56,471 bases of DNA from a virus (taxonomy: Duplodnaviria > Caudoviricetes): positions 1-56,471 of the IMG/VR virus record IMGVR_UViG_3300027851_000033. One strand, given 5' to 3'. Both the position numbers and the translations under genes were made by a program. The notes beneath the pieces are model-generated. The model was given only the letters and a program-made list of their open reading frames with translations. It was not told the DNA's origin and did not search any database. Below, in pieces: positions 1 through 56,471 of this stretch (within the stretch, counting starts at the first letter, position 1; the number at the start of each line of letters is the position of its first letter).

Positions 1-134
1 GCGAGGCGTGCGCCAAAGCGGCAGAGGGATTCACAGACTACCGCGACGACCGCAAGTGGGTGCCGGGGAGCCTGTACGACACCCTGCGGCGCGAAACGGC
101 TGCATTCATTCGCAAGCGCTCTAACGTAAAGTAG
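1..134 (+). CDS. 3' part of the cassette L gene (continues from 56327..56471; ...EACAKAAEGFTDYRDDRKWVPGSLYDTLRRETAAFIRKRSNVK*)
   Basis: Frame starting at position 3 is open to TAG at 132-134 and joins the ORF at the right end in frame. Confidence 0.7.
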   Translation, partial: EACAKAAEGFTDYRDDRKWVPGSLYDTLRRETAAFIRKRSNVK

Positions 135-143
135 ACACCTAAT
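119..143 (-). mobile_element. Putative attI-like recombination site at the integrase-proximal end of the cassette array
   Basis: Minus strand reads ATTAGGTGTCTAC-TTTAC-G/TTAGAG: a core R box, a 5-bp spacer and an L-like box, with no attC hairpin. Confidence 0.6.
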
Positions 144-148
144 CATAA

Positions 149-1147
149 TCAAATGCGTCCTGCTATATCCTCGGCGGATTCTCGATAGTAGACTTCCGAG
201 AGCATGCGAATATCCTTGTGTCCGCTGATCTTAGCTAGGGTTAGAACATCAACTTTACGCGCCAGCAAGGTCAAGGCTTCCGCTCTCGCATCGTGAAAAT
301 GCAGGTCATTGATCATTAATCTATCCCGCGCCTTGCGAAACAGCGCATCCAGCGAAGCAGAGGTAATGTGAAACCATTTGCCACGTCCCGCCATAGGGCG
401 CATCAGACGAATCGCCTTGCCTGTCAGCGGTATCAGTCGCGGCTTGCCAGTAGCGTGAAGTCGCTTATGGTTTCCGATGGTGCTGACCCGCTTGGTTAGA
501 TTAACCGTCGAATCCGATAATTGAAGCACCTCGCCAGCCCGCATTCCGGTACGAAGTGATATTAAAAAAGCCAGCGCCACCTCTTGCTGCTTGGTTTCTG
601 GTGGACGACCTGATCGGTACTCCAGCAAGCGACAAAGCGCCCGCACCTCGCACGGCAACACGCGCCTATCTCGTGATGGTTGTTTGGATGGCAAGCGCAA
701 CCCTACCCACGGGTTCTTATCCATCCAGCGCCATTCCTCACGGCAAACACGAAAGGCGTTTCGCAGCCAATTCACATCCCGCAGCACGGACGCAGCCGAC
801 ACGACTTTCAAGCGCGCATCACGCCATGCCACCAAATCAGGCGTATCGACTTCGGATAGCTTCTTGTCGGCTAATTCTGGAAAGTCACGCAGCAAGGCAT
901 TAATCCTGAGTCCTTCCGCCCGTTCACCGGCTTTCAAAGGCGTGATCTTGTCGAGGTAATTTTCCAGCATGCCCCGAACCGTATGCAACTCTGCCGGTGA
1001 GCGTTGCAGGTTGTCCCGTAGCTGGTTTTCTGTGGTGGAAGCCCACGCCTGCGCCTCTCGCTTCGTGCGACATATCCGTGTTAACCGCCGCTTGTTAACC
1101 GTGACAATCGCCCGCCAGCCCGACTTATGGGCAAAGATTGAAGCCAT
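149..1147 (-). CDS. int: Phage tyrosine integrase (not IntI-type)
   Basis: Catalytic motifs TGMRAGE, HFHDAR, SGH and VYY; N-terminal arm-binding-like segment; adjacent attP. Confidence 0.92.
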   Translation of the reverse strand: MASIFAHKSGWRAIVTVNKRRLTRICRTKREAQAWASTTENQLRDNLQRSPAELHTVRGMLENYLDKITPLKAGERAEGLRINALLRDFPELADKKLSEVDTPDLVAWRDARLKVVSAASVLRDVNWLRNAFRVCREEWRWMDKNPWVGLRLPSKQPSRDRRVLPCEVRALCRLLEYRSGRPPETKQQEVALAFLISLRTGMRAGEVLQLSDSTVNLTKRVSTIGNHKRLHATGKPRLIPLTGKAIRLMRPMAGRGKWFHITSASLDALFRKARDRLMINDLHFHDARAEALTLLARKVDVLTLAKISGHKDIRMLSEVYYRESAEDIAGRI

Positions 1148-1154
1148 GACTCCC

Positions 1155-1380
1155 CCGTGTGCACCACCGTGTGCATTTTTTGTGCACCCGAATGTAATTT
1201 AAGTCGACTTGGAGTTCAACTTTATTACAGACTAGGTTAAAAGATTCTGCTTAACCTGCTGTTTTGAAAGGATTGATGTATTGACACTATCAACTCTTTC
1301 TTTTTCATGGTGCCCGGGACCGGAAACTAAGTTCTAGTATTTGCAATGGTATTGGTAATCTGTGTGCATTTCATGTGCAA
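1155..1380. other. attP: core TGGTGCCCGGGACCGGA (1308-1324) flanked by TGTGCA arm-type repeats
   Basis: The reverse complement TCCGGTCCCGGGCACCA matches a tRNA 3' end with CCA (Leu-like acceptor stem). TGTGCA repeats occur at about 1158-1186 and 1363-1379. Confidence 0.75.
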
Positions 1381-1423
1381 ATTAGTAACGGCGCGAAAGC
1401 GGGAACCAGATAATAGTCTACTC

Positions 1424-4400
1424 TCAAGACCCTGCTACACGCTCCATGAATTCCTTCTCTACGGCTTGTTTTTTCTCTATCTGTGCTTTTGCCTTGGCGT
1501 TAAACTCGTCTCTATCTATACCTTTTTTCTGGAATTCACGCTTAAGCGCCGTGATATTTTTATCAATCTCCATCATCTTTGCCTGCGCCGCACGCTGAGC
1601 ATTAAGTCTCAGCACGTCAGGCGGATAGCTTCCGAGCTTGATCCCGACCGATGAGATGATTGACTGTGCCAAACTCTGCTCACGACCAAATGAATCAGTC
1701 TTCCCGCTTCCGGCATTGGAGATACCTGTCCATGCGTAAGTCCCAGGAAGGACAGCAATGTTCGGCGCGAACGCCTTGTAGAGGTAGTCGGTCAGCTTCG
1801 CTGCTTGTTCATAAGCGGTATCCGTTTCCAACGTAATGCTCTTGCCGGTAAATCCTTGCTTATTCAGCATCAGTTCTGCCATGAGCGCAAGTGGCCCGCC
1901 TGGTGTCATTGATGGGAGGATGGGCAACGCAGCGTGACTCTGACCAGCGTCAAATATATCGCCTACAGGTATCCAGCGCCGGATGTCCAAGAATACCGGT
2001 GATCCATTGGCATCATTCCATGGCATGCGTATCAGCTTGGGCGTAATACCCCAAATCCTACCAGCTTTTTCCTCCGGCAACAGTTTGCGTTCGTCGTCTT
2101 CATCGCCACCCGACAGCATGTAGCCAAGCGCGTTAATCGCTCCCGCCAGCAAACCCAGCTTAATTAGCTTCCACGGCTTCTTGGCTGCGATTTCCAGCAT
2201 CATCGGCGCTGCGCGATAAGTGAATGCAACGAACGGTAGCGCTGTGCTTCTCATCATCTGAACCCATGGTGCATTGATGTTGTAGTCGAGGAATGACTTA
2301 CGCGCCACCTTTCCAGCAACTTGGTCAGTCGCACCATCTTCCTTGGCCTTAAGCCAAGCCGCAAGACGGAAGACCTGATCCTCGGCTTCATAAAGATCAA
2401 TCATTGCGCGTGCCGTTTTGACGGTGATTTTTCCCGCTGCGCTTGGCTTAAGCGCATCCCATGCAGACGGGAAGCGCCCTTTGAGCGCCAACTGCAAAGC
2501 GGACATGACACCTACCTGGCCAGTCACATTACCCGCGATGCCAAGCTCTTTTCCCAGCGCATCTAATAATGGGCGCAGCTGCTCCTGCTGCAATTCCTTT
2601 GTTACCCATGTTCCGATAGAGCCGCCAGAATCACCGAAGCGTGCCAGCACCTCATCCGCCGCCGCGTCCTTGGAAGTCATCAGCCTGAGTGCCTTGAGGA
2701 CATGCCCAGCCGTCACATCATGCCAATCTGCCATGACAAAGTTCGCCATGACGTTGTTCATGTGGACAGCGGGGCTCAGGGCAGTTTTTGAAGCTTTCCA
2801 TGCGCGATGAATCGCGGCGTAGGTTTCGCCCAAGGGTTGATAGCGGAAGCCGATCGTCTGCCGCACATCATTCCAGATAGGTGCCGGTAGATAGCGGCCA
2901 GCCAGCGCCCCGTATCGCTTGACCTTCGTGCCTGGGACAACTACATCAGGCACTTTCACCCACTCACCTGTTTTGTATGTGTCACGCATGCGATCAGATG
3001 CCTCGACAATCTTGCCATCAATTGCTTCGCCGTCTATCTTGGCGTAATTCTGCCCAAGCCATTGCAGGTATTTACCCGTTTCAACATCGTGGATCATGCC
3101 GTGCAAGGTCTTGGCTATCGCGTAGCGCGCCTCATCAATCTCACCCATCAACTCGCGCTCTTGCTTGGTGAAGTCGCGCCAGACAATGAGATTATTTCCC
3201 TTGGTATCGCGGACTTCCCATGTTCCCATCTGATCCCATGCGCCATAACGCGCGGGGATGGCTTCTCCTGCTGGCCAGTAAGCCACCTCCAGCAGTCTTC
3301 CCTTGCTCTTGTCGCTCATGCCGGGAATCGCCGCCGTGCCTTCGCCGGAAGATGCCCGGCGTTCCAGCCGGATGAATCGCTCACCCTTCAACTGTTTGTC
3401 AGCCTTGCCTTGCTGTGTTTTGCGATTCCACCACTCTGGCGAACCGTTCTTGATCTTCGCCATATCCACGGCATCCGTCATCCCGCGACCTTTGTATTGA
3501 TCGCCCAGGACAGCAATAGCGCGTTTCCTTGCTGCCGTCTCGCCGCCGGTCAATTCTGCCGTATGCTTAGCATAGCTACGGTGCAGATAGGCGAATCGAT
3601 TGCGCTTGTAGGCTTCCTCATCCAATTGGCCGAGGCGTACCGCTTCTTTCGATAGGCCGTCAATCATTTTCTCAACTTCAGCCAGCGTCTTGATTGACTC
3701 GGGCGGCAACTGTTCCATGAACCAGTCGGAAGACTGCGGATTATCCGTGTTCATCCATTCATAGGCGATACGACTTTCTGCCCTGGTCAGGGTAGATAAC
3801 TTCTCAAGCAATGTGCCAGCCGCACGAAGCTGACGTTTCTGCCGCCCCTGAACGATAGCGCGCTGATCTATAACAGCCTCGGGGATGCCGTAATCAGACA
3901 CCATGCCAGCCTTGATGGTTTCCGGCGTCCAGCGATCCAGCAAGAAACCGGCCTTGTTGTAAGCCGCCATAGTCAGCTTGTCAATCTGTGCGGCCTGCAT
4001 GACACCTTTTATTAAAACATCGAAAGGACGTGGTGTGCCTGCTTTCGTTTGAATAATAGTCTCGGCACGCTGTTCAGAGGTCGGCGCTAGTGATACAGCG
4101 TGGGACAGGCGCGTTCCCGTTGATATGCTGCCACCCTTACCGGAACGCACCCATTCGCGTGCCGTGCCCAGCAAGTCGGCCACATATAAATCCGCCTGCT
4201 GCTGTTCGCTCAACCCGGCATTCAGCCATTGATCCAGCTTGGCCGCCAGTAATTTTGCCCCGGCCTTGTTCAACCAGTTGCGCACTACCTGCACCACCTT
4301 GCGCCAGCCGCGTAGCTTGGCGAGTTCAACATCTGGAATGTCCGCCAGCACTTCTTCAACTGCGTCCAGGTTTGACTTGAGTCCACGTGCATCACGCATC

Positions 4401-7400
4401 TGTATCGCGGCCTTGCGCACTTTGGCATTCATCAATAACACATGCTGGAGCGCAGAATCAAGCTCCTTGCCTACCGCGCCACGCAGTCCGTAGTGTGTTA
4501 TTTCATGAGTTGCCAGCACATGCTCGGCGCGCGCTTCGTCGGCCATGCCGGAGGCAAACAGGTAAATCTCGCCCTCGTGGGTTGCGCCCTCTACGTCATT
4601 CCAAGCGTCTGACTTCTTGATGAAGTCGCGCAATGCCTTCTGCGTCTGGTCATTGGTGGATAGATCAGCGGGCGATGCGAAGACATGCACCCGTGGCAGG
4701 TTCTTGAAGCCCTTGGAGACACGATCAACCACAGCATGCAGGTCGCGCAAGGCCATACCACGACCAGTTGATTTTGTATCAACGGCCTTGCCACGATAGG
4801 CGGTCATGAACAACGGATAAGCGGCCTCCGGCATGTAGTTCTTCGCCGTCAATCCCCGCGTTGCAAACAGCTCTGCCTTCTTCAGCATCAGCAGAGCTTC
4901 GGCATCTGTCTTTGCTTCGAGCGAATTGGCCAGCCGATGCAGCCCCATTGAACGAAGCAGGCTTTGCAATACTGCCGCGAACCGCTTCCATCCCTTCAGA
5001 GATTCACCTGTCTGCGCAATCTTCGCCAGCGCTTCGTCGATTGAGATATAGTGGATGTCGTTATCTGATAGGCTGTAGTCTGATTTCAGGTCGGCGATCA
5101 GGTCGATATTCTTGCTTCGCCACGCTGCCGCCATCAATCTCACGCGAGGATTAGCGTCATGAATCTCACCAAGCGCCGCATCAAGTGCCGAACCAAAGAA
5201 TCCCCGAAGGCCAAAATGAGCAAGTTCATGGAAGGTGACTTCCCTTACATCTTCCGCGCTTCGGATTCCACCAGCCACGAGGTAGAGCGTCCCCTTATAC
5301 ATAGCACCACGGGTATCACTGGGCGCATCGAAGGGAAGGTCAGACGGGCGCCAGACTACCTTTACATCCGGCGCATTTCCAAGGCCACCAAGTATATTAT
5401 CCGCCTCTTGACCCACGCTGGCGATTGAAACACCCCCCGCCAGCGGGTTGTCGGCACGCGATAGTCTCGGTGTATCTGTACTGTTATCCTGCTGATCCGT
5501 ATTTTCATCGGATGCCTGGTCTGCCATCATCGCCGCTTCCAGCGCATCAGCCTCGCTGATCCTGTTCGACAGTTCCTGAGCAAACTGGAATTTCGCATCC
5601 AGCCGATCCACCAGCGCCGCACGCTTGGCCTTGGCGTCCTCGATCCGCTGTTTGAGTTCAGATGGTTTGCGTGCCAGCGCTGCAAGCGTGTTGGTCGCAC
5701 GCATCGAGATACCTACGGGGTCATCATTGACATCGCGCACAAGGACATGCGCTTCCTCACCCAATGTCATACCCAGTTGCGAGCGGTATTCAGTCACTTT
5801 GTCATCAAAGTCACGCACGATCTTCCCGAAAAACTCAATAGGAAAACTGGAGATTTCACCGATCTTGAAGCGGCCATCTTTGCCGTGTGCAGCGCTCTCC
5901 TTGAATTTTGCCAACAGAGCTTCAGCCCACTCCTTGCGCTTGTCGAAAACCTTGTCCCCGGCTCTGGCCTTAAAGTTTTCTCCGGAAAGATCAACAACCT
6001 TTTTGGCCATCTTTTCAGCCGCAGGCAGTTGTCTATCCGCCGAAGCAATCCACTCGCCAGCCAGATCATAATCATGCCGCAACCGAGACCGGGTTTCTTC
6101 ATGGGCGCGGAACAGTCGCTGATACTTCGATATGTCTGCCTTGATGCCTGCCAATTGGATAGCACGCGGGTCGCCTGCCGTCATTGCGGTAGCAATCTGG
6201 AACTGGCTGACATCACTCAAGTCATCTATTGAGCGGACAGACGTATCACCCGATAGCGCCTGGTCAATAAACTGCTGTTTGCTGGCTAGCATTTGCCACA
6301 TCACCGCGTCATAGCTCCCCTTGGTCGAGAAAGCATAAATCTCCACCAGCGGGTTCTTGTTGCCCTGACGGATGATACGGCCTTCGCGCTGCTCCAAATC
6401 GGCTGGATACCATGGCGTATCAAGATGGTGCAAAGCGATCAATCGTTGTTGAGCATTAACCCCTGTGCCCATATTCTTGCTACTACCTACCAGAATGCGC
6501 ACCCGCCCGGCATTCACGTCCTTGAACAGCTTCAGTTTTGCTGTTGATTTCTTATGGTCGCCCATGAATGCAACCTGCTTGGCAGGAATGCCCGCATCAC
6601 GCAAGCGCTTTTCCATCCAGGCGCGGGCATTGAACCCACGATTTGCCGTCACACCAGCACCAAAGCCCAAGTCGGAAAACACCATCTGCGAACCACCCTT
6701 GTCCGGTTCCATCTGGCCATCCTTGCCCATGTATTCATTATTGGCCGTGCGCCGATAAACCTCGATCACGCCATCTATCATCTTGTTCAGCTTGGAATCC
6801 GGATCGGATGGCAGCGACGGATCAACAAACCGCATATCAATCGCCGCCAGTCGGCCATCGCCGATGATGCGAATGATCGGGTCTGGATTGTTTGGCTCGC
6901 CCTGGCTTGGCTTCCATGCCCGCGACTCTTCCAGCCGAAGAGCCAAAGCCTCCTTGTAGGCAGAATAATCTTCCGTTTGCGGCGTCACCTCCAGGCTACG
7001 CGAGCCGTTCTTGACCTTTGGCCGCTTGTCGCCCAACATCACCGCCAGATGGTCTGCCGTCAGTACATCGGAGAATTCACGAAACATCTGCGTCATTTCA
7101 GGCACATTCACGAACTTGGTGAACCGCGTCACCTGTGAGTATTTTCCAGAAGCATCCGCCTCGATCTCGGTATTTTCCTGGCCAAACATCGACGCCCAGG
7201 CATCGAAGTCCTGTAACCCTCTATCCTCTAGCGCTTGGGGTGACATGAATCGCTGCACAGAATAAAGCTCTGCCAGTGTGTTGGTAATCGGTGTGCCTGA
7301 CATCATGACCAATGAGCGCCCCGGCTTCTTCTGCTCCAGCCATCGGGTTTTCATCCACAAGTCAAACGCGCGGTCGGAGCCTGAAGAATCAATCCCCTTG

Positions 7401-10400
7401 ACCTGACGCAGGGTGGTGAAGGCCAGCTTGCGGAATTCATGCGCCTCATCAACATAAATTTGATCCACGCCCAACTGGTCAAAGCGCACATTCTTGTCCT
7501 TGCCGTCGGATGACATGGCCGCTTCCAGTTTTTGCTCCATCTTCTCGATGCGGTTTTGGATGTCGCGCACCTTGGGGTCGCGGCTACGCTGGCCCTCTTC
7601 GCCGCCCGCCTCTTCCAGTGCGGCACGCAGGTAATCCAGTTGCTCGGTAATCATCTTTTCCTTGAACTCCGGATCAAGGTCAAGCAACTTGAAAGCTGAA
7701 TGGGTAATGATGACGCCATCTACATCTGATAGCGCAACGCGCGACACGAAGCGGCGGCGGTTGTCGGTATGGAACTGCTTTTCATCAGCCACCATCAGTT
7801 TCGCAGTCGGATAAAGTTGCAGCCATTCCCGAGCAAACTGCTGGAGCATGTGGTTCGGCACTACCATCATAGGCTTCTTGACCAGACCAAGCCGCTTTTG
7901 CTCCATGGCAGAGATCACCGCTGCCCACGTTTTTCCAGCACCAACAGAGTGCGCCAGATAGGTGTTGCCCGACTGGATGATGCGCCATGCACCCCGTTTC
8001 ACATGGTCAAATACATTGATGGTCGACGTTTTCCCCGGCAAGGTCAGGTGGCGGCCATCGAAAGATCGGGAGACCGTGGTATTGAACTTGTCGTTATAGA
8101 CGCGTACCAACTCGTCAGTCCGTTGCCCATCTGTCCACAACCAGTCAGCAAAGGCTTCGCGCATCTGCGCCAGTTTCTGATTGGCCGCTTCGGTTGAGGC
8201 CGCATCGAATACGGACTTTTTATCTACCCCGCTGCCTTCGGTGCGCGTGATCCTGATCGGATTGCCTGACAGCGCATGCTGCAAGATTTCAGCAGCATTG
8301 CGATCTAGCGTGCCCCAGTCCGAAGTTGCAGCAGCCGAACTGTATCCCGACTTCGCCTCTACCGTCCATTGCCCGGTACGCTCGTTATAAGTAACCTTGG
8401 CCGTTATGCCTGCCTTTTCCTTGAGAAACTTCTCATAGTCGGATTCTGGAATCCAGTTCATGCCTATGGCTGCCGTAATATCCGATGGCGGCACTGGCGC
8501 AGGCTGCGCATTGATTAACGCCTCAATGTTGCGCTCATAGCGACGGTCAGTCTTGACAGATTCCTGCGCTTCTTTGAGTTTCTTCTTGACGTTGCCAGAC
8601 AGGTATTCGTCAGCCATCTGCCAACCGGCGGAAGGCGATTCATAAACCGCCGTGCCTAGCATTGCGATGGCTTCCTGCTCATCAATTCCCAGTCGTTCAG
8701 CGATCAACGGAATATCCACCTTGCCGGTATCGTTCAGCACCGACAGCAGCGCATCGTGCGGCGTCTCGATCCGTGGCGACGAAGGTTTGTTCAGGATGCG
8801 CGATGACAGCCACGGACTGGGCGTTATCTCTCCCGTCTCTTCATTTAGGACTTCCAGCGACTCAACCAGCGTTGAATCCGGATCATCGCTGATCTTGTTG
8901 CGCAAGTCGAATCGGCGCCATGTGACGGTATCCTCAATAGTTTCCCCGGTATCCTCATCCTGTTTCTTGGTGATGCGCTCAAAGGCCTTGTTTTGGAGAA
9001 GGTTGCCGTGCTTTTTAGTGAAGTCACGGTATGTCTTTTGCAACGCCTTCAGCGAGTCCTCCCATGGCCCATCATTCAACTGGTCGTAGTGGGATTGGAG
9101 CAGCGTATCGCGCAAGCGCACATAATCCTTGAGCAGCGCCACAGTCTTTTCGTTTTTACCGGCATCGGCACGCACCCCAACGCCGCCCTCGCGCTGCATC
9201 AGAATTCCTGCATCAGACAAGTAGTAGTTGCCTTCCTTCTGCGCTTTTGGGTTGAAGTCGATCTCTCGCACCTGCGCCGCTTTGGCGGCCGTTCCTGTTG
9301 CCTGGTAAATGTCTTTTGGCAGATTCTCTACCGCCGCATCGAATTGCGCCTCGATGTCGCCCTCCTTCGGCAGCACGGTGTATTCATCCTTCCCGTACAT
9401 CGACCCCTTCAGGCTATGTGTACCCAGCACCATTTCGGGGTGAGCGGCGAAGTATTCGTTGATGGTAGCCTGGCCTTCCGGCGTTTCGATCTGTTGCACG
9501 CCTATCCATGGCTGACGCGTAGTATTATTGCCATCAGTCGTTGCGCCCAAACGACCTCCGGGCGAGGATTGAAACTTACGCAGGAACAGCACATCGGTTA
9601 CGACCTCTGTGCCAGCGTTCTTCATGAATGCTGTTTGTGGTAAACGGATCGCGCCAATCAACTCGGCACGATCCGAAAGATACTTACGCGCCTTGTCGCC
9701 CTGTTTGTCCATGGTATAGCGGCTGGTCACATAGACCATCAGTCCGCCCGGCTTCACCTTGTCGATAGACTTGGCGAAGAAATAGTCATGGAGCGAAAAT
9801 GCCAGCCTCTTGTAACGTGGATCAGACAGAATCGGGATATTTGCAAACGGCGGGTTGCCAATCGCCACATCATAGAAGTTGTCCGGCAAGGCTGAGTCAA
9901 CGAAGCTCTCGACAGCAATGCGCTCATCCGGGAATAGTTGTTTGAGGATAGCGCCGGTGATGTTATCAAACTCGATACCGGTATATACAGAGTTGGTTGC
10001 CATGGCTGGCGTCATCAAGCCTGGGAATATGCCAATCCCCGCACCAGGTTCCAGAATAGCCCCGCCCTTGAATCCCATGCGATCCATGGCCTTCCACATG
10101 GATTGCACCACGGCGCGGCTGGTGTAATGCGCGTATTGCGTGGAACGCTCTGCCGTCGCCATCTCGTCTGCGGTCAACAGCCCGCGCACTCGCTCCCGTA
10201 GTTCTTTCCACTGCTTATCGAGTTCCCATGGACGAGTCGAAAAAATCTGGTTACGGATGCCGGAGGCACCCCAGCCGATGAACTTGGCCAAGATGGCTTG
10301 CTCGTCCCTGGTCGCCTGGCGCCCTTCGGCTTCGAGCTTCTTGATTAGTTCTACCGCGTCGACATTCTGTCGCGCCTTGGTCAGCCAGCCACCTTCATAA

Positions 10401-13400
10401 GTCAGATCGGCATCGCTGAACTGGTAGTTCAGTCCTGATTTTGCGGGGATGTCTCGTCCGGCGGGAATTCCAGTTGCTCGGCCAGCACGATTTCGCGTGC
10501 CGCCTGTATCGCGCTGTTCATTATCCCCGCTTTCTCCAGCGGGTCGTTGGTCTTTCCGTGCCCCTGGTTCGCTGCTATCTGGTGCGCCAAAGAGGTCGTC
10601 AGTGAATTGATTTCCTCCGCCCTGTCCTTGACGAACTCGTTGAGTTCCCCGTCTTCCTTGAGATCCTTGAGCAGTTCCGGAGCCTTGTTCTTGAGCGCTG
10701 CCAGAACCAGTTGTTCCATATTGTCCACTTGAGTCACTCCTTGACTTATTCTCAGTTTCAGTATATCCAGAATCTGATTTTTCTGCTACACTATCGCTGG
10801 AGGTTGATGATATGAAAGTTCCTGACAAATTCCCTGATGGATGCAAGTTCGGAATGGACTTGACCGATGACGACGGTGTTGAGTTGTTGTATGTCGAATT
10901 CCCAGGCGGAGAGAGATTCGTACTCAACGAAAAGTCACCTTGGGATGGCATGGAACCTACAACGTGGTGGCCGTTGCGCTGGTCAAAGATTTCCGAGGCT
11001 GACTTTTTAGAAGCCGCCAAGGCCGCCGCGTAAAGTTCTTTCTGCACCGAGTCTGATTCCGCTTTCTCTGGTGCTCCCTGCTGCGCGGCGCGGGAGATTT
11101 CATACAGCTTATGCCCTGATCCAGCCTTGGCGGCCATCATCGCCGGGATGTTGATCTGGATTTCGGCAACAGTTCCGTTCGGCATTGCGACATTGACAAG
11201 CACGTCCATGTAGCCGTCTGGTGATTTCTCCACAACCAGATTTGACGCATTCAGAGAAATGTCTGTTTTGTTCTTGACGCGCTGGATGGTGAATTCCTTG
11301 CCTATCTCATTCAACACAACCTTCGCGTCATCGTAGGAATTAACGACGATTGTCGAACGTATCAGGTCGCGCATCTTTGTGCTGTCAAACTTGTTATCAT
11401 TCACCAGCTTCTCGACTGACCGCTCGATTCGCTTTACAGGGGCCAGCATTTGACCGATAGCGCCTGTGCGCTTTGAAATGTCGATTATCTTTTGATCGAA
11501 AGCAACCTTGGCCTCTTCCGCAAGCTTGAGCATCGGACGAAGAATCCCGTAGCCCCTCTCCCGATCTTCTGGACTAACATGCAAGACTGGCGCTGACTCA
11601 CCATCAAAGAATTGGTCAATCATCCTTTTGGCTTTTGAAAGTATCTCTTCGCCAATGAATTTCGACTCATCCTGCGGAACGTAGTTATCTCGCTTCATGT
11701 CATACGGGCGGCCATCTATCATCGCCGTCTTGCCAGCACCGACTTTTGGTTGCGAGTCAAACAATCCACCCTGATCCGCTTTCGGTTTGCGCGCTGAAAA
11801 CAGATCGCCTTGCGGTGCAGCGTCGGTATTATCTAGTGCCTTGAGCGCAGCCTTTCGATAAGTCGCATTGTCGATCTTGTTCCAAACGGATTTGAATTCC
11901 GGGATTTTCTTGAGCGCGTTCTTGACGTGCGCCATCAACACCTTCATGTCATGGCCGACTTCGGCAATCCCTACCTCAAATAGCTTCACCAATGTCGGCA
12001 TCAGCCCTGGCGTATCCTCGGGTATCACCCGCGCTACGTTCGCATGATCCCGGACAATTGCCCCAAGATCGGCCAAGGCTTCATTCCATTGCTGGTTGAT
12101 CGCCTCGCGCCGCGCATCTACCGACACGCCTTCGGATCGCTTGACGCTAGGAAATTGATTAACCTCATCAAGTAGTTTTTTAATAGGCGCATCAAACTGG
12201 ATTACTTTTACTGGCTCATTCAAGGCCAGCGCCGCAACCCATTGATGATGTCCGTCCAATACGTGTCCATCAGATGAAGCCAGGACAGAACGATCAACCC
12301 CGTCCCGCACTTCCTTCCACGCCGCCGCCTTCTTTCTTGAAAACTCAGCCTGGGTCGGCTTAAGGTCAGCCGCTGGAATATCCAGGGTACGGCTTTCTAT
12401 GCCCCGCCCCTTGAGGAATTGAGTCAGCGCCCCGCGATGCTCGCTCTTAACCTGCGGCATTTCCGCGCGCGGAACGCCCAGCGTGCCGCTATCAGGTGGG
12501 AAAGCTACCCATTCGTTGTTGGGGTTTCCTTCGGCGGTTTCATTGCGGCTATTGCCTGCTTGATTGCCCTGCGCATCTTGGGGTTGGCTTCGATCTTCTT
12601 GAGTAACCCCATTGTTTTCGGCATCGGTACTACGGGTTGTTGGTTCGCCATTGACGGCCCTCCTCGCTACTTCCATTAAATCACTTTTGGCAGGCGTTGT
12701 CTTGCCCCCGAAAATATCCTCTTGCCCTGGATTCCCTGCCGCTGTCAGCGCATCCAAATATGACTGGATGAATTCAGCAATTCGGCGCGGGCTGCGCGCG
12801 GCTTCATTCAACAGCATCAAAATTTGCTTTGACTCTGGCGATAGCTTGTCGCCAAAAATTCCGGCCTGTGCCAGCGCATCTTCGACTGAAACACCCTTCT
12901 TCTTCAGTTCTGATAATTCCTCTACCGCCGCCATCAGGTCGGGCGTAATATCCGCATCATGCAGTGCCCCTTCGCCAATGGCCTCGCGTGCCTTGGCGAT
13001 GTTTGGTGCAACACGCAGTAGCGCCTTGCTCACATTACGCAAGTCGTCGTCGACGCTCTCCACCATGCGCAACAGGACGGGGGAATCCCCATAGGCTTTA
13101 GCCAGTACCGCATTGCGGATGCGCGTGTATCCTGTCTGCGAAAGCTGCCCGGACGAATCAATCAGCCCGGACTGCTCGGTCACTGGCAACTTGGCCATGA
13201 AGCGCCGCACGAAGGGCCGCGACGTACCTGACATGAAGTCGCCCTGCTCATCAGGATTCAGGTCATCCAAGCTGTCCATCTGCATTGCATCCGACTTGGC
13301 TTGTTCGCTGGGACTCATGCGCGCCACCGTTGAGGCGTTGGCTTGACGCGCGAACTCTGCTCGATTTACCGGGGTTTGCCTGATACGCACCAGCACAGGC

Positions 13401-15271
13401 TTTTGCATGGCGTCGACGGATTCAGGCGCAATACCGAAACGACTGGCGTTGTCCTTGATAAACTGCTTGTAGTCGCTGGCCTTTTGTCCGTTCGCCTGAT
13501 AAACACGTTTGAGCGCAATCGTGCGGGCGTTGCCTGATTCGACCAGTCCATCAGCGCCGACAATGGGCGCACCTGTCGCTACATCACCCGATTCACCCAA
13601 GCGTGCCGGATCAAGTCTGCCGACAATCTGCTGCACCTGCATTTCAGAGGCATGGCGCTCACGCTCGCGTGGCTGCAACTCCGTTGGGTACGTTTGTACA
13701 GGGCGTAGATTCTCATCGTGTGATGTCGTTAAATCACCGGCCTCCATTAAGGCATACTGCCCATTCAGCCGAGCCCCCGTCTCCGTTGAGAATGAAGTCT
13801 CTGCGCCCGGTGCCGCCTTTGGCCAAGACTCAGTAATGTGCTCGCGCTCATTGGTCAGTGCGTCTATCTCAGCCTGCGGCATATCGGGGGCGGATACGAG
13901 GCTGGTATCAATCTCATTCACCCGATCCAGAGCCGTCAGACTCTTTGGTGTGTAGAGCGCTTTGTCTGATTCTGTGGGCTGTACTGCACTGATGGGCTGC
14001 TCAGGCGCACCATAAATATCATCGGCAGAAACTTGTTCGCCAGTGGATTGATCGCCTGTCTCATTAGCGCCCACATTCTGATTATTCCTGTAGCCCCTGA
14101 CAATACCGCCACTGCCACCAAACACCCCGCCAGTGGCTGCCCCCACCGCCATGCCTTCCATGGCTTGAGACAAAACGCCATCAGTGGCATCTATCGCTGG
14201 GTCGATATACTTTTTCTTGGCTAGATTGGTGATATAGGCTTCCCCGCCAGACTGAGGAAACTCCTGAATAGCTTCTTCCTTTGACCCGCGAATGAATCCC
14301 TTTGCCCCCTCGATTAGCGCACCTTTCCCCCCGCTTGCCTTGACTGCGCGCGCGGCCCCGCCTAATGCCCCACCACCAGTAAGAATGCCAAAGCCGCCAG
14401 TAGAAATTGCTGTTCTTACCGCAACATCTTCAGCCGCTTCCTTGGCCAATCTGTTGCGCGCGGCCTCCATGTCGCCACCCGCTTCATCCGTATATTTAGC
14501 GAACAGCGGCGATGTTTCCGCCAGTTGATCAAACGGTATCTGCTCGATCTCAGAACGTATTTGGGCCGAGCTCTGTAACCCAGCCAATGCGCCTTCAGCG
14601 CCGCCGTATCCAATAGCTGTTGGAGCCAATGCCAGCGCACGATCAGTCAGTGCGCGGGTGATCCCTTGCTGTGCAATAGCCTGTCTGATTGAGTTGCCGC
14701 CAATCGGAGAAGCAGCGCCTGAGATGATTTTTCCGGCAACGCCTGGAATAACTGTACCACCGACCTTCGCAATACCACTGGCAACTGCACCACCAACAGG
14801 AGCAGTAACTACCATGCCAGGTAATGACCGCAATGCTTTTTGCCCTAGCGACGGTAGAAAATCCCCATCAAGATTAGGCACAACCCCGTCGAATAACTGC
14901 TTCTGATCCAGAGCCTGACCGCGCTCTGACATCGAATCGCTATATTCCTTGCCAATCTTTTGCTGGAATGTCCGCATATCGCGGCCAAATTCTTGCGCAT
15001 TGGGCGAGTCTGTTTTTTCGCCATAGAACTCAATGCCTGCCCCAATCGCATCACCAACACCGGCATGGACTCCGCCCATGATGGCCTTGCCACTATCTTT
15101 GATGGCATCCGTCCATGAGCGATTATCTTGTTCTACATGATCGCTTTTGGCATCATCCTGAACTCCTGTTTGCTGCTGCGCAAAAGACAGAATTTCATCT
15201 TCACTTGCACCGTCAGGCGCTGTAACCTCAAACCGTTTTCCATCCGGGGAAGTGATTTCAAACTTAGCCAT
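1424..15271 (-). CDS. Giant polyvalent DarB-like virion protein (4615 aa): DdrB-like ParB, ParB-like, RelA/SpoT-like nucleotidyltransferase, N6-adenine methyltransferase, SNF2 helicase, two HExxH zincin-like domains
   Basis: Motifs GAPIVGADGLVESGNART, VLDGHHQW, RDLIRSTI/GYMDV/EIQI/HKLYE, LEPGAGIG and NPPF, HSVGAGKT and DEAH, HELAH and HEITH. It is the last gene of the virion module. Confidence 0.9.
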   Translation of the reverse strand: MAKFEITSPDGKRFEVTAPDGASEDEILSFAQQQTGVQDDAKSDHVEQDNRSWTDAIKDSGKAIMGGVHAGVGDAIGAGIEFYGEKTDSPNAQEFGRDMRTFQQKIGKEYSDSMSERGQALDQKQLFDGVVPNLDGDFLPSLGQKALRSLPGMVVTAPVGGAVASGIAKVGGTVIPGVAGKIISGAASPIGGNSIRQAIAQQGITRALTDRALALAPTAIGYGGAEGALAGLQSSAQIRSEIEQIPFDQLAETSPLFAKYTDEAGGDMEAARNRLAKEAAEDVAVRTAISTGGFGILTGGGALGGAARAVKASGGKGALIEGAKGFIRGSKEEAIQEFPQSGGEAYITNLAKKKYIDPAIDATDGVLSQAMEGMAVGAATGGVFGGSGGIVRGYRNNQNVGANETGDQSTGEQVSADDIYGAPEQPISAVQPTESDKALYTPKSLTALDRVNEIDTSLVSAPDMPQAEIDALTNEREHITESWPKAAPGAETSFSTETGARLNGQYALMEAGDLTTSHDENLRPVQTYPTELQPRERERHASEMQVQQIVGRLDPARLGESGDVATGAPIVGADGLVESGNARTIALKRVYQANGQKASDYKQFIKDNASRFGIAPESVDAMQKPVLVRIRQTPVNRAEFARQANASTVARMSPSEQAKSDAMQMDSLDDLNPDEQGDFMSGTSRPFVRRFMAKLPVTEQSGLIDSSGQLSQTGYTRIRNAVLAKAYGDSPVLLRMVESVDDDLRNVSKALLRVAPNIAKAREAIGEGALHDADITPDLMAAVEELSELKKKGVSVEDALAQAGIFGDKLSPESKQILMLLNEAARSPRRIAEFIQSYLDALTAAGNPGQEDIFGGKTTPAKSDLMEVARRAVNGEPTTRSTDAENNGVTQEDRSQPQDAQGNQAGNSRNETAEGNPNNEWVAFPPDSGTLGVPRAEMPQVKSEHRGALTQFLKGRGIESRTLDIPAADLKPTQAEFSRKKAAAWKEVRDGVDRSVLASSDGHVLDGHHQWVAALALNEPVKVIQFDAPIKKLLDEVNQFPSVKRSEGVSVDARREAINQQWNEALADLGAIVRDHANVARVIPEDTPGLMPTLVKLFEVGIAEVGHDMKVLMAHVKNALKKIPEFKSVWNKIDNATYRKAALKALDNTDAAPQGDLFSARKPKADQGGLFDSQPKVGAGKTAMIDGRPYDMKRDNYVPQDESKFIGEEILSKAKRMIDQFFDGESAPVLHVSPEDRERGYGILRPMLKLAEEAKVAFDQKIIDISKRTGAIGQMLAPVKRIERSVEKLVNDNKFDSTKMRDLIRSTIVVNSYDDAKVVLNEIGKEFTIQRVKNKTDISLNASNLVVEKSPDGYMDVLVNVAMPNGTVAEIQINIPAMMAAKAGSGHKLYEISRAAQQGAPEKAESDSVQKELYAAALAASKKSASEIFDQRNGHHVVGSMPSQGDFSLSTNLSPPGNSTYNNSTPSSSVKSIPNLHPSGNLSGTFISSTSSDSVAEKSDSGYTETENKSRSDSSGQYGTTGSGSAQEQGSGTAQGSQGRRGTQRVRQGQGGGNQFTDDLFGAPDSSEPGARKDQRPAGESGDNEQRDTGGTRNRAGRATGIPAGRDIPAKSGLNYQFSDADLTYEGGWLTKARQNVDAVELIKKLEAEGRQATRDEQAILAKFIGWGASGIRNQIFSTRPWELDKQWKELRERVRGLLTADEMATAERSTQYAHYTSRAVVQSMWKAMDRMGFKGGAILEPGAGIGIFPGLMTPAMATNSVYTGIEFDNITGAILKQLFPDERIAVESFVDSALPDNFYDVAIGNPPFANIPILSDPRYKRLAFSLHDYFFAKSIDKVKPGGLMVYVTSRYTMDKQGDKARKYLSDRAELIGAIRLPQTAFMKNAGTEVVTDVLFLRKFQSSPGGRLGATTDGNNTTRQPWIGVQQIETPEGQATINEYFAAHPEMVLGTHSLKGSMYGKDEYTVLPKEGDIEAQFDAAVENLPKDIYQATGTAAKAAQVREIDFNPKAQKEGNYYLSDAGILMQREGGVGVRADAGKNEKTVALLKDYVRLRDTLLQSHYDQLNDGPWEDSLKALQKTYRDFTKKHGNLLQNKAFERITKKQDEDTGETIEDTVTWRRFDLRNKISDDPDSTLVESLEVLNEETGEITPSPWLSSRILNKPSSPRIETPHDALLSVLNDTGKVDIPLIAERLGIDEQEAIAMLGTAVYESPSAGWQMADEYLSGNVKKKLKEAQESVKTDRRYERNIEALINAQPAPVPPSDITAAIGMNWIPESDYEKFLKEKAGITAKVTYNERTGQWTVEAKSGYSSAAATSDWGTLDRNAAEILQHALSGNPIRITRTEGSGVDKKSVFDAASTEAANQKLAQMREAFADWLWTDGQRTDELVRVYNDKFNTTVSRSFDGRHLTLPGKTSTINVFDHVKRGAWRIIQSGNTYLAHSVGAGKTWAAVISAMEQKRLGLVKKPMMVVPNHMLQQFAREWLQLYPTAKLMVADEKQFHTDNRRRFVSRVALSDVDGVIITHSAFKLLDLDPEFKEKMITEQLDYLRAALEEAGGEEGQRSRDPKVRDIQNRIEKMEQKLEAAMSSDGKDKNVRFDQLGVDQIYVDEAHEFRKLAFTTLRQVKGIDSSGSDRAFDLWMKTRWLEQKKPGRSLVMMSGTPITNTLAELYSVQRFMSPQALEDRGLQDFDAWASMFGQENTEIEADASGKYSQVTRFTKFVNVPEMTQMFREFSDVLTADHLAVMLGDKRPKVKNGSRSLEVTPQTEDYSAYKEALALRLEESRAWKPSQGEPNNPDPIIRIIGDGRLAAIDMRFVDPSLPSDPDSKLNKMIDGVIEVYRRTANNEYMGKDGQMEPDKGGSQMVFSDLGFGAGVTANRGFNARAWMEKRLRDAGIPAKQVAFMGDHKKSTAKLKLFKDVNAGRVRILVGSSKNMGTGVNAQQRLIALHHLDTPWYPADLEQREGRIIRQGNKNPLVEIYAFSTKGSYDAVMWQMLASKQQFIDQALSGDTSVRSIDDLSDVSQFQIATAMTAGDPRAIQLAGIKADISKYQRLFRAHEETRSRLRHDYDLAGEWIASADRQLPAAEKMAKKVVDLSGENFKARAGDKVFDKRKEWAEALLAKFKESAAHGKDGRFKIGEISSFPIEFFGKIVRDFDDKVTEYRSQLGMTLGEEAHVLVRDVNDDPVGISMRATNTLAALARKPSELKQRIEDAKAKRAALVDRLDAKFQFAQELSNRISEADALEAAMMADQASDENTDQQDNSTDTPRLSRADNPLAGGVSIASVGQEADNILGGLGNAPDVKVVWRPSDLPFDAPSDTRGAMYKGTLYLVAGGIRSAEDVREVTFHELAHFGLRGFFGSALDAALGEIHDANPRVRLMAAAWRSKNIDLIADLKSDYSLSDNDIHYISIDEALAKIAQTGESLKGWKRFAAVLQSLLRSMGLHRLANSLEAKTDAEALLMLKKAELFATRGLTAKNYMPEAAYPLFMTAYRGKAVDTKSTGRGMALRDLHAVVDRVSKGFKNLPRVHVFASPADLSTNDQTQKALRDFIKKSDAWNDVEGATHEGEIYLFASGMADEARAEHVLATHEITHYGLRGAVGKELDSALQHVLLMNAKVRKAAIQMRDARGLKSNLDAVEEVLADIPDVELAKLRGWRKVVQVVRNWLNKAGAKLLAAKLDQWLNAGLSEQQQADLYVADLLGTAREWVRSGKGGSISTGTRLSHAVSLAPTSEQRAETIIQTKAGTPRPFDVLIKGVMQAAQIDKLTMAAYNKAGFLLDRWTPETIKAGMVSDYGIPEAVIDQRAIVQGRQKRQLRAAGTLLEKLSTLTRAESRIAYEWMNTDNPQSSDWFMEQLPPESIKTLAEVEKMIDGLSKEAVRLGQLDEEAYKRNRFAYLHRSYAKHTAELTGGETAARKRAIAVLGDQYKGRGMTDAVDMAKIKNGSPEWWNRKTQQGKADKQLKGERFIRLERRASSGEGTAAIPGMSDKSKGRLLEVAYWPAGEAIPARYGAWDQMGTWEVRDTKGNNLIVWRDFTKQERELMGEIDEARYAIAKTLHGMIHDVETGKYLQWLGQNYAKIDGEAIDGKIVEASDRMRDTYKTGEWVKVPDVVVPGTKVKRYGALAGRYLPAPIWNDVRQTIGFRYQPLGETYAAIHRAWKASKTALSPAVHMNNVMANFVMADWHDVTAGHVLKALRLMTSKDAAADEVLARFGDSGGSIGTWVTKELQQEQLRPLLDALGKELGIAGNVTGQVGVMSALQLALKGRFPSAWDALKPSAAGKITVKTARAMIDLYEAEDQVFRLAAWLKAKEDGATDQVAGKVARKSFLDYNINAPWVQMMRSTALPFVAFTYRAAPMMLEIAAKKPWKLIKLGLLAGAINALGYMLSGGDEDDERKLLPEEKAGRIWGITPKLIRMPWNDANGSPVFLDIRRWIPVGDIFDAGQSHAALPILPSMTPGGPLALMAELMLNKQGFTGKSITLETDTAYEQAAKLTDYLYKAFAPNIAVLPGTYAWTGISNAGSGKTDSFGREQSLAQSIISSVGIKLGSYPPDVLRLNAQRAAQAKMMEIDKNITALKREFQKKGIDRDEFNAKAKAQIEKKQAVEKEFMERVAGS
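10429..10737 (-). CDS. Nested +1-frame gene inside the giant ORF, TnpV-like helical protein
   Basis: AAGGAG lies 8 nt before GTG at 10728. The sequence looks like a folded helical protein, while the main frame here is a low-complexity linker. Confidence 0.65.
   Translation of the reverse strand: MTQVDNMEQLVLAALKNKAPELLKDLKEDGELNEFVKDRAEEINSLTTSLAHQIAANQGHGKTNDPLEKAGIMNSAIQAAREIVLAEQLEFPPDETSPQNQD
10738..10811. promoter_or_regulatory. Putative divergent promoter/RBS region inside the giant gene
   Basis: AT-rich. Plus strand has TGc-TACACT (10784-10792) and GGAGG (10799-10803). Minus strand has TATACT (10760-10765) and AAGGAG. Confidence 0.45.
10812..11033 (+). CDS. Nested antisense gene (73 aa, acidic) abutting the RelA/SpoT-like domain
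   Basis: GGAGG-8nt-ATG and a globular-looking sequence. The main frame over it is Ser/Asn-rich, as expected for a shadow reading. Confidence 0.7.
   Translation: MKVPDKFPDGCKFGMDLTDDDGVELLYVEFPGGERFVLNEKSPWDGMEPTTWWPLRWSKISEADFLEAAKAAA
12505..12651 (-). CDS. Nested +1-frame small gene, 48 aa (MANQQPVVPMPKTMGLLKKIEANPKMRRAIKQAIAAMKPPKETPTTNG)
   Basis: GAGGAGG (12659-12665) lies 7 nt before ATG. The ORF covers the linker between the two ParB-like domains. Too short for the supplied ORF track. Confidence 0.5.
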   Translation of the reverse strand: MANQQPVVPMPKTMGLLKKIEANPKMRRAIKQAIAAMKPPKETPTTNG

Positions 15272-15300
15272 TGCGTACCCTCACCTTGAATAAGGTAACT

Positions 15301-15318
15301 GTGCCACGCATGGCGCGA
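15301..15318 (-). promoter_or_regulatory. 18-bp late-gene motif, copy 1 (GTGCCACGCATGGCGCGA)
   Basis: One of five co-oriented copies; 30 bp upstream of the giant gene. Confidence 0.6.
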
Positions 15319-15320
15319 TG

Positions 15321-16781
15321 TTATTTGATCTGTTTAATTCCCCACCCCGGCAGCGTCTTGGCTGGCTTTTTCATTTCGGCTCCGGGGGCAGGGACAGAAG
15401 AAACTACCTGCCCTTTCTCATTGATTGTCTCTATCTGTCCGGTATTCTTATTAACGCGTGTGCCGCCCATCCCGAGCGGGTTCTGTGCAAATGAATACTC
15501 GTTGGTTACTTCTTTCGGCAATGCGCTCATCACACCAGACCGTACTGCCTCAATTTGCGCAGTACTCGCGCCTGGATTCTTTTCCTTGAACAAGGCGACG
15601 GCAGCTTCGGACTTGGATTTCTCTTTAGCGTTCGCTTCTGTATCTTTATTCTTCGCACGTTCCTCTGCTGCATTACCTCTTGCATCCGCATTGGCACCGC
15701 GCTTGTCTTGATTAACGGCAAAATGCGTGTTCAGTATTTTCTCGCCATCGCCTAGAGCCGCCAATTCCGAGGCAACAATAATTGGCGGCGCTCCCTTGAT
15801 CGATATGATCCGCGTCGGCACTTGCACCCCACGAATCATGGTTGTTCCCATGCGATCTGAAATAACATCCTTTACGTCAAACTTTGATTCACCAGACTCA
15901 GCAAATGTGTCGGCAATCTTCTGTATTGGCGCACCGCTATCCGCAAGCCTCAAGGCTTTATCATAGGATTCGTTTTTCACCTTTTTCATTTTTTCCGCCA
16001 TGGCATCCCATTTTTGCGGGTCATATTTCCCGTTCTCAGCCTCAAGCGCCAAATAACTCAACGAGTCATTGATGGATTCAGCAAAGCCAAGTGTTCTTGG
16101 TGATGGTTGCTTTGGAGGCAATCCAATGGCAGCCGGGTTTTCTCCGGCCTGTATCCGTGCATCATAGGCAGCCTTTGCCGATTGATAGTCTGCCACTTGC
16201 TTTTCATTTTCAGCCTTGATCCTGCCGAAGTTGGAATTTTTTATCCAGTCGGCTGTTTTCTTCTTGAGCGCTTCTTCATTCCTTGCGTTATTGATTTGGA
16301 TCCCTGCTAACTCTTGTTGCTGAATCCCTGATTCTTGTTGGTCTGCGGCAGAGTTCCATTTAAGCGCCTTCTCTTGATCTCCGGCATTTAAGTAAGTTGC
16401 CCCCATCGCCCGCATGCTGGCCAGTCTTTGCTGCTGCGGCGTAGGCATCGCATCAAACACCTGGCCTTCGTTCCCATCGCCACGGCCAAGGTAGAACTTG
16501 GTTCCTGTTTGCGCGGCCTTCGCGTAAGCGGCACTGGCCGCAGTGCGCTCCTCTGGCGTCATGCCCGCATCGCCTACTGTACCATCAGCAATTCCTTTGG
16601 CAGCGTCCTGGTAGCTCTGCACTGTCGCAGTATCTTCCGGGTTGGTAACGATGGCCGCTTGCTTGGCCGCTTCACCTGCCTGGGCATCAGTAATATCGCC
16701 AGCAATCTTCTTGCCCATGTTGTAGGTTCCATTGAACCCTTCTAGAAATTCGTTAAACCCATTACGCCGCCGCTTTGCCAT
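15321..16781 (-). CDS. Putative internal virion/ejection protein
   Basis: 486 aa, Ala/Gln/Lys-rich helical sequence; located among ejection genes. Confidence 0.6.
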   Translation of the reverse strand: MAKRRRNGFNEFLEGFNGTYNMGKKIAGDITDAQAGEAAKQAAIVTNPEDTATVQSYQDAAKGIADGTVGDAGMTPEERTAASAAYAKAAQTGTKFYLGRGDGNEGQVFDAMPTPQQQRLASMRAMGATYLNAGDQEKALKWNSAADQQESGIQQQELAGIQINNARNEEALKKKTADWIKNSNFGRIKAENEKQVADYQSAKAAYDARIQAGENPAAIGLPPKQPSPRTLGFAESINDSLSYLALEAENGKYDPQKWDAMAEKMKKVKNESYDKALRLADSGAPIQKIADTFAESGESKFDVKDVISDRMGTTMIRGVQVPTRIISIKGAPPIIVASELAALGDGEKILNTHFAVNQDKRGANADARGNAAEERAKNKDTEANAKEKSKSEAAVALFKEKNPGASTAQIEAVRSGVMSALPKEVTNEYSFAQNPLGMGGTRVNKNTGQIETINEKGQVVSSVPAPGAEMKKPAKTLPGWGIKQIK

Positions 16782-16783
16782 GA

Positions 16784-17503
16784 TTAAATCCTCTCGTAAA
16801 CTTCGCTCTCTGATTTAATGGCAGAGCGAATCGTGTTAACTGAAAACATGAATGCCTTATGCTTTTCTGGATGACGATCCCTTAGCCAGCCAATCCGCCC
16901 ATCTGCTTCTCGCATGAATGCCGTACAGTTCCAGCAATCCATGGATGTGTCATGCTTTACTACTGAGTACCATTCCGGGATAGGCTCACCGCAAGAAGAC
17001 AGGAACTGATTAACGTCCTCATCCGACCAGTCTGCAATAGGCGAGATGTAGCGAATGCCGTCCACCATTGAATCAATAATATGTTGATTGCCGATGGCGT
17101 CCGCTTTCCTTGTTCCATGGAAAACAGTCTTTGCGCCCATGGCTTTTGTCACCTGGCTCATGGGCTTCCATAAATTATTTTCGCAGCAAGTAACAAATGG
17201 CTGCAACTTTAAGTCATTGCCCTTGCGCATATAGTGACCAAACCCGCTATGCATCACAGGTAGGACATCAACAGGCAATCCATGCGATTGAATCCATGCT
17301 GGCTGATCAGACTTGATGATATGGAATTCAGGCACGCTTGCAGCGAGATCATGGATAAACTCATCCACCTCTGGCAACTTTGCCTCAGTATCCACGTGCA
17401 AAATCTTGAACGCTCCCCAGTGCTCGCGCATAAGGTACAAGCAGGCAAGCGAGTCCTTTCCGCCAGAGAACCATAAAACCGATTTATTTGTGACGTTTAT
17501 CAT
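16784..17503 (-). CDS. PAPS reductase-family (PP-loop) protein
   Basis: WFSGGKDS, HGTRKAD, SPIADWS and terminal DCWNC motifs. Confidence 0.85.
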   Translation of the reverse strand: MINVTNKSVLWFSGGKDSLACLYLMREHWGAFKILHVDTEAKLPEVDEFIHDLAASVPEFHIIKSDQPAWIQSHGLPVDVLPVMHSGFGHYMRKGNDLKLQPFVTCCENNLWKPMSQVTKAMGAKTVFHGTRKADAIGNQHIIDSMVDGIRYISPIADWSDEDVNQFLSSCGEPIPEWYSVVKHDTSMDCWNCTAFMREADGRIGWLRDRHPEKHKAFMFSVNTIRSAIKSESEVYERI

Positions 17504-18978
17504 GCTGTATAGGCTGTATAGGCGGCAGCCCCGCCACCTAGCAGCGATCCCAATCCACCCATAAACCCGTCGCCGCTATCTTGGCTATTGTTGTAAATGC
17601 TGGTTTGCGCGTTAAGTATGCTACTCAAGCCACTGAGCTTCATATTTTGTCCCTGCATAGCGAGACTGCCTGCTGTCCCCATTCCCGCCACAAGCGCATT
17701 GCCCGGAGCCATTTGATTGTTTACCGCTGCATTCCCTGCATTCGTAGCGACAGAATAAGCGCCTTGAGATGCCCCAGGCATCCCTTTGGCCAAACCCACA
17801 GCGTCGAGTCTCTTGCCCCAGTTCAGCGTATCGTCCTGAATACGCATGCCACGCCGGGTAGTCAGCCTGCCGCGCGTTGAATCAATCCCCTGATTCCGTG
17901 TTCCATTGGCTGCCGCCGCAATCGCAGCCGCTTGATTTGTTGCGACACTACCCGCATTTGCAGCAATGGCATTGCCAGACAGCCCATAGCGCCTCCCCTG
18001 CCGAGCCATCTGATTCAGTGACCGTGTATAGCCTCCTTGAGTGTCCGCTACAGCGCGCGCTACATTGTTTTCAATGTCGCCTTTGTTGGTGTCATAAATC
18101 GCGGTATCGCTGCCAGTAACCAACTCCCGTTCCGCCGCATCGCGTGCTTGTAGCGCCGCTTGCCCCTGGCTTATGTACTTAGCCGACAACGCCGACGAAC
18201 CAGAACTATCCATCGAAATTCCGCTAGGGTCGAAAGCCTTCGGCGTCGCAACGGGAGCGGGTTGAGGTTTGACACCCCCAAGAGCAGCCCTAAGACGGGC
18301 GTTAGTCGCGTTTTGAGCAACAGCAGCATCTATTTCTGCCTGGTTAGTCGCTGTTGACATCCCTGGAACCCTGTTGGTTAGGGGGTTTCGCGGAGACGCG
18401 GACATGCCAAACCTAGTCGCATACACTGGCTTAGGAACTGCAACGTCAGCTACTTGCCCTAGATCAAATGTCGGGACTCCTGCGGCCGCAGCGGCGGCTG
18501 TCTGTCTAGCGATGTCAGTGTCGTACTGCTGTCGGGCAGTCGTTAGACGGTTCTGGTAGTCCTGAGTTTCTTGGGTCCGCAGTGCGTTTATTTCTGCTAC
18601 TTGCTCCGGGGACAGGCCATTAGCATCGTACAACAGCTGCTGTTCAGCCGGACGGTATTCCTTCAGATAGTCGTAATAATCATCCCCTTGCTGCTTTGTC
18701 TGGTTCATAATCCCCAGTTGTGCAGCAACGACAGGGGCAGCAACTGTTTGATTGGTATCGAATTGCCGTTGAGATTCAGCCAGCACGCGATCGGCTTGTT
18801 CTGCCCCGATTTTCGCCGCAGCTTCCGATGCTTGTGCAACAGGTGTGTAATCGGGTGGAGGCGGGGAGTCCCCCTTCCCGCCGCCGTGATAGATGCGACG
18901 ACGATCAACCGTCATTGATGACATATCGCCAATCGGCTCACCTAGTGACTCCAGCTTGCGCCTGCTAATGTATCCCAT
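17500..18978 (-). CDS. Putative DNA injection (pilot) protein
   Basis: N-terminal GGKGDSPPPPDY, Ala/Gln-rich body and Gly-rich hydrophobic C-terminus. Confidence 0.65.
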   Translation of the reverse strand: MGYISRRKLESLGEPIGDMSSMTVDRRRIYHGGGKGDSPPPPDYTPVAQASEAAAKIGAEQADRVLAESQRQFDTNQTVAAPVVAAQLGIMNQTKQQGDDYYDYLKEYRPAEQQLLYDANGLSPEQVAEINALRTQETQDYQNRLTTARQQYDTDIARQTAAAAAAGVPTFDLGQVADVAVPKPVYATRFGMSASPRNPLTNRVPGMSTATNQAEIDAAVAQNATNARLRAALGGVKPQPAPVATPKAFDPSGISMDSSGSSALSAKYISQGQAALQARDAAERELVTGSDTAIYDTNKGDIENNVARAVADTQGGYTRSLNQMARQGRRYGLSGNAIAANAGSVATNQAAAIAAAANGTRNQGIDSTRGRLTTRRGMRIQDDTLNWGKRLDAVGLAKGMPGASQGAYSVATNAGNAAVNNQMAPGNALVAGMGTAGSLAMQGQNMKLSGLSSILNAQTSIYNNSQDSGDGFMGGLGSLLGGGAAAYTAYTA

Positions 18979-19393
18979 GCTGTTCTCCTAGCCAGCGACA
19001 GTCAGTGCGCTGCATTTGAAATAGAACCAAGTCCTCTACACCATTCCATGCCAGTGGAATCCTGCATATCTCTGAGAAACCTATTTTCTCGGTAAAGCGC
19101 AATGAATCTTTGTTTTCAACTGAAACCACATTGATCAATACTTTCAGATCAAGAAAGTTAAACGCATAATCAAAACAGGCATACAAGAATTCACGGCGCA
19201 ACCAGTATTTGCCAACACCGGCACAGTGCATACTTGCCCTAGCCTTGCTAACATAACCATCAATCACAATCCCTGCGCGCAACTCTCCATGCTCTTCCCA
19301 CCCTAGGGCAGAAGCATTTTTCCATGGAACGTCTAATCCGATTCGCTCGGCAACCCATGCGCTAACCCTTTCTCGTTGATTAGTGATTAACAT
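18965..19393 (-). CDS. GNAT-family acetyltransferase-like protein
   Basis: ENKDSLRFTEKIGF motif; position is typical for podophage tail modules. Confidence 0.75.
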   Translation of the reverse strand: MLITNQRERVSAWVAERIGLDVPWKNASALGWEEHGELRAGIVIDGYVSKARASMHCAGVGKYWLRREFLYACFDYAFNFLDLKVLINVVSVENKDSLRFTEKIGFSEICRIPLAWNGVEDLVLFQMQRTDCRWLGEQHGIH

Positions 19394-19402
19394 TGCTTGA
19401 TG

Positions 19403-19420
19403 TTGCCACGCATGGTGCGA
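19403..19420 (-). promoter_or_regulatory. 18-bp late-gene motif, copy 2 (TTGCCACGCATGGTGCGA)
   Basis: Intergenic, 10 bp upstream of the GNAT gene. Confidence 0.55.
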
Positions 19421-19612
19421 CTACTGAATCAAAGCAAGAACCTCATTGATCTTGTTAATAATATCCGTGGTCGTCGCCTCGCTAGACAGCGGCTTTATCT
19501 TCCCGCCACGCAGCCCTGAAAGCACCTCAAACCTCTCCTTCACTGCCTCGTCAAACCCCCGGCGATCTCTATCTGCCGTTACGGGGACACGGGGGATAAC
19601 ACGTTTGCTCAA
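19421..19612 (-). CDS. Small virion-module protein
   Basis: 63 aa, translationally coupled to the upstream tail gene. Confidence 0.65.
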   Translation of the reverse strand: MSKRVIPRVPVTADRDRRGFDEAVKERFEVLSGLRGGKIKPLSSEATTTDIINKINEVLALIQ

Positions 19613-21612
19613 GATTGTCTCAACGCCAAGGGCGTTTCACCGAGTTCTACCGACTTTATGCGGCACTGGCTCTGCACGCGGAAAGAAACCGTGTCCGCCT
19701 TGTACCCCGAAGGCAACCGAAAAACATTGTTATCTTTGACAGTACGCGATGCTCGCAAGGCGCCATTCGTGTAGAGAGAAAAAATGACTTCGTTCGCTGG
19801 CGGATTGTCTGGTGGTGACTGTAAGTCAGAGTCGTTGTAGGGTAGCGTGTTGATAGTGGCGGCGTTCCACTCGCCGTGCGTGGTTCCCAGCGCAATCAAA
19901 GCGGCATTGGCTGCGTTCACTGCGGCAATCTTGGCATTTATTGCCGCCGACTGAAGCGGGTCGATTGCCTGAACAAAATTAACCTTAGCCGCTCCTAAAT
20001 TCTGGGGCGCTGGAAGGACAATCTCCTTGCTCTGCCAGTCCTGGGAAAGCGAGTACCCGTCCGCAGGGTCAAACGCAAAGATGTCAGAGTCCTTTGAGTA
20101 GTAGAGCTGACTATCCGTGCTATCCGCGTGAATATCGTCCGCGCTGAAATGGGCTTCTGTCAGATACTGATCATCGCCCAGCAAATTGAAGATGAGAATC
20201 TTATTCACCCCGTCCACGGTGTATTTCACATACAACCGCCTGCCGACCATCGCTGAAACCATCGTTTCAGGGGCGTAGTTGGGGAACTCCTTGTCGGTAA
20301 AGTAGGGTAGCGACCATAACTCGATACCTGCCCCGCTCATACGGATAAAGCCGCTTTCTGAGGCGTAGATCAGGGCATCCCCGAGGGATACCGCCGAGCG
20401 TTTTGAAACGCAGGGTAGAACTTCTTCCCAACTCTGCCCGCTCATTTGTCCCGGCTCAACGCCCTGGATGAGGAATGGCTTGGATACGGTCGCCAGCGCA
20501 ATCCCGGAACCAAAACTTCCCGCCGCCACAATCGGGTAGTCGGCCTGCATTTGATACTCAGGGGGCCAGGCGTGCGGCTGATTAGGCTCGGACACGCACA
20601 GCTTGTTATCAATGAACCCTGCCAATGCGCCACTGGGCAAAGAGAAAATCCCTTTAAGCCCCACGGGTGGCATTTCCCAAGTCCCTGAAATCAGTTCATC
20701 GCCGAGGATGGTGGCGTCGGTCAGGGTGTCGCTGTAGGTCGTGCCGGTGATAGCTTCGGCCACCAACTGAAACTGTCCTGTCGTGCCCGCACTGCGATAC
20801 AGCCGCTTGTAAAGCGTCCCGGCAAACGCGGCCTTTCTGGCCCACGTAGTCGCTGCGCTGTAGTTTCCAGCCACCTTGAACTTCAGGGTCGTGCCCACGG
20901 CAGTCACTGTGAGCGTTGCCCCAGAGATAACCACCTGTTCGCCGACCCGCAGCCAGTGTGGCACAGTGCCAGTGAATTCTGTTTCTGCCGCCGCGAAAAC
21001 CCCGGTCACCGTGCCGCTATTGGGGGGTGTCGCATCCATGCCAGAGATAGACCAAGTGGCATCCACCTTGCCTGTGACAGAGGTTGATACAGGAGAGACC
21101 GCTCCCTCGAACTCGACATCTCCCCAGACAGAGTAAAATGTGTAGGCATAAAACCGCGTCACCGCCGCCCCCACCCCCCCGGTTTGAGAGACTGCCGGGG
21201 CCGTTACGGGTTTAGGGGTGCCCAAGACATACGCCTTGCTGGGGTACATATCTCCGCCCCCAAAAACTGCATCCGCCATTGAGGTGATTCGGGGCTCCCC
21301 ATCCCCGGTAAAACACCAGCGCGCCGTACCAAAGAGAATGGCGCGCACCACATCTATGTCGTTCTGCCAGGCCAGCCAGGCCGAAGCGGCGCCGTCCTCA
21401 ATACGGTGGATAGTCTGAAACGGCCCGAGCTTGAAACTGCTATACACCCGCTCACCCTGGTTAAAGGGGATCAGTTCTCCAGACGACAGCCGACAATTCA
21501 CCGCAATCTGCGCGGCGTTGTCAGGAATCAATCGTTCGGCGGTTCGGGGAAGAACCCCGCCAAAGCTAGTTAAGCGGATTGCGCCCACAGGAGTCTCTCT
21601 TTCGTCGATCAA
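19609..21612 (-). CDS. Tail tubular/nozzle (DNA stabilization) protein
   Basis: About 660 aa, beta-rich, N-terminal FGGVLPR motif. True start may be GTG near 21588. Confidence 0.7.
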   Translation of the reverse strand: MIDERETPVGAIRLTSFGGVLPRTAERLIPDNAAQIAVNCRLSSGELIPFNQGERVYSSFKLGPFQTIHRIEDGAASAWLAWQNDIDVVRAILFGTARWCFTGDGEPRITSMADAVFGGGDMYPSKAYVLGTPKPVTAPAVSQTGGVGAAVTRFYAYTFYSVWGDVEFEGAVSPVSTSVTGKVDATWSISGMDATPPNSGTVTGVFAAAETEFTGTVPHWLRVGEQVVISGATLTVTAVGTTLKFKVAGNYSAATTWARKAAFAGTLYKRLYRSAGTTGQFQLVAEAITGTTYSDTLTDATILGDELISGTWEMPPVGLKGIFSLPSGALAGFIDNKLCVSEPNQPHAWPPEYQMQADYPIVAAGSFGSGIALATVSKPFLIQGVEPGQMSGQSWEEVLPCVSKRSAVSLGDALIYASESGFIRMSGAGIELWSLPYFTDKEFPNYAPETMVSAMVGRRLYVKYTVDGVNKILIFNLLGDDQYLTEAHFSADDIHADSTDSQLYYSKDSDIFAFDPADGYSLSQDWQSKEIVLPAPQNLGAAKVNFVQAIDPLQSAAINAKIAAVNAANAALIALGTTHGEWNAATINTLPYNDSDLQSPPDNPPANEVIFSLYTNGALRASRTVKDNNVFRLPSGYKADTVSFRVQSQCRIKSVELGETPLALRQS

Positions 21613-21865
21613 ACAAGATTAAGCCCGCGTTGCCAAACAAGAACAGCCACATAGCAAGAGTTAGATACCCGCCGTCCCGCGTCCACAGATAAATAAAGCT
21701 GCTCACAGCCGCAGAAGCCAAGCTGATATAAGTGCAGCCAAAAGCCCAAAAGAACCCCCGCCCGCAGAGACACTTGCTCCAATGGCTGTGATACAGCACG
21801 CATACGCTGCGCACGACCACAATCAGCGACAGCAAGGCGGCAATGATTATCATGAACGTACTCAC
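21566..21865 (-). CDS. Small membrane protein (about 3 TM)
   Basis: Hydrophobic segments; coupled to the upstream gene. Confidence 0.6.
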   Translation of the reverse strand: MSTFMIIIAALLSLIVVVRSVCVLYHSHWSKCLCGRGFFWAFGCTYISLASAAVSSFIYLWTRDGGYLTLAMWLFLFGNAGLILFDRRKRDSCGRNPLN

Positions 21866-22230
21866 TGGCCTTCTCCGTTAAAAAACCGCTTGCGAACAAT
21901 TGGAAGATGCACCCCTCCACCAATGGTTGCAGCAGCAGCAAATCGCAGGGAGTCGCTTCCGATAGCAGCGGCCCACTGGAAATAATTAACAATCGCCGCT
22001 GCGACTATTGGCGCAAAAATGCCTGACAAAAACGCGCTTCCCGCAACCAGAGCAAATATCCTCAACGGGGTTCGCGCGCCAGGCTTCGGAGGGACGTGCA
22101 TCAATGCAACCAACCCCGCCATGAACCCAATAAGTAGCGCGTCAGCGTGCATACCTAAGAGCATACCAAGACCTGTGGCTGCGGCGGCAGGGGCAACGCC
22201 GGTTAGAATCGTTTGTGCGGGTTCGGCCAT
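21862..22230 (-). CDS. Holin-like membrane protein
   Basis: 122 aa, 3-4 hydrophobic segments and a basic C-terminus. Confidence 0.55.
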   Translation of the reverse strand: MAEPAQTILTGVAPAAAATGLGMLLGMHADALLIGFMAGLVALMHVPPKPGARTPLRIFALVAGSAFLSGIFAPIVAAAIVNYFQWAAAIGSDSLRFAAAATIGGGVHLPIVRKRFFNGEGQ

Positions 22231-22231
22231 A

Positions 22232-22561
22232 TCAAAAATCCTTTGTTGGGCAGCGGTTAATTTTTCTTTCCCAGCGGTCTTTGCACAGACTACCTGCGCA
22301 GGTTTTAATCTCGGTTTTCAACCACTGAAGGTTCTCCACCACATCACACCCACAGCTTGCCAGCGGGATGACATGGTCTACTTGCCAACCTGGGCAAGCG
22401 CCCGAGCGCCTTCCTGTAGAAGGGCATGCGTGATGGCTTCTGAATTCTGCTTTCGCTGCGTAGCCGCGCGTCTGGCGTGTATCACACAACCGGGAATCTG
22501 CCGCATAAGCAGTGCTCGAAAATAAACAGAAAGCAACGAATAGATTTTTATTCCAGCCCAC
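22232..22561 (-). CDS. HNH-motif protein with signal-peptide-like N-terminus
   Basis: CPSTG...CPGWQVDHVIPLASCGCDVVENLQWL. Confidence 0.7.
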   Translation of the reverse strand: MGWNKNLFVAFCLFSSTAYAADSRLCDTRQTRGYAAKAEFRSHHACPSTGRRSGACPGWQVDHVIPLASCGCDVVENLQWLKTEIKTCAGSLCKDRWERKINRCPTKDF

Positions 22562-22666
22562 GTGACTTTCTCACTTTCTCGAAAATAAAATCTTTCAAAT
22601 CATTCAATAAAATTCGGCAGAAGATCAATATGACCATTAAATCTGCTGCAACACTTAACAGCCGCC

Positions 22667-22852
22667 TCACCTCAACCGCCCGAAGCCAAACACGGTTGGC
22701 AATAGTGAGCAAATAACTACTAGCCATAAAATAAAAACCATGATGACGGCGATAACCACCTCCTGCCAGTCTGATCGCCGATAGGCGTTCAGCGCACCCA
22801 GCGCTGCGACTGTAACCACCATAAAAAATAAGATCGAAAGCGAGGAATTCAT
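22667..22852 (-). CDS. Small 2-TM membrane protein
   Basis: Two hydrophobic segments; coupled to the upstream gene; AT-rich region. Confidence 0.45.
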   Translation of the reverse strand: MNSSLSILFFMVVTVAALGALNAYRRSDWQEVVIAVIMVFILWLVVICSLLPTVFGFGRLR

Positions 22853-23103
22853 TTGAATTCTTCCGGCAAATGGATGCGATACCTTTCAGATAGGTAAGAC
22901 TTGAAGCAGTGGTCATCCTCGCCAAAGCGCCTGAAAATCCAGTCAATCACCGGGCGGAAGATTCGCCCGAACAACTTTCCTTTTTGTTCCGTGCGCCAAG
23001 CTGCGCTGCTCATGGTTTCGTCTGGCAAGCCGTTGCCAAAACTAATCCACACGTAAATGAATTGACTAACGCCGATGAGGATATTCAGAATCCGCTGTTT
23101 CAT
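22849..23103 (-). CDS. Phage hypothetical protein
   Basis: G.PDETMSSAAWR...IDWIF...DHC pattern common in phage tail regions. Confidence 0.7.
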   Translation of the reverse strand: MKQRILNILIGVSQFIYVWISFGNGLPDETMSSAAWRTEQKGKLFGRIFRPVIDWIFRRFGEDDHCFKSYLSERYRIHLPEEFK

Positions 23104-23780
23104 ACCTTCGCCCCGATCTTGATTGAAAACTTCAACGCCGCAACATAACTGTTTTTAGTGTCTGGGTTTTCAATAAACGGGTCGAACTGCCAGCCGATAT
23201 TAAAAAATATCGCACGGCTTAAAATAGGTATTTTGCGGACAATCATGTACTGGAAATAATTACCACACACCGCATAAAATGCCTGCCCCACATGCGCCGG
23301 GTTATTCTTGCTCAACCACGGATTGCCTGTGCATTTAATCTCGCTGATTGCGTTAAATCGCGCAGCCAATGGGCCATTAACCAGCCCATGCGCGCTATTC
23401 CTGACGAGCCACAGCCACTGCCCTGTGTAGCTCTTGTAATCCGGATAGTGGATCGTCTGCCATCCCTTATCACCATACAGCGAATTGTCTGGCGTCTGAA
23501 ACCAGCTTAACCAGCGAGGCAAGCGAGGTTCGACTAACAGCGCCTGCCCGTTATCGCTTAAACCTAATGCAGGCTTGGCGAAGACCGGGAGCAGGGGTGC
23601 TATAAGGTTGGCGAGTACATCAAAAGCGAAGTTAATCAGCAAATAGATAACGTATCGACACTCTGCGTGTTTTAAGTCCCTGAAAGCGATGCAGATGCCT
23701 AGCGGAATAATGGCGATCAGATTCAGCGCCAGAAGTAGCATCCGCGTTGCCAACATTAGAGGGTAGTCTAGGAGTTTCAT
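23100..23780 (-). CDS. Phage membrane-associated protein
   Basis: LPRWLSWFQTPDNSLYGD...WLVRN motif; coupled on both sides. Confidence 0.7.
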   Translation of the reverse strand: MKLLDYPLMLATRMLLLALNLIAIIPLGICIAFRDLKHAECRYVIYLLINFAFDVLANLIAPLLPVFAKPALGLSDNGQALLVEPRLPRWLSWFQTPDNSLYGDKGWQTIHYPDYKSYTGQWLWLVRNSAHGLVNGPLAARFNAISEIKCTGNPWLSKNNPAHVGQAFYAVCGNYFQYMIVRKIPILSRAIFFNIGWQFDPFIENPDTKNSYVAALKFSIKIGAKV

Positions 23781-24778
23781 CTCACTCTGCGCGCGTCAAT
23801 CCGCCCATAGGCTGTCATCGTGCTCACCGTGAAGTTGGCTACCGCAACTAAATAAACCGTTGTTGTCACTGCAAAAGACATCCTCGTCGGGGGCAACGAA
23901 TACCCCATGTTTTCTCCGGGAACGAATGCGGCTGTTCTATGGATAAATTCAACATCTGGGTTGAAGGTTGCTGAAGTCGTGTTAATACTTCCGGCGAGCG
24001 ATGTAACGCTTGTTGATGCTGCCGGTTGAAATTGCACGATCCCCGATATATCCCAATCGCCTGCGGTCAGTGATATGTTTGTAATGTTAAGTATAGGGCC
24101 ATTAGAAATACTGAGCGCCGATGCTAGAGGGACAACAGAGCTAACATACTCACCAACATAGCCAGCGGCGGCGGAGTCATTCGTATTTGTTCCTTTTATC
24201 GCTGTCCCCCCAGTTCTGTTAATCGCAGTCAGCGCGGTCATGCTGGTGATGTCGGCATTGACCCCCGTCGCAGCGTTACCAGATGTACTAATATTCCAAG
24301 TACCTGTTGCGTTGGAACCGTCGACCTTCGTAAATAGCGTATTGAAATACGTTACCAGCGTCGATTTCAGGTTCGCCCAGGTCAGCTTCTTCAGTCCGAA
24401 GGAAGCGGCAGAATCGGTGACGCCAAGCTCGTCTGCATCAACAGGTGTCACCTTGCTCGTCGAATTAGTTATCTGCGGGCCTACTGCAAAATCGTTAAAC
24501 CCAGCTGCGCAAGGGCGGCAACCTATCGTATCGCCAATCGCCCAAGTTCGGGCCGCCGTACCATCCTGTGCGCGAACGACATTCAATACGTCGCCAGTCA
24601 CAGAGGTCAGTTTGACGATCTCGATGTTGCTAGAAGCATCTTGCAGTGTTAGGTAACTGTAATTCGCCCCCACAGCAAACTTAGCGCCGTGACCTACCTG
24701 AACAGAAATAGCGGTAGCAATCGAAGTCAGCCCCCCTGATAGCGTTGAGGCGGCGTTATTTAGCGCGACGTAGGGCAT
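23777..24778 (-). CDS. Tail fiber protein
   Basis: N-terminal NNAASTL...VVRAQDGT anchor; C-terminal GYVGEY...LTAGDWDI domain. Confidence 0.75.
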   Translation of the reverse strand: MPYVALNNAASTLSGGLTSIATAISVQVGHGAKFAVGANYSYLTLQDASSNIEIVKLTSVTGDVLNVVRAQDGTAARTWAIGDTIGCRPCAAGFNDFAVGPQITNSTSKVTPVDADELGVTDSAASFGLKKLTWANLKSTLVTYFNTLFTKVDGSNATGTWNISTSGNAATGVNADITSMTALTAINRTGGTAIKGTNTNDSAAAGYVGEYVSSVVPLASALSISNGPILNITNISLTAGDWDISGIVQFQPAASTSVTSLAGSINTTSATFNPDVEFIHRTAAFVPGENMGYSLPPTRMSFAVTTTVYLVAVANFTVSTMTAYGRIDARRVR

Positions 24779-24781
24779 GGC

Positions 24782-25384
24782 TTACTCCTTGGCTCCGGTG
24801 CTGCGTGATGCGAATTGATTAAGAAACATCGTGGCTCTGCCACTTACAGCATGCTCATCGTCACGGCTCTCGGCCATGCCTACGATGTAGTCGGCAACTG
24901 CATCTTTCAGGCTTTCCGGTAGTCCGGTATCCTGATCTACGGTGTAAGTCGCAGGCACGCGCACATAGAGCACCGTGACTTGCTGTGCCGCTGGAGCTGG
25001 GGGGTAGAGGTAGAACCCGAACGGGTTGTCGGCATGAGGCATCCAGTGCTGCGCTGGTGCGGCTGCCATTTGCATCCACCCTGGAGAAAAGTTATCCAGC
25101 GTTGCTTTATCCACCGGCGTAATGACGTTGCCGTTCTTTATCGACGTGACGGAAACTAGAGAGTGCGTATCAGCGAACCCTAGAGTTTGCAGCGCTTTAC
25201 CCGTCACGCAAGTGACATCCCCCTCAGTGTAGAACAGGCTTGGCCGTAGTGTTACCAGCGACCGTAGCGCACCATTGCCATATTCCAGCAAGTCGGGGTC
25301 AGGGTAGCGGTAGTCCGGGGTTAAATCATTCAAGATACCCCGAGCAAGCGATATGGCGGAAGAGAGTTTCAGCCCCATCAACAA
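24782..25384 (-). CDS. Head-tail adaptor protein
   Basis: About 200 aa, FYLYPP motif, downstream of the capsid genes. Confidence 0.65.
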   Translation of the reverse strand: MLMGLKLSSAISLARGILNDLTPDYRYPDPDLLEYGNGALRSLVTLRPSLFYTEGDVTCVTGKALQTLGFADTHSLVSVTSIKNGNVITPVDKATLDNFSPGWMQMAAAPAQHWMPHADNPFGFYLYPPAPAAQQVTVLYVRVPATYTVDQDTGLPESLKDAVADYIVGMAESRDDEHAVSGRATMFLNQFASRSTGAKE

Positions 25385-26010
25385 AAGCTCCCTGAAAATC
25401 TTGGCCTGGCCATGCCAAATCCATTAGATGCGTTGCCCGTTGCCTTCATCACAGCATCCTCATAGGCAGATAGATTAATCGCCACATGGTCAGGACTTGC
25501 CCAAGGCACGTCGCGCATTGCCATCATTTTTGCTTTTGTGCCCGAGCAAAGCGCTTGCCGCCACTTGGCAAACAGCCAATCCTCTATCCCGATTGCGGCA
25601 ATCGACGGCTTGATCGCCGCCTGTATCTTGATTGCGCCTGTTGCATTCGCTGACGGCGCTGGCACAAGAAGCACATTGTCCAAATCCTGCTGAGTGTAAT
25701 AATCTGGCGCACCAACCTCACTACGCCAGTCAGGAAATCGGCTCTCAAGAAACTGTCTTGCCTTTGGGTCAATCAGTTTCCCGGAGAAAAATATCGACTT
25801 TATTTCAACCAAGTCTGTATTGGCAGGCAAGGTTAATGCGTACCCCATCTGCGAAGCAACAGCATCAATCGCCGCCAAATCCACAACGTAAGCCTTGGAG
25901 CGTTCAAAGAAATCAATCGCCGTGTTTCGCAGCCAGTGATCAATGATAGGGAGCGCCGCACCAGAAAGCTCTGGTACTAGATCAGGATAAAAGGCGCTCC
26001 ACAGCTTCAT
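25378..26010 (-). CDS. Head-tail adaptor-like protein
   Basis: 210 aa, G.PDYY...LVPAP motif; likely paralog of its neighbour. Confidence 0.6.
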   Translation of the reverse strand: MKLWSAFYPDLVPELSGAALPIIDHWLRNTAIDFFERSKAYVVDLAAIDAVASQMGYALTLPANTDLVEIKSIFFSGKLIDPKARQFLESRFPDWRSEVGAPDYYTQQDLDNVLLVPAPSANATGAIKIQAAIKPSIAAIGIEDWLFAKWRQALCSGTKAKMMAMRDVPWASPDHVAINLSAYEDAVMKATGNASNGFGMARPRFSGSFC

Positions 26011-26013
26011 GGG

Positions 26014-26271
26014 TTACTTGCCTTTTTTCTTTGTAATTACTGGCTGGTCTGCCGCTTTGGATGCTTCGGTAAGCAAGGCAATCCCTCGCTCGATACCCTC
26101 TTCATCAACCGGGTAAAAATTACCAGACTCAATCAGCATGGCAATATCATCATCGCGGACATCACACGTCAAATGGCCGTCAGCATCTGGCATAAAAACG
26201 TATTCAGTTTTGCCAAACTCTGCCACAACATTCCCATCGCGACGGGGTTTTATGTCTGTTCCTAATTTCAT
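26014..26271 (-). CDS. Hypothetical protein (85 aa)
   Basis: GGAG RBS before MKLGTDIK. Confidence 0.65.
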   Translation of the reverse strand: MKLGTDIKPRRDGNVVAEFGKTEYVFMPDADGHLTCDVRDDDIAMLIESGNFYPVDEEGIERGIALLTEASKAADQPVITKKKGK

Positions 26272-26283
26272 AATAATCTCCAG

Positions 26284-26308
26284 AAAAAAGGGGAGGCAAT
26301 ACCTCCCC
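26284..26308 (-). terminator. Intrinsic terminator after the capsid/decoration genes
   Basis: GGGGAGG-TATTG-CCTCCCC followed by a T6 run on the minus strand. Confidence 0.7.
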
Positions 26309-26342
26309 CGTGAAGCCACCCATGCGGATGGCAGAGGAGTTA

Positions 26343-26843
26343 TCAAGCAGGACGATAAGTGAGCGTCAGCCCGACTTTGCCTGCCGCAGCGGTTGCCGCA
26401 CCTGCTGTAAATTTAAGCAGAATGTACCGATCCCATGCGACAGGCGCGACGCGCGAGATCGCCTTGCTGGCAACGACTGATTGCCCGCCAGCCTGCCCAG
26501 TCGTCAGCCCGGTAATCCATGCGGCACCACCATCGGCAGCGGCAGTAGAGCTTGCTGTTCCGCCTTTGGCTTGCATGTTGTTCGACACCGCCGCATTCGA
26601 CAAGCCAATCTCGGCCACAATTGTCGGCGAGACATTCGTGTCAACGTCGTCCGCATCAAAATAAGCATCGACAGGGACGCAACCGGCAGGCAAGACGCCA
26701 ATCTCACCGATCTGGTTGGCCGCGAGTTCACTTGTCGCCAAGCTGAGTTCATAGCGGACAGCAACAGATTCAATTCCTGCTGGCGTAGGTATAGGCTTGC
26801 GCCCAGTTAAGTAGTCATTACTTGCATTCGCTGCAAAAGTCAT
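26343..26843 (-). CDS. Capsid decoration/cement-like protein
   Basis: 166 aa, beta/Ala-rich, directly after the major capsid gene. Confidence 0.6.
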   Translation of the reverse strand: MTFAANASNDYLTGRKPIPTPAGIESVAVRYELSLATSELAANQIGEIGVLPAGCVPVDAYFDADDVDTNVSPTIVAEIGLSNAAVSNNMQAKGGTASSTAAADGGAAWITGLTTGQAGGQSVVASKAISRVAPVAWDRYILLKFTAGAATAAAGKVGLTLTYRPA

Positions 26844-26868
26844 GGCATATTCTCCTTATATCAATGAA

Positions 26869-27984
26869 TTAACGAGAGGCAGCGGCAGTATCTAGGGCGA
26901 ACACGCCAAAATCCTGCGCCCCTGCTTCTGTCGTGAAAGTGGTTTTCTTGCACCCGAAAATGGATGACGTGCTGATAACAACCTTGTCACCGTTATCACG
27001 GGTTTCCTCAAACCAAGTAAATCGGGTATTGGTTCCTGGCGATCCGTAGGCGCAAACACCCGCCTGCGCACCCATGAACAATGCGCGCGCAGCTTCGACG
27101 TTTGCGCCAGCGCCCGCCGTATTGAATCGGATAACCCCTTTGTTTGAATGCAGGACAACACCACGGTGCATGCCAAGATTGTTTTTGAACAATGGCGACT
27201 TAAGCCCCTCTGAGGCAGCGGCAGCTTTTTGTAAATCCAGCCAATCGCCCGTTGCTGTGCTCTTGCGCAGATCATCTTCCTGCCAAGTGTGCATTACACA
27301 GACAAACACTTCTGCACCGTCGATCTTGCATGACTGCATGACGGGGATACCAGAAATTCCACCACCCTGAACAGTTGCCCGGTTAAACGCATTGGTAATT
27401 GCGCCAAGCGACATCTTGTCAGTGGAAGCGATGTTGTTGAATGCCGTTGCTGTTCCGCCGTATAGCTGGTGTGCGGTATCCGGTGTCACCAATGGATTGT
27501 TGGCGCGCCCGGTATAGCCGACAGGCAATAGAAAGTCCGGGTTCATGCCGCGCGAACCGGAGAGGTAAATAAACAACAACTGATCTTGCAGTCGTGCCCA
27601 CCACGAGGATTGCTGGCGCTTGGCTTTTTCGCGCAGGTTATGAATCGTGCGCTTGCGCGTCATGCGTCCGCCAGTGTTAACCCCGCATCGCGCTTGGTCG
27701 ATATACACAGAGTCGGTGTAGAAGCGCTGCTTTTCTTCCTTGCCTTCCAGGTCATCTTCGCCTTCAATCGGCGCCATGACGAGTTCAGCCATCAGATCGT
27801 ATTTAATCTCTTCGCCTGCATCAGACTCAAGATCAGTTAACACCTGGACAGGGACTTCCGCCTCTGCACCGTAGGCCATGAACCGTGGCCCGAAGTAGGA
27901 TTTCAATGAGGTATCAATGGCAAGATTGCCAGAATACCGTTTTACTGCGCGGGGATCATTTACCCCAACAAGTGTTTGCGCCAT
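26869..27984 (-). CDS. Major capsid protein, N4-gp56 (DUF4043) family
   Basis: EGDDDLEGKEE, YIDQAR.GV, RMTRKRT and FGCKKT...DFGV motifs. Confidence 0.88.
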   Translation of the reverse strand: MAQTLVGVNDPRAVKRYSGNLAIDTSLKSYFGPRFMAYGAEAEVPVQVLTDLESDAGEEIKYDLMAELVMAPIEGEDDLEGKEEKQRFYTDSVYIDQARCGVNTGGRMTRKRTIHNLREKAKRQQSSWWARLQDQLLFIYLSGSRGMNPDFLLPVGYTGRANNPLVTPDTAHQLYGGTATAFNNIASTDKMSLGAITNAFNRATVQGGGISGIPVMQSCKIDGAEVFVCVMHTWQEDDLRKSTATGDWLDLQKAAAASEGLKSPLFKNNLGMHRGVVLHSNKGVIRFNTAGAGANVEAARALFMGAQAGVCAYGSPGTNTRFTWFEETRDNGDKVVISTSSIFGCKKTTFTTEAGAQDFGVFALDTAAASR

Positions 27985-28063
27985 TAGAGTTGCTCCTTGG
28001 TTAAGTTATCAACCAAGGCACACTCCTGCGCGCCTTGCTAAGGTAAAAAAATAAACTACATTG

Positions 28064-28255
28064 CTACTGTGCCACGCATGGCGCGAGGAGATTCCTCTCC
28101 TCGCGCTGTATCTTTATTGATCTTGGTGCGGTCACACGCAACCGCACCACCTTACCGCTTTTGTCTAGTACTTCGACCGTGATACGCCCTTCCTCTATCA
28201 GTAGATGCTCACCTGGCCTAACATCAATCGTCAGCTGCGAATCAATATCTGACAT
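28064..28255 (-). CDS. CsrA/RsmA-like protein
   Basis: LTIDVRPGEHLLI..GRITVEVL...GKVVRLRVTAPRSIKIQREE follows the CsrA pattern. Confidence 0.7.
   Translation of the reverse strand: MSDIDSQLTIDVRPGEHLLIEEGRITVEVLDKSGKVVRLRVTAPRSIKIQREERNLLAPCVAQ
28069..28086 (-). promoter_or_regulatory. 18-bp late-gene motif, copy 3
   Basis: Exact GTGCCACGCATGGCGCGA, 85 bp upstream of the major capsid gene. Confidence 0.6.
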
Positions 28256-29184
28256 TACGCGGCTTTCAAATACCGATCTCGCTTTTCTTTGGACATGCTC
28301 GCTAATGCCCTTTCGTACTCCAGCCCGTCCAGCGCATCCAACTCCGAGAACTCATCACCACTAATATCACCAGGACCATCACCGCCCGGTACTTGTGCCA
28401 ATGTTGCTGGCAGTTTGTCGGTTGGCGGTTTCCTTGTCTTAGCGGCAGGGGTTTCTTTTTTCTGCTCTGTAATGCCATGCAGAACCTTGATTCGCTTATG
28501 CGCCTCATTCAAAAACCAGTCATAGTCTTTATCTGCGTTCGCTGGGTTATTGGCAAGCACCTTCACAAAAGTATCCAGATCAATCCCCTTGGCTTCATCG
28601 GTAGCGTAATCAATCCCCTCATCACGCTTCACTTTGCGCATGAAGTTGGTCACTGTAAAGTTCCACTCTTGTTCGGCAGTCTGCGCGCCCATTTCTCTGG
28701 CGATCTCTGCCTTGGTGCGCAGCGTGTCTAGCTCGCGCCTTTCATTCGATAGCCTGCGGTTTTCCACCACAAAGTCATCGGCTTCCAACTCGCCAGCTTT
28801 GAACTTTTCCAGCAATGCCGCTTCTCTGTCATCGACTGACTTGACCTGTTCGTCAAAATCATCTGGCATCGCCACTTGATAGCGCGGCTTGAATTCAGGC
28901 GACTTTTCTTTATCCTCGATTACCGGATCGGCATCGGTTGCCGTGGCAGCATCGTCAGTTGCTTTTGCAGTCGCAACAGTGGAATCACCATCTTCGCCAT
29001 CGTCTTTCTTATCATCATCGTCATCATCGTCATCATCAGCGTCACCATCAGCGGCGATGCTCTTGAGCGCCGCTTCTTCTTCTGGTGATAATGCGCTTTC
29101 TTCAAGCGATGCGCGCTCTTCCGGGCTTAACGTGGCTAATGCCGCCGCACGATCTGTATCAATTTCAGTATTCATTGTAGTCAT
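28255..29184 (-). CDS. Scaffolding protein
   Basis: Acidic coiled-coil protein with a poly-Asp tract, upstream of the major capsid gene. Confidence 0.75.
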   Translation of the reverse strand: MTTMNTEIDTDRAAALATLSPEERASLEESALSPEEEAALKSIAADGDADDDDDDDDDKKDDGEDGDSTVATAKATDDAATATDADPVIEDKEKSPEFKPRYQVAMPDDFDEQVKSVDDREAALLEKFKAGELEADDFVVENRRLSNERRELDTLRTKAEIAREMGAQTAEQEWNFTVTNFMRKVKRDEGIDYATDEAKGIDLDTFVKVLANNPANADKDYDWFLNEAHKRIKVLHGITEQKKETPAAKTRKPPTDKLPATLAQVPGGDGPGDISGDEFSELDALDGLEYERALASMSKEKRDRYLKAA

Positions 29185-29202
29185 CCTTAACTATGGTTTA
29201 GA

Positions 29203-29382
29203 TTAATCACTTTCGCTGGCAACCGAGGCCAAATCCATCAACCGCTTTTTTGCCAACCACTTTACTGCCTTGAAACGCTTTTCATCCTTTTCGATCTTTT
29301 GGGCTTCCATTATTGTGCGCAGATCAGATTCAATCTGCCATTCTTTATCAGCCGGCATTGCCATCACGCTTCCCTTTGCCAT
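29203..29382 (-). CDS. Small head-module protein (59 aa, MAKGSVMAMPADKEWQIESDLRT...)
   Basis: Translated by hand; AAAGGGG RBS upstream. Confidence 0.6.
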   Translation of the reverse strand: MAKGSVMAMPADKEWQIESDLRTIMEAQKIEKDEKRFKAVKWLAKKRLMDLASVASESD

Positions 29383-29394
29383 CGCTTACCCCTT

Positions 29395-29769
29395 TCAATC
29401 TTCATCAATCAACATGACCAAAGCCGCAAGAATCAAAGGATCATTCATAACATCGGCTACCGTTGGTAACAATACTTTGCCACGCATGGCGCGAGGCTTG
29501 ATGTTCATTGCCTCTGCCAATGATTCAGGGATTTGCATGTCCATCGGAATGGTAATATCGCGCACCCCATGAACATCATCAGCAACCTGCACATGAATTT
29601 CGCGCAAGCCCTCGATATATTCCCAGTGGTCGCGATGCAGCGCATAGTCATCGTGTGTGCTTCCGCCGCCATACTCACCGGGCAATGACGAATCAGCTAC
29701 CTGCCCGAAGGCAAAAGCATCCGGGCTAAATGCCGTTACCGAAAACGCAGACGAGTCAAAGGCGATCAC
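29395..29769 (-). CDS. Hypothetical protein
   Basis: 124 aa, starts with FDSSAFSVTAFSPDAF repeats. Confidence 0.6.
   Translation of the reverse strand: MIAFDSSAFSVTAFSPDAFAFGQVADSSLPGEYGGGSTHDDYALHRDHWEYIEGLREIHVQVADDVHGVRDITIPMDMQIPESLAEAMNIKPRAMRGKVLLPTVADVMNDPLILAALVMLIDED
29477..29494 (-). promoter_or_regulatory. 18-bp late-gene motif, copy 4
   Basis: TTGCCACGCATGGCGCGA inside a CDS, 95 bp upstream of the small gene preceding the scaffold. Confidence 0.55.
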
Positions 29770-31440
29770 TTACGCCCCCCGCCAGAGATCCCCTGCTGCT
29801 CCGGTTCCGTGAATAGTCGCCCCGTTCATTTTCCTGGCGTCGACGGGAATGGTCGTCGCGTTAAGCGCTGCCAGCACGGCGGCTGCGATTTCTGCTGTCG
29901 TTGGGACTGCCATGTTGTTCTCCATGTACCAAAGCAAATAAGCGACGTCCCGCTGGGAGAGCGAAGTCCCCATCACGGCCCCTGTAACCAAAGCGGCTTG
30001 CCCGATTAAGTTTCCCGTCGCGGCGTGCGTGGGGACCGCCGCTGAACGCGCCGCTGCGCCAACAATAATAGCGTTCGTCCCGCTGAGTACCCCAGTGGTG
30101 GTATGCTTAACCTTGTGCGCTGAGGTTCCAGTAACCGTTGAACCAACACCCGTTAAAACCCCTGTAGTGACGCGCTTGGCTTTATGGGTAGAGGCTCCGG
30201 CAATAGCACCGATTTGCCCCGCCAAAACCCCAGTGGTGGTGTGCTTGGCTTTGTGAGCGGATACTCCGGCGATACCGGCACCGGGGCCAGTCAAGTTCCC
30301 GGTAGTTGCGTGTACCCCCGCTGAACTTCGGGCCGCAGCCCCCGCAATAGTCGCCGTCTGCCCCGTCAGTACCCCCGTGCTCGGATGCTGTCTGGTTCTC
30401 GCCGCGGTTCCCGTGACCGTTGAACCGGCACCCGTTAAAACCCCTGCGCCTGGATGTTGTCTAGTTCTTGACGAGGCTCCTGCTACTAGGCTACCAGCAC
30501 CCGTTACAACACCCGTTGTGATGTGCTTGGCTTTGTGCGCGGAAGTTCCAGCGACCGTTGACCCTGCGCCCGTTAAAACCCCTGTAGCGGCGTGTTTTGC
30601 CCTGTGCGCGGAAGTTCCAGTAACCGCGCTACCCTGACCCGCCAGTGCTGCGCTTGTACTGTGGGTGGTGCTGCCCCCCGCCGATGCAACAAATATCCTG
30701 CTGGGTTTCGCCTCCAGCGAGTAGGGATAATTGCTCTCATAGAGGTACTTGGCAAACTCATCCGACATCAACCCGTCGGTGCCCGACGTGCCTGCCTTGG
30801 GCAAATAAATCAGCGCGGCCCACTCGATGGTGCCTTTGAACTGCCTTAAATAACCCGCGCTGCGATGCTGTGCGCCAATGACTATTTCATTAACCGTGCC
30901 AATGCTTCCGCCAGCAGCCCCCTGACTCGTCGTGGCCGGATTGCCGTTGATCCAGCCGTACTGGTTGGTGTTGGATAACCTTTGCGCGAAAACCGTGTAA
31001 TAGGTATTCAATGCCCCCGCGCTGTAGCCCTTCAACCCGGCAGCGCCATTGTCCAGAAAGGCATGCCCCACGTTGTTCGACGGATCGAATCCCACGCCGA
31101 TACCCGTCTGCACTCCGGTGCTGTCAGCGATACCAAAAGCCGCCCCAGGAGTCCCCGCTTGTGCGGCAGTGGCCTTGATTCGCGCCGCGACGATGATATT
31201 ACTTTGATCAAACCCTGCGGGAAAGACTATCGTCTTATTCTGTTGCTGTGAACCGTTGAACGTGGCGACAGACCCGCCTTCATCAATGGCAAACCCGCCG
31301 GGGTTGGCAATATCTTGACCGCCTACCAAGTCGCGGACAAGCTTCCCTTCCTGGAACAGAGACAGCCAGAACGTGCCGGTTTGTGCTGCCTTGGCTCGGT
31401 CGAGAAGGAATATCCTGCCCTGCTTATTCTTGGCAGGCAT
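29770..31440 (-). CDS. Virion fiber-like protein: lectin/LamG-like N-terminus plus about nine ~25-aa repeats
   Basis: Repeats of H.TTGVL.G....V.G.SAH.AK; IVIGAQ...RQFKGTI motif. Confidence 0.6.
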   Translation of the reverse strand: MPAKNKQGRIFLLDRAKAAQTGTFWLSLFQEGKLVRDLVGGQDIANPGGFAIDEGGSVATFNGSQQQNKTIVFPAGFDQSNIIVAARIKATAAQAGTPGAAFGIADSTGVQTGIGVGFDPSNNVGHAFLDNGAAGLKGYSAGALNTYYTVFAQRLSNTNQYGWINGNPATTSQGAAGGSIGTVNEIVIGAQHRSAGYLRQFKGTIEWAALIYLPKAGTSGTDGLMSDEFAKYLYESNYPYSLEAKPSRIFVASAGGSTTHSTSAALAGQGSAVTGTSAHRAKHAATGVLTGAGSTVAGTSAHKAKHITTGVVTGAGSLVAGASSRTRQHPGAGVLTGAGSTVTGTAARTRQHPSTGVLTGQTATIAGAAARSSAGVHATTGNLTGPGAGIAGVSAHKAKHTTTGVLAGQIGAIAGASTHKAKRVTTGVLTGVGSTVTGTSAHKVKHTTTGVLSGTNAIIVGAAARSAAVPTHAATGNLIGQAALVTGAVMGTSLSQRDVAYLLWYMENNMAVPTTAEIAAAVLAALNATTIPVDARKMNGATIHGTGAAGDLWRGA

Positions 31441-31446
31441 GGTGGA

Positions 31447-31812
31447 TTAAATCCCCGTCAGCTTGGTTACATCTGCCTGAACAGTCACGGCCTGCGCGGT
31501 ATTTCCAGTGAACACAACTCTGGCATACATCGTGTCTTCCGGCAGGCTGAATTCCGCCGCATATGTCGTGCTAGCCGTAATACCCGCCTGAAATGCTCCT
31601 CCGGCTCCGGTATATATCGTTGTGCCGTTGTCGGGCGAGAGATCAATCCGTGCCGTACAAGCCACAGTTGGCCCAGTTCCTCCATTGGTTATCAATGCCA
31701 GAATTGATGCCTTATACGCAGCTGTTAGGTCGATCCATGAACCCGTTGTCGTTCCTGCAGCGGCGTTTGAGGCACTGGCTTGTGCTGCTACGGTTGCGTG
31801 TGCGATAGCCAT
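31447..31812 (-). CDS. Virion structural protein (putative)
   Basis: 121 aa, beta-rich, AGGAG RBS. Confidence 0.6.
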   Translation of the reverse strand: MAIAHATVAAQASASNAAAGTTTGSWIDLTAAYKASILALITNGGTGPTVACTARIDLSPDNGTTIYTGAGGAFQAGITASTTYAAEFSLPEDTMYARVVFTGNTAQAVTVQADVTKLTGI

Positions 31813-31821
31813 ATTTTCTCC

Positions 31822-32247
31822 TTAAAATAACCAGGTGCCATCATCTGACCAACAGACAGCCGCGACTTCATGTGCGGTTACTACGTCTGGCACTACGGCC
31901 AATGCTTTGAGTGCTGCTGCACCTTCTGCACTCAAAACACCGGCCATCACCAGCCCATCAATCCCGTCCCGTGTAGCTTGTTCGCCAAGGTCGAATGACT
32001 CATTTTCGATGGTCTTGAGTGTCCATTTAAGGTCAGGATCGACTGTGTTGCCAAGCTCCTCAAGCGTGTTGAGGAATGCCCCACCAACGCCACGGCCAAG
32101 CGTGGCGAGCACTGTGCCGTAACCAATGGGCTTGCTGATGATCTTGGTGCGCCCAACTGAAAGGATTGCCGCCAGCGCGCCACAATCTCTTGCGGCAAGC
32201 GCGTCGGCACAGTCTGATCTTGATAGGATTTCGTCGCGGATGGTCAT
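31822..32247 (-). CDS. Hypothetical protein (MTIRDEILSR...)
   Basis: Follows the upstream stop directly. Confidence 0.6.
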   Translation of the reverse strand: MTIRDEILSRSDCADALAARDCGALAAILSVGRTKIISKPIGYGTVLATLGRGVGGAFLNTLEELGNTVDPDLKWTLKTIENESFDLGEQATRDGIDGLVMAGVLSAEGAAALKALAVVPDVVTAHEVAAVCWSDDGTWLF

Positions 32248-32249
32248 GG

Positions 32250-32642
32250 TTAAGCGCTCAAGGCTGTATACGTCAATGACGAACAGGTTACCGTATCGCC
32301 CGCAGCAATAATCAATCCATTGGTCATGTTGATATCCGACGCCGACGCTGCCACGGCGCAATGAATCACCACTACTCCTGCCGAAGTCTCCAGCGTCGCT
32401 GTGGCGACGGCAGTGGCATTACCCGCCGCATTGGTATCTGACGTGATCGCGTTGGCGGTCGCGGTGCCTGCCGCCGAAGCGCCGAAGCCTGTAGCAGAGA
32501 GCGGCAGGGTGGCGACAGCGGCACCTGGCGCAGCGACCGTACCTGCCAATCGAAACTTGAGGTTGCCACTCGCCCCGATCAGCGCGGTGACGGCATCTGT
32601 TGCAGCATTACGCGCTGCGGTGCTATGAGTTACTGACATCAT
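32250..32642 (-). CDS. Virion structural protein (putative)
   Basis: STAARNA..DA....IG...L pattern, Ala/Thr-rich, AAGGAG RBS. Confidence 0.65.
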   Translation of the reverse strand: MMSVTHSTAARNAATDAVTALIGASGNLKFRLAGTVAAPGAAVATLPLSATGFGASAAGTATANAITSDTNAAGNATAVATATLETSAGVVVIHCAVAASASDINMTNGLIIAAGDTVTCSSLTYTALSA

Positions 32643-32784
32643 CTATCTCCTTGGGTTGGGGTTCTGCTTGGGTCTGTGGCTGGATATGTCCGACCATGTG
32701 AACGGTTTCGGTTTCCCCCGTTGCCGCTCGGGTTATCTGTAGGGTAAAAGCAAGTTCTGCCGGTGGTGCGGTGAGCTCGATCAT
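32623..32784 (-). CDS. Small hypothetical protein (53 aa, MIELTAPPAELAFTLQITRAATG...)
   Basis: Translated by hand; AAGGAG RBS. Confidence 0.5.
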   Translation of the reverse strand: MIELTAPPAELAFTLQITRAATGETETVHMVGHIQPQTQAEPQPKEIDDVSNS

Positions 32785-32919
32785 TGTTTCTCCTTTTTCC
32801 AGGTAACTAGTTATTTACTGGGTGCCGTCATAGGCGGCGTAGCAGGCAGCAAGGTGGGTGTCGTACTGGGCAGCGATACACCTCGGCTCCAGTGGCCGTT
32901 TCAGTCACTAAGTACGTAG

Positions 32920-33426
32920 TCATTTTTTTCCCAGCCTCTCGATGATCGCGTTCTTTTGGTTGCTGCCTGAACTTGATCCGAAATAGTAAGCCAGTACACT
33001 CGCAAACCCCGTCCCAAGGCTGCCCAGCATGACGAGCAACGCATCGCCTCCTTTTTCCGGTGTTCCAAACTGGAGCATGTACGTCAGGACGCCGAAAAAT
33101 CCGCCAGTGAGCAGTATCGCCAGTGTGCCGGGTATCCAGTCCTTGACCGCAACTTCACGGGCACGGGCGCTGCTGCGGTCTTCCACATCCAGCTTGGCCA
33201 GTTCGATCTTGTTGGTTTCTAGGAATTTCCTGAATTCAATCTCGGCGAGCTTCAGCGAAGCGATTTGATCCGCACTCATCTTCCCGCTGTTCAAAACCTC
33301 GCTCACAGCCTCGATGGTCTTTTCCTGAATGCCGAGCTTATCCGCAATGAATGAAGCCGCCGCACCACCTAACGGCCCGCCTAGCGCCGTCCCTAAAAGT
33401 GGGGCCAGAGCCTTTAGCCAATCCAT
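32920..33426 (-). CDS. Holin-like protein (3TM-holin type)
   Basis: APLLGTALGGPLGG N-terminus, DRSSARARE, YYFGSSSGS; adjacent to the lysozyme gene. Confidence 0.75.
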   Translation of the reverse strand: MDWLKALAPLLGTALGGPLGGAAASFIADKLGIQEKTIEAVSEVLNSGKMSADQIASLKLAEIEFRKFLETNKIELAKLDVEDRSSARAREVAVKDWIPGTLAILLTGGFFGVLTYMLQFGTPEKGGDALLVMLGSLGTGFASVLAYYFGSSSGSNQKNAIIERLGKK

Positions 33427-33427
33427 G

Positions 33428-33844
33428 TCATTCCCCCTTTGCCATCATGGCCGCCAATCGTTTAGCGCGTTCGCCCACCTGCGTCGCCCATTTGGATGCA
33501 AGCATGCCCCCCGCCGCATCCGCGTAGCGTCCTGCCTTCATCGCCGCCAGCGTGTTCTTGAATCCCAGCAACCCGGCGACGCCCAAGTTAAACGCCATAT
33601 TCACCACGACGCGCTGGCGTACATCATTCAGGCTTCGCCACCACGGAATTGCTTTGTCCAGCGCCGCAGTGGTGCGCGCAATATCGTTATCCAGCAGGTG
33701 CATCGCTTCGTCCTGGCTAATCCCTACATCGTCCAGATTGCGACCAATGCCGATGGTGAGCTTGCCTACCGTGTCACGATAGGGTTTAAGCCTTAACCCT
33801 TCGTCCCGCGTCAGCTCTATTTTCAAATCTAGGCTTTGCATCAC
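33428..33844 (-). CDS. Endolysin (T4-type/GH24 lysozyme)
   Basis: DEGLRLKPYRDTVGKLTIGIG catalytic E-D-T triad; SKWATQVGERA. Confidence 0.92.
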   Translation of the reverse strand: MMQSLDLKIELTRDEGLRLKPYRDTVGKLTIGIGRNLDDVGISQDEAMHLLDNDIARTTAALDKAIPWWRSLNDVRQRVVVNMAFNLGVAGLLGFKNTLAAMKAGRYADAAGGMLASKWATQVGERAKRLAAMMAKGE

Positions 33845-36420
33845 TTTTCTTCCTTGCTTTGAATTGATCCAGTCACCGTCTGATCCCCGGAACGGAGAGT
33901 GATGGTCTTGTTTCCCGGCTGCGACTTGGCGTCCACTTGGAAAGCGCCCGCCTCAAAGGTAATGGGGACGGTGATATTGGGCGGCGCAGCGGGTTCTTTA
34001 TATGCGGTCTTCGTCTCTTTCTCGCTTGGTTTCTCTGCGTTCTTCGCCATCTGCTCGGCCTGTTCTGCCAGCTTTGCTGCATCCTCTGCCGCCTTGGTCG
34101 CTTCCTGGGCTACCTTGTTCGCCTCATTGACGGCTTGGCTCATTTCATCCAGTCTTTTCATCAGCCCATCTATTTGCCTTTCAGCCACCCCCTGAATCTC
34201 GGCAACGCGCTCACGACTTGCGGCCTCAATCCTTGCCGCCTGTATCTTGAAGTCTGCTTCTTTGTTGATTGCCATTGTCTTGTTGGCGGCCTCCATCTGT
34301 GCCTTGCGCAACTGTTCGGCCATGGATTCGAGCTTTGTTGCGGCCTGCTCTTGCACTTTGCGCAGGGCTTGCTCCATTTCTATGGAAGCGCCATTACCTG
34401 CGTTGGCACGAGCCATGATCTCTGCCACCTCGGCATTGAGCTTATCCACTTTGGCTCTTTGCTCAGCCATCGCCAGCATCGCAGAGTCTCTTTGCATCTG
34501 CAAAGCATCTGCCTGATCGCGCATCTGTTGCTCTGCCTGCTGCGCCTCTTCCGGCGTCATCGGCTTGTTATCGTCACGCTCCCCAGTGAGCTTGCGTATC
34601 TCGTCGGCGATAGCATCTTTATTGGGCATATCCGAATACTCGTATGCCATGCGTAAGAAGCGAACAGCCAATTCTGGTGGAAGACTCTCAGCCAATTTCG
34701 ACATGGTGTCAAACATGACCTGCCGCAACGTCCCCGCATAATCCTGCTCAGACACCACAAAATCTGCCGAGCTTGATGTAATGTCGTTTATGTAGCGGAC
34801 AGACCCATCCGGCTGAATCTCTGGCTCATTGACCTTTAACCACTCCATCTGGCCGCGTGTTCCTGTCAAACGAATAACCTTTTCCTCTGTGTAGAACTGC
34901 TCCACAAGAGAGAGTAGCTTTTCCCCCTGAATTTGAGTTGTCAGACGGTGATTGTCAAATGGCTCTGTTGTTGCAACGCTGCCCTGCATTTGTCGGGCTT
35001 TAATGGCCTCACCTGAAGTCGCATTGGTTTGCCGCCCCAGGTTCTCGTTATTCACCCCTGCAGCGCGCTGGATAGTCTGGGCATCCAGCGTCATCATTTG
35101 AATTTGCCCACTCGCAGCATCCGTGTCACGCCGTATACTGAATTCCTTGCCAGACTTCTTTTCTATGTAGCCATCTGGACGGTCAGCTTCTTCACGAGCC
35201 ACATTCTTGTCTGCAACTGCGCCTTCATCGGCAATAATCTGATTAGTGGACAGCATGAACAGCGCCTTGCTTGCGCGCTTGTTCAAATCTTGCTGAATAT
35301 CCCTTACACGACGAACTGCCCCATAAGGCAAGCGCGTGCGGCCATTGCGATAGCACCACAAGGGCGTCAAGCTGAACTTGTTGTGCCGATAGATGGATGC
35401 TCCCATCGAGAGCATGCATTCCTCGGTGAAGACTGCGAAATGCGTGCGCATCATTACACGCTCAACAATATCGGCAGGGTTTGTTTCCAGCGCTTGAACC
35501 AGCGCCGCATCATGTTCGGTGTAGTGCGCCCCCTTGAGCGCGCCATTCGCAATGATTTTTGAATTCGTCGGCTGGCGGAACTGGCATTCAATCAGCCTGA
35601 TCCTGCGCCTGGATGCCTCTCCATGAATTCCCCCGTTGGACGAGTAAAGCGATCCGCTACTGACAATAGGCATGCCAAGATAGAACTCATCCGTTCCTGC
35701 CTCATCAATGCTGTCCACATCTACTATTGCGCGCCTAATCTGGGCCTTGCGACTTGGGAACATCATTTCCGCAACATCTGCATCTACCCAGCGCCAGCGA
35801 AAGATATAGCGCGCATCGGACAAATCCATGTCATAACTGGAAGAATCCCACAGCACATTGCGCCAATCTTCGTAACGCGAATACAGCACATCTTCCGATG
35901 GATCATTCCTCGCACCATCGTCCAGCCAGCCAACGCCGGACTTGACGGCATCAGAAAAAGCGCGAGAGCGTGCAAATGTCACATGGTTAATATCGGAAAC
36001 GAACTTAAGCACCTTGGTCTTGGCATCCGCCGAATCAACATCATCCTCTGTCCTTGGCAACACCTTCCAGTCAATGCGCGTTCGCCGCTCCGTGCCGATC
36101 AACCAATCAACCATTGGCGCGACCTCGTTGAACACCAAGGGCATTTGGCCTCGCGCAGTCACCTCATTTTGATCTTCTGCACTCCACTGGAGTCCGTCAT
36201 AGAAATCCGCATCCAGCGCCATTTGCATGCGGTTATCCGACTGCCTTGAGCGCTCATGGAAATACCAATCCATCAGCTTTCTGTGCAGCTTGCGCGACTC
36301 CTCGCTATCCAGTGGGTCAGCCGCCGCCTCCTTGGTCTGGTTCAGCGCTTCATCAATCGAATCACTGTAATGATCGCCTCCAACACGGCGCTTGACACCA
36401 ATCTCAAATGGGTCAGCCAT
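33841..36420 (-). CDS. Portal protein (P22-like, long coiled-coil C-terminus)
   Basis: DFYDGLQW, PLVFN, PYGAVR...QQDLN and SGEAIKARQMQG. Confidence 0.9.
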   Translation of the reverse strand: MADPFEIGVKRRVGGDHYSDSIDEALNQTKEAAADPLDSEESRKLHRKLMDWYFHERSRQSDNRMQMALDADFYDGLQWSAEDQNEVTARGQMPLVFNEVAPMVDWLIGTERRTRIDWKVLPRTEDDVDSADAKTKVLKFVSDINHVTFARSRAFSDAVKSGVGWLDDGARNDPSEDVLYSRYEDWRNVLWDSSSYDMDLSDARYIFRWRWVDADVAEMMFPSRKAQIRRAIVDVDSIDEAGTDEFYLGMPIVSSGSLYSSNGGIHGEASRRRIRLIECQFRQPTNSKIIANGALKGAHYTEHDAALVQALETNPADIVERVMMRTHFAVFTEECMLSMGASIYRHNKFSLTPLWCYRNGRTRLPYGAVRRVRDIQQDLNKRASKALFMLSTNQIIADEGAVADKNVAREEADRPDGYIEKKSGKEFSIRRDTDAASGQIQMMTLDAQTIQRAAGVNNENLGRQTNATSGEAIKARQMQGSVATTEPFDNHRLTTQIQGEKLLSLVEQFYTEEKVIRLTGTRGQMEWLKVNEPEIQPDGSVRYINDITSSSADFVVSEQDYAGTLRQVMFDTMSKLAESLPPELAVRFLRMAYEYSDMPNKDAIADEIRKLTGERDDNKPMTPEEAQQAEQQMRDQADALQMQRDSAMLAMAEQRAKVDKLNAEVAEIMARANAGNGASIEMEQALRKVQEQAATKLESMAEQLRKAQMEAANKTMAINKEADFKIQAARIEAASRERVAEIQGVAERQIDGLMKRLDEMSQAVNEANKVAQEATKAAEDAAKLAEQAEQMAKNAEKPSEKETKTAYKEPAAPPNITVPITFEAGAFQVDAKSQPGNKTITLRSGDQTVTGSIQSKEEK

Positions 36421-36832
36421 ACGCGACCCCGTCGTCCTTCGTCAGCCGTATCTCTTCCTGTGCCATCAACGCGCCATCCGCGCGTAGCTGCATTTCACCA
36501 ATCGCCGACCTCATCATCTCGCGTTCAGGCGCAGACGGCATCTCCAACAGGTCGGGGATCCCCTCAATGATGATTGAGGCCAGCTTGAACCAGTTGTTGG
36601 GTGACGGCTCCATGCCAAGCACTTCGGCAGCCGTTCGGCACTGGCGCGCCAAATAGTCATCGTTATCGTATTTGTAAGCAGCCGAATCCTTGAGGATGTA
36701 CCAAGCCGCGCCCTTGCGGTAAGCGGGGATAAGAATCAATGCTCTCTCGTCATCAACCCATGTATAGACGGCCAGCAGGTCGCCGTGTTGCCGCGTGAGA
36801 AATGCTTTACTTAGGTCGAGGTTTGCACCCAT
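36413..36832 (-). CDS. Hypothetical protein between terL and portal
   Basis: AGGAG RBS before MGANLDL. Confidence 0.7.
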   Translation of the reverse strand: MGANLDLSKAFLTRQHGDLLAVYTWVDDERALILIPAYRKGAAWYILKDSAAYKYDNDDYLARQCRTAAEVLGMEPSPNNWFKLASIIIEGIPDLLEMPSAPEREMMRSAIGEMQLRADGALMAQEEIRLTKDDGVAYG

Positions 36833-36864
36833 AGACAACTCACTCCTAATGAATATAGGATAGA

Positions 36865-36882
36865 GTGCCACGCATGGCGCGA
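36865..36882 (-). promoter_or_regulatory. 18-bp late-gene motif, copy 5
   Basis: Exact GTGCCACGCATGGCGCGA, intergenic, upstream of the portal operon. Confidence 0.6.
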
Positions 36883-36900
36883 GACTTTGGCTGCTTGTCC

Positions 36901-38271
36901 TTACCTAGCCATACCTGAACCGCGCCGTATTAATGGCCTATTCTTTGATTTTTCGCCCTCATACCCCTGCGCGAACTGGCGAAACGCATCGGATGGATGA
37001 GACGCCCAGTCGTGCAATGGCGTCGGCTTGTAGTCGCCAAGCCTGTCATCCCATTCCTGCCGGTAGTTCTCTAGCCCAGCAATTCCATCAGCACACCTGT
37101 CCTCGTCGAAATAGCAAGAAGGAAACACTGATCGCGTCTGCTGAATGCCGATGATCAGGTTATTCACGCGATCAACAACCTCAAACCGCCAGTTCGGGGC
37201 CATTTCCTGAAGCAGATCGAGCATGCTTTTACCCTTCGACGCCAGGTGGCCATGCTCGGCATCATGTGGCAAGTAGTGCGTTCCCCAAAGGTAGTTTTTC
37301 AACTGCATCTGTTGGACGAAATACTCCAACTGCTTCTTGCTTCCCCCCTCATAGTCGATGAAACGATTCTCCATCCCGAGCCGCTGGTGGAACCATATCG
37401 AGGTGCCATCGCCACCCAAATCCCAGAAGGTGTTGACTGGAATGTTCGGGAGGATCGGTATCTTGCAAACACGCCCCTCCAGGCGTGCCGCTTCCATTTG
37501 CTTCGTGTAGTACGCACCGCGAATTGACGGCGATTCCCACCGGCCACGCAGCAGCGCTTTCTGTTCCTCGAGTGGCATGGCTAGCAATGTCTGCCGATAC
37601 CCTGAATCCCGTAGATACGGGTTATCTGCCAGCCGGGCCGGGATAAAGGCTCGCACGCGGGTGAAAACCTCGCCGGTTTCTTCGTCGCGCACCTCGACCT
37701 TGAACCTGGTCGCGGTTCCCTCTGTCGGGATACTCCAGTAATCCTTGACCCACTTGAAGCCGGGTCCGTCCGGGTTCGTGGTCGCACGTACGTAACAGGT
37801 GATCATCGGATCAACAGTCCGCAACCGGGACAGCATGTACAGGTACGGCACCGACGTGGGGAACAGCGTCAGCTCATCCCAACCGATGTATTGAAAGGCG
37901 CGGCCGCGATACTTGAAGCGGTCGCTGTCGTACTGCATGTGCCCCAGTTCAATGCGCGCACCGGACGGGAATGTCCAGACGTGGCCCTGTTTATCGTACT
38001 TGGCACCCGGAATTATCTCTGGATAGAGCTCCTTCGACCGGTCAATCAAGTCCTTCAGGTCGGGGAACGTGCGGCGGAATATGATTGCCTGATACTTGCG
38101 ATTATCAATAGCTCCTTGATGCAGTCCGAGAGCATCAATCAGCAAGGCGTCTGATTTGCCCCCTCCAGCTGCGCCGCCATATAGAACTTCCTCATGGGGA
38201 GACTCAAGGAATAAAGCCTGCCGATCGAATGGCTGCCAAACAATGACTTCCTCGCTGTCAGTCATCGGCAT
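36901..38271 (-). CDS. terL: Terminase large subunit
   Basis: YGGAAGGGKS Walker A, IGWDE Walker B, TTNP, WDLG and HDWASHPSDAFR. Confidence 0.95.
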   Translation of the reverse strand: MPMTDSEEVIVWQPFDRQALFLESPHEEVLYGGAAGGGKSDALLIDALGLHQGAIDNRKYQAIIFRRTFPDLKDLIDRSKELYPEIIPGAKYDKQGHVWTFPSGARIELGHMQYDSDRFKYRGRAFQYIGWDELTLFPTSVPYLYMLSRLRTVDPMITCYVRATTNPDGPGFKWVKDYWSIPTEGTATRFKVEVRDEETGEVFTRVRAFIPARLADNPYLRDSGYRQTLLAMPLEEQKALLRGRWESPSIRGAYYTKQMEAARLEGRVCKIPILPNIPVNTFWDLGGDGTSIWFHQRLGMENRFIDYEGGSKKQLEYFVQQMQLKNYLWGTHYLPHDAEHGHLASKGKSMLDLLQEMAPNWRFEVVDRVNNLIIGIQQTRSVFPSCYFDEDRCADGIAGLENYRQEWDDRLGDYKPTPLHDWASHPSDAFRQFAQGYEGEKSKNRPLIRRGSGMAR

Positions 38272-38830
38272 TGCGCTTTGGCGGAACCATGACTACTTTG
38301 GTGACAGGGCGAGACTGGTTATTATCCGCCTCGTACATGCCCCTTTGCTTCTCAAGCGAAGTCAGGCTGGCATTCTTGTCGGCAACCTTGTATTCCTTGA
38401 TCGTGGTAACCGGCACATCACCGCCGCCCGTCTGTGAAATCTTGATCCCGCAAATCACCGCCGCAGTATCGTCGTCCAGCAAGTGCAGTGGGATCGGCTC
38501 CCCGTCTTGGTCGAGGAACTTGCGCGGATCATAGAATGCCAAACGGGCGCGCTCTTTCAGGATGCGCTCGGTCGTGATCTTGAGGTTGTCGAATACTTCT
38601 GCTGTCCTTTGGCTAAGAATTAGCTTAACTCTAGCATCTTTTAGCATCTTCGCCCCGGTTACACCCGCCGTCTTGGCGCTGTAACCCGCTGATACTGCGG
38701 CTTGCGAGGCATTTGAACCATTAGCAAGAAACGCCTCAACAAAGGCTAACCGCTTGCACTCGGCGGCCTCTCTTGATGTCCCGGCTTTAGTGCGCTTCTT
38801 CTTCGCTATAACCCCTCTTGGTTTGATCAT
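38258..38830 (-). CDS. terS: Terminase small subunit
   Basis: NASQAAVSAGYSAKTA HTH and RLAFYDPRK. Confidence 0.9.
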   Translation of the reverse strand: MIKPRGVIAKKKRTKAGTSREAAECKRLAFVEAFLANGSNASQAAVSAGYSAKTAGVTGAKMLKDARVKLILSQRTAEVFDNLKITTERILKERARLAFYDPRKFLDQDGEPIPLHLLDDDTAAVICGIKISQTGGGDVPVTTIKEYKVADKNASLTSLEKQRGMYEADNNQSRPVTKVVMVPPKRNADD

Positions 38831-39141
38831 CCCGCCACCTTCAGCCATTGGTTGTTGAAATACAGCGCCATAGTCCTCTCCCATCCTTCCTGCCAGAATC
38901 CTCGCTTCTCATCTTTTGTGAATCTCCTACCCCGATCCAGCTCAGCATGACACGCATGGCAGGCAGCCACATGGTAAAAGTCTGCCGCCTTGTGCCCTGT
39001 GCCCTTCCCGTGCCTTATTTGGTTCGAGTGAGCTGGCTCGCAACCATGCGCAGAATGCCCCAGGCAGACACCCGGAAGGCGCAACTGGCATTCAGTTACC
39101 CGGTGAGCAAGGTCAAGCAGTGGTCGGGAGCGATAGGTCAA
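38827..39141 (-). CDS. DUF1364-like zinc/His nuclease-fold protein
   Basis: CQLRLPGVC, AHSNQ.RHGKG and ACHACH. Confidence 0.75.
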   Translation of the reverse strand: MTYRSRPLLDLAHRVTECQLRLPGVCLGHSAHGCEPAHSNQIRHGKGTGHKAADFYHVAACHACHAELDRGRRFTKDEKRGFWQEGWERTMALYFNNQWLKVAG

Positions 39142-39680
39142 GAAACAAACCCCAGCAGTTTTTCCACAACCTCATCCAACTCATCGCGCCCTGAATAATT
39201 CACCAGAACGCCCGCCAACAACACATTAGCTACCGCCGAATACAGCATCTCGAACTCTGCATCGCCCATATTGGCAAAACTGATACTCTTCGCCCGTAGC
39301 TGCATCCGCCCCTTGAGATCAAAGGTCTGCTCATAGAACCCTGCAGCAATAGTCACATCCTCGCGGAATCTTTCAAAGTTCTTCTGCACCGGATGCCCCT
39401 TGTAGCTTTGGCGCTTTCTTGGTGGCTCCCAAGCATCGAAGCCGAGAGTCAGCAGGGCAAAAAACTTGCGATGGAATTTACTGTTTCTTGGCACAACTGC
39501 CTCGATGCGCGCAAGTTCCCCCGGCTCCATGCTCATCAGACGCTTGAGGAATCGCCGCCAGCCGCGCTTATCGTCTTGGCTCATGCCGTCGATATATCCG
39601 GTTAGGAATTGACGCAGTACGTCGCGATCCCGCTCCGTTGGCGGAGACATATTAGTTTTCACGAGATTGATCGTGGTCAC
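39138..39680 (-). CDS. DUF1367-like protein
   Basis: PRNSKFHRKFFALL and AKSISFANM...EFE.LY. Confidence 0.75.
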   Translation of the reverse strand: MTTINLVKTNMSPPTERDRDVLRQFLTGYIDGMSQDDKRGWRRFLKRLMSMEPGELARIEAVVPRNSKFHRKFFALLTLGFDAWEPPRKRQSYKGHPVQKNFERFREDVTIAAGFYEQTFDLKGRMQLRAKSISFANMGDAEFEMLYSAVANVLLAGVLVNYSGRDELDEVVEKLLGFVS

Positions 39681-40027
39681 GCCACCCCCGCACTTAATCG
39701 CACTTCAACCGCACCACCGACCCGCACCTCAGTGTGCAGGAATGGATGCAGCACAAACCGCGAATCGTCGATACCAAGCGCCATTGCAATGCCATCGCGG
39801 CCACTTTTGAAGGCGGATATAACATTGTCATCATCGCGAGGACGCCGATCTGGCGGTAAAAATGTCACCCAAAGATGCACTGCCCCATCCCAATCAACCT
39901 TGAACCTGGCTTCTTTTGCCAGCGCCCAGCAGGTGTGTTTGTAGGCTTTCGCGGCCTTTGCCTTTTTGCTCCAATGGACACGGGCATTTGGCGAGCACTC
40001 CTTTGGCGGCCAAGGAACAGTCACCAT
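39677..40027 (-). CDS. rusA: RusA-like Holliday junction resolvase
   Basis: PWPP..SPN, PPDRRPRDDDN, K...DG and IDD. Confidence 0.85.
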   Translation of the reverse strand: MVTVPWPPKECSPNARVHWSKKAKAAKAYKHTCWALAKEARFKVDWDGAVHLWVTFLPPDRRPRDDDNVISAFKSGRDGIAMALGIDDSRFVLHPFLHTEVRVGGAVEVRLSAGVA

Positions 40028-40129
40028 GACAAACTCACCAATACCGCCATGAATAAGCCAAGAACATAGCCTGCCCAGAACATCCCGACAGCCGAAAATT
40101 CAGTCACCATTTCTGGTTTTTGATGAATT

Positions 40130-41077
40130 TCAATCATTATTATCTCCACTCAAAATCCGCCATGCTGCTGCTCGAACACGCGGAACCTGTCCGTTGCCAA
40201 TGGCTTTAATTCGGTTTGCCCGATTGGCCATCCCATTAACCACTCGACCCAATCCGGATTTAGGCGCATCGGCGGGGTCTGCTGGCCATGGCTGAATCCC
40301 TCGCGCTCTATCGTGTAGTCCAGCCGGTCGTCCGTGTCCGCTCGGTTGTGATTCGGACTCCAGCCCTTGTACGCAGTCGCAGTCGCAGTCGGATAGATGC
40401 GCTGGCTTACCGCAGTTGCAAGGCCGTCCCCGCTGTTCGCACTCACGCTCTTTCGGTTGTAGTTCCCGCAGACTGTCTGAGTTGGCCACTTCGCAGGCGT
40501 ATTTACCATCTGCACCAACGACTGACCCGTCATTTTTTCGGTAATCGTGCCGCCCCGCGTCCCGTCCGAAGCTGCGGGAGTAGCCCAATATCCAGACTCG
40601 TTCCCGCTTATGCGGGGCACCAACGTCGGACGCTCCCATAATTCCCCATCGCGCATCAAACCCGAGCGCGGCAAGGTCGGAGAGCACTCGGTCGAGTCCG
40701 CGATTAATGAGCGCTGGGCTGTTTTCAATGAATGCGTAGCGGGGTCGTACTTCCCCAATGATCCGAGCCATTTCTGACCATAACCCTGACCGCTCGCCGT
40801 CCAGTCCGGCCCCTTTACCGGCAACGCTGATGTCCTGGCACGGGAAGCCGCCAGAAACCACGTCAACAATCCCGCGCCATGGTCTTCCGTCAAAGGTACG
40901 CACATCATCCCAAACCGGGAAAGGCGGGAATGTTCCATCGGTTTGTCGGGCCAGTAAAACTGATCTGGCATAGGCATCACACTCGACTGCACACACGGTT
41001 CTGTGCCCAAGCAACATTGAGCCGAGTATTCCTCCACCAGCGCCCGCGAAAAGCTCCAACTCATTCATGGCCGCCAA
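40130..41077 (-). CDS. C5-cytosine methyltransferase, alpha polypeptide (motifs I-VIII and X)
   Basis: LFAGAGG, GGFPCQ, ENS, PHKRERVW and RIKAIGNGQVP; motif IX is absent. Confidence 0.85.
   Translation of the reverse strand: MAAMNELELFAGAGGGILGSMLLGHRTVCAVECDAYARSVLLARQTDGTFPPFPVWDDVRTFDGRPWRGIVDVVSGGFPCQDISVAGKGAGLDGERSGLWSEMARIIGEVRPRYAFIENSPALINRGLDRVLSDLAALGFDARWGIMGASDVGAPHKRERVWILGYSRSFGRDAGRHDYRKNDGSVVGADGKYACEVANSDSLRELQPKERECEQRGRPCNCGKPAHLSDCDCDCVQGLESESQPSGHGRPAGLHDRARGIQPWPADPADAPKSGLGRVVNGMANRANRIKAIGNGQVPRVRAAAWRILSGDNND
40150..41064 (-). CDS. Alternative-frame beta polypeptide of the C5-methyltransferase (TRD and motif IX)
   Basis: 304-aa overlapping ORF with WATP/WPT/YPT repeats and RLNPDWVEWLMGWP. 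Confidence 0.7.
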   Translation of the reverse strand: MSWSFSRALVEEYSAQCCLGTEPCVQSSVMPMPDQFYWPDKPMEHSRLSRFGMMCVPLTEDHGAGLLTWFLAASRARTSALPVKGPDWTASGQGYGQKWLGSLGKYDPATHSLKTAQRSLIADSTECSPTLPRSGLMRDGELWERPTLVPRISGNESGYWATPAASDGTRGGTITEKMTGQSLVQMVNTPAKWPTQTVCGNYNRKSVSANSGDGLATAVSQRIYPTATATAYKGWSPNHNRADTDDRLDYTIEREGFSHGQQTPPMRLNPDWVEWLMGWPIGQTELKPLATDRFRVFEQQHGGF

Positions 41078-41280
41078 TCGCCCGACTCCCCTTTATTTCC
41101 CCGCCCCCACTGCTCAGCCGCTTCCCGCCTGAACGCATCGGCGGCAGCCCGTCCCCTGTGCTTTGCCAGTAGCTCAAGGTAAGATTGACCATTGCCTTCG
41201 CGTTGTGCTGCATGGCGGATAAACCAACGGATTTCACATCGGTGCCGGTGCTCTTCATCATTGAGCGTATCGCCAATCAT
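41065..41280 (-). CDS. Phage hypothetical protein (EEHRHRCEIRW...EQWGRGNKG)
   Basis: Recognisable small phage-family pattern; operon position. Confidence 0.6.
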   Translation of the reverse strand: MIGDTLNDEEHRHRCEIRWFIRHAAQREGNGQSYLELLAKHRGRAAADAFRREAAEQWGRGNKGESGDWRP

Positions 41281-41464
41281 TGAGCGTTGGTCGTCCTGTT
41301 GCGCTAAAAAACAGCAATCCATTGCATTCGTCCTCTGCCATGCGTTGCGTGTGAGTTTTTCCGCACTCGCGGCATTTGTAGCGCACGCCGACAAGGCGTT
41401 TGTCTGCCGCGTATCTGGTCAAGCCATGGCGCAGTAGATCGCCGCCGCATGCGCAGTTTTTCAT
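41258..41464 (-). CDS. Small zinc-ribbon protein
   Basis: CACGG...RYKCRECGKT; coupled start. Confidence 0.6.
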   Translation of the reverse strand: MKNCACGGDLLRHGLTRYAADKRLVGVRYKCRECGKTHTQRMAEDECNGLLFFSATGRPTLNDWRYAQ

Positions 41465-41856
41465 GCAGACATCCTCCGGCTGAGTCCTTCAACCATCTGC
41501 CGCGCACGCTCCTTGTTTCGCTCGATGTCTTCAGGGGTCAGCTTGTGCTCAAGCGCTACCAGCTTAGGGCGCGAGTAGCTCTTCCGGCACAGCGCAACAA
41601 ACTCGGGCAGCGTCGGCGGGAATTTGCACTCGCTCACCATCGCCTTGAGCGCCAAGCCGTAGCATTCCGGGTTATCGGAAAAGCTCGAAAGCTCTTCTGC
41701 CCAAACCTCCTTGACCTCAGCAAGGTCACAATCACGCCACCGATCCGAGAATAACGTCCCGTACAACGAAGACATCTTCGAGAAAATTTTCTCGATCCAG
41801 CTATCCGGTAATACGGACAGCTTCACCGGTAATGTCACGTTCGCTTCGCTGCTCAT
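41461..41856 (-). CDS. Replication protein P-like/helicase-loader partner
   Basis: IF.KM..LYG..F..RW and FPPTLPEFVALC; follows the initiator gene. Confidence 0.7.
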   Translation of the reverse strand: MSSEANVTLPVKLSVLPDSWIEKIFSKMSSLYGTLFSDRWRDCDLAEVKEVWAEELSSFSDNPECYGLALKAMVSECKFPPTLPEFVALCRKSYSRPKLVALEHKLTPEDIERNKERARQMVEGLSRRMSA

Positions 41857-42646
41857 TTCTACCTCCTCCTGTCAAAACTTCAAGAACCTTCCGCCTGCCT
41901 TCGTCACGAGAATTTGCTGCTGGCGAAGCTCTCGCCCCACCACCACCATACTGACCGGCTCGACCAAACTCCACCGCCTTGTCGCACCACGTTCGCCACG
42001 CGGCTTGCCAATCCTTCATCGTCGTGCCTTTGGCCTGGTGCCAGTTTCGGAACGAGGCAAGCTCGGTTTCCAGCGATAGCCTCCGGGTGACGGCATAAGC
42101 GATGCCGGTTTCGGCAGGGGAGAAATCTTCCGGCAAAGCCGTGGGCCTTTTCTGGCGAGACGGCTTTGCCGACTCAATCGCCTCCAGCGGAGATCCTCCC
42201 CCTGCACCCCCTCCTATCTCAACTACAGAGTGTTTACTCTTATCTGTATCTGTATCTGTATCTGTATCTGTATCTGTATGGTTCAACGTTCGTTCAACGT
42301 TCGTTGCTTTTACCTCGGCACGCCTTGCCGCAGAAGCCTTCCCAGCCACACTCGCTTTCCCGGATTTTGAATTTACAGCAAGCAAATCGCGCTCAATTCG
42401 TTCATGCCTCCACTCGTCGCCATCGATTTCAAAGAATTCTGCGAGCACTGGTTTGGCAGTTGCCCACTCTTCGTTTGTCATGCGTGCAACGTTCGTTAAA
42501 CGTTCGTTGGAATTGTTCAGCGGCTTCCCGCGCTGCCAGTAGTTGAAAATCAGCAACAGATATGCGCCATGCTGTGCGGCGGTCAGGTGCGCGGTGTCAG
42601 CAAGGTACTCGGCCACATAGAGTTGCATGTAAGGAAGGGCGGCCAT
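41801..42646 (-). CDS. Replication initiator, DUF1376/YdaU family
   Basis: LPYMQLYVAEYLADT.HL...HGAYLLL; C-terminal KDWQAAWRTW. Confidence 0.85.
   Translation of the reverse strand: MAALPYMQLYVAEYLADTAHLTAAQHGAYLLLIFNYWQRGKPLNNSNERLTNVARMTNEEWATAKPVLAEFFEIDGDEWRHERIERDLLAVNSKSGKASVAGKASAARRAEVKATNVERTLNHTDTDTDTDTDTDKSKHSVVEIGGGAGGGSPLEAIESAKPSRQKRPTALPEDFSPAETGIAYAVTRRLSLETELASFRNWHQAKGTTMKDWQAAWRTWCDKAVEFGRAGQYGGGGARASPAANSRDEGRRKVLEVLTGGGRNEQRSERDITGEAVRITG
42241..42276. repeat. (TATCTG)6 tandem repeat encoding DTDTDT
   Basis: Directly visible in the initiator linker. Confidence 0.9.
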
Positions 42647-42706
42647 TACTCGCGCCTCCAATGCGACCACCCGGTGAGCATGTCATGCCACAACCTGAGC
42701 CATTGG

Positions 42707-43027
42707 TTAGCCATTCTTTGAAATCCTCATATCCACCCCGAAAATATCCCCCTGCACATCACGCAAGCGCACGGCCTCGACATGCTTGTTTGTTATGGGA
42801 CATCGCAGCATGCCGACAACCTCAAGCTGCTGCATTTCCAGTAATTCATTCACCCGGCCAGCAACGCAGGATGTTTCGAGACCAGTCAGTTTCGATAGCT
42901 CCCGCCGCGAATAGAGACGGCCTGGGCGCATCTTGTGGAGGATCAGTAGTTGCTTGGGTGCAATTTGTCCAAACATTTGCATGGCATGGTATTGGTGGAT
43001 GCTCGTGGCGGAAACAGCTGTTTTCAT
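42707..43027 (-). CDS. Winged-HTH protein
   Basis: YSRRELSKLTGLETSCVAGRVNELL. Confidence 0.7.
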   Translation of the reverse strand: MKTAVSATSIHQYHAMQMFGQIAPKQLLILHKMRPGRLYSRRELSKLTGLETSCVAGRVNELLEMQQLEVVGMLRCPITNKHVEAVRLRDVQGDIFGVDMRISKNG

Positions 43028-43386
43028 TTTGTATCCTTAATAACCGCCCTATACCTGAGATACTGGCGGTTCTTCATCGAACTGAAAGCCTGCACCAGGC
43101 CATTTGCCTGCAAATACCTCATGCCCCACGCAATCGCACCGCGTGATCTGCCGGTGATCTGCATTAACTGCCAGTGCTCCAGACAGCTTGGGTGTGCTGC
43201 TTTGAGTGCATGCAGAACTTTTTCTGTTGCGGATCCTGTGCGGATACCTTTTGGGAACGGATTGGGTGGCCATGGCCGGTTCATCTGAGCAACTGCTGGC
43301 GAACGTACTGAAAGCGACTCCACTTGCTCTACAAGGGAAGGCAATTTCCGGCCATGGGCGGGCATTGTCAGGGGTTCCCAGTACAT
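43024..43386 (-). CDS. Winged-HTH protein
   Basis: LMQITGRSRGAIAWGMRYLQANGLV. Confidence 0.6.
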   Translation of the reverse strand: MYWEPLTMPAHGRKLPSLVEQVESLSVRSPAVAQMNRPWPPNPFPKGIRTGSATEKVLHALKAAHPSCLEHWQLMQITGRSRGAIAWGMRYLQANGLVQAFSSMKNRQYLRYRAVIKDTK

Positions 43387-43622
43387 TCATCGGACATTCC
43401 CGACACCAATTGCAAGCGTCTTTCGTATAACCTGCGAACAGAATCAATTCCATGGGCACGAATCATGAGCAATTCCCTTACAAACTCACCCAAGCCAAGG
43501 CCGCACTCTCTTGCCTGCCGATCAAGCTCATCCCTTGTGTCTTCACTGACACGCACCTCCACCTTTGCCGACAGCTTTCCAAGGGGCGACGAACTACCGC
43601 TTCTTGCCAGATGTGTGGTCAT
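43368..43622 (-). CDS. RHH-like regulator in the cII position (84 aa)
   Basis: KVEVRVSEDTRDELDRQARECGLGLGEFVRELL. Confidence 0.65.
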   Translation of the reverse strand: MTTHLARSGSSSPLGKLSAKVEVRVSEDTRDELDRQARECGLGLGEFVRELLMIRAHGIDSVRRLYERRLQLVSGMSDECTGNP

Positions 43623-43623
43623 A

Positions 43624-43938
43624 ATGAGGTCACTTTCCGTAATAGGTTTGGTTGGAGTCTTGGTGGGAATGCTGACGGCCTGTGGAAAAACGTCTGCGGA
43701 AATTTGCGAGGAAAAGAACGCAAAACTCGATAGCTTGATGCGCGAAGCCCAAGCGAACATCCTTCGCCAGCGCGGTGAATGCCAAGCAATAGCGCATGAA
43801 CTTCAAGATCAGAAAATGACCGAATCTTGCGTTGATACGCTGCGTTTCGTTGTTGACGCCGCACAATCCACGAGAGAAATCGTTGCCAAACGAAGGGAGG
43901 AAAACGATATGGTGAAATGCGGTGAGATGGCACATTAA
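43624..43938 (+). CDS. Lipoprotein (104 aa) antisense between cro and the cII-position gene
   Basis: MRSLSVIGLVGVLVGMLTA-C lipobox. Confidence 0.65.
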   Translation: MRSLSVIGLVGVLVGMLTACGKTSAEICEEKNAKLDSLMREAQANILRQRGECQAIAHELQDQKMTESCVDTLRFVVDAAQSTREIVAKRREENDMVKCGEMAH

Positions 43939-44162
43939 GCACTCTTCACCCCGTCACCTTTACCGGGTCGCCCTCGCCGATTTTTTTTGTGAGACAAATT
44001 GTGAGACAAAAATAGTTCTGGAAATTCGACCTTGACCCGATATGGGATACCGCGTGTTATCCAGTTATGCACACGCTGGACACCACCGTGCTTTGTGTAC
44101 CCGAGCCGTTTGGCTAATTGGGCCGGGCCACCTAATGATTCAATTTTTTCTTTGTCTTCCAT
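43935..44162 (-). CDS. cro: Cro-like repressor
   Basis: IESLGGPAQLAKRLG...VQRVHNWITRGIP; divergent from cI. Confidence 0.8.
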   Translation of the reverse strand: MEDKEKIESLGGPAQLAKRLGYTKHGGVQRVHNWITRGIPYRVKVEFPELFLSHNLSHKKNRRGRPGKGDGVKSA

Positions 44163-44169
44163 AAATCAT

Positions 44170-44211
44170 ATTAAACGTCATGTTTAAGAAAATGTCAAAC
44201 ATTACGTGTAA
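44170..44211 (-). promoter_or_regulatory. PR promoter (TTGACA-17-TTTAAT) with two operators of consensus TTAAAC-N5-GTTTAA
   Basis: Palindromes at 44171-44187 and 44195-44211; -35 at 44193-44198 and -10 at 44170-44175 on the minus strand. Confidence 0.75.
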
Positions 44212-44245
44212 CCCCAGTTTATTAAGTTATGGCAGTCTTGACTCC

Positions 44246-44911
44246 ATGCACGAATCAATGAAAAGGCTGTATCAAGCCGCGCTGGAAATTAAGCAGGTCA
44301 TTGGCCAGACAGAGGCGGCCAAGATGCTCGGTCAATCACCTCAAACGCTTAATAACTGGGAAACCAGGGGAATATCAAAAGCCGGGGCGATCAATGCCCA
44401 AACAATTATTGGATGTGATGCAGTATGGATAATGAGTGGCGCAGGCAGTATGGTAGCCGCAGGCGGAAAACAAAGCTCCAATACAAGTGCTAGCGAAAAG
44501 ACTTATAGTTCTGTACCGCTCATTTCATGGGTTCAGGCAGGGGAATGGTCGGATATTATTGATAGCTTTTCCCCTGGTGATGCGGAAGAATGGTTCCCCT
44601 GCCCCGTTAGTCACGGGCCGCGTACTTTTGTCTTGACGGTTCGAGGCGAATCCATGAACAACCCTCACGGACAGCCCTCTTTCAGTGCAGGCGACTTAAT
44701 CTTTATTGATCCTGACCGGCAATGGGAAAATGGCTCTTTGGTCGTCGTGAGGCTGGATGATGAAAAAGAAGCCACCTTTAAAAAACTGATTGTGGAAGGG
44801 AATCGCAAGTTTTTGCGCCCGCTCAATCCCGCATGGCCGGATCAGGTGATTGAAATTAATGGGAATGCTACTATTTGCGGCGTTGCGATTTTCAAGGGTG
44901 GAAAGCTTTAA
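44246..44911 (+). CDS. cI: CI repressor (HTH plus S24 autopeptidase)
   Basis: PQTLNNWETRG, VPLISWVQAG, VRGESM and ATFKKL. Confidence 0.92.
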   Translation: MHESMKRLYQAALEIKQVIGQTEAAKMLGQSPQTLNNWETRGISKAGAINAQTIIGCDAVWIMSGAGSMVAAGGKQSSNTSASEKTYSSVPLISWVQAGEWSDIIDSFSPGDAEEWFPCPVSHGPRTFVLTVRGESMNNPHGQPSFSAGDLIFIDPDRQWENGSLVVVRLDDEKEATFKKLIVEGNRKFLRPLNPAWPDQVIEINGNATICGVAIFKGGKL

Positions 44912-44956
44912 GCGCAACGGCATCGCTCATGCCGTATTTTTTGTAGGAGGAGTCGC

Positions 44957-45082
44957 ATGAAGAAGTTCTTTGTAATATTGGCAACAATTGCTTTATCAGC
45001 AACAGCCTTCGCCCATTCTGGCGGAACCGATAGTTATGGGTGTCACCACGACCACAAGAATGGGGGATACCATTGTCACTAA
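44957..45082 (+). CDS. Small secreted YHYH-like peptide (MKKFFVILATIALSATAFAHSGGTDSYGCHHDHKNGGYHCH)
   Basis: AGGAGG RBS, signal peptide and HSGGTD..GCH...YHCH. Confidence 0.75.
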   Translation: MKKFFVILATIALSATAFAHSGGTDSYGCHHDHKNGGYHCH

Positions 45083-45112
45083 TCTGATGTAACAGAAAAA
45101 AATCCATACCCC

Positions 45113-45136
45113 AACCCGCTACGGCGGGTTTTTTTT
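45113..45136 (+). terminator. Intrinsic terminator of the cI operon
   Basis: AACCCGC-TACG-GCGGGTT followed by a T run. Confidence 0.85.
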
Positions 45137-45174
45137 CGTCCTGATTTTAAAGCAGATGAACATTTTTAAAATAA

Positions 45175-45216
45175 TTAAACAAAATGTTTGACATTTTTAT
45201 AAACATAGTGTTTAAT
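45175..45216 (+). promoter_or_regulatory. PL promoter (TTGACA 45188-45193, TTTAAT 45211-45216) with two operators
   Basis: TTAAAC-AAAAT-GTTTGA and ATAAAC-ATAGT-GTTTAA, matching the PR operators. Confidence 0.8.
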
Positions 45217-45298
45217 GCACTCACACCACAAACAAGGAGAGCGAGATGAACAGCACAATAGAAATCGACCCTATTGCCAACATACAGGAGACTGCGTG

Positions 45299-45469
45299 AT
45301 GGGCACATATACACCACCCGCACCAAGGCCGATAGGCGATTGGCAGCAGAGAAACTCTGATTTTAATTGCCGCTGCACCCGGTGTGAAGAAGCGCGACGG
45401 GATGAACAAAAGCAAGCGGTTGTCCGAGCAATTGCCTTGTTCAAAAAGGAGCCGCTATGTTTGATCTAA
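45299..45469 (+). CDS. Small early hypothetical protein
   Basis: AGGAG RBS before MGTYTPP; CRCTRC motif. Confidence 0.45.
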   Translation: MGTYTPPAPRPIGDWQQRNSDFNCRCTRCEEARRDEQKQAVVRAIALFKKEPLCLI

Positions 45470-45768
45470 TTGATCAGCCAGTTAATGAGCCTGAATTATC
45501 CCCAGTCGAGCAAGCCGCCGTTGATAAATTTGCAAGGCTGAAAGATCAAAGAATCGAAGAAGTCGTTATGGATCGAATGCTTGATCCTGAGTATGTGGTT
45601 GATGCAATCCTGACTTGCCTGCAGGATAACGTGTCAACGCAAAAGCACTTTGCGGATTTAATCATGGGCCATGGCGATAAATTAATCAACATCGCTAATC
45701 TGCGGTTGGATGTCATGGAATGGATACGCTCTCAGGCAAAAAAAGAGGCTGAATGGGGATGTCTATGA
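45457..45768 (+). CDS. Early hypothetical protein
   Basis: AAGGAG RBS, 103 aa. Confidence 0.65.
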   Translation: MFDLIDQPVNEPELSPVEQAAVDKFARLKDQRIEEVVMDRMLDPEYVVDAILTCLQDNVSTQKHFADLIMGHGDKLINIANLRLDVMEWIRSQAKKEAEWGCL

Positions 45769-45850
45769 AGCTGACTGACCGAGATGTGTTTTTTATCGTA
45801 GTGATCGGCTATGCCGTATCTATTGTTTTTGGGATTTAGGAGAAATAAAA

Positions 45851-46822
45851 ATGAATGCACCAGCAACTCAAAATCCCATAGCCGCTTTTAGCGGGTTTAT
45901 GGACAAACTAAAACCGCAACTCGCCTTGGCGCTGCCCAAGCACATGACGGCTGACCGTATGGCCAGGCTTGCGCTAACTGCATTCAGTTCTAGCGCACAA
46001 ATGCAGGAATGCTCACCCAGGAGCATTGCTGCGGCAATAATGACAGCCGGGCAGCTTGGGCTTGAGCCGGGGGTTAACGGGGCAGGCTACTTGATCCCCT
46101 ATAAAGGCACCTGCACATTTGTGCCTGGCTGGAAAGGATTGGTTGACCTTGTCTCTCGCTCTGGACGCGGAACGGTTTATACCGGCGTGATTTTTAGAGA
46201 TCAGCAATACACCTTTACCGACGGTGCCAAACGCGACCTAATCATCCACAACGAGACTGATCTTGATGCGCCAGAAGACATGACCCATGCCTACGCGATT
46301 GGTTGGGTACGCGATGCCACCATGCCCATCATTGAATTGTGGAGCGTCGAGAAAATCCGCAAGCACCGAGACAAATACAACAAGGTGGGCAGCAAGCACT
46401 ACAGTTTCCGAGACTGGGAAATGTATTGCCGCAAGGTGCCTCTGCTACAGGTACTCAAGTACATGCCCGCATCCATTGAGATGGCCAATGCCATAGACAT
46501 TAGCAACGCGGCAGAGGCCGGTCGCGGAGCAACGATTGAAAACGGCATCGTCATTGATCCAGATACCGGCGCACCAGAAGAGCCTCAGTTCTACCCGCAA
46601 GAAGATTTTGACAAATCGCTGCCCAACTGGGAAAAGCTGATCCTTAATGGAAATAAAACGCCTGAGCAAATAATCATGGTCGCCAGCTCGAAAGCGCCGC
46701 TTACAAAAGAGCAGAAGGCAGTGATCATGGCCGTCAAGCCTTCGGCAACGGGCGAAATGAGCGAAGAAGAGATTGCCGAAGCGCGTGCCAGAGAACTTGC
46801 TGAATCTAAAAATGGAGCCTGA
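45851..46822 (+). CDS. recT: RecT-family recombinase
   Basis: ALPKHMTADRMAR, GQLGLEP, YLIPY and GWKGLVDL. Confidence 0.9.
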   Translation: MNAPATQNPIAAFSGFMDKLKPQLALALPKHMTADRMARLALTAFSSSAQMQECSPRSIAAAIMTAGQLGLEPGVNGAGYLIPYKGTCTFVPGWKGLVDLVSRSGRGTVYTGVIFRDQQYTFTDGAKRDLIIHNETDLDAPEDMTHAYAIGWVRDATMPIIELWSVEKIRKHRDKYNKVGSKHYSFRDWEMYCRKVPLLQVLKYMPASIEMANAIDISNAAEAGRGATIENGIVIDPDTGAPEEPQFYPQEDFDKSLPNWEKLILNGNKTPEQIIMVASSKAPLTKEQKAVIMAVKPSATGEMSEEEIAEARARELAESKNGA

Positions 46823-46823
46823 T

Positions 46824-48422
46824 ATGACCTATCAACAACACGACCTAAAGCAAGGCACATTGGATTGGGCGGCCTTTCGAGCTACCCACTTCGGCGCATC
46901 AGAAGCCGCCGCCATGCTAGGACTATCGCCTTACGCGACGCGCAATGATCTTCTCAAACTTAAGTCGACTGGCCTTGCGCCAGAAGTCGATGCAGCCACG
47001 CAGCGCATCTTTGATCGCGGGCATGAAACGGAAATCGGCGGGCGCTCTATGGCAGAGGACTTGATTGATGACGACCTCTACCCGGTCGTCGTTTCCTCCG
47101 GGAGACTATCGGCATCCTGTGACGGATTGACTATGGATGAATCTATCGCATTCGAGCATAAGCAGTGGTCTGTAAAGCTCGCCGACAGCCTGCGTGCTGG
47201 CATTCTCCCGGAACACCACCAGCCACAAGCTCAGCAGGTGATGATGCTCACCAGAGCGCCTCGCTTGCTGTTCATGTGTTCTGACGGCACGCCGGAAAAC
47301 TGCGTGCACTTGTGGGTAGATAGCGATCCAGAATGGCACGATCGCTTGCGCAACGGGTGGCAACAATTCGGCGAAGACTTAGCCAACTACCAACATATTG
47401 AGCATGCGCCCGCTATTGTGGTCGCTCCGATTGATGACCTGCCCGCCCTCACAGTCGAGCTTGTCGGCCAAGTCACTAGCAGCAATCTTGCTTTGTTCAA
47501 GTCGGCAGCACTTGCCAGAATCGAGAGCATTAACACCGATCTGCAAACCGATGAAGATTTTGCAGTCGCCAAAAAAACTGTCAAGTTCCTCGATGACGGC
47601 GAAAAACGGTTAGTACTTGTCAAGCAGCAGGCACTGAGCCAGACCGCCAGCATCGACGAACTATTCCGCACAATGGACGCTTTGCGCGAGGAAATGAAAG
47701 CCAAGCGCATCACGCTGGACAAGCTAGTGACAGCGCGCGAAGCATCCATCAAGATCGAGATCATGCAAGCAGGTAAAGATGCGCTGGCAGTCCATATCGC
47801 CACACTGAACAAGCGGCTGGCGACAGTTCAAATGCCACCGATCGTTGCCGATTTTGCCACCGCCATCAAGGGCAAACGCAATCTCGAATCCATGCGCGGC
47901 GCAGTTGATGACTTGGTGGCGGCAAAGAAAATCGAATCAAATGCTATTGCAGACAAGATACAGATCAACTTGGCAACACTGGATGAAGCCAAAGAATATG
48001 GGTTCCTTTTCAGCGACCGCGCCACACTGGTGGCGAAGGAAGCCGACGATCTTGCGCTCGTCATCAGGTCGCGCATCGCAGACCATAAATCTGCCGAAGA
48101 AAAACGACTAGCCGAAGAACGCGAAAAGATGCGCAAGGAAGAAGAGGCCAAGGCGGAGGCCAAGATCAAGGCAGAACAAGCCGAATCACAGCGAAAGGCA
48201 GCAGCCGAAGCCGCCGCAAAGATCGAAGCCGACCGCAAAGAGTTCGCAGCACCGCCGAAGCAACCTGAAAATGTAACGAAGCGGTCAGAGACTCAAAAAG
48301 TCACGAGAGACCAACTTCTAACTTACCTGGAAAACATTGTGCGCGAGCTAACAACCAATGAGTTGGGCGAGCTAATTGCTCATGCAGATCACATGATTCT
48401 TAACCGAGAGGAGGACGCATGA
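46824..48422 (+). CDS. YqaJ-like exonuclease with coiled-coil extension
   Basis: QGT..W..FR...GASEA, RGHETE, SASCDG and FEHK. Confidence 0.88.
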   Translation: MTYQQHDLKQGTLDWAAFRATHFGASEAAAMLGLSPYATRNDLLKLKSTGLAPEVDAATQRIFDRGHETEIGGRSMAEDLIDDDLYPVVVSSGRLSASCDGLTMDESIAFEHKQWSVKLADSLRAGILPEHHQPQAQQVMMLTRAPRLLFMCSDGTPENCVHLWVDSDPEWHDRLRNGWQQFGEDLANYQHIEHAPAIVVAPIDDLPALTVELVGQVTSSNLALFKSAALARIESINTDLQTDEDFAVAKKTVKFLDDGEKRLVLVKQQALSQTASIDELFRTMDALREEMKAKRITLDKLVTAREASIKIEIMQAGKDALAVHIATLNKRLATVQMPPIVADFATAIKGKRNLESMRGAVDDLVAAKKIESNAIADKIQINLATLDEAKEYGFLFSDRATLVAKEADDLALVIRSRIADHKSAEEKRLAEEREKMRKEEEAKAEAKIKAEQAESQRKAAAEAAAKIEADRKEFAAPPKQPENVTKRSETQKVTRDQLLTYLENIVRELTTNELGELIAHADHMILNREEDA

Positions 48423-48688
48423 AAACCAAGCAACCCACCATTCCAATGCACAACGTCAAGTCAAGCCAGATTGAATCCGTCGGGCATCACGGTGACACGC
48501 TGGCCGTGAAGTTCAAATCTGGAGGCACCTATCACTATCACGGCATCACTCCCGCTCAATTCGCTGACCTGCAAAAAGCTGAGTCGGTAGGCGCTCACCT
48601 GGGCAAATTCATCAAACCACATCACAAATTTACAAAACTAGAAGACCCATCATCGAGTAGTAATAACACCCACCCAAAGGAGTATTGA
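48419..48688 (+). CDS. KTSC-domain protein
   Basis: VKSSQIESVG...L.VKF.SG.TY.Y.G...AESVG. Confidence 0.85.
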   Translation: MKTKQPTIPMHNVKSSQIESVGHHGDTLAVKFKSGGTYHYHGITPAQFADLQKAESVGAHLGKFIKPHHKFTKLEDPSSSSNNTHPKEY

Positions 48689-48689
48689 A

Positions 48690-49043
48690 ATGACAAAGCC
48701 CATTAATGAAAATATCCGCGACGTTCGTATCGAGGACGAAAACGGCGACCTGTATTCAATCCTTGATATTGCCGGAGCGAAGCTGTCGGAACTCATCGCC
48801 GCCGTGGTCAACACCAACAAGGCCGGAAGTTTAACCATGAAGATCGACATCAAGCCTAGCACGGCAGGTGCCCTCGCCGTCAAAGGAGATGTGAATATCA
48901 AAAAACCCAAGGGCTTGCCACCTGAGTCGCTTTTGTGGCCAACACCAGAAGGCAACCTCATGTCCGACGATCCGCGACAGACCAAACTGGAACTCAAGCC
49001 CGTTGCCGTCGAGCCCCGCGAACTCAAGCAAGCTGCCAATTAA
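48690..49043 (+). CDS. Phage hypothetical protein preceding DUF2303
   Basis: TNKAGSLT..I.IKP and TPEGNL..DDPRQ. Confidence 0.75.
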   Translation: MTKPINENIRDVRIEDENGDLYSILDIAGAKLSELIAAVVNTNKAGSLTMKIDIKPSTAGALAVKGDVNIKKPKGLPPESLLWPTPEGNLMSDDPRQTKLELKPVAVEPRELKQAAN

Positions 49044-49078
49044 GTTTCGGTCAGAGCACAAATTTTAAGGAACCAAAA

Positions 49079-49930
49079 ATGAATGATGCACCAAACCCAC
49101 GCGGCGACGCCGAAACGATGATCCGCGCCGGAACAGCCCTCACCCTTCCCAGCTCCCCGCTCGATGGCATCCAACTGAAAAACGGCATCCCTTACACAGT
49201 TATTCCCAAAGAATACATCGTGCACAGCCTGGAGGATCTGCTACCGGCCCCATCGCGAAAACGCGCCACCGTCACCACATCTACTACGGAAAGCTTCATC
49301 GCTTATGTAAAAAAGCACGGTAGCCCTGATGAGTGCGTTATTTACGCCAACATTGACAGCCAGAAGTCACACTGCACACTCGAAGCTGTGATCAATGATC
49401 ATGCCGCCGAATTCCAACAATGGCGCGACCATCGCTGCACCTTCGCGCCAGCCCTGTCCGTCGAATGGAAGCGATGGCTTGGAAGCAACGATTCCAAGAT
49501 GAATCAAGCGGACTTCGCTACCTGGCTCGAAGATAACTTGGGGGATGTCGCCAACGTCCCCGGCATGCCGACAGGCGCTCAAATGCTCACCCTGGCGTTG
49601 GCTTTCGAGGCGACGGCCGATAAGAAACTAAAAAGCCGCATCAATCTGCAATCGGGCGGCATGCGCTTTGATTACGTAGATGACGAAGACAAGGAAACCC
49701 GCACCAGCATGGAGGTTTTTCAGCGATTCACTCTCGGTCTGCCTGTGTTTGAAGGTAGTAGCGACGCCTATCCCATTGAAGCGCGCCTGAAATATCGGGA
49801 AAACAGCGGAAAATTAACATTCTGGTACGAGTTAATACGCCCAGATCGCGCCTTCAAGACGGCTGTTAATTCTTCCCTTGAGCAAATAAAAGCCGCCACC
49901 GGATTCATGATTCTGCAAGGGACGCCCTGA
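49079..49930 (+). CDS. DUF2303 (YfdQ-like) protein
   Basis: SFIAYV, AVINDH, QADFA.WLEDN and ARLKYR. Confidence 0.8.
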   Translation: MNDAPNPRGDAETMIRAGTALTLPSSPLDGIQLKNGIPYTVIPKEYIVHSLEDLLPAPSRKRATVTTSTTESFIAYVKKHGSPDECVIYANIDSQKSHCTLEAVINDHAAEFQQWRDHRCTFAPALSVEWKRWLGSNDSKMNQADFATWLEDNLGDVANVPGMPTGAQMLTLALAFEATADKKLKSRINLQSGGMRFDYVDDEDKETRTSMEVFQRFTLGLPVFEGSSDAYPIEARLKYRENSGKLTFWYELIRPDRAFKTAVNSSLEQIKAATGFMILQGTP

Positions 49931-49933
49931 ATC

Positions 49934-50410
49934 ATGGCCAGCGTTAATAAGGTGATTCTGGTTGGTAACCTGGGTAAAGACCCCGAGTCGCGCTATATGC
50001 CCAATGGTGACGCCGTGGTGAATATCACGCTGGCGACCACCGATACATGGAAAGATAAAGGGACAGGAGAAAAGAAAGAGGCGACCGAATGGCATCGCGT
50101 GGTTTTTTTTCGCAAATTAGCTGAAATTGCGGGGCAATACCTGAAAAAAGGCTCACAGGTGTATATCGAAGGCGCGCTGAAAACTCGCAAGTGGGAGAAA
50201 GACGGACATACCAACTACACCACCGAAATCTTCGCTGATTCGATGCAGATGCTGGGTAACCGACAAGGGATGAGTTCAGGTAGTGGTTCAAATGACTACC
50301 CTACGCGCGAGAGCAGTTATGGGGCTACCACTACCGCCACAGGCAAACCAGACCCTGCAGCACAGGCGAGTAGCAACTTCAATGATTTCGATGATGAAAT
50401 TCCATTCTAG
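49934..50410 (+). CDS. ssb: Single-stranded DNA-binding protein
   Basis: [18 protein letters not shown]...TEWHRV...DDEIPF. Confidence 0.97.
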
Positions 50411-50423
50411 GGACTAACTACCC

Positions 50424-50633
50424 ATGATGAACGAACAACAATCTCTTATTCTGGCAACCATCCGGATCTACGCCGCGACACATCCCCGCCCTGCAAGCGT
50501 TACGCAAAAACAAGCAGCCGAAATGATGGAGGTGAGCGAGGCAACGGTTAGCCGGATGGTTGCCAGACGCATATTCAGGCTCAACAAGCTGGGAAGAATA
50601 CCCATAGCTCAAGTTGATGCAGTTTTAGCATGA
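50424..50633 (+). CDS. Excisionase-like HTH protein
   Basis: VTQKQAAEMMEVSEATVSRMV...GRIPI. Confidence 0.65.
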   Translation: MMNEQQSLILATIRIYAATHPRPASVTQKQAAEMMEVSEATVSRMVARRIFRLNKLGRIPIAQVDAVLA

Positions 50634-50663
50634 GATTAGAAAGGCGGAAAAAAGGAGACGTAA

Positions 50664-50942
50664 TTGAACAAGGCAGACGAGAACGCATTGACCGAATACT
50701 GGCACCGCGAAACGCGGTACGTAAACGATAAGGTGGATGAAGCATTCAAGGACGCGCAAGACCACGCCTACGCACTTGGACTGAAACGCGGCAAGGAGGA
50801 GATGCTGGACTATGCGAAGAGACTGGTTGCGGCCAGAGACGCCGAAGACCAGCGCGAATGGACGGCGATCATCAGCGCGATCTGCAAACTCGGCGCTGAC
50901 AAGACGGAGAACTGGAATGACAGACTACAAAACCCTGTTTGA
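50664..50942 (+). CDS. Hypothetical protein
   Basis: AAGGAG RBS with TTG start. Confidence 0.6.
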   Translation: MNKADENALTEYWHRETRYVNDKVDEAFKDAQDHAYALGLKRGKEEMLDYAKRLVAARDAEDQREWTAIISAICKLGADKTENWNDRLQNPV

Positions 50943-51393
50943 GCAGGCAGTACGCACGCTGGCCGCGATTGATGAGGCGCTTGGCATCGGTGATGACGGA
51001 TGCGGCGACCCCGACCAGACGCTGCACGCGATTGCAGAACTGAAGGCTCTCCAAAAAATGGAGGCCCCACAACTGCGCAAGATTCACCCGCTAGATTTTC
51101 CGATTGAAGTGTTTTTGGCTGACCTGACAACACGAACGGCAAACATCATCCGAGCCGAATTGGCAGGGTTCGCCTCATTCGCCGGAACAGGAACATTCGA
51201 CATTGAGCCGCCATTTACTGTGCGCCATCTGTGCATGTTCAGCCGTAGTGAAATTCGAAAGTGGCCGAACTTCGGGCGCAAGAGTTTAAACGAAGTGGAG
51301 GAAATGCTGCGGGCTAGAGGCTTGCAGTTGTGGGAGAAGCACGACGATAGATCGCTGCGCCTGCTACGTGAACATAAGGAGTATTTCAAATGA
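50917..51393 (+). CDS. Protein with RNA polymerase alpha-CTD-like domain
   Basis: LTTRTANII...TVRHL...SEIRKWPNFGRKSLNEVEEMLRARGL. Confidence 0.75.
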   Translation: MTDYKTLFEQAVRTLAAIDEALGIGDDGCGDPDQTLHAIAELKALQKMEAPQLRKIHPLDFPIEVFLADLTTRTANIIRAELAGFASFAGTGTFDIEPPFTVRHLCMFSRSEIRKWPNFGRKSLNEVEEMLRARGLQLWEKHDDRSLRLLREHKEYFK

Positions 51394-51647
51394 CGACCGT
51401 GACCAAGGAAATGATCGGCGCTGCGCATGACGTGACGCTCGAAAGTGGCGATGGACGCAGCGCGATGAAAACGTGTGCGACCTGCAACGCCAGCCACAAG
51501 AACACCGTTGAGCGCGTGCTGCGCTGCATGGGTTGCGTGGCAAAGCCGAGCGGCAACAGCAACTGGCGGCCATTGGTGCCTAACGATGCAGTTCAGGGGC
51601 GCGAGGCGGCCTTATCGGCGGAGCGTCCCTCTCGAACGCAGGGTTAG
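51390..51647 (+). CDS. Small Cys-containing protein whose 3' end reads through attC1
   Basis: CATC...CMGC; the C-terminus from PNDAV onward is attC sequence. Confidence 0.5.
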   Translation: MTTVTKEMIGAAHDVTLESGDGRSAMKTCATCNASHKNTVERVLRCMGCVAKPSGNSNWRPLVPNDAVQGREAALSAERPSRTQG

Positions 51648-51649
51648 AA
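51578..51649 (-). mobile_element. attC1 (72 bp)
   Basis: Minus: TTCTAAC-CCTGC-GTTCGAGA...CCTGAAC-TGCATC-GTTAGGC. Confidence 0.85.
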
Positions 51650-51732
51650 ATCATGGCGATAGTGAAAACTGGCGATTGCCCCTATTGCGGAGCGCCGAAC
51701 AAGCGCAAATGTTTTTGTAAACGGAGATCGAG

Positions 51733-51999
51733 ATGCAAGAACTACTGATGATGTACGACCCGGCAACCGGAATGCAAAAGCCCTACCCGAGCCACGCCGA
51801 GCAATGGCGGAAGTTTCACGGCGAGATGGCATGGCTGTTCAATCCTTGGACAGGCACAAGGCGGCACGCTCTTGATGTTGGTAGCGACACCTTTGGGCGT
51901 GGTATTCGCATAGAGGATTGCTTAGAGCGCGCGGCAGTGATGAGCCAAGCGCAGGGATCAAGCCAACAAATACGCGGAGGAATTCTCCGTGACGCATAA
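51733..51999 (+). CDS. Cassette A gene (88 aa)
   Basis: GGAG RBS; TAA stop lies in the next core site. Confidence 0.7.
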   Translation: MQELLMMYDPATGMQKPYPSHAEQWRKFHGEMAWLFNPWTGTRRHALDVGSDTFGRGIRIEDCLERAAVMSQAQGSSQQIRGGILRDA

Positions 52000-52075
52000 C
52001 GTAGAGCTAAGGGGCCGAGCCGCAGGCGAAGGTCCCGTGGAGCGAAGCGGAACGAACTTGAGCGCCGGGTTAGGC
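51994..52075 (-). mobile_element. attC2 (82 bp)
   Basis: Minus: GCCTAAC-CCGGC-GCTCAAGT...CCTTAGC-TCTAC-GTTATGC. Confidence 0.9.
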
Positions 52076-52098
52076 GGCGCAGACATTGGAGACAGCAA

Positions 52099-52350
52099 AT
52101 GAGACAACCTCACGAATTGATGGCAGATGACTATTGCGGACCCTCGAAAGTGATTAACTTGGGCCAGATTCAAAACCGCGATGGGTTCAGATTCATCGGT
52201 ATCGACAAGCACGGCAAAGAGCATTTTTGCATTGTCCGCAAGGGTGACGGCGGATCGTTTTACATGAACAGCAACACGGCGCTGTTTGAGGATTTGTGCG
52301 GATGGCTGCCCGATCCTGATGCGCCGACTTTTGGAGGTAGCGAAACATGA
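52099..52350 (+). CDS. Cassette B gene 1 (83 aa)
   Basis: GGAG RBS. Confidence 0.7.
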   Translation: MRQPHELMADDYCGPSKVINLGQIQNRDGFRFIGIDKHGKEHFCIVRKGDGGSFYMNSNTALFEDLCGWLPDPDAPTFGGSET

Positions 52351-52556
52351 GCATTCACGTTTGCAAATGCACTCACAACGGGCGCGAGGAATACCACCTG
52401 CGTTACCCCGGAATGACCGAAGCGGAGGCGCGAGAACTGGCCGACAGAATCAACGGCGGATGGCTCCGGCCACCAGAGAAGCCGAAGGGCGGATTGGCCG
52501 AAGCGGTCAAGATAGCAAGGGGCGGGGATGCACCGATACCGTTCAAGAGATCGTGA
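52347..52556 (+). CDS. Cassette B gene 2 (69 aa)
   Basis: GGAGG RBS and ATGA overlap. Confidence 0.65.
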   Translation: MSIHVCKCTHNGREEYHLRYPGMTEAEARELADRINGGWLRPPEKPKGGLAEAVKIARGGDAPIPFKRS

Positions 52557-52557
52557 C

Positions 52558-52635
52558 CCCTAACGCCGGAGTTAAGGCGGCTGCCGAAGGCAGTCCGGCG
52601 ACCGAAGGGAGCGAACCTTGAACGACTTGTTATGC
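52558..52635 (-). mobile_element. attC3 (78 bp)
   Basis: Minus: GCATAAC-AAGTC-GTTCAAGG...CCTTAAC-TCCGGC-GTTAGGG. Confidence 0.9.
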
Positions 52636-52755
52636 GCTGACGGTTACTGGTGCGTGGTTTGTGGGCGATACCTGCCCGACGATGACGGGGTGGTTGTTCA
52701 CGACGACGTGCCACACCCGGAGATGACTTTCGACGAAGAGGAAAGGCCGCAATGA
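52618..52755 (+). CDS. Cassette C gene 1 (45 aa, MNDLLCADGYWCVVCGRYLPDDDG...), start inside attC3
   Basis: GGGAG-6nt-TTG inside the attC; CxxC motif; ATGA overlap with the next gene. Confidence 0.5.
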   Translation: MNDLLCADGYWCVVCGRYLPDDDGVVVHDDVPHPEMTFDEEERPQ

Positions 52756-52946
52756 GCGAGAACGGAATTACCCACTACTGCCTCGGCAACGGGGAGTTGA
52801 AGTGCGACGGCTGCGGGCAGGAAAAGAACTGGCAGACGTTGAACCAGATGCCCGACGCGCTGCGGAAGACGCTGCAAGCGCAGGCGCAACGGATCGACGA
52901 CACCGACTGCATCCTGTCCGGGCGCCCGTGGTATGTGGGCGCATAA
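52752..52946 (+). CDS. Cassette C gene 2 (64 aa, Cys-rich)
   Basis: TAA stop lies in the next core site. Confidence 0.65.
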   Translation: MSENGITHYCLGNGELKCDGCGQEKNWQTLNQMPDALRKTLQAQAQRIDDTDCILSGRPWYVGA

Positions 52947-52996
52947 CGCTTGAATTCAGCGGCGGCGAAGCCGTCCGCTGGAATGATTAGTTGGGC
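52941..52996 (-). mobile_element. attC4 (56 bp)
   Basis: Minus: GCCCAAC-TAATC-ATTCCAGC-GGACGGCTTCGCCGCC-GCTGAAT-TCAAGC-GTTATGC. Confidence 0.92.
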
Positions 52997-53021
52997 CTCG
53001 ACGGCCCGGAAAGGAAACGAC

Positions 53022-53381
53022 ATGAGCTTGCACGATGAAATTCGGAGTGCCCAGATACGAGCGGGCGAGGACGCGGTGATTCGCAACCTGGAACGCTTGG
53101 GATTCGCGCCATCTGCGCCGCAAACGGAAAGCCGACTGGAAGTGCTGGAGCGCGAACACCAAGAGTTTTTCGAGCGCTGGCATGCCGAGCGACGCAAACG
53201 CGAAGAGCTGGAGGATGCGATACGCGACATATTCCCGGCAGCGCACCGGCTGGCACTGGAGTTGGAATGCCTGCTGCTCGACACCAAGGACACAGCAGCG
53301 GTAAGCAAGTGGTGGGACTCGGCAAACGAAGCGCTGGAACAGTGGCGCGAGTTCTGCCGGGAAGAGACGCACAACGCTTAG
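53022..53381 (+). CDS. Cassette D gene (119 aa, coiled-coil)
   Basis: AAGGA RBS before MSLHDE; stop lies inside attC5. Confidence 0.7.
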   Translation: MSLHDEIRSAQIRAGEDAVIRNLERLGFAPSAPQTESRLEVLEREHQEFFERWHAERRKREELEDAIRDIFPAAHRLALELECLLLDTKDTAAVSKWWDSANEALEQWREFCREETHNA

Positions 53382-53431
53382 GTGAGGCGCGGGCGGCTTT
53401 TCGCCCGTCGCGCTCGACCGATGGGTTAGGG
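53369..53431 (-). mobile_element. attC5 (63 bp)
   Basis: Minus: CCCTAAC-CCATC-GGTCGAGC...CCTCACC-TAAGC-GTTGTGC. Confidence 0.88.
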
Positions 53432-53436
53432 GTGCG

Positions 53437-53724
53437 GTGGATAACAGAAAGGATGAAGCGATGAAATCACAGATGCGCATGGAGTTTGAAGCACGACATG
53501 GGTTTGAGGTTTGCGACGACATGGATATTCAAACATCCGTTGCATGGGACAACTGGAAAGAGGCGTGGAAGGCGGCAATAGATCACGCCCGCTACAAAGC
53601 CAACGAGTGCGCCGACAACAACGCATACACGCCTGCGCAGAAACGGGCGCTTGGCGCTTGGCTGCAACGGGTTGCACTGACGGTCGAAGACGAAACCCCT
53701 AACGCTGAGGTAACCGGCGCATGA
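53437..53724 (+). CDS. Cassette E gene (about 87-95 aa)
   Basis: WDNWKEAWKAA pattern; ends inside attC6 (TPNAEVTGA*). Confidence 0.65.
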   Translation: MDNRKDEAMKSQMRMEFEARHGFEVCDDMDIQTSVAWDNWKEAWKAAIDHARYKANECADNNAYTPAQKRALGAWLQRVALTVEDETPNAEVTGA

Positions 53725-53775
53725 CAGCAAGCGAAGCGCCGCTGGCAGGCGTCCGCGTTGATTGATTAGTTATGT
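53697..53775 (-). mobile_element. attC6 (79 bp)
   Basis: Minus: ACATAAC-TAATC-AATCAACG...GGTTACC-TCAGC-GTTAGGG; the L boxes pair imperfectly. Confidence 0.8.
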
Positions 53776-53779
53776 TTCT

Positions 53780-53832
53780 TTGCGTAGATACACAAACAGC
53801 TTGACATTGTTTGATTGCGTGACTACACTAAC
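53780..53832 (+). promoter_or_regulatory. Cassette F sigma70 promoter (TTGACA-17-TACACT) with direct repeats TTGCGTnnnTACACnAAC 35 bp apart
   Basis: -35 at 53801-53806, -10 at 53824-53829; repeats start at 53780 and 53815. Confidence 0.8.
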
Positions 53833-53860
53833 AATATCAACAACGCAAACGGAGAACGAA

Positions 53861-54058
53861 ATGAAAACAGCCTACGAACTTCTGATGACCGCCCCGGATA
53901 GCCAAGTGAAGCGGGCACAGATCGCCTTCAGGGCGGTGGCCGATGGTCAGTGGCTTGACGCGGCGCACAGCCTGCGCAATGCGGCGAACGAGGAAACCGG
54001 CCAGTGGGCGAACGAAGCCCGCGAACTGGCGGAACACTGCGAACAGGTGGCAGCGTGA
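53861..54058 (+). CDS. Cassette F gene 1 (65 aa)
   Basis: GGAG RBS before MKTAYEL. Confidence 0.7.
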   Translation: MKTAYELLMTAPDSQVKRAQIAFRAVADGQWLDAAHSLRNAANEETGQWANEARELAEHCEQVAA

Positions 54059-54213
54059 TGTGGAAGGTTGAACGAGACAAGGTTGTTGTGTGCCGCCAAG
54101 TGGTCGCCCCCTACATCGTCGGGACGTACCGCTGGCGGTGGGTTGCGGTTGTTGTTGCGTGGGCGCTGGCGCATGGTTGGTGGGGTTGTTATGTGAGCGA
54201 GGCCGACGAATGA
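54058..54213 (+). CDS. Cassette F gene 2 (51 aa, hydrophobic, Trp-rich)
   Basis: TGATG coupling upstream and ATGA coupling downstream. Confidence 0.55.
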   Translation: MWKVERDKVVVCRQVVAPYIVGTYRWRWVAVVVAWALAHGWWGCYVSEADE

Positions 54214-54386
54214 ACGCGCAACGTGGCGGGCCGGGACGCGGCCAAGGACGCAAGCCGATAGCCAAGGACGGCGAACTGATGCGCGCCCGCCCGGTGCGAA
54301 TGACCGACGAGGAATGGGCGAAGTGCAAACGCCTCGGCGGGGCAGCATGGGTGCGGGCGAAGATCAAGGCTGCCCGTGAAACATAA
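54210..54386 (+). CDS. Cassette F gene 3, small RHH-like DNA-binding protein
   Basis: RGGPGRGQGRKP...PVRMTDEEW...LGGAAWVR; TAA stop in the core site. Confidence 0.75.
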   Translation: MNAQRGGPGRGQGRKPIAKDGELMRARPVRMTDEEWAKCKRLGGAAWVRAKIKAARET

Positions 54387-54449
54387 CGTGTAGGTAAGCG
54401 GCCGTGAGCGGCCTTATTGCGAACGGTCCGCTTGACCGTAGGGTTAGAG
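54381..54449 (-). mobile_element. attC7 (69 bp)
   Basis: Minus: CTCTAAC-CCTAC-GGTCAAGC...GCTTACC-TACAC-GTTATGT. Confidence 0.92.
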
Positions 54450-54461
54450 GTCAACTTGACT

Positions 54462-54776
54462 ATGGCAAATTTACTGGAACAACAACGATACATCACGGAC
54501 GTTATTGCCCCCGCTGCCCGTAAAGCGGCTTCTGGATACCCACGCGCTCACCAGATGCGAAGCGAGAGGCAAGACGGATACAACATGCTCCACGGACGAC
54601 CGCACGGCTTCAAGTGGCGACCGATCTACAGCGTTACCGTTGAGTTCGAGAGCGCAGAAAAGGCGCAGGAGTTTTTCGAGTCGCTGCACGAGAGTGGGAT
54701 TGTGACCTCTAACGCAGAGTTCAGGCCGCTGGACGCGGCTTCATCGCGGCCAGTCGCGCCTGGAACGACGGGTTAG
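54462..54776 (+). CDS. Cassette G gene, reads through attC8
   Basis: MANLLEQQ...; the TAG stop is in the far core site of attC8. Confidence 0.6.
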   Translation: MANLLEQQRYITDVIAPAARKAASGYPRAHQMRSERQDGYNMLHGRPHGFKWRPIYSVTVEFESAEKAQEFFESLHESGIVTSNAEFRPLDAASSRPVAPGTTG

Positions 54777-54778
54777 AG
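54707..54778 (-). mobile_element. attC8 (72 bp)
   Basis: Minus: CTCTAAC-CCGTC-GTTCCAGG...CCTGAAC-TCTGC-GTTAGAG. Confidence 0.92.
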
Positions 54779-54811
54779 CGCCGCTGACGACAATAAAGAA
54801 AGGAACGAATC

Positions 54812-55009
54812 ATGACCGAAGACCAGTACAAGAACGCGAAGCAATTGAAGTCCGAAATCGGCAACTACAAGGGGGCGCTTGATTCCCTGATTGACGAGCG
54901 GAACTACCTCGATTTGCCACAGGAGATGTACGACCGCCACATGACCGAAAAGAAAGCGTTCCTAGAAGCGGAGCTGGCGCGGCTGGAGGCGGCATTTGCT
55001 GCGCTCTAA
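54812..55009 (+). CDS. Cassette H gene (65 aa)
   Basis: AAGGA RBS; TAA stop in the core site. Confidence 0.75.
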   Translation: MTEDQYKNAKQLKSEIGNYKGALDSLIDERNYLDLPQEMYDRHMTEKKAFLEAELARLEAAFAAL

Positions 55010-55074
55010 CGCCCGAAATGAGGGGGCGGACGCAGGTTTATCGCGGACGCTCCCTCTCGATTGACTGGTTCGGC
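55004..55074 (-). mobile_element. attC9 (71 bp)
   Basis: Minus: GCCGAAC-CAGTC-AATCGAGA...CCTCATT-TCGGGC-GTTAGAG. Confidence 0.85.
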
Positions 55075-55110
55075 GGCGTCTTACCAGCGCCGACTTTTGA
55101 AAGGGTGGTG

Positions 55111-56471: not shown

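Follow-up and report, generated by a model that had tools for sequence, protein, structure and literature searches.

How an integron-type cassette array is held in a phage genome, and whether the short sequence at one of its ends is a true insertion site, are the questions raised by this locus. Integrons are treated as bacterial devices in which the integrase, the insertion site and the array travel together, whereas the phage studied here keeps a site and 12 cassettes without the integrase. The stretch of DNA that was analysed (the window) is the whole of an IMG/VR virus record that is rated complete, with a length of 56,471 bp. Two features show that it behaves as a circle: the R boxes of cassette 12 are complementary across its two ends, and an ORF at 56309..56470 continues in frame into 3..134. 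The integron-integrase profile TIGR02249 has no match anywhere in the 56,471-bp record; with 12 attC sites and no such match the window carries a CALIN, and, intI being absent, it is not a complete integron. No tRNA genes were found in the window.

The array was delimited with a covariance model (R1) built from the 12 repeats of the window and four from a relative. The model matches exactly 12 attC sites in the window (41.7–66.3 bits), all on the + strand, the same number of cassettes as had been counted by an earlier reading made from the sequence alone (hereafter the sequence-only reading). The array occupies 51578..56303 (+), with attC 1–6 at 51578–51649, 51994–52075, 52558–52635, 52941–52996, 53369–53431, and 53697–53775, attC 7–12 at 54381–54449, 54707–54778, 55004–55074, 55250–55307, 55892–55960, and 56237–56303 (all +), and cassette genes between the sites on the + strand. 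The sequence after 51584 is a 72-nt imperfect palindrome ending in GTTAGAA. At the other end, cassette 12 extends on to position 124, and the R box CTCTAAC at 119..125 (+) pairs at 7/7 positions with the GTTAGAG that starts this cassette (56297–56303). The first six bases of the box are the end of cassette 12, which is closed by CTCTAA|C, and the sequence after it is not attC. In other collections R1 found no attC at E ≤ 0.001 in 80 viral loci with relatives of the window's phage integrase (913,729 bases), and an attC search of MAGs G001–G003 gave just 8 scattered matches.

The polarity of the array was determined by comparison with the class 1 integron of plasmid R100, whose aadA1 attC was folded as a control. 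On its gene-sense (top) strand the aadA1 attC has two bulged bases in the 5' arm; on the bottom strand the bulges are in the 3' arm and consist of a T and a G at a distance of six bases. The window attC sites fold on the + strand in the bottom-strand pattern of R100, with the bulged T and G in the 3' arm (e.g., ...GGT C CGCTT G ACC in the site at 54381–54449). According to work attributed to Bouvier, Nivina, Mazel and colleagues, it is reportedly the bottom strand of attC that is recombined, with a cut between A and C in the R box at its 5' end. As the recombinogenic (bottom) strand is the + strand of the window, an IntI-type cut would fall at AA|C of the R box that starts each site, which puts the attI–cassette junction at 124|125 and the distal boundary of the array at 51583|51584. 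The crossover was placed at 124|125 on the basis of this polarity and of the joints of a natural insertion in a relative (L170, described below). The attC polarity thus marks the R box at 119–125 as attI-proximal and the attC at 51578–51649 as distal, and the site does lie at the cassette-entry end of the array.

The sequence-only reading had proposed that joining 51583 to 125, which removes the whole array, restores an attI-like dyad in the phage genome. The letters of the two parts (119–143, and ATTGGTGCCTAAC at 51572–51584) are as it gave them, and the join falls within a shared TAAC, at AA|C. ORF 51390 stops at once after the join, as had also been noted, since AAC becomes codon 65 and is followed by GTA AAG TAG (126–134), giving ...PNVK and a stop. 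In the window the R box is followed by the 5-nt simple-site spacer GTAAA (126..130, +) and by the L box GTAGACACC (131..139, +), an inverted imperfect copy of the R box; positions 131–143 read GTAGACACCTAAT. A remnant of a third box (TAA T CATAATC, 140..150, +) comes next. Compared by eye with L173 (at 4787) and L183 (at 5013), it has a single T in place of the 8 nt (ACAGGTGC) present in both, and this truncation, as far as sequence comparison tells, may cripple the site. The remnant overlaps by 2 nt the stop codon of the phage integrase (149–151), which is 5 nt off the site and so within the few bases that had been claimed.

The inverted L/R simple site is formed in the window only when both array ends are joined. 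When the left arm was globally aligned to the reverse-complemented right arm, 11 positions matched, one was mismatched, and two single-base gaps were needed (score 7). Among 199,979 random 13-mers of the window 23 scored as well, and among the 266 13-mers ending in TAAC one did, namely the arm itself; the outer 8–9 nt of the dyad alone were equalled by 287 of 199,987 random 8-mers. The two 13-nt arms therefore align far above random 13-mers, which bears out the imperfect inverted repeat and agrees with an R-box half at the far array end that would complete the simple site. Chance resemblance, with a secondary GTT site used once and a dyad arising by accident, can be given hardly any credence: insertion of the IntI type at non-att sites does occur in this group, as in L170, but the dyad statistics are against it, as is the conservation of the right half in both phages and bacteria.

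This conservation was traced with a motif (TAACGNNAAGTAGACNCCNAA) taken from the array ends of the window and of L163, the latter of which (GCATAAC GAGAA GTAGACCCC) resembles the former. The motif has exact matches in 11 viral records. An attC array is directly upstream of it in 9 of 10 loci searched, the tenth (L179) being a locus of 1,066 nt, and also in the eleventh record (L163/L180). The consensus of the element is xxTAA|C GNNAA GTAGAC(A/C/G)CC (T/A)AA, with the L box kept as GTAGAC(A/C/G)CC and the spacer as GNNAA across the 11 viral loci. In relatives a putative third box, e.g., ACAGGTGCCATAA(T)C, is usually next after the element, and a third box resembling GGTGCC-ATAAC follows the L box both in viral relatives and in the bacterial locus L210. 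The right half is an array-end element in 10/11 other viral records, and so it is conserved and not a mere truncated attC. The segment could be what a deletion left of an attC (R box, spacer, beginning of an L box), since on the + strand a regular attC opens in a similar way, with an R box, 5 nt, and GT...; such an origin is nevertheless very improbable, given that GTAGACNCC is found in 0/16 aligned attC sites, that R1 has no match in 119–143 at E ≤ 1, and that the element is kept where arrays end in 11 viral records and beside bacterial intI genes.

The sequence-only reading had further suggested that related phages might show an empty site, and none turned up: in viral contigs there is no second exact match to the 25-mer from the right half, and the contiguous R-spacer-L pattern matches only in L173, L178, and L181, in no case beside a plain phage gene. 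Uninterrupted units of the form GGGGCC TAAC GCCAA GTAGACACC TAA are present in L173 (three in tandem, with a 30-nt period) and in L178, and differ by eye at 3/27 positions from the site obtained by joining the array ends. These units are situated within the arrays, as three tandem copies in L173 (3665–3751) and one copy in L178 (4861–4893). Each directly precedes a regular attC, and the third box thus seems able to receive cassettes. The arrays of related phages have the terminal element in common and carry different cassettes, while single cassettes are common to several arrays at differing positions. Cassettes of this type move as units in the relatives. A search for IntI in five other phage records found none encoded.

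The gene that ends beside the site encodes a phage tyrosine integrase of 332 aa (149..1147, –; Pfam Phage_integrase, 2.5e-15). The protein was considered as an IntI and rejected, because it belongs to the generic Phage_integrase family and has no TIGR02249 match at E ≤ 0.01 in NCBIfam, where its best match is Xer-like (~33 bits). Its relatives number 2,156 at E ≤ 0.001, including proteins named from Paraburkholderia, Ralstonia, Achromobacter, and Cupriavidus, and the closest by protein search are 92, 87, 87, and 80% identical (P0001–P0004); the relatives compared on contigs have an identity of 65% or less. None of the 160 loci with such relatives (44–65% identity; 1,446,899 bases) contains the motif with up to one mismatch, and inspection by eye of the 110 nt after the stop codon of 159 integrase relatives revealed no such site. 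Many proviral records start exactly at the integrase start codon, which suggests that attP is on the other (5') side of the gene. The absence of the motif from these 160 loci, together with the proviral starts, makes it unlikely that the integrase acts on the dyad site. Being shaped like the core site of a tyrosine recombinase, and with 5 nt between it and the integrase stop codon, the dyad might be the attP core or some other site of this enzyme; we see very little chance of this, in view of the same two results and because the element adjoins terminase, lysis, or NinG-like genes in other phages. The genes downstream of the element vary among the phages (terminase-like, endolysin/lysis, NinG-like, and xis-like), so that the integrase neighborhood is peculiar to the window, and the proposed tie between the site and the phage integrase, including a segment conserved beside the int 3' end, was not upheld.

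Homologues of the element in bacteria identify it. A sample of 401 genomes from the order to which G001 (a MAG with the title 'Burkholderiales bacterium') belongs contained two with the motif, G290 and G400, and in both it adjoins intI remnants. In G290 an ORF that begins ~110–115 nt past the motif, in the same direction, matches the first 76 positions of the integron-integrase profile (L202:14800–15237; TIGR02249, 5.9e-35), the match being under the full-length cut-off because the gene is internally deleted. In G400 the motif is followed by the same promoter region and the first intI codons, ~110 nt on and in the same direction. The intI genes beside the exact-motif attI are thus degraded, with an internal deletion in one (L202, 14800–15237) and first codons only in the other (L201, 380–520), and each genome has a second intI elsewhere, which is intact in G290 (C8) and has one in-frame TAA stop in G400 (C12).

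An IntI above the curated cut-off is encoded by 18 of 41 relatives of G290. The upstream regions of 19 intI loci were examined (L219, cut at the contig start, was left out), and four of them (L205, L206, L208, and L210) have AAC(G/T)NNAAGTAGAC(A/C)CC with 0–1 mismatch upstream of an intact intI (460–499 bits), in the same orientation and 140–165 nt ahead of the profile match. Another four intI loci have variants of the core with three mismatches, and the remaining loci have no core or less than 200 nt of upstream sequence. The spacer in the bacterial sites is G/T-N-N-A-A. The R1 matches to attC in 11 bacterial intI loci are upstream of intI and on its coding strand in 23/23 cases, the same relation between attC and intI as in the R100 control. 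The IntI of G001 itself, a MAG with a relative of the 158-aa module discussed below, is accompanied by an attI1-like site rather than by this element. All sequences except the R100 control are from metagenome assemblies or MAGs. The position of the element in genomes of the Burkholderiales order, ~110–165 nt upstream of intI and in the same orientation, indicates that it is a real attI, and 119–143 of the window is, as judged from these alignments, homologous to the L-box side of a real attI family. The sequence-only reading was therefore right to call the site attI-like. The bacterial homologues are within ~200 bp of the 5' end of an intI, which the window site is not.

The window site shares several features with attI1 of class 1 integrons (R100). 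Both are at the intI-proximal end of an array, with the crossover in the GTT of an R box and an inverted L box bases away, and attI1 has a further R-like box on the intI side, where the window has the truncated candidate third box; the bacterial homologues of the window site are ~110–165 nt from the intI start, compared with ~140 nt in R100. On the other hand, there is no sequence similarity to attI1 past the core, and no intI follows in the window, where a generic phage integrase ends on the opposite strand instead.

We consider it fairly probable (roughly 0.7) that 119–143 is the L-box side of a genuine attI, carried together with the array by a temperate phage without an integron integrase. 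In the bacterial relatives intI follows attI, and the platform of the phage would be reduced to attI plus array. Cassettes could be inserted and reshuffled at the site by the IntI of the host, acting in trans in an infected cell or a lysogen; with no IntI in the window or in five other phage records, any activity would depend on an unseen host enzyme. All 12 cassettes would have entered at this site, and the left arm, as phage backbone, would be the native R half of the site, now at the far end of the array. These last two points had been put forward by the sequence-only reading, and for the left arm as the native R half of attI we see a little better than even odds.

The uncertainty over the left arm (51572..51584, +), which is a candidate for the native R-box half of attI with its flank or for the end of a 13th cassette, comes from the DNA beside it. 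The left flank of the array (50918..51647, +) consists of a gene for a 158-aa protein with an RNA_pol_A_CTD domain (RNA-polymerase-alpha-CTD-like; 50918–51393) and ORF 51390–51647, which ends inside the first attC (attC0). In L163 a homologous 158-aa module is one cassette among at least 10, and in both L163 and L170 the module is bounded by one attC and one R box. The left arm could therefore, by these comparisons, be a cassette end and not phage backbone. The same 14 nt (CATTGGTGCCTAAC) precede an internal attC in L178, after an unrelated ORF, and TTGGTGC-type sequences are found ahead of several further R boxes. In two studies, contigs of runs X2 and X4 carry 51542–51585 with other sequence on both sides. 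In the window the module homology starts at 50904, ~12 nt past the attC end of the relatives, and this start is for that reason not an IntI crossover. The distal end of a bacterial array was readable solely in G028, where an array of three attC has the attI/intI on one side and, on the other, an agmatine deiminase gene (PAD_porph, 4.7e-109). The far R box of this array, GTCTAAC, is the inverted counterpart of the L box and has no GGTG flank; the outer part of the dyad is thus no conserved requirement. In favor of a native R half are the dyad itself, the uninterrupted units of L173 and L178, and this far R box of G028.

Several of these observations would also fit a platform that is a relic, in which the attI half and the array were gained or inherited as a block, through phage–phage or bacterial-integron recombination, and are unused now or have never been used. 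The left arm would then be the end of a 13th cassette (the 158-aa gene plus ORF 51390) that has lost its own attC, and the dyad would reflect a consensus for IntI binding shared by sequences near R boxes. The cassette status of the module in L163 and L170 and its start at 50904, the identical arm inside L178 and the TTGGTGC-type sequences at other R boxes, the truncated third box of the window, and the lack of IntI in the phage records are all on its side. It is harder to reconcile with a dyad that is improbable by chance even given the TAAC end (1/266; outer arms, 287/199,987), with related arrays that combine one terminal element with different cassettes and hold single cassettes at differing positions, and, more weakly, with contigs of other studies that break at attC boundaries. 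On balance we regard a relic as unlikely, while leaving it appreciable weight.

Two further observations concern the small ORF of the module. The 158-aa module is homologous to L162, L170, and L171 up to a point at 51445–51452, give or take a few bases, and contigs of runs X3 and X5 switch at 51439 to another version of the small ORF, so that 51439–51452 looks like a recurrent recombination boundary inside ORF 51390. In L171 (2830–3500), a contig of a 'Burkholderiales bacterium' MAG, the 158-aa gene and a longer small ORF come before an excisionase-like gene and an integrase gene in convergent orientation, and no array separates them; the window has a similar gene order, and the integrase regions share just 68 nt at 78% identity.

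In L170 the 158-aa gene and a small ORF, preceded by one attC, are inside an HNH endonuclease gene, whose frame breaks at ...IDHI and resumes at NGDKHDN... after the insert. The insert ends as ...CACAT|C followed by the attC body on one side and as ...GCATAA|C on the other. The attC polarity predicts just this crossover, which here took place at a non-att (secondary) site. The region (8900–9700) looks like a natural IntI-type insertion with clean joints in another phage-like contig. A consensus for secondary sites of IntI insertion is said to have been described by Recchia, Stokes and Hall. The point of entry of the L170 cassette is G|AT, read on the complementary strand, and its attC has the polarity that IntI would give, in keeping with insertion at secondary or genomic sites mediated by IntI as given in the available portion of Loot et al. 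(bioRxiv 10.1101/2022.09.11.507474). The window differs from such systems in that its site is a conserved attI and not a random GTT, and L170 is a relative only.

The cassettes of the phage arrays and those of the bacterial arrays share their attC architecture, with complementary R boxes, an unpaired spacer, two bulges 6 nt apart, and a variable loop, and R1 finds the attC of bacterial arrays beside intI as well as those of phages. They differ in the direction of their genes. In the bacterial arrays with this attI the genes are on the strand opposite to R1, i.e., the attC top strand, as in cassettes for a GNAT (1.6e-13) and a TIR_2 (4.6e-08) protein, and the gene strand of the R100 aadA1 cassette is opposite to the R1 strand too. 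The phage cassettes are, from comparison of reading frames, inverted, with their genes on the attC bottom strand. For the 158-aa gene, tblastx gave 89.9% identity in the sense frame and 70–83% in antisense frames, and comparisons of frames with L176 and L173 gave 152 vs. 116 bits and 60 vs. 37 bits. With PHROGs, 1 of 15 + strand cassette ORFs was matched (phrog_34498, 1.7e-25) and 0 of 5 long minus-strand cassette ORFs, while four window cassette ORFs had no match in Pfam. The orientation was judged by homology and by these frame comparisons instead of by ORF length. The longest ORF was on the same strand in 28 phage cassettes and on the opposite strand in 19 (n = 47), against 3 and 3 in bacterial cassettes (n = 6), a test that is uninformative because antisense frames are GC-rich and ORFs run into the attC sites.

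With the genes on the bottom strand, each phage cassette has its attC first and its gene second, and several of the ORFs take the TAA in the following R box as stop codon. The whole array has the same direction as the early genes upstream of it, and the cassettes may be transcribed from the phage early operon, which would enter the array at its attI-distal end. Two cassettes of the window contain TTGACA-type promoter-like stretches (53790–53834 and 55328–55372; repeat D6, 73% alike) and could have their own promoters; each stretch is followed by a gene for one of two paralogous small basic proteins with a GRGQGRKP motif (54210–54386 and 55712–55897). A leader like CTTTTGAAAGG is often found before cassette start codons in 51733–56312, e.g., at 55097–55107 and 55981–55991, and such a leader is also present in the relatives L163 and L171.

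More broadly, freshwater and groundwater phages with integrase-less platforms may borrow host IntI in trans and maintain a cassette pool of their own, inverted and read from an early promoter toward attI. We put this forward tentatively, as somewhat less than an even proposition. It offers the testable idea that phages use the integron integrase of the host to swap their own accessory genes, and genes may by the same enzyme pass between phage and bacterial arrays. If the inversion is true, phage cassettes landing in a bacterial integron would be antisense to Pc and so silent. The inversion of cassettes relative to attC polarity is a difference that can be checked, and it bears on how cassettes are made and expressed.

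A phage array with attI has a precedent, as the accessible part of Qi et al. (2023, PMC9892861) describes 17 CALINs in phages, one of which, in the Shewanella prophage M16-3, has its own attI. Like the window, the M16-3 CALIN as described there is an attC array in a phage with no neighboring intI, preceded by a host-type attI (PMC9892861). The window differs from what that part gives for M16-3 in its long array of 12 cassettes, in an element recurring in 11 viral records, and in genes on the bottom strand (PMC9892861). The phages considered here are moreover from freshwater and groundwater and are related to Burkholderiales prophages, and as far as can be told from the same part of the source they may overlap the 17 CALINs (PMC9892861). 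Among the titles listed for work from 2022 on, none describes this phage group or inverted cassettes.

Sequences related to the array are distributed in metagenomes. Between 20 and 99% of the sampled words of 50900–56471 were recovered in 20 runs from 12 studies of freshwater, aquatic, groundwater, aquifer, and soil metagenomes. Contigs of four runs (four studies) on the array stretch cover differing subsets of the cassettes. Contig breaks coincide with attC boundaries, those at 51585, 55247, and 55308 being common to X2 and X4, which is weak evidence. Joints that skip whole cassettes (e.g., from 52943 to 53700, with 7 shared letters) have sides of less than 30 letters and come from contigs, and they are likewise weak hints; stretches that no contig covers carry no information either way.

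Elsewhere in the window, on the – strand at 1424–15271, a single ORF of 4,615 aa combines a ddrB-like ParB domain (3.7e-34) with an Eco57I-type methylase, an SNF2 helicase, and weak RelA/SpoT-like domains. It is presumably akin to the giant multi-domain anti-restriction proteins of some phages and plasmids, which would be its putative function.
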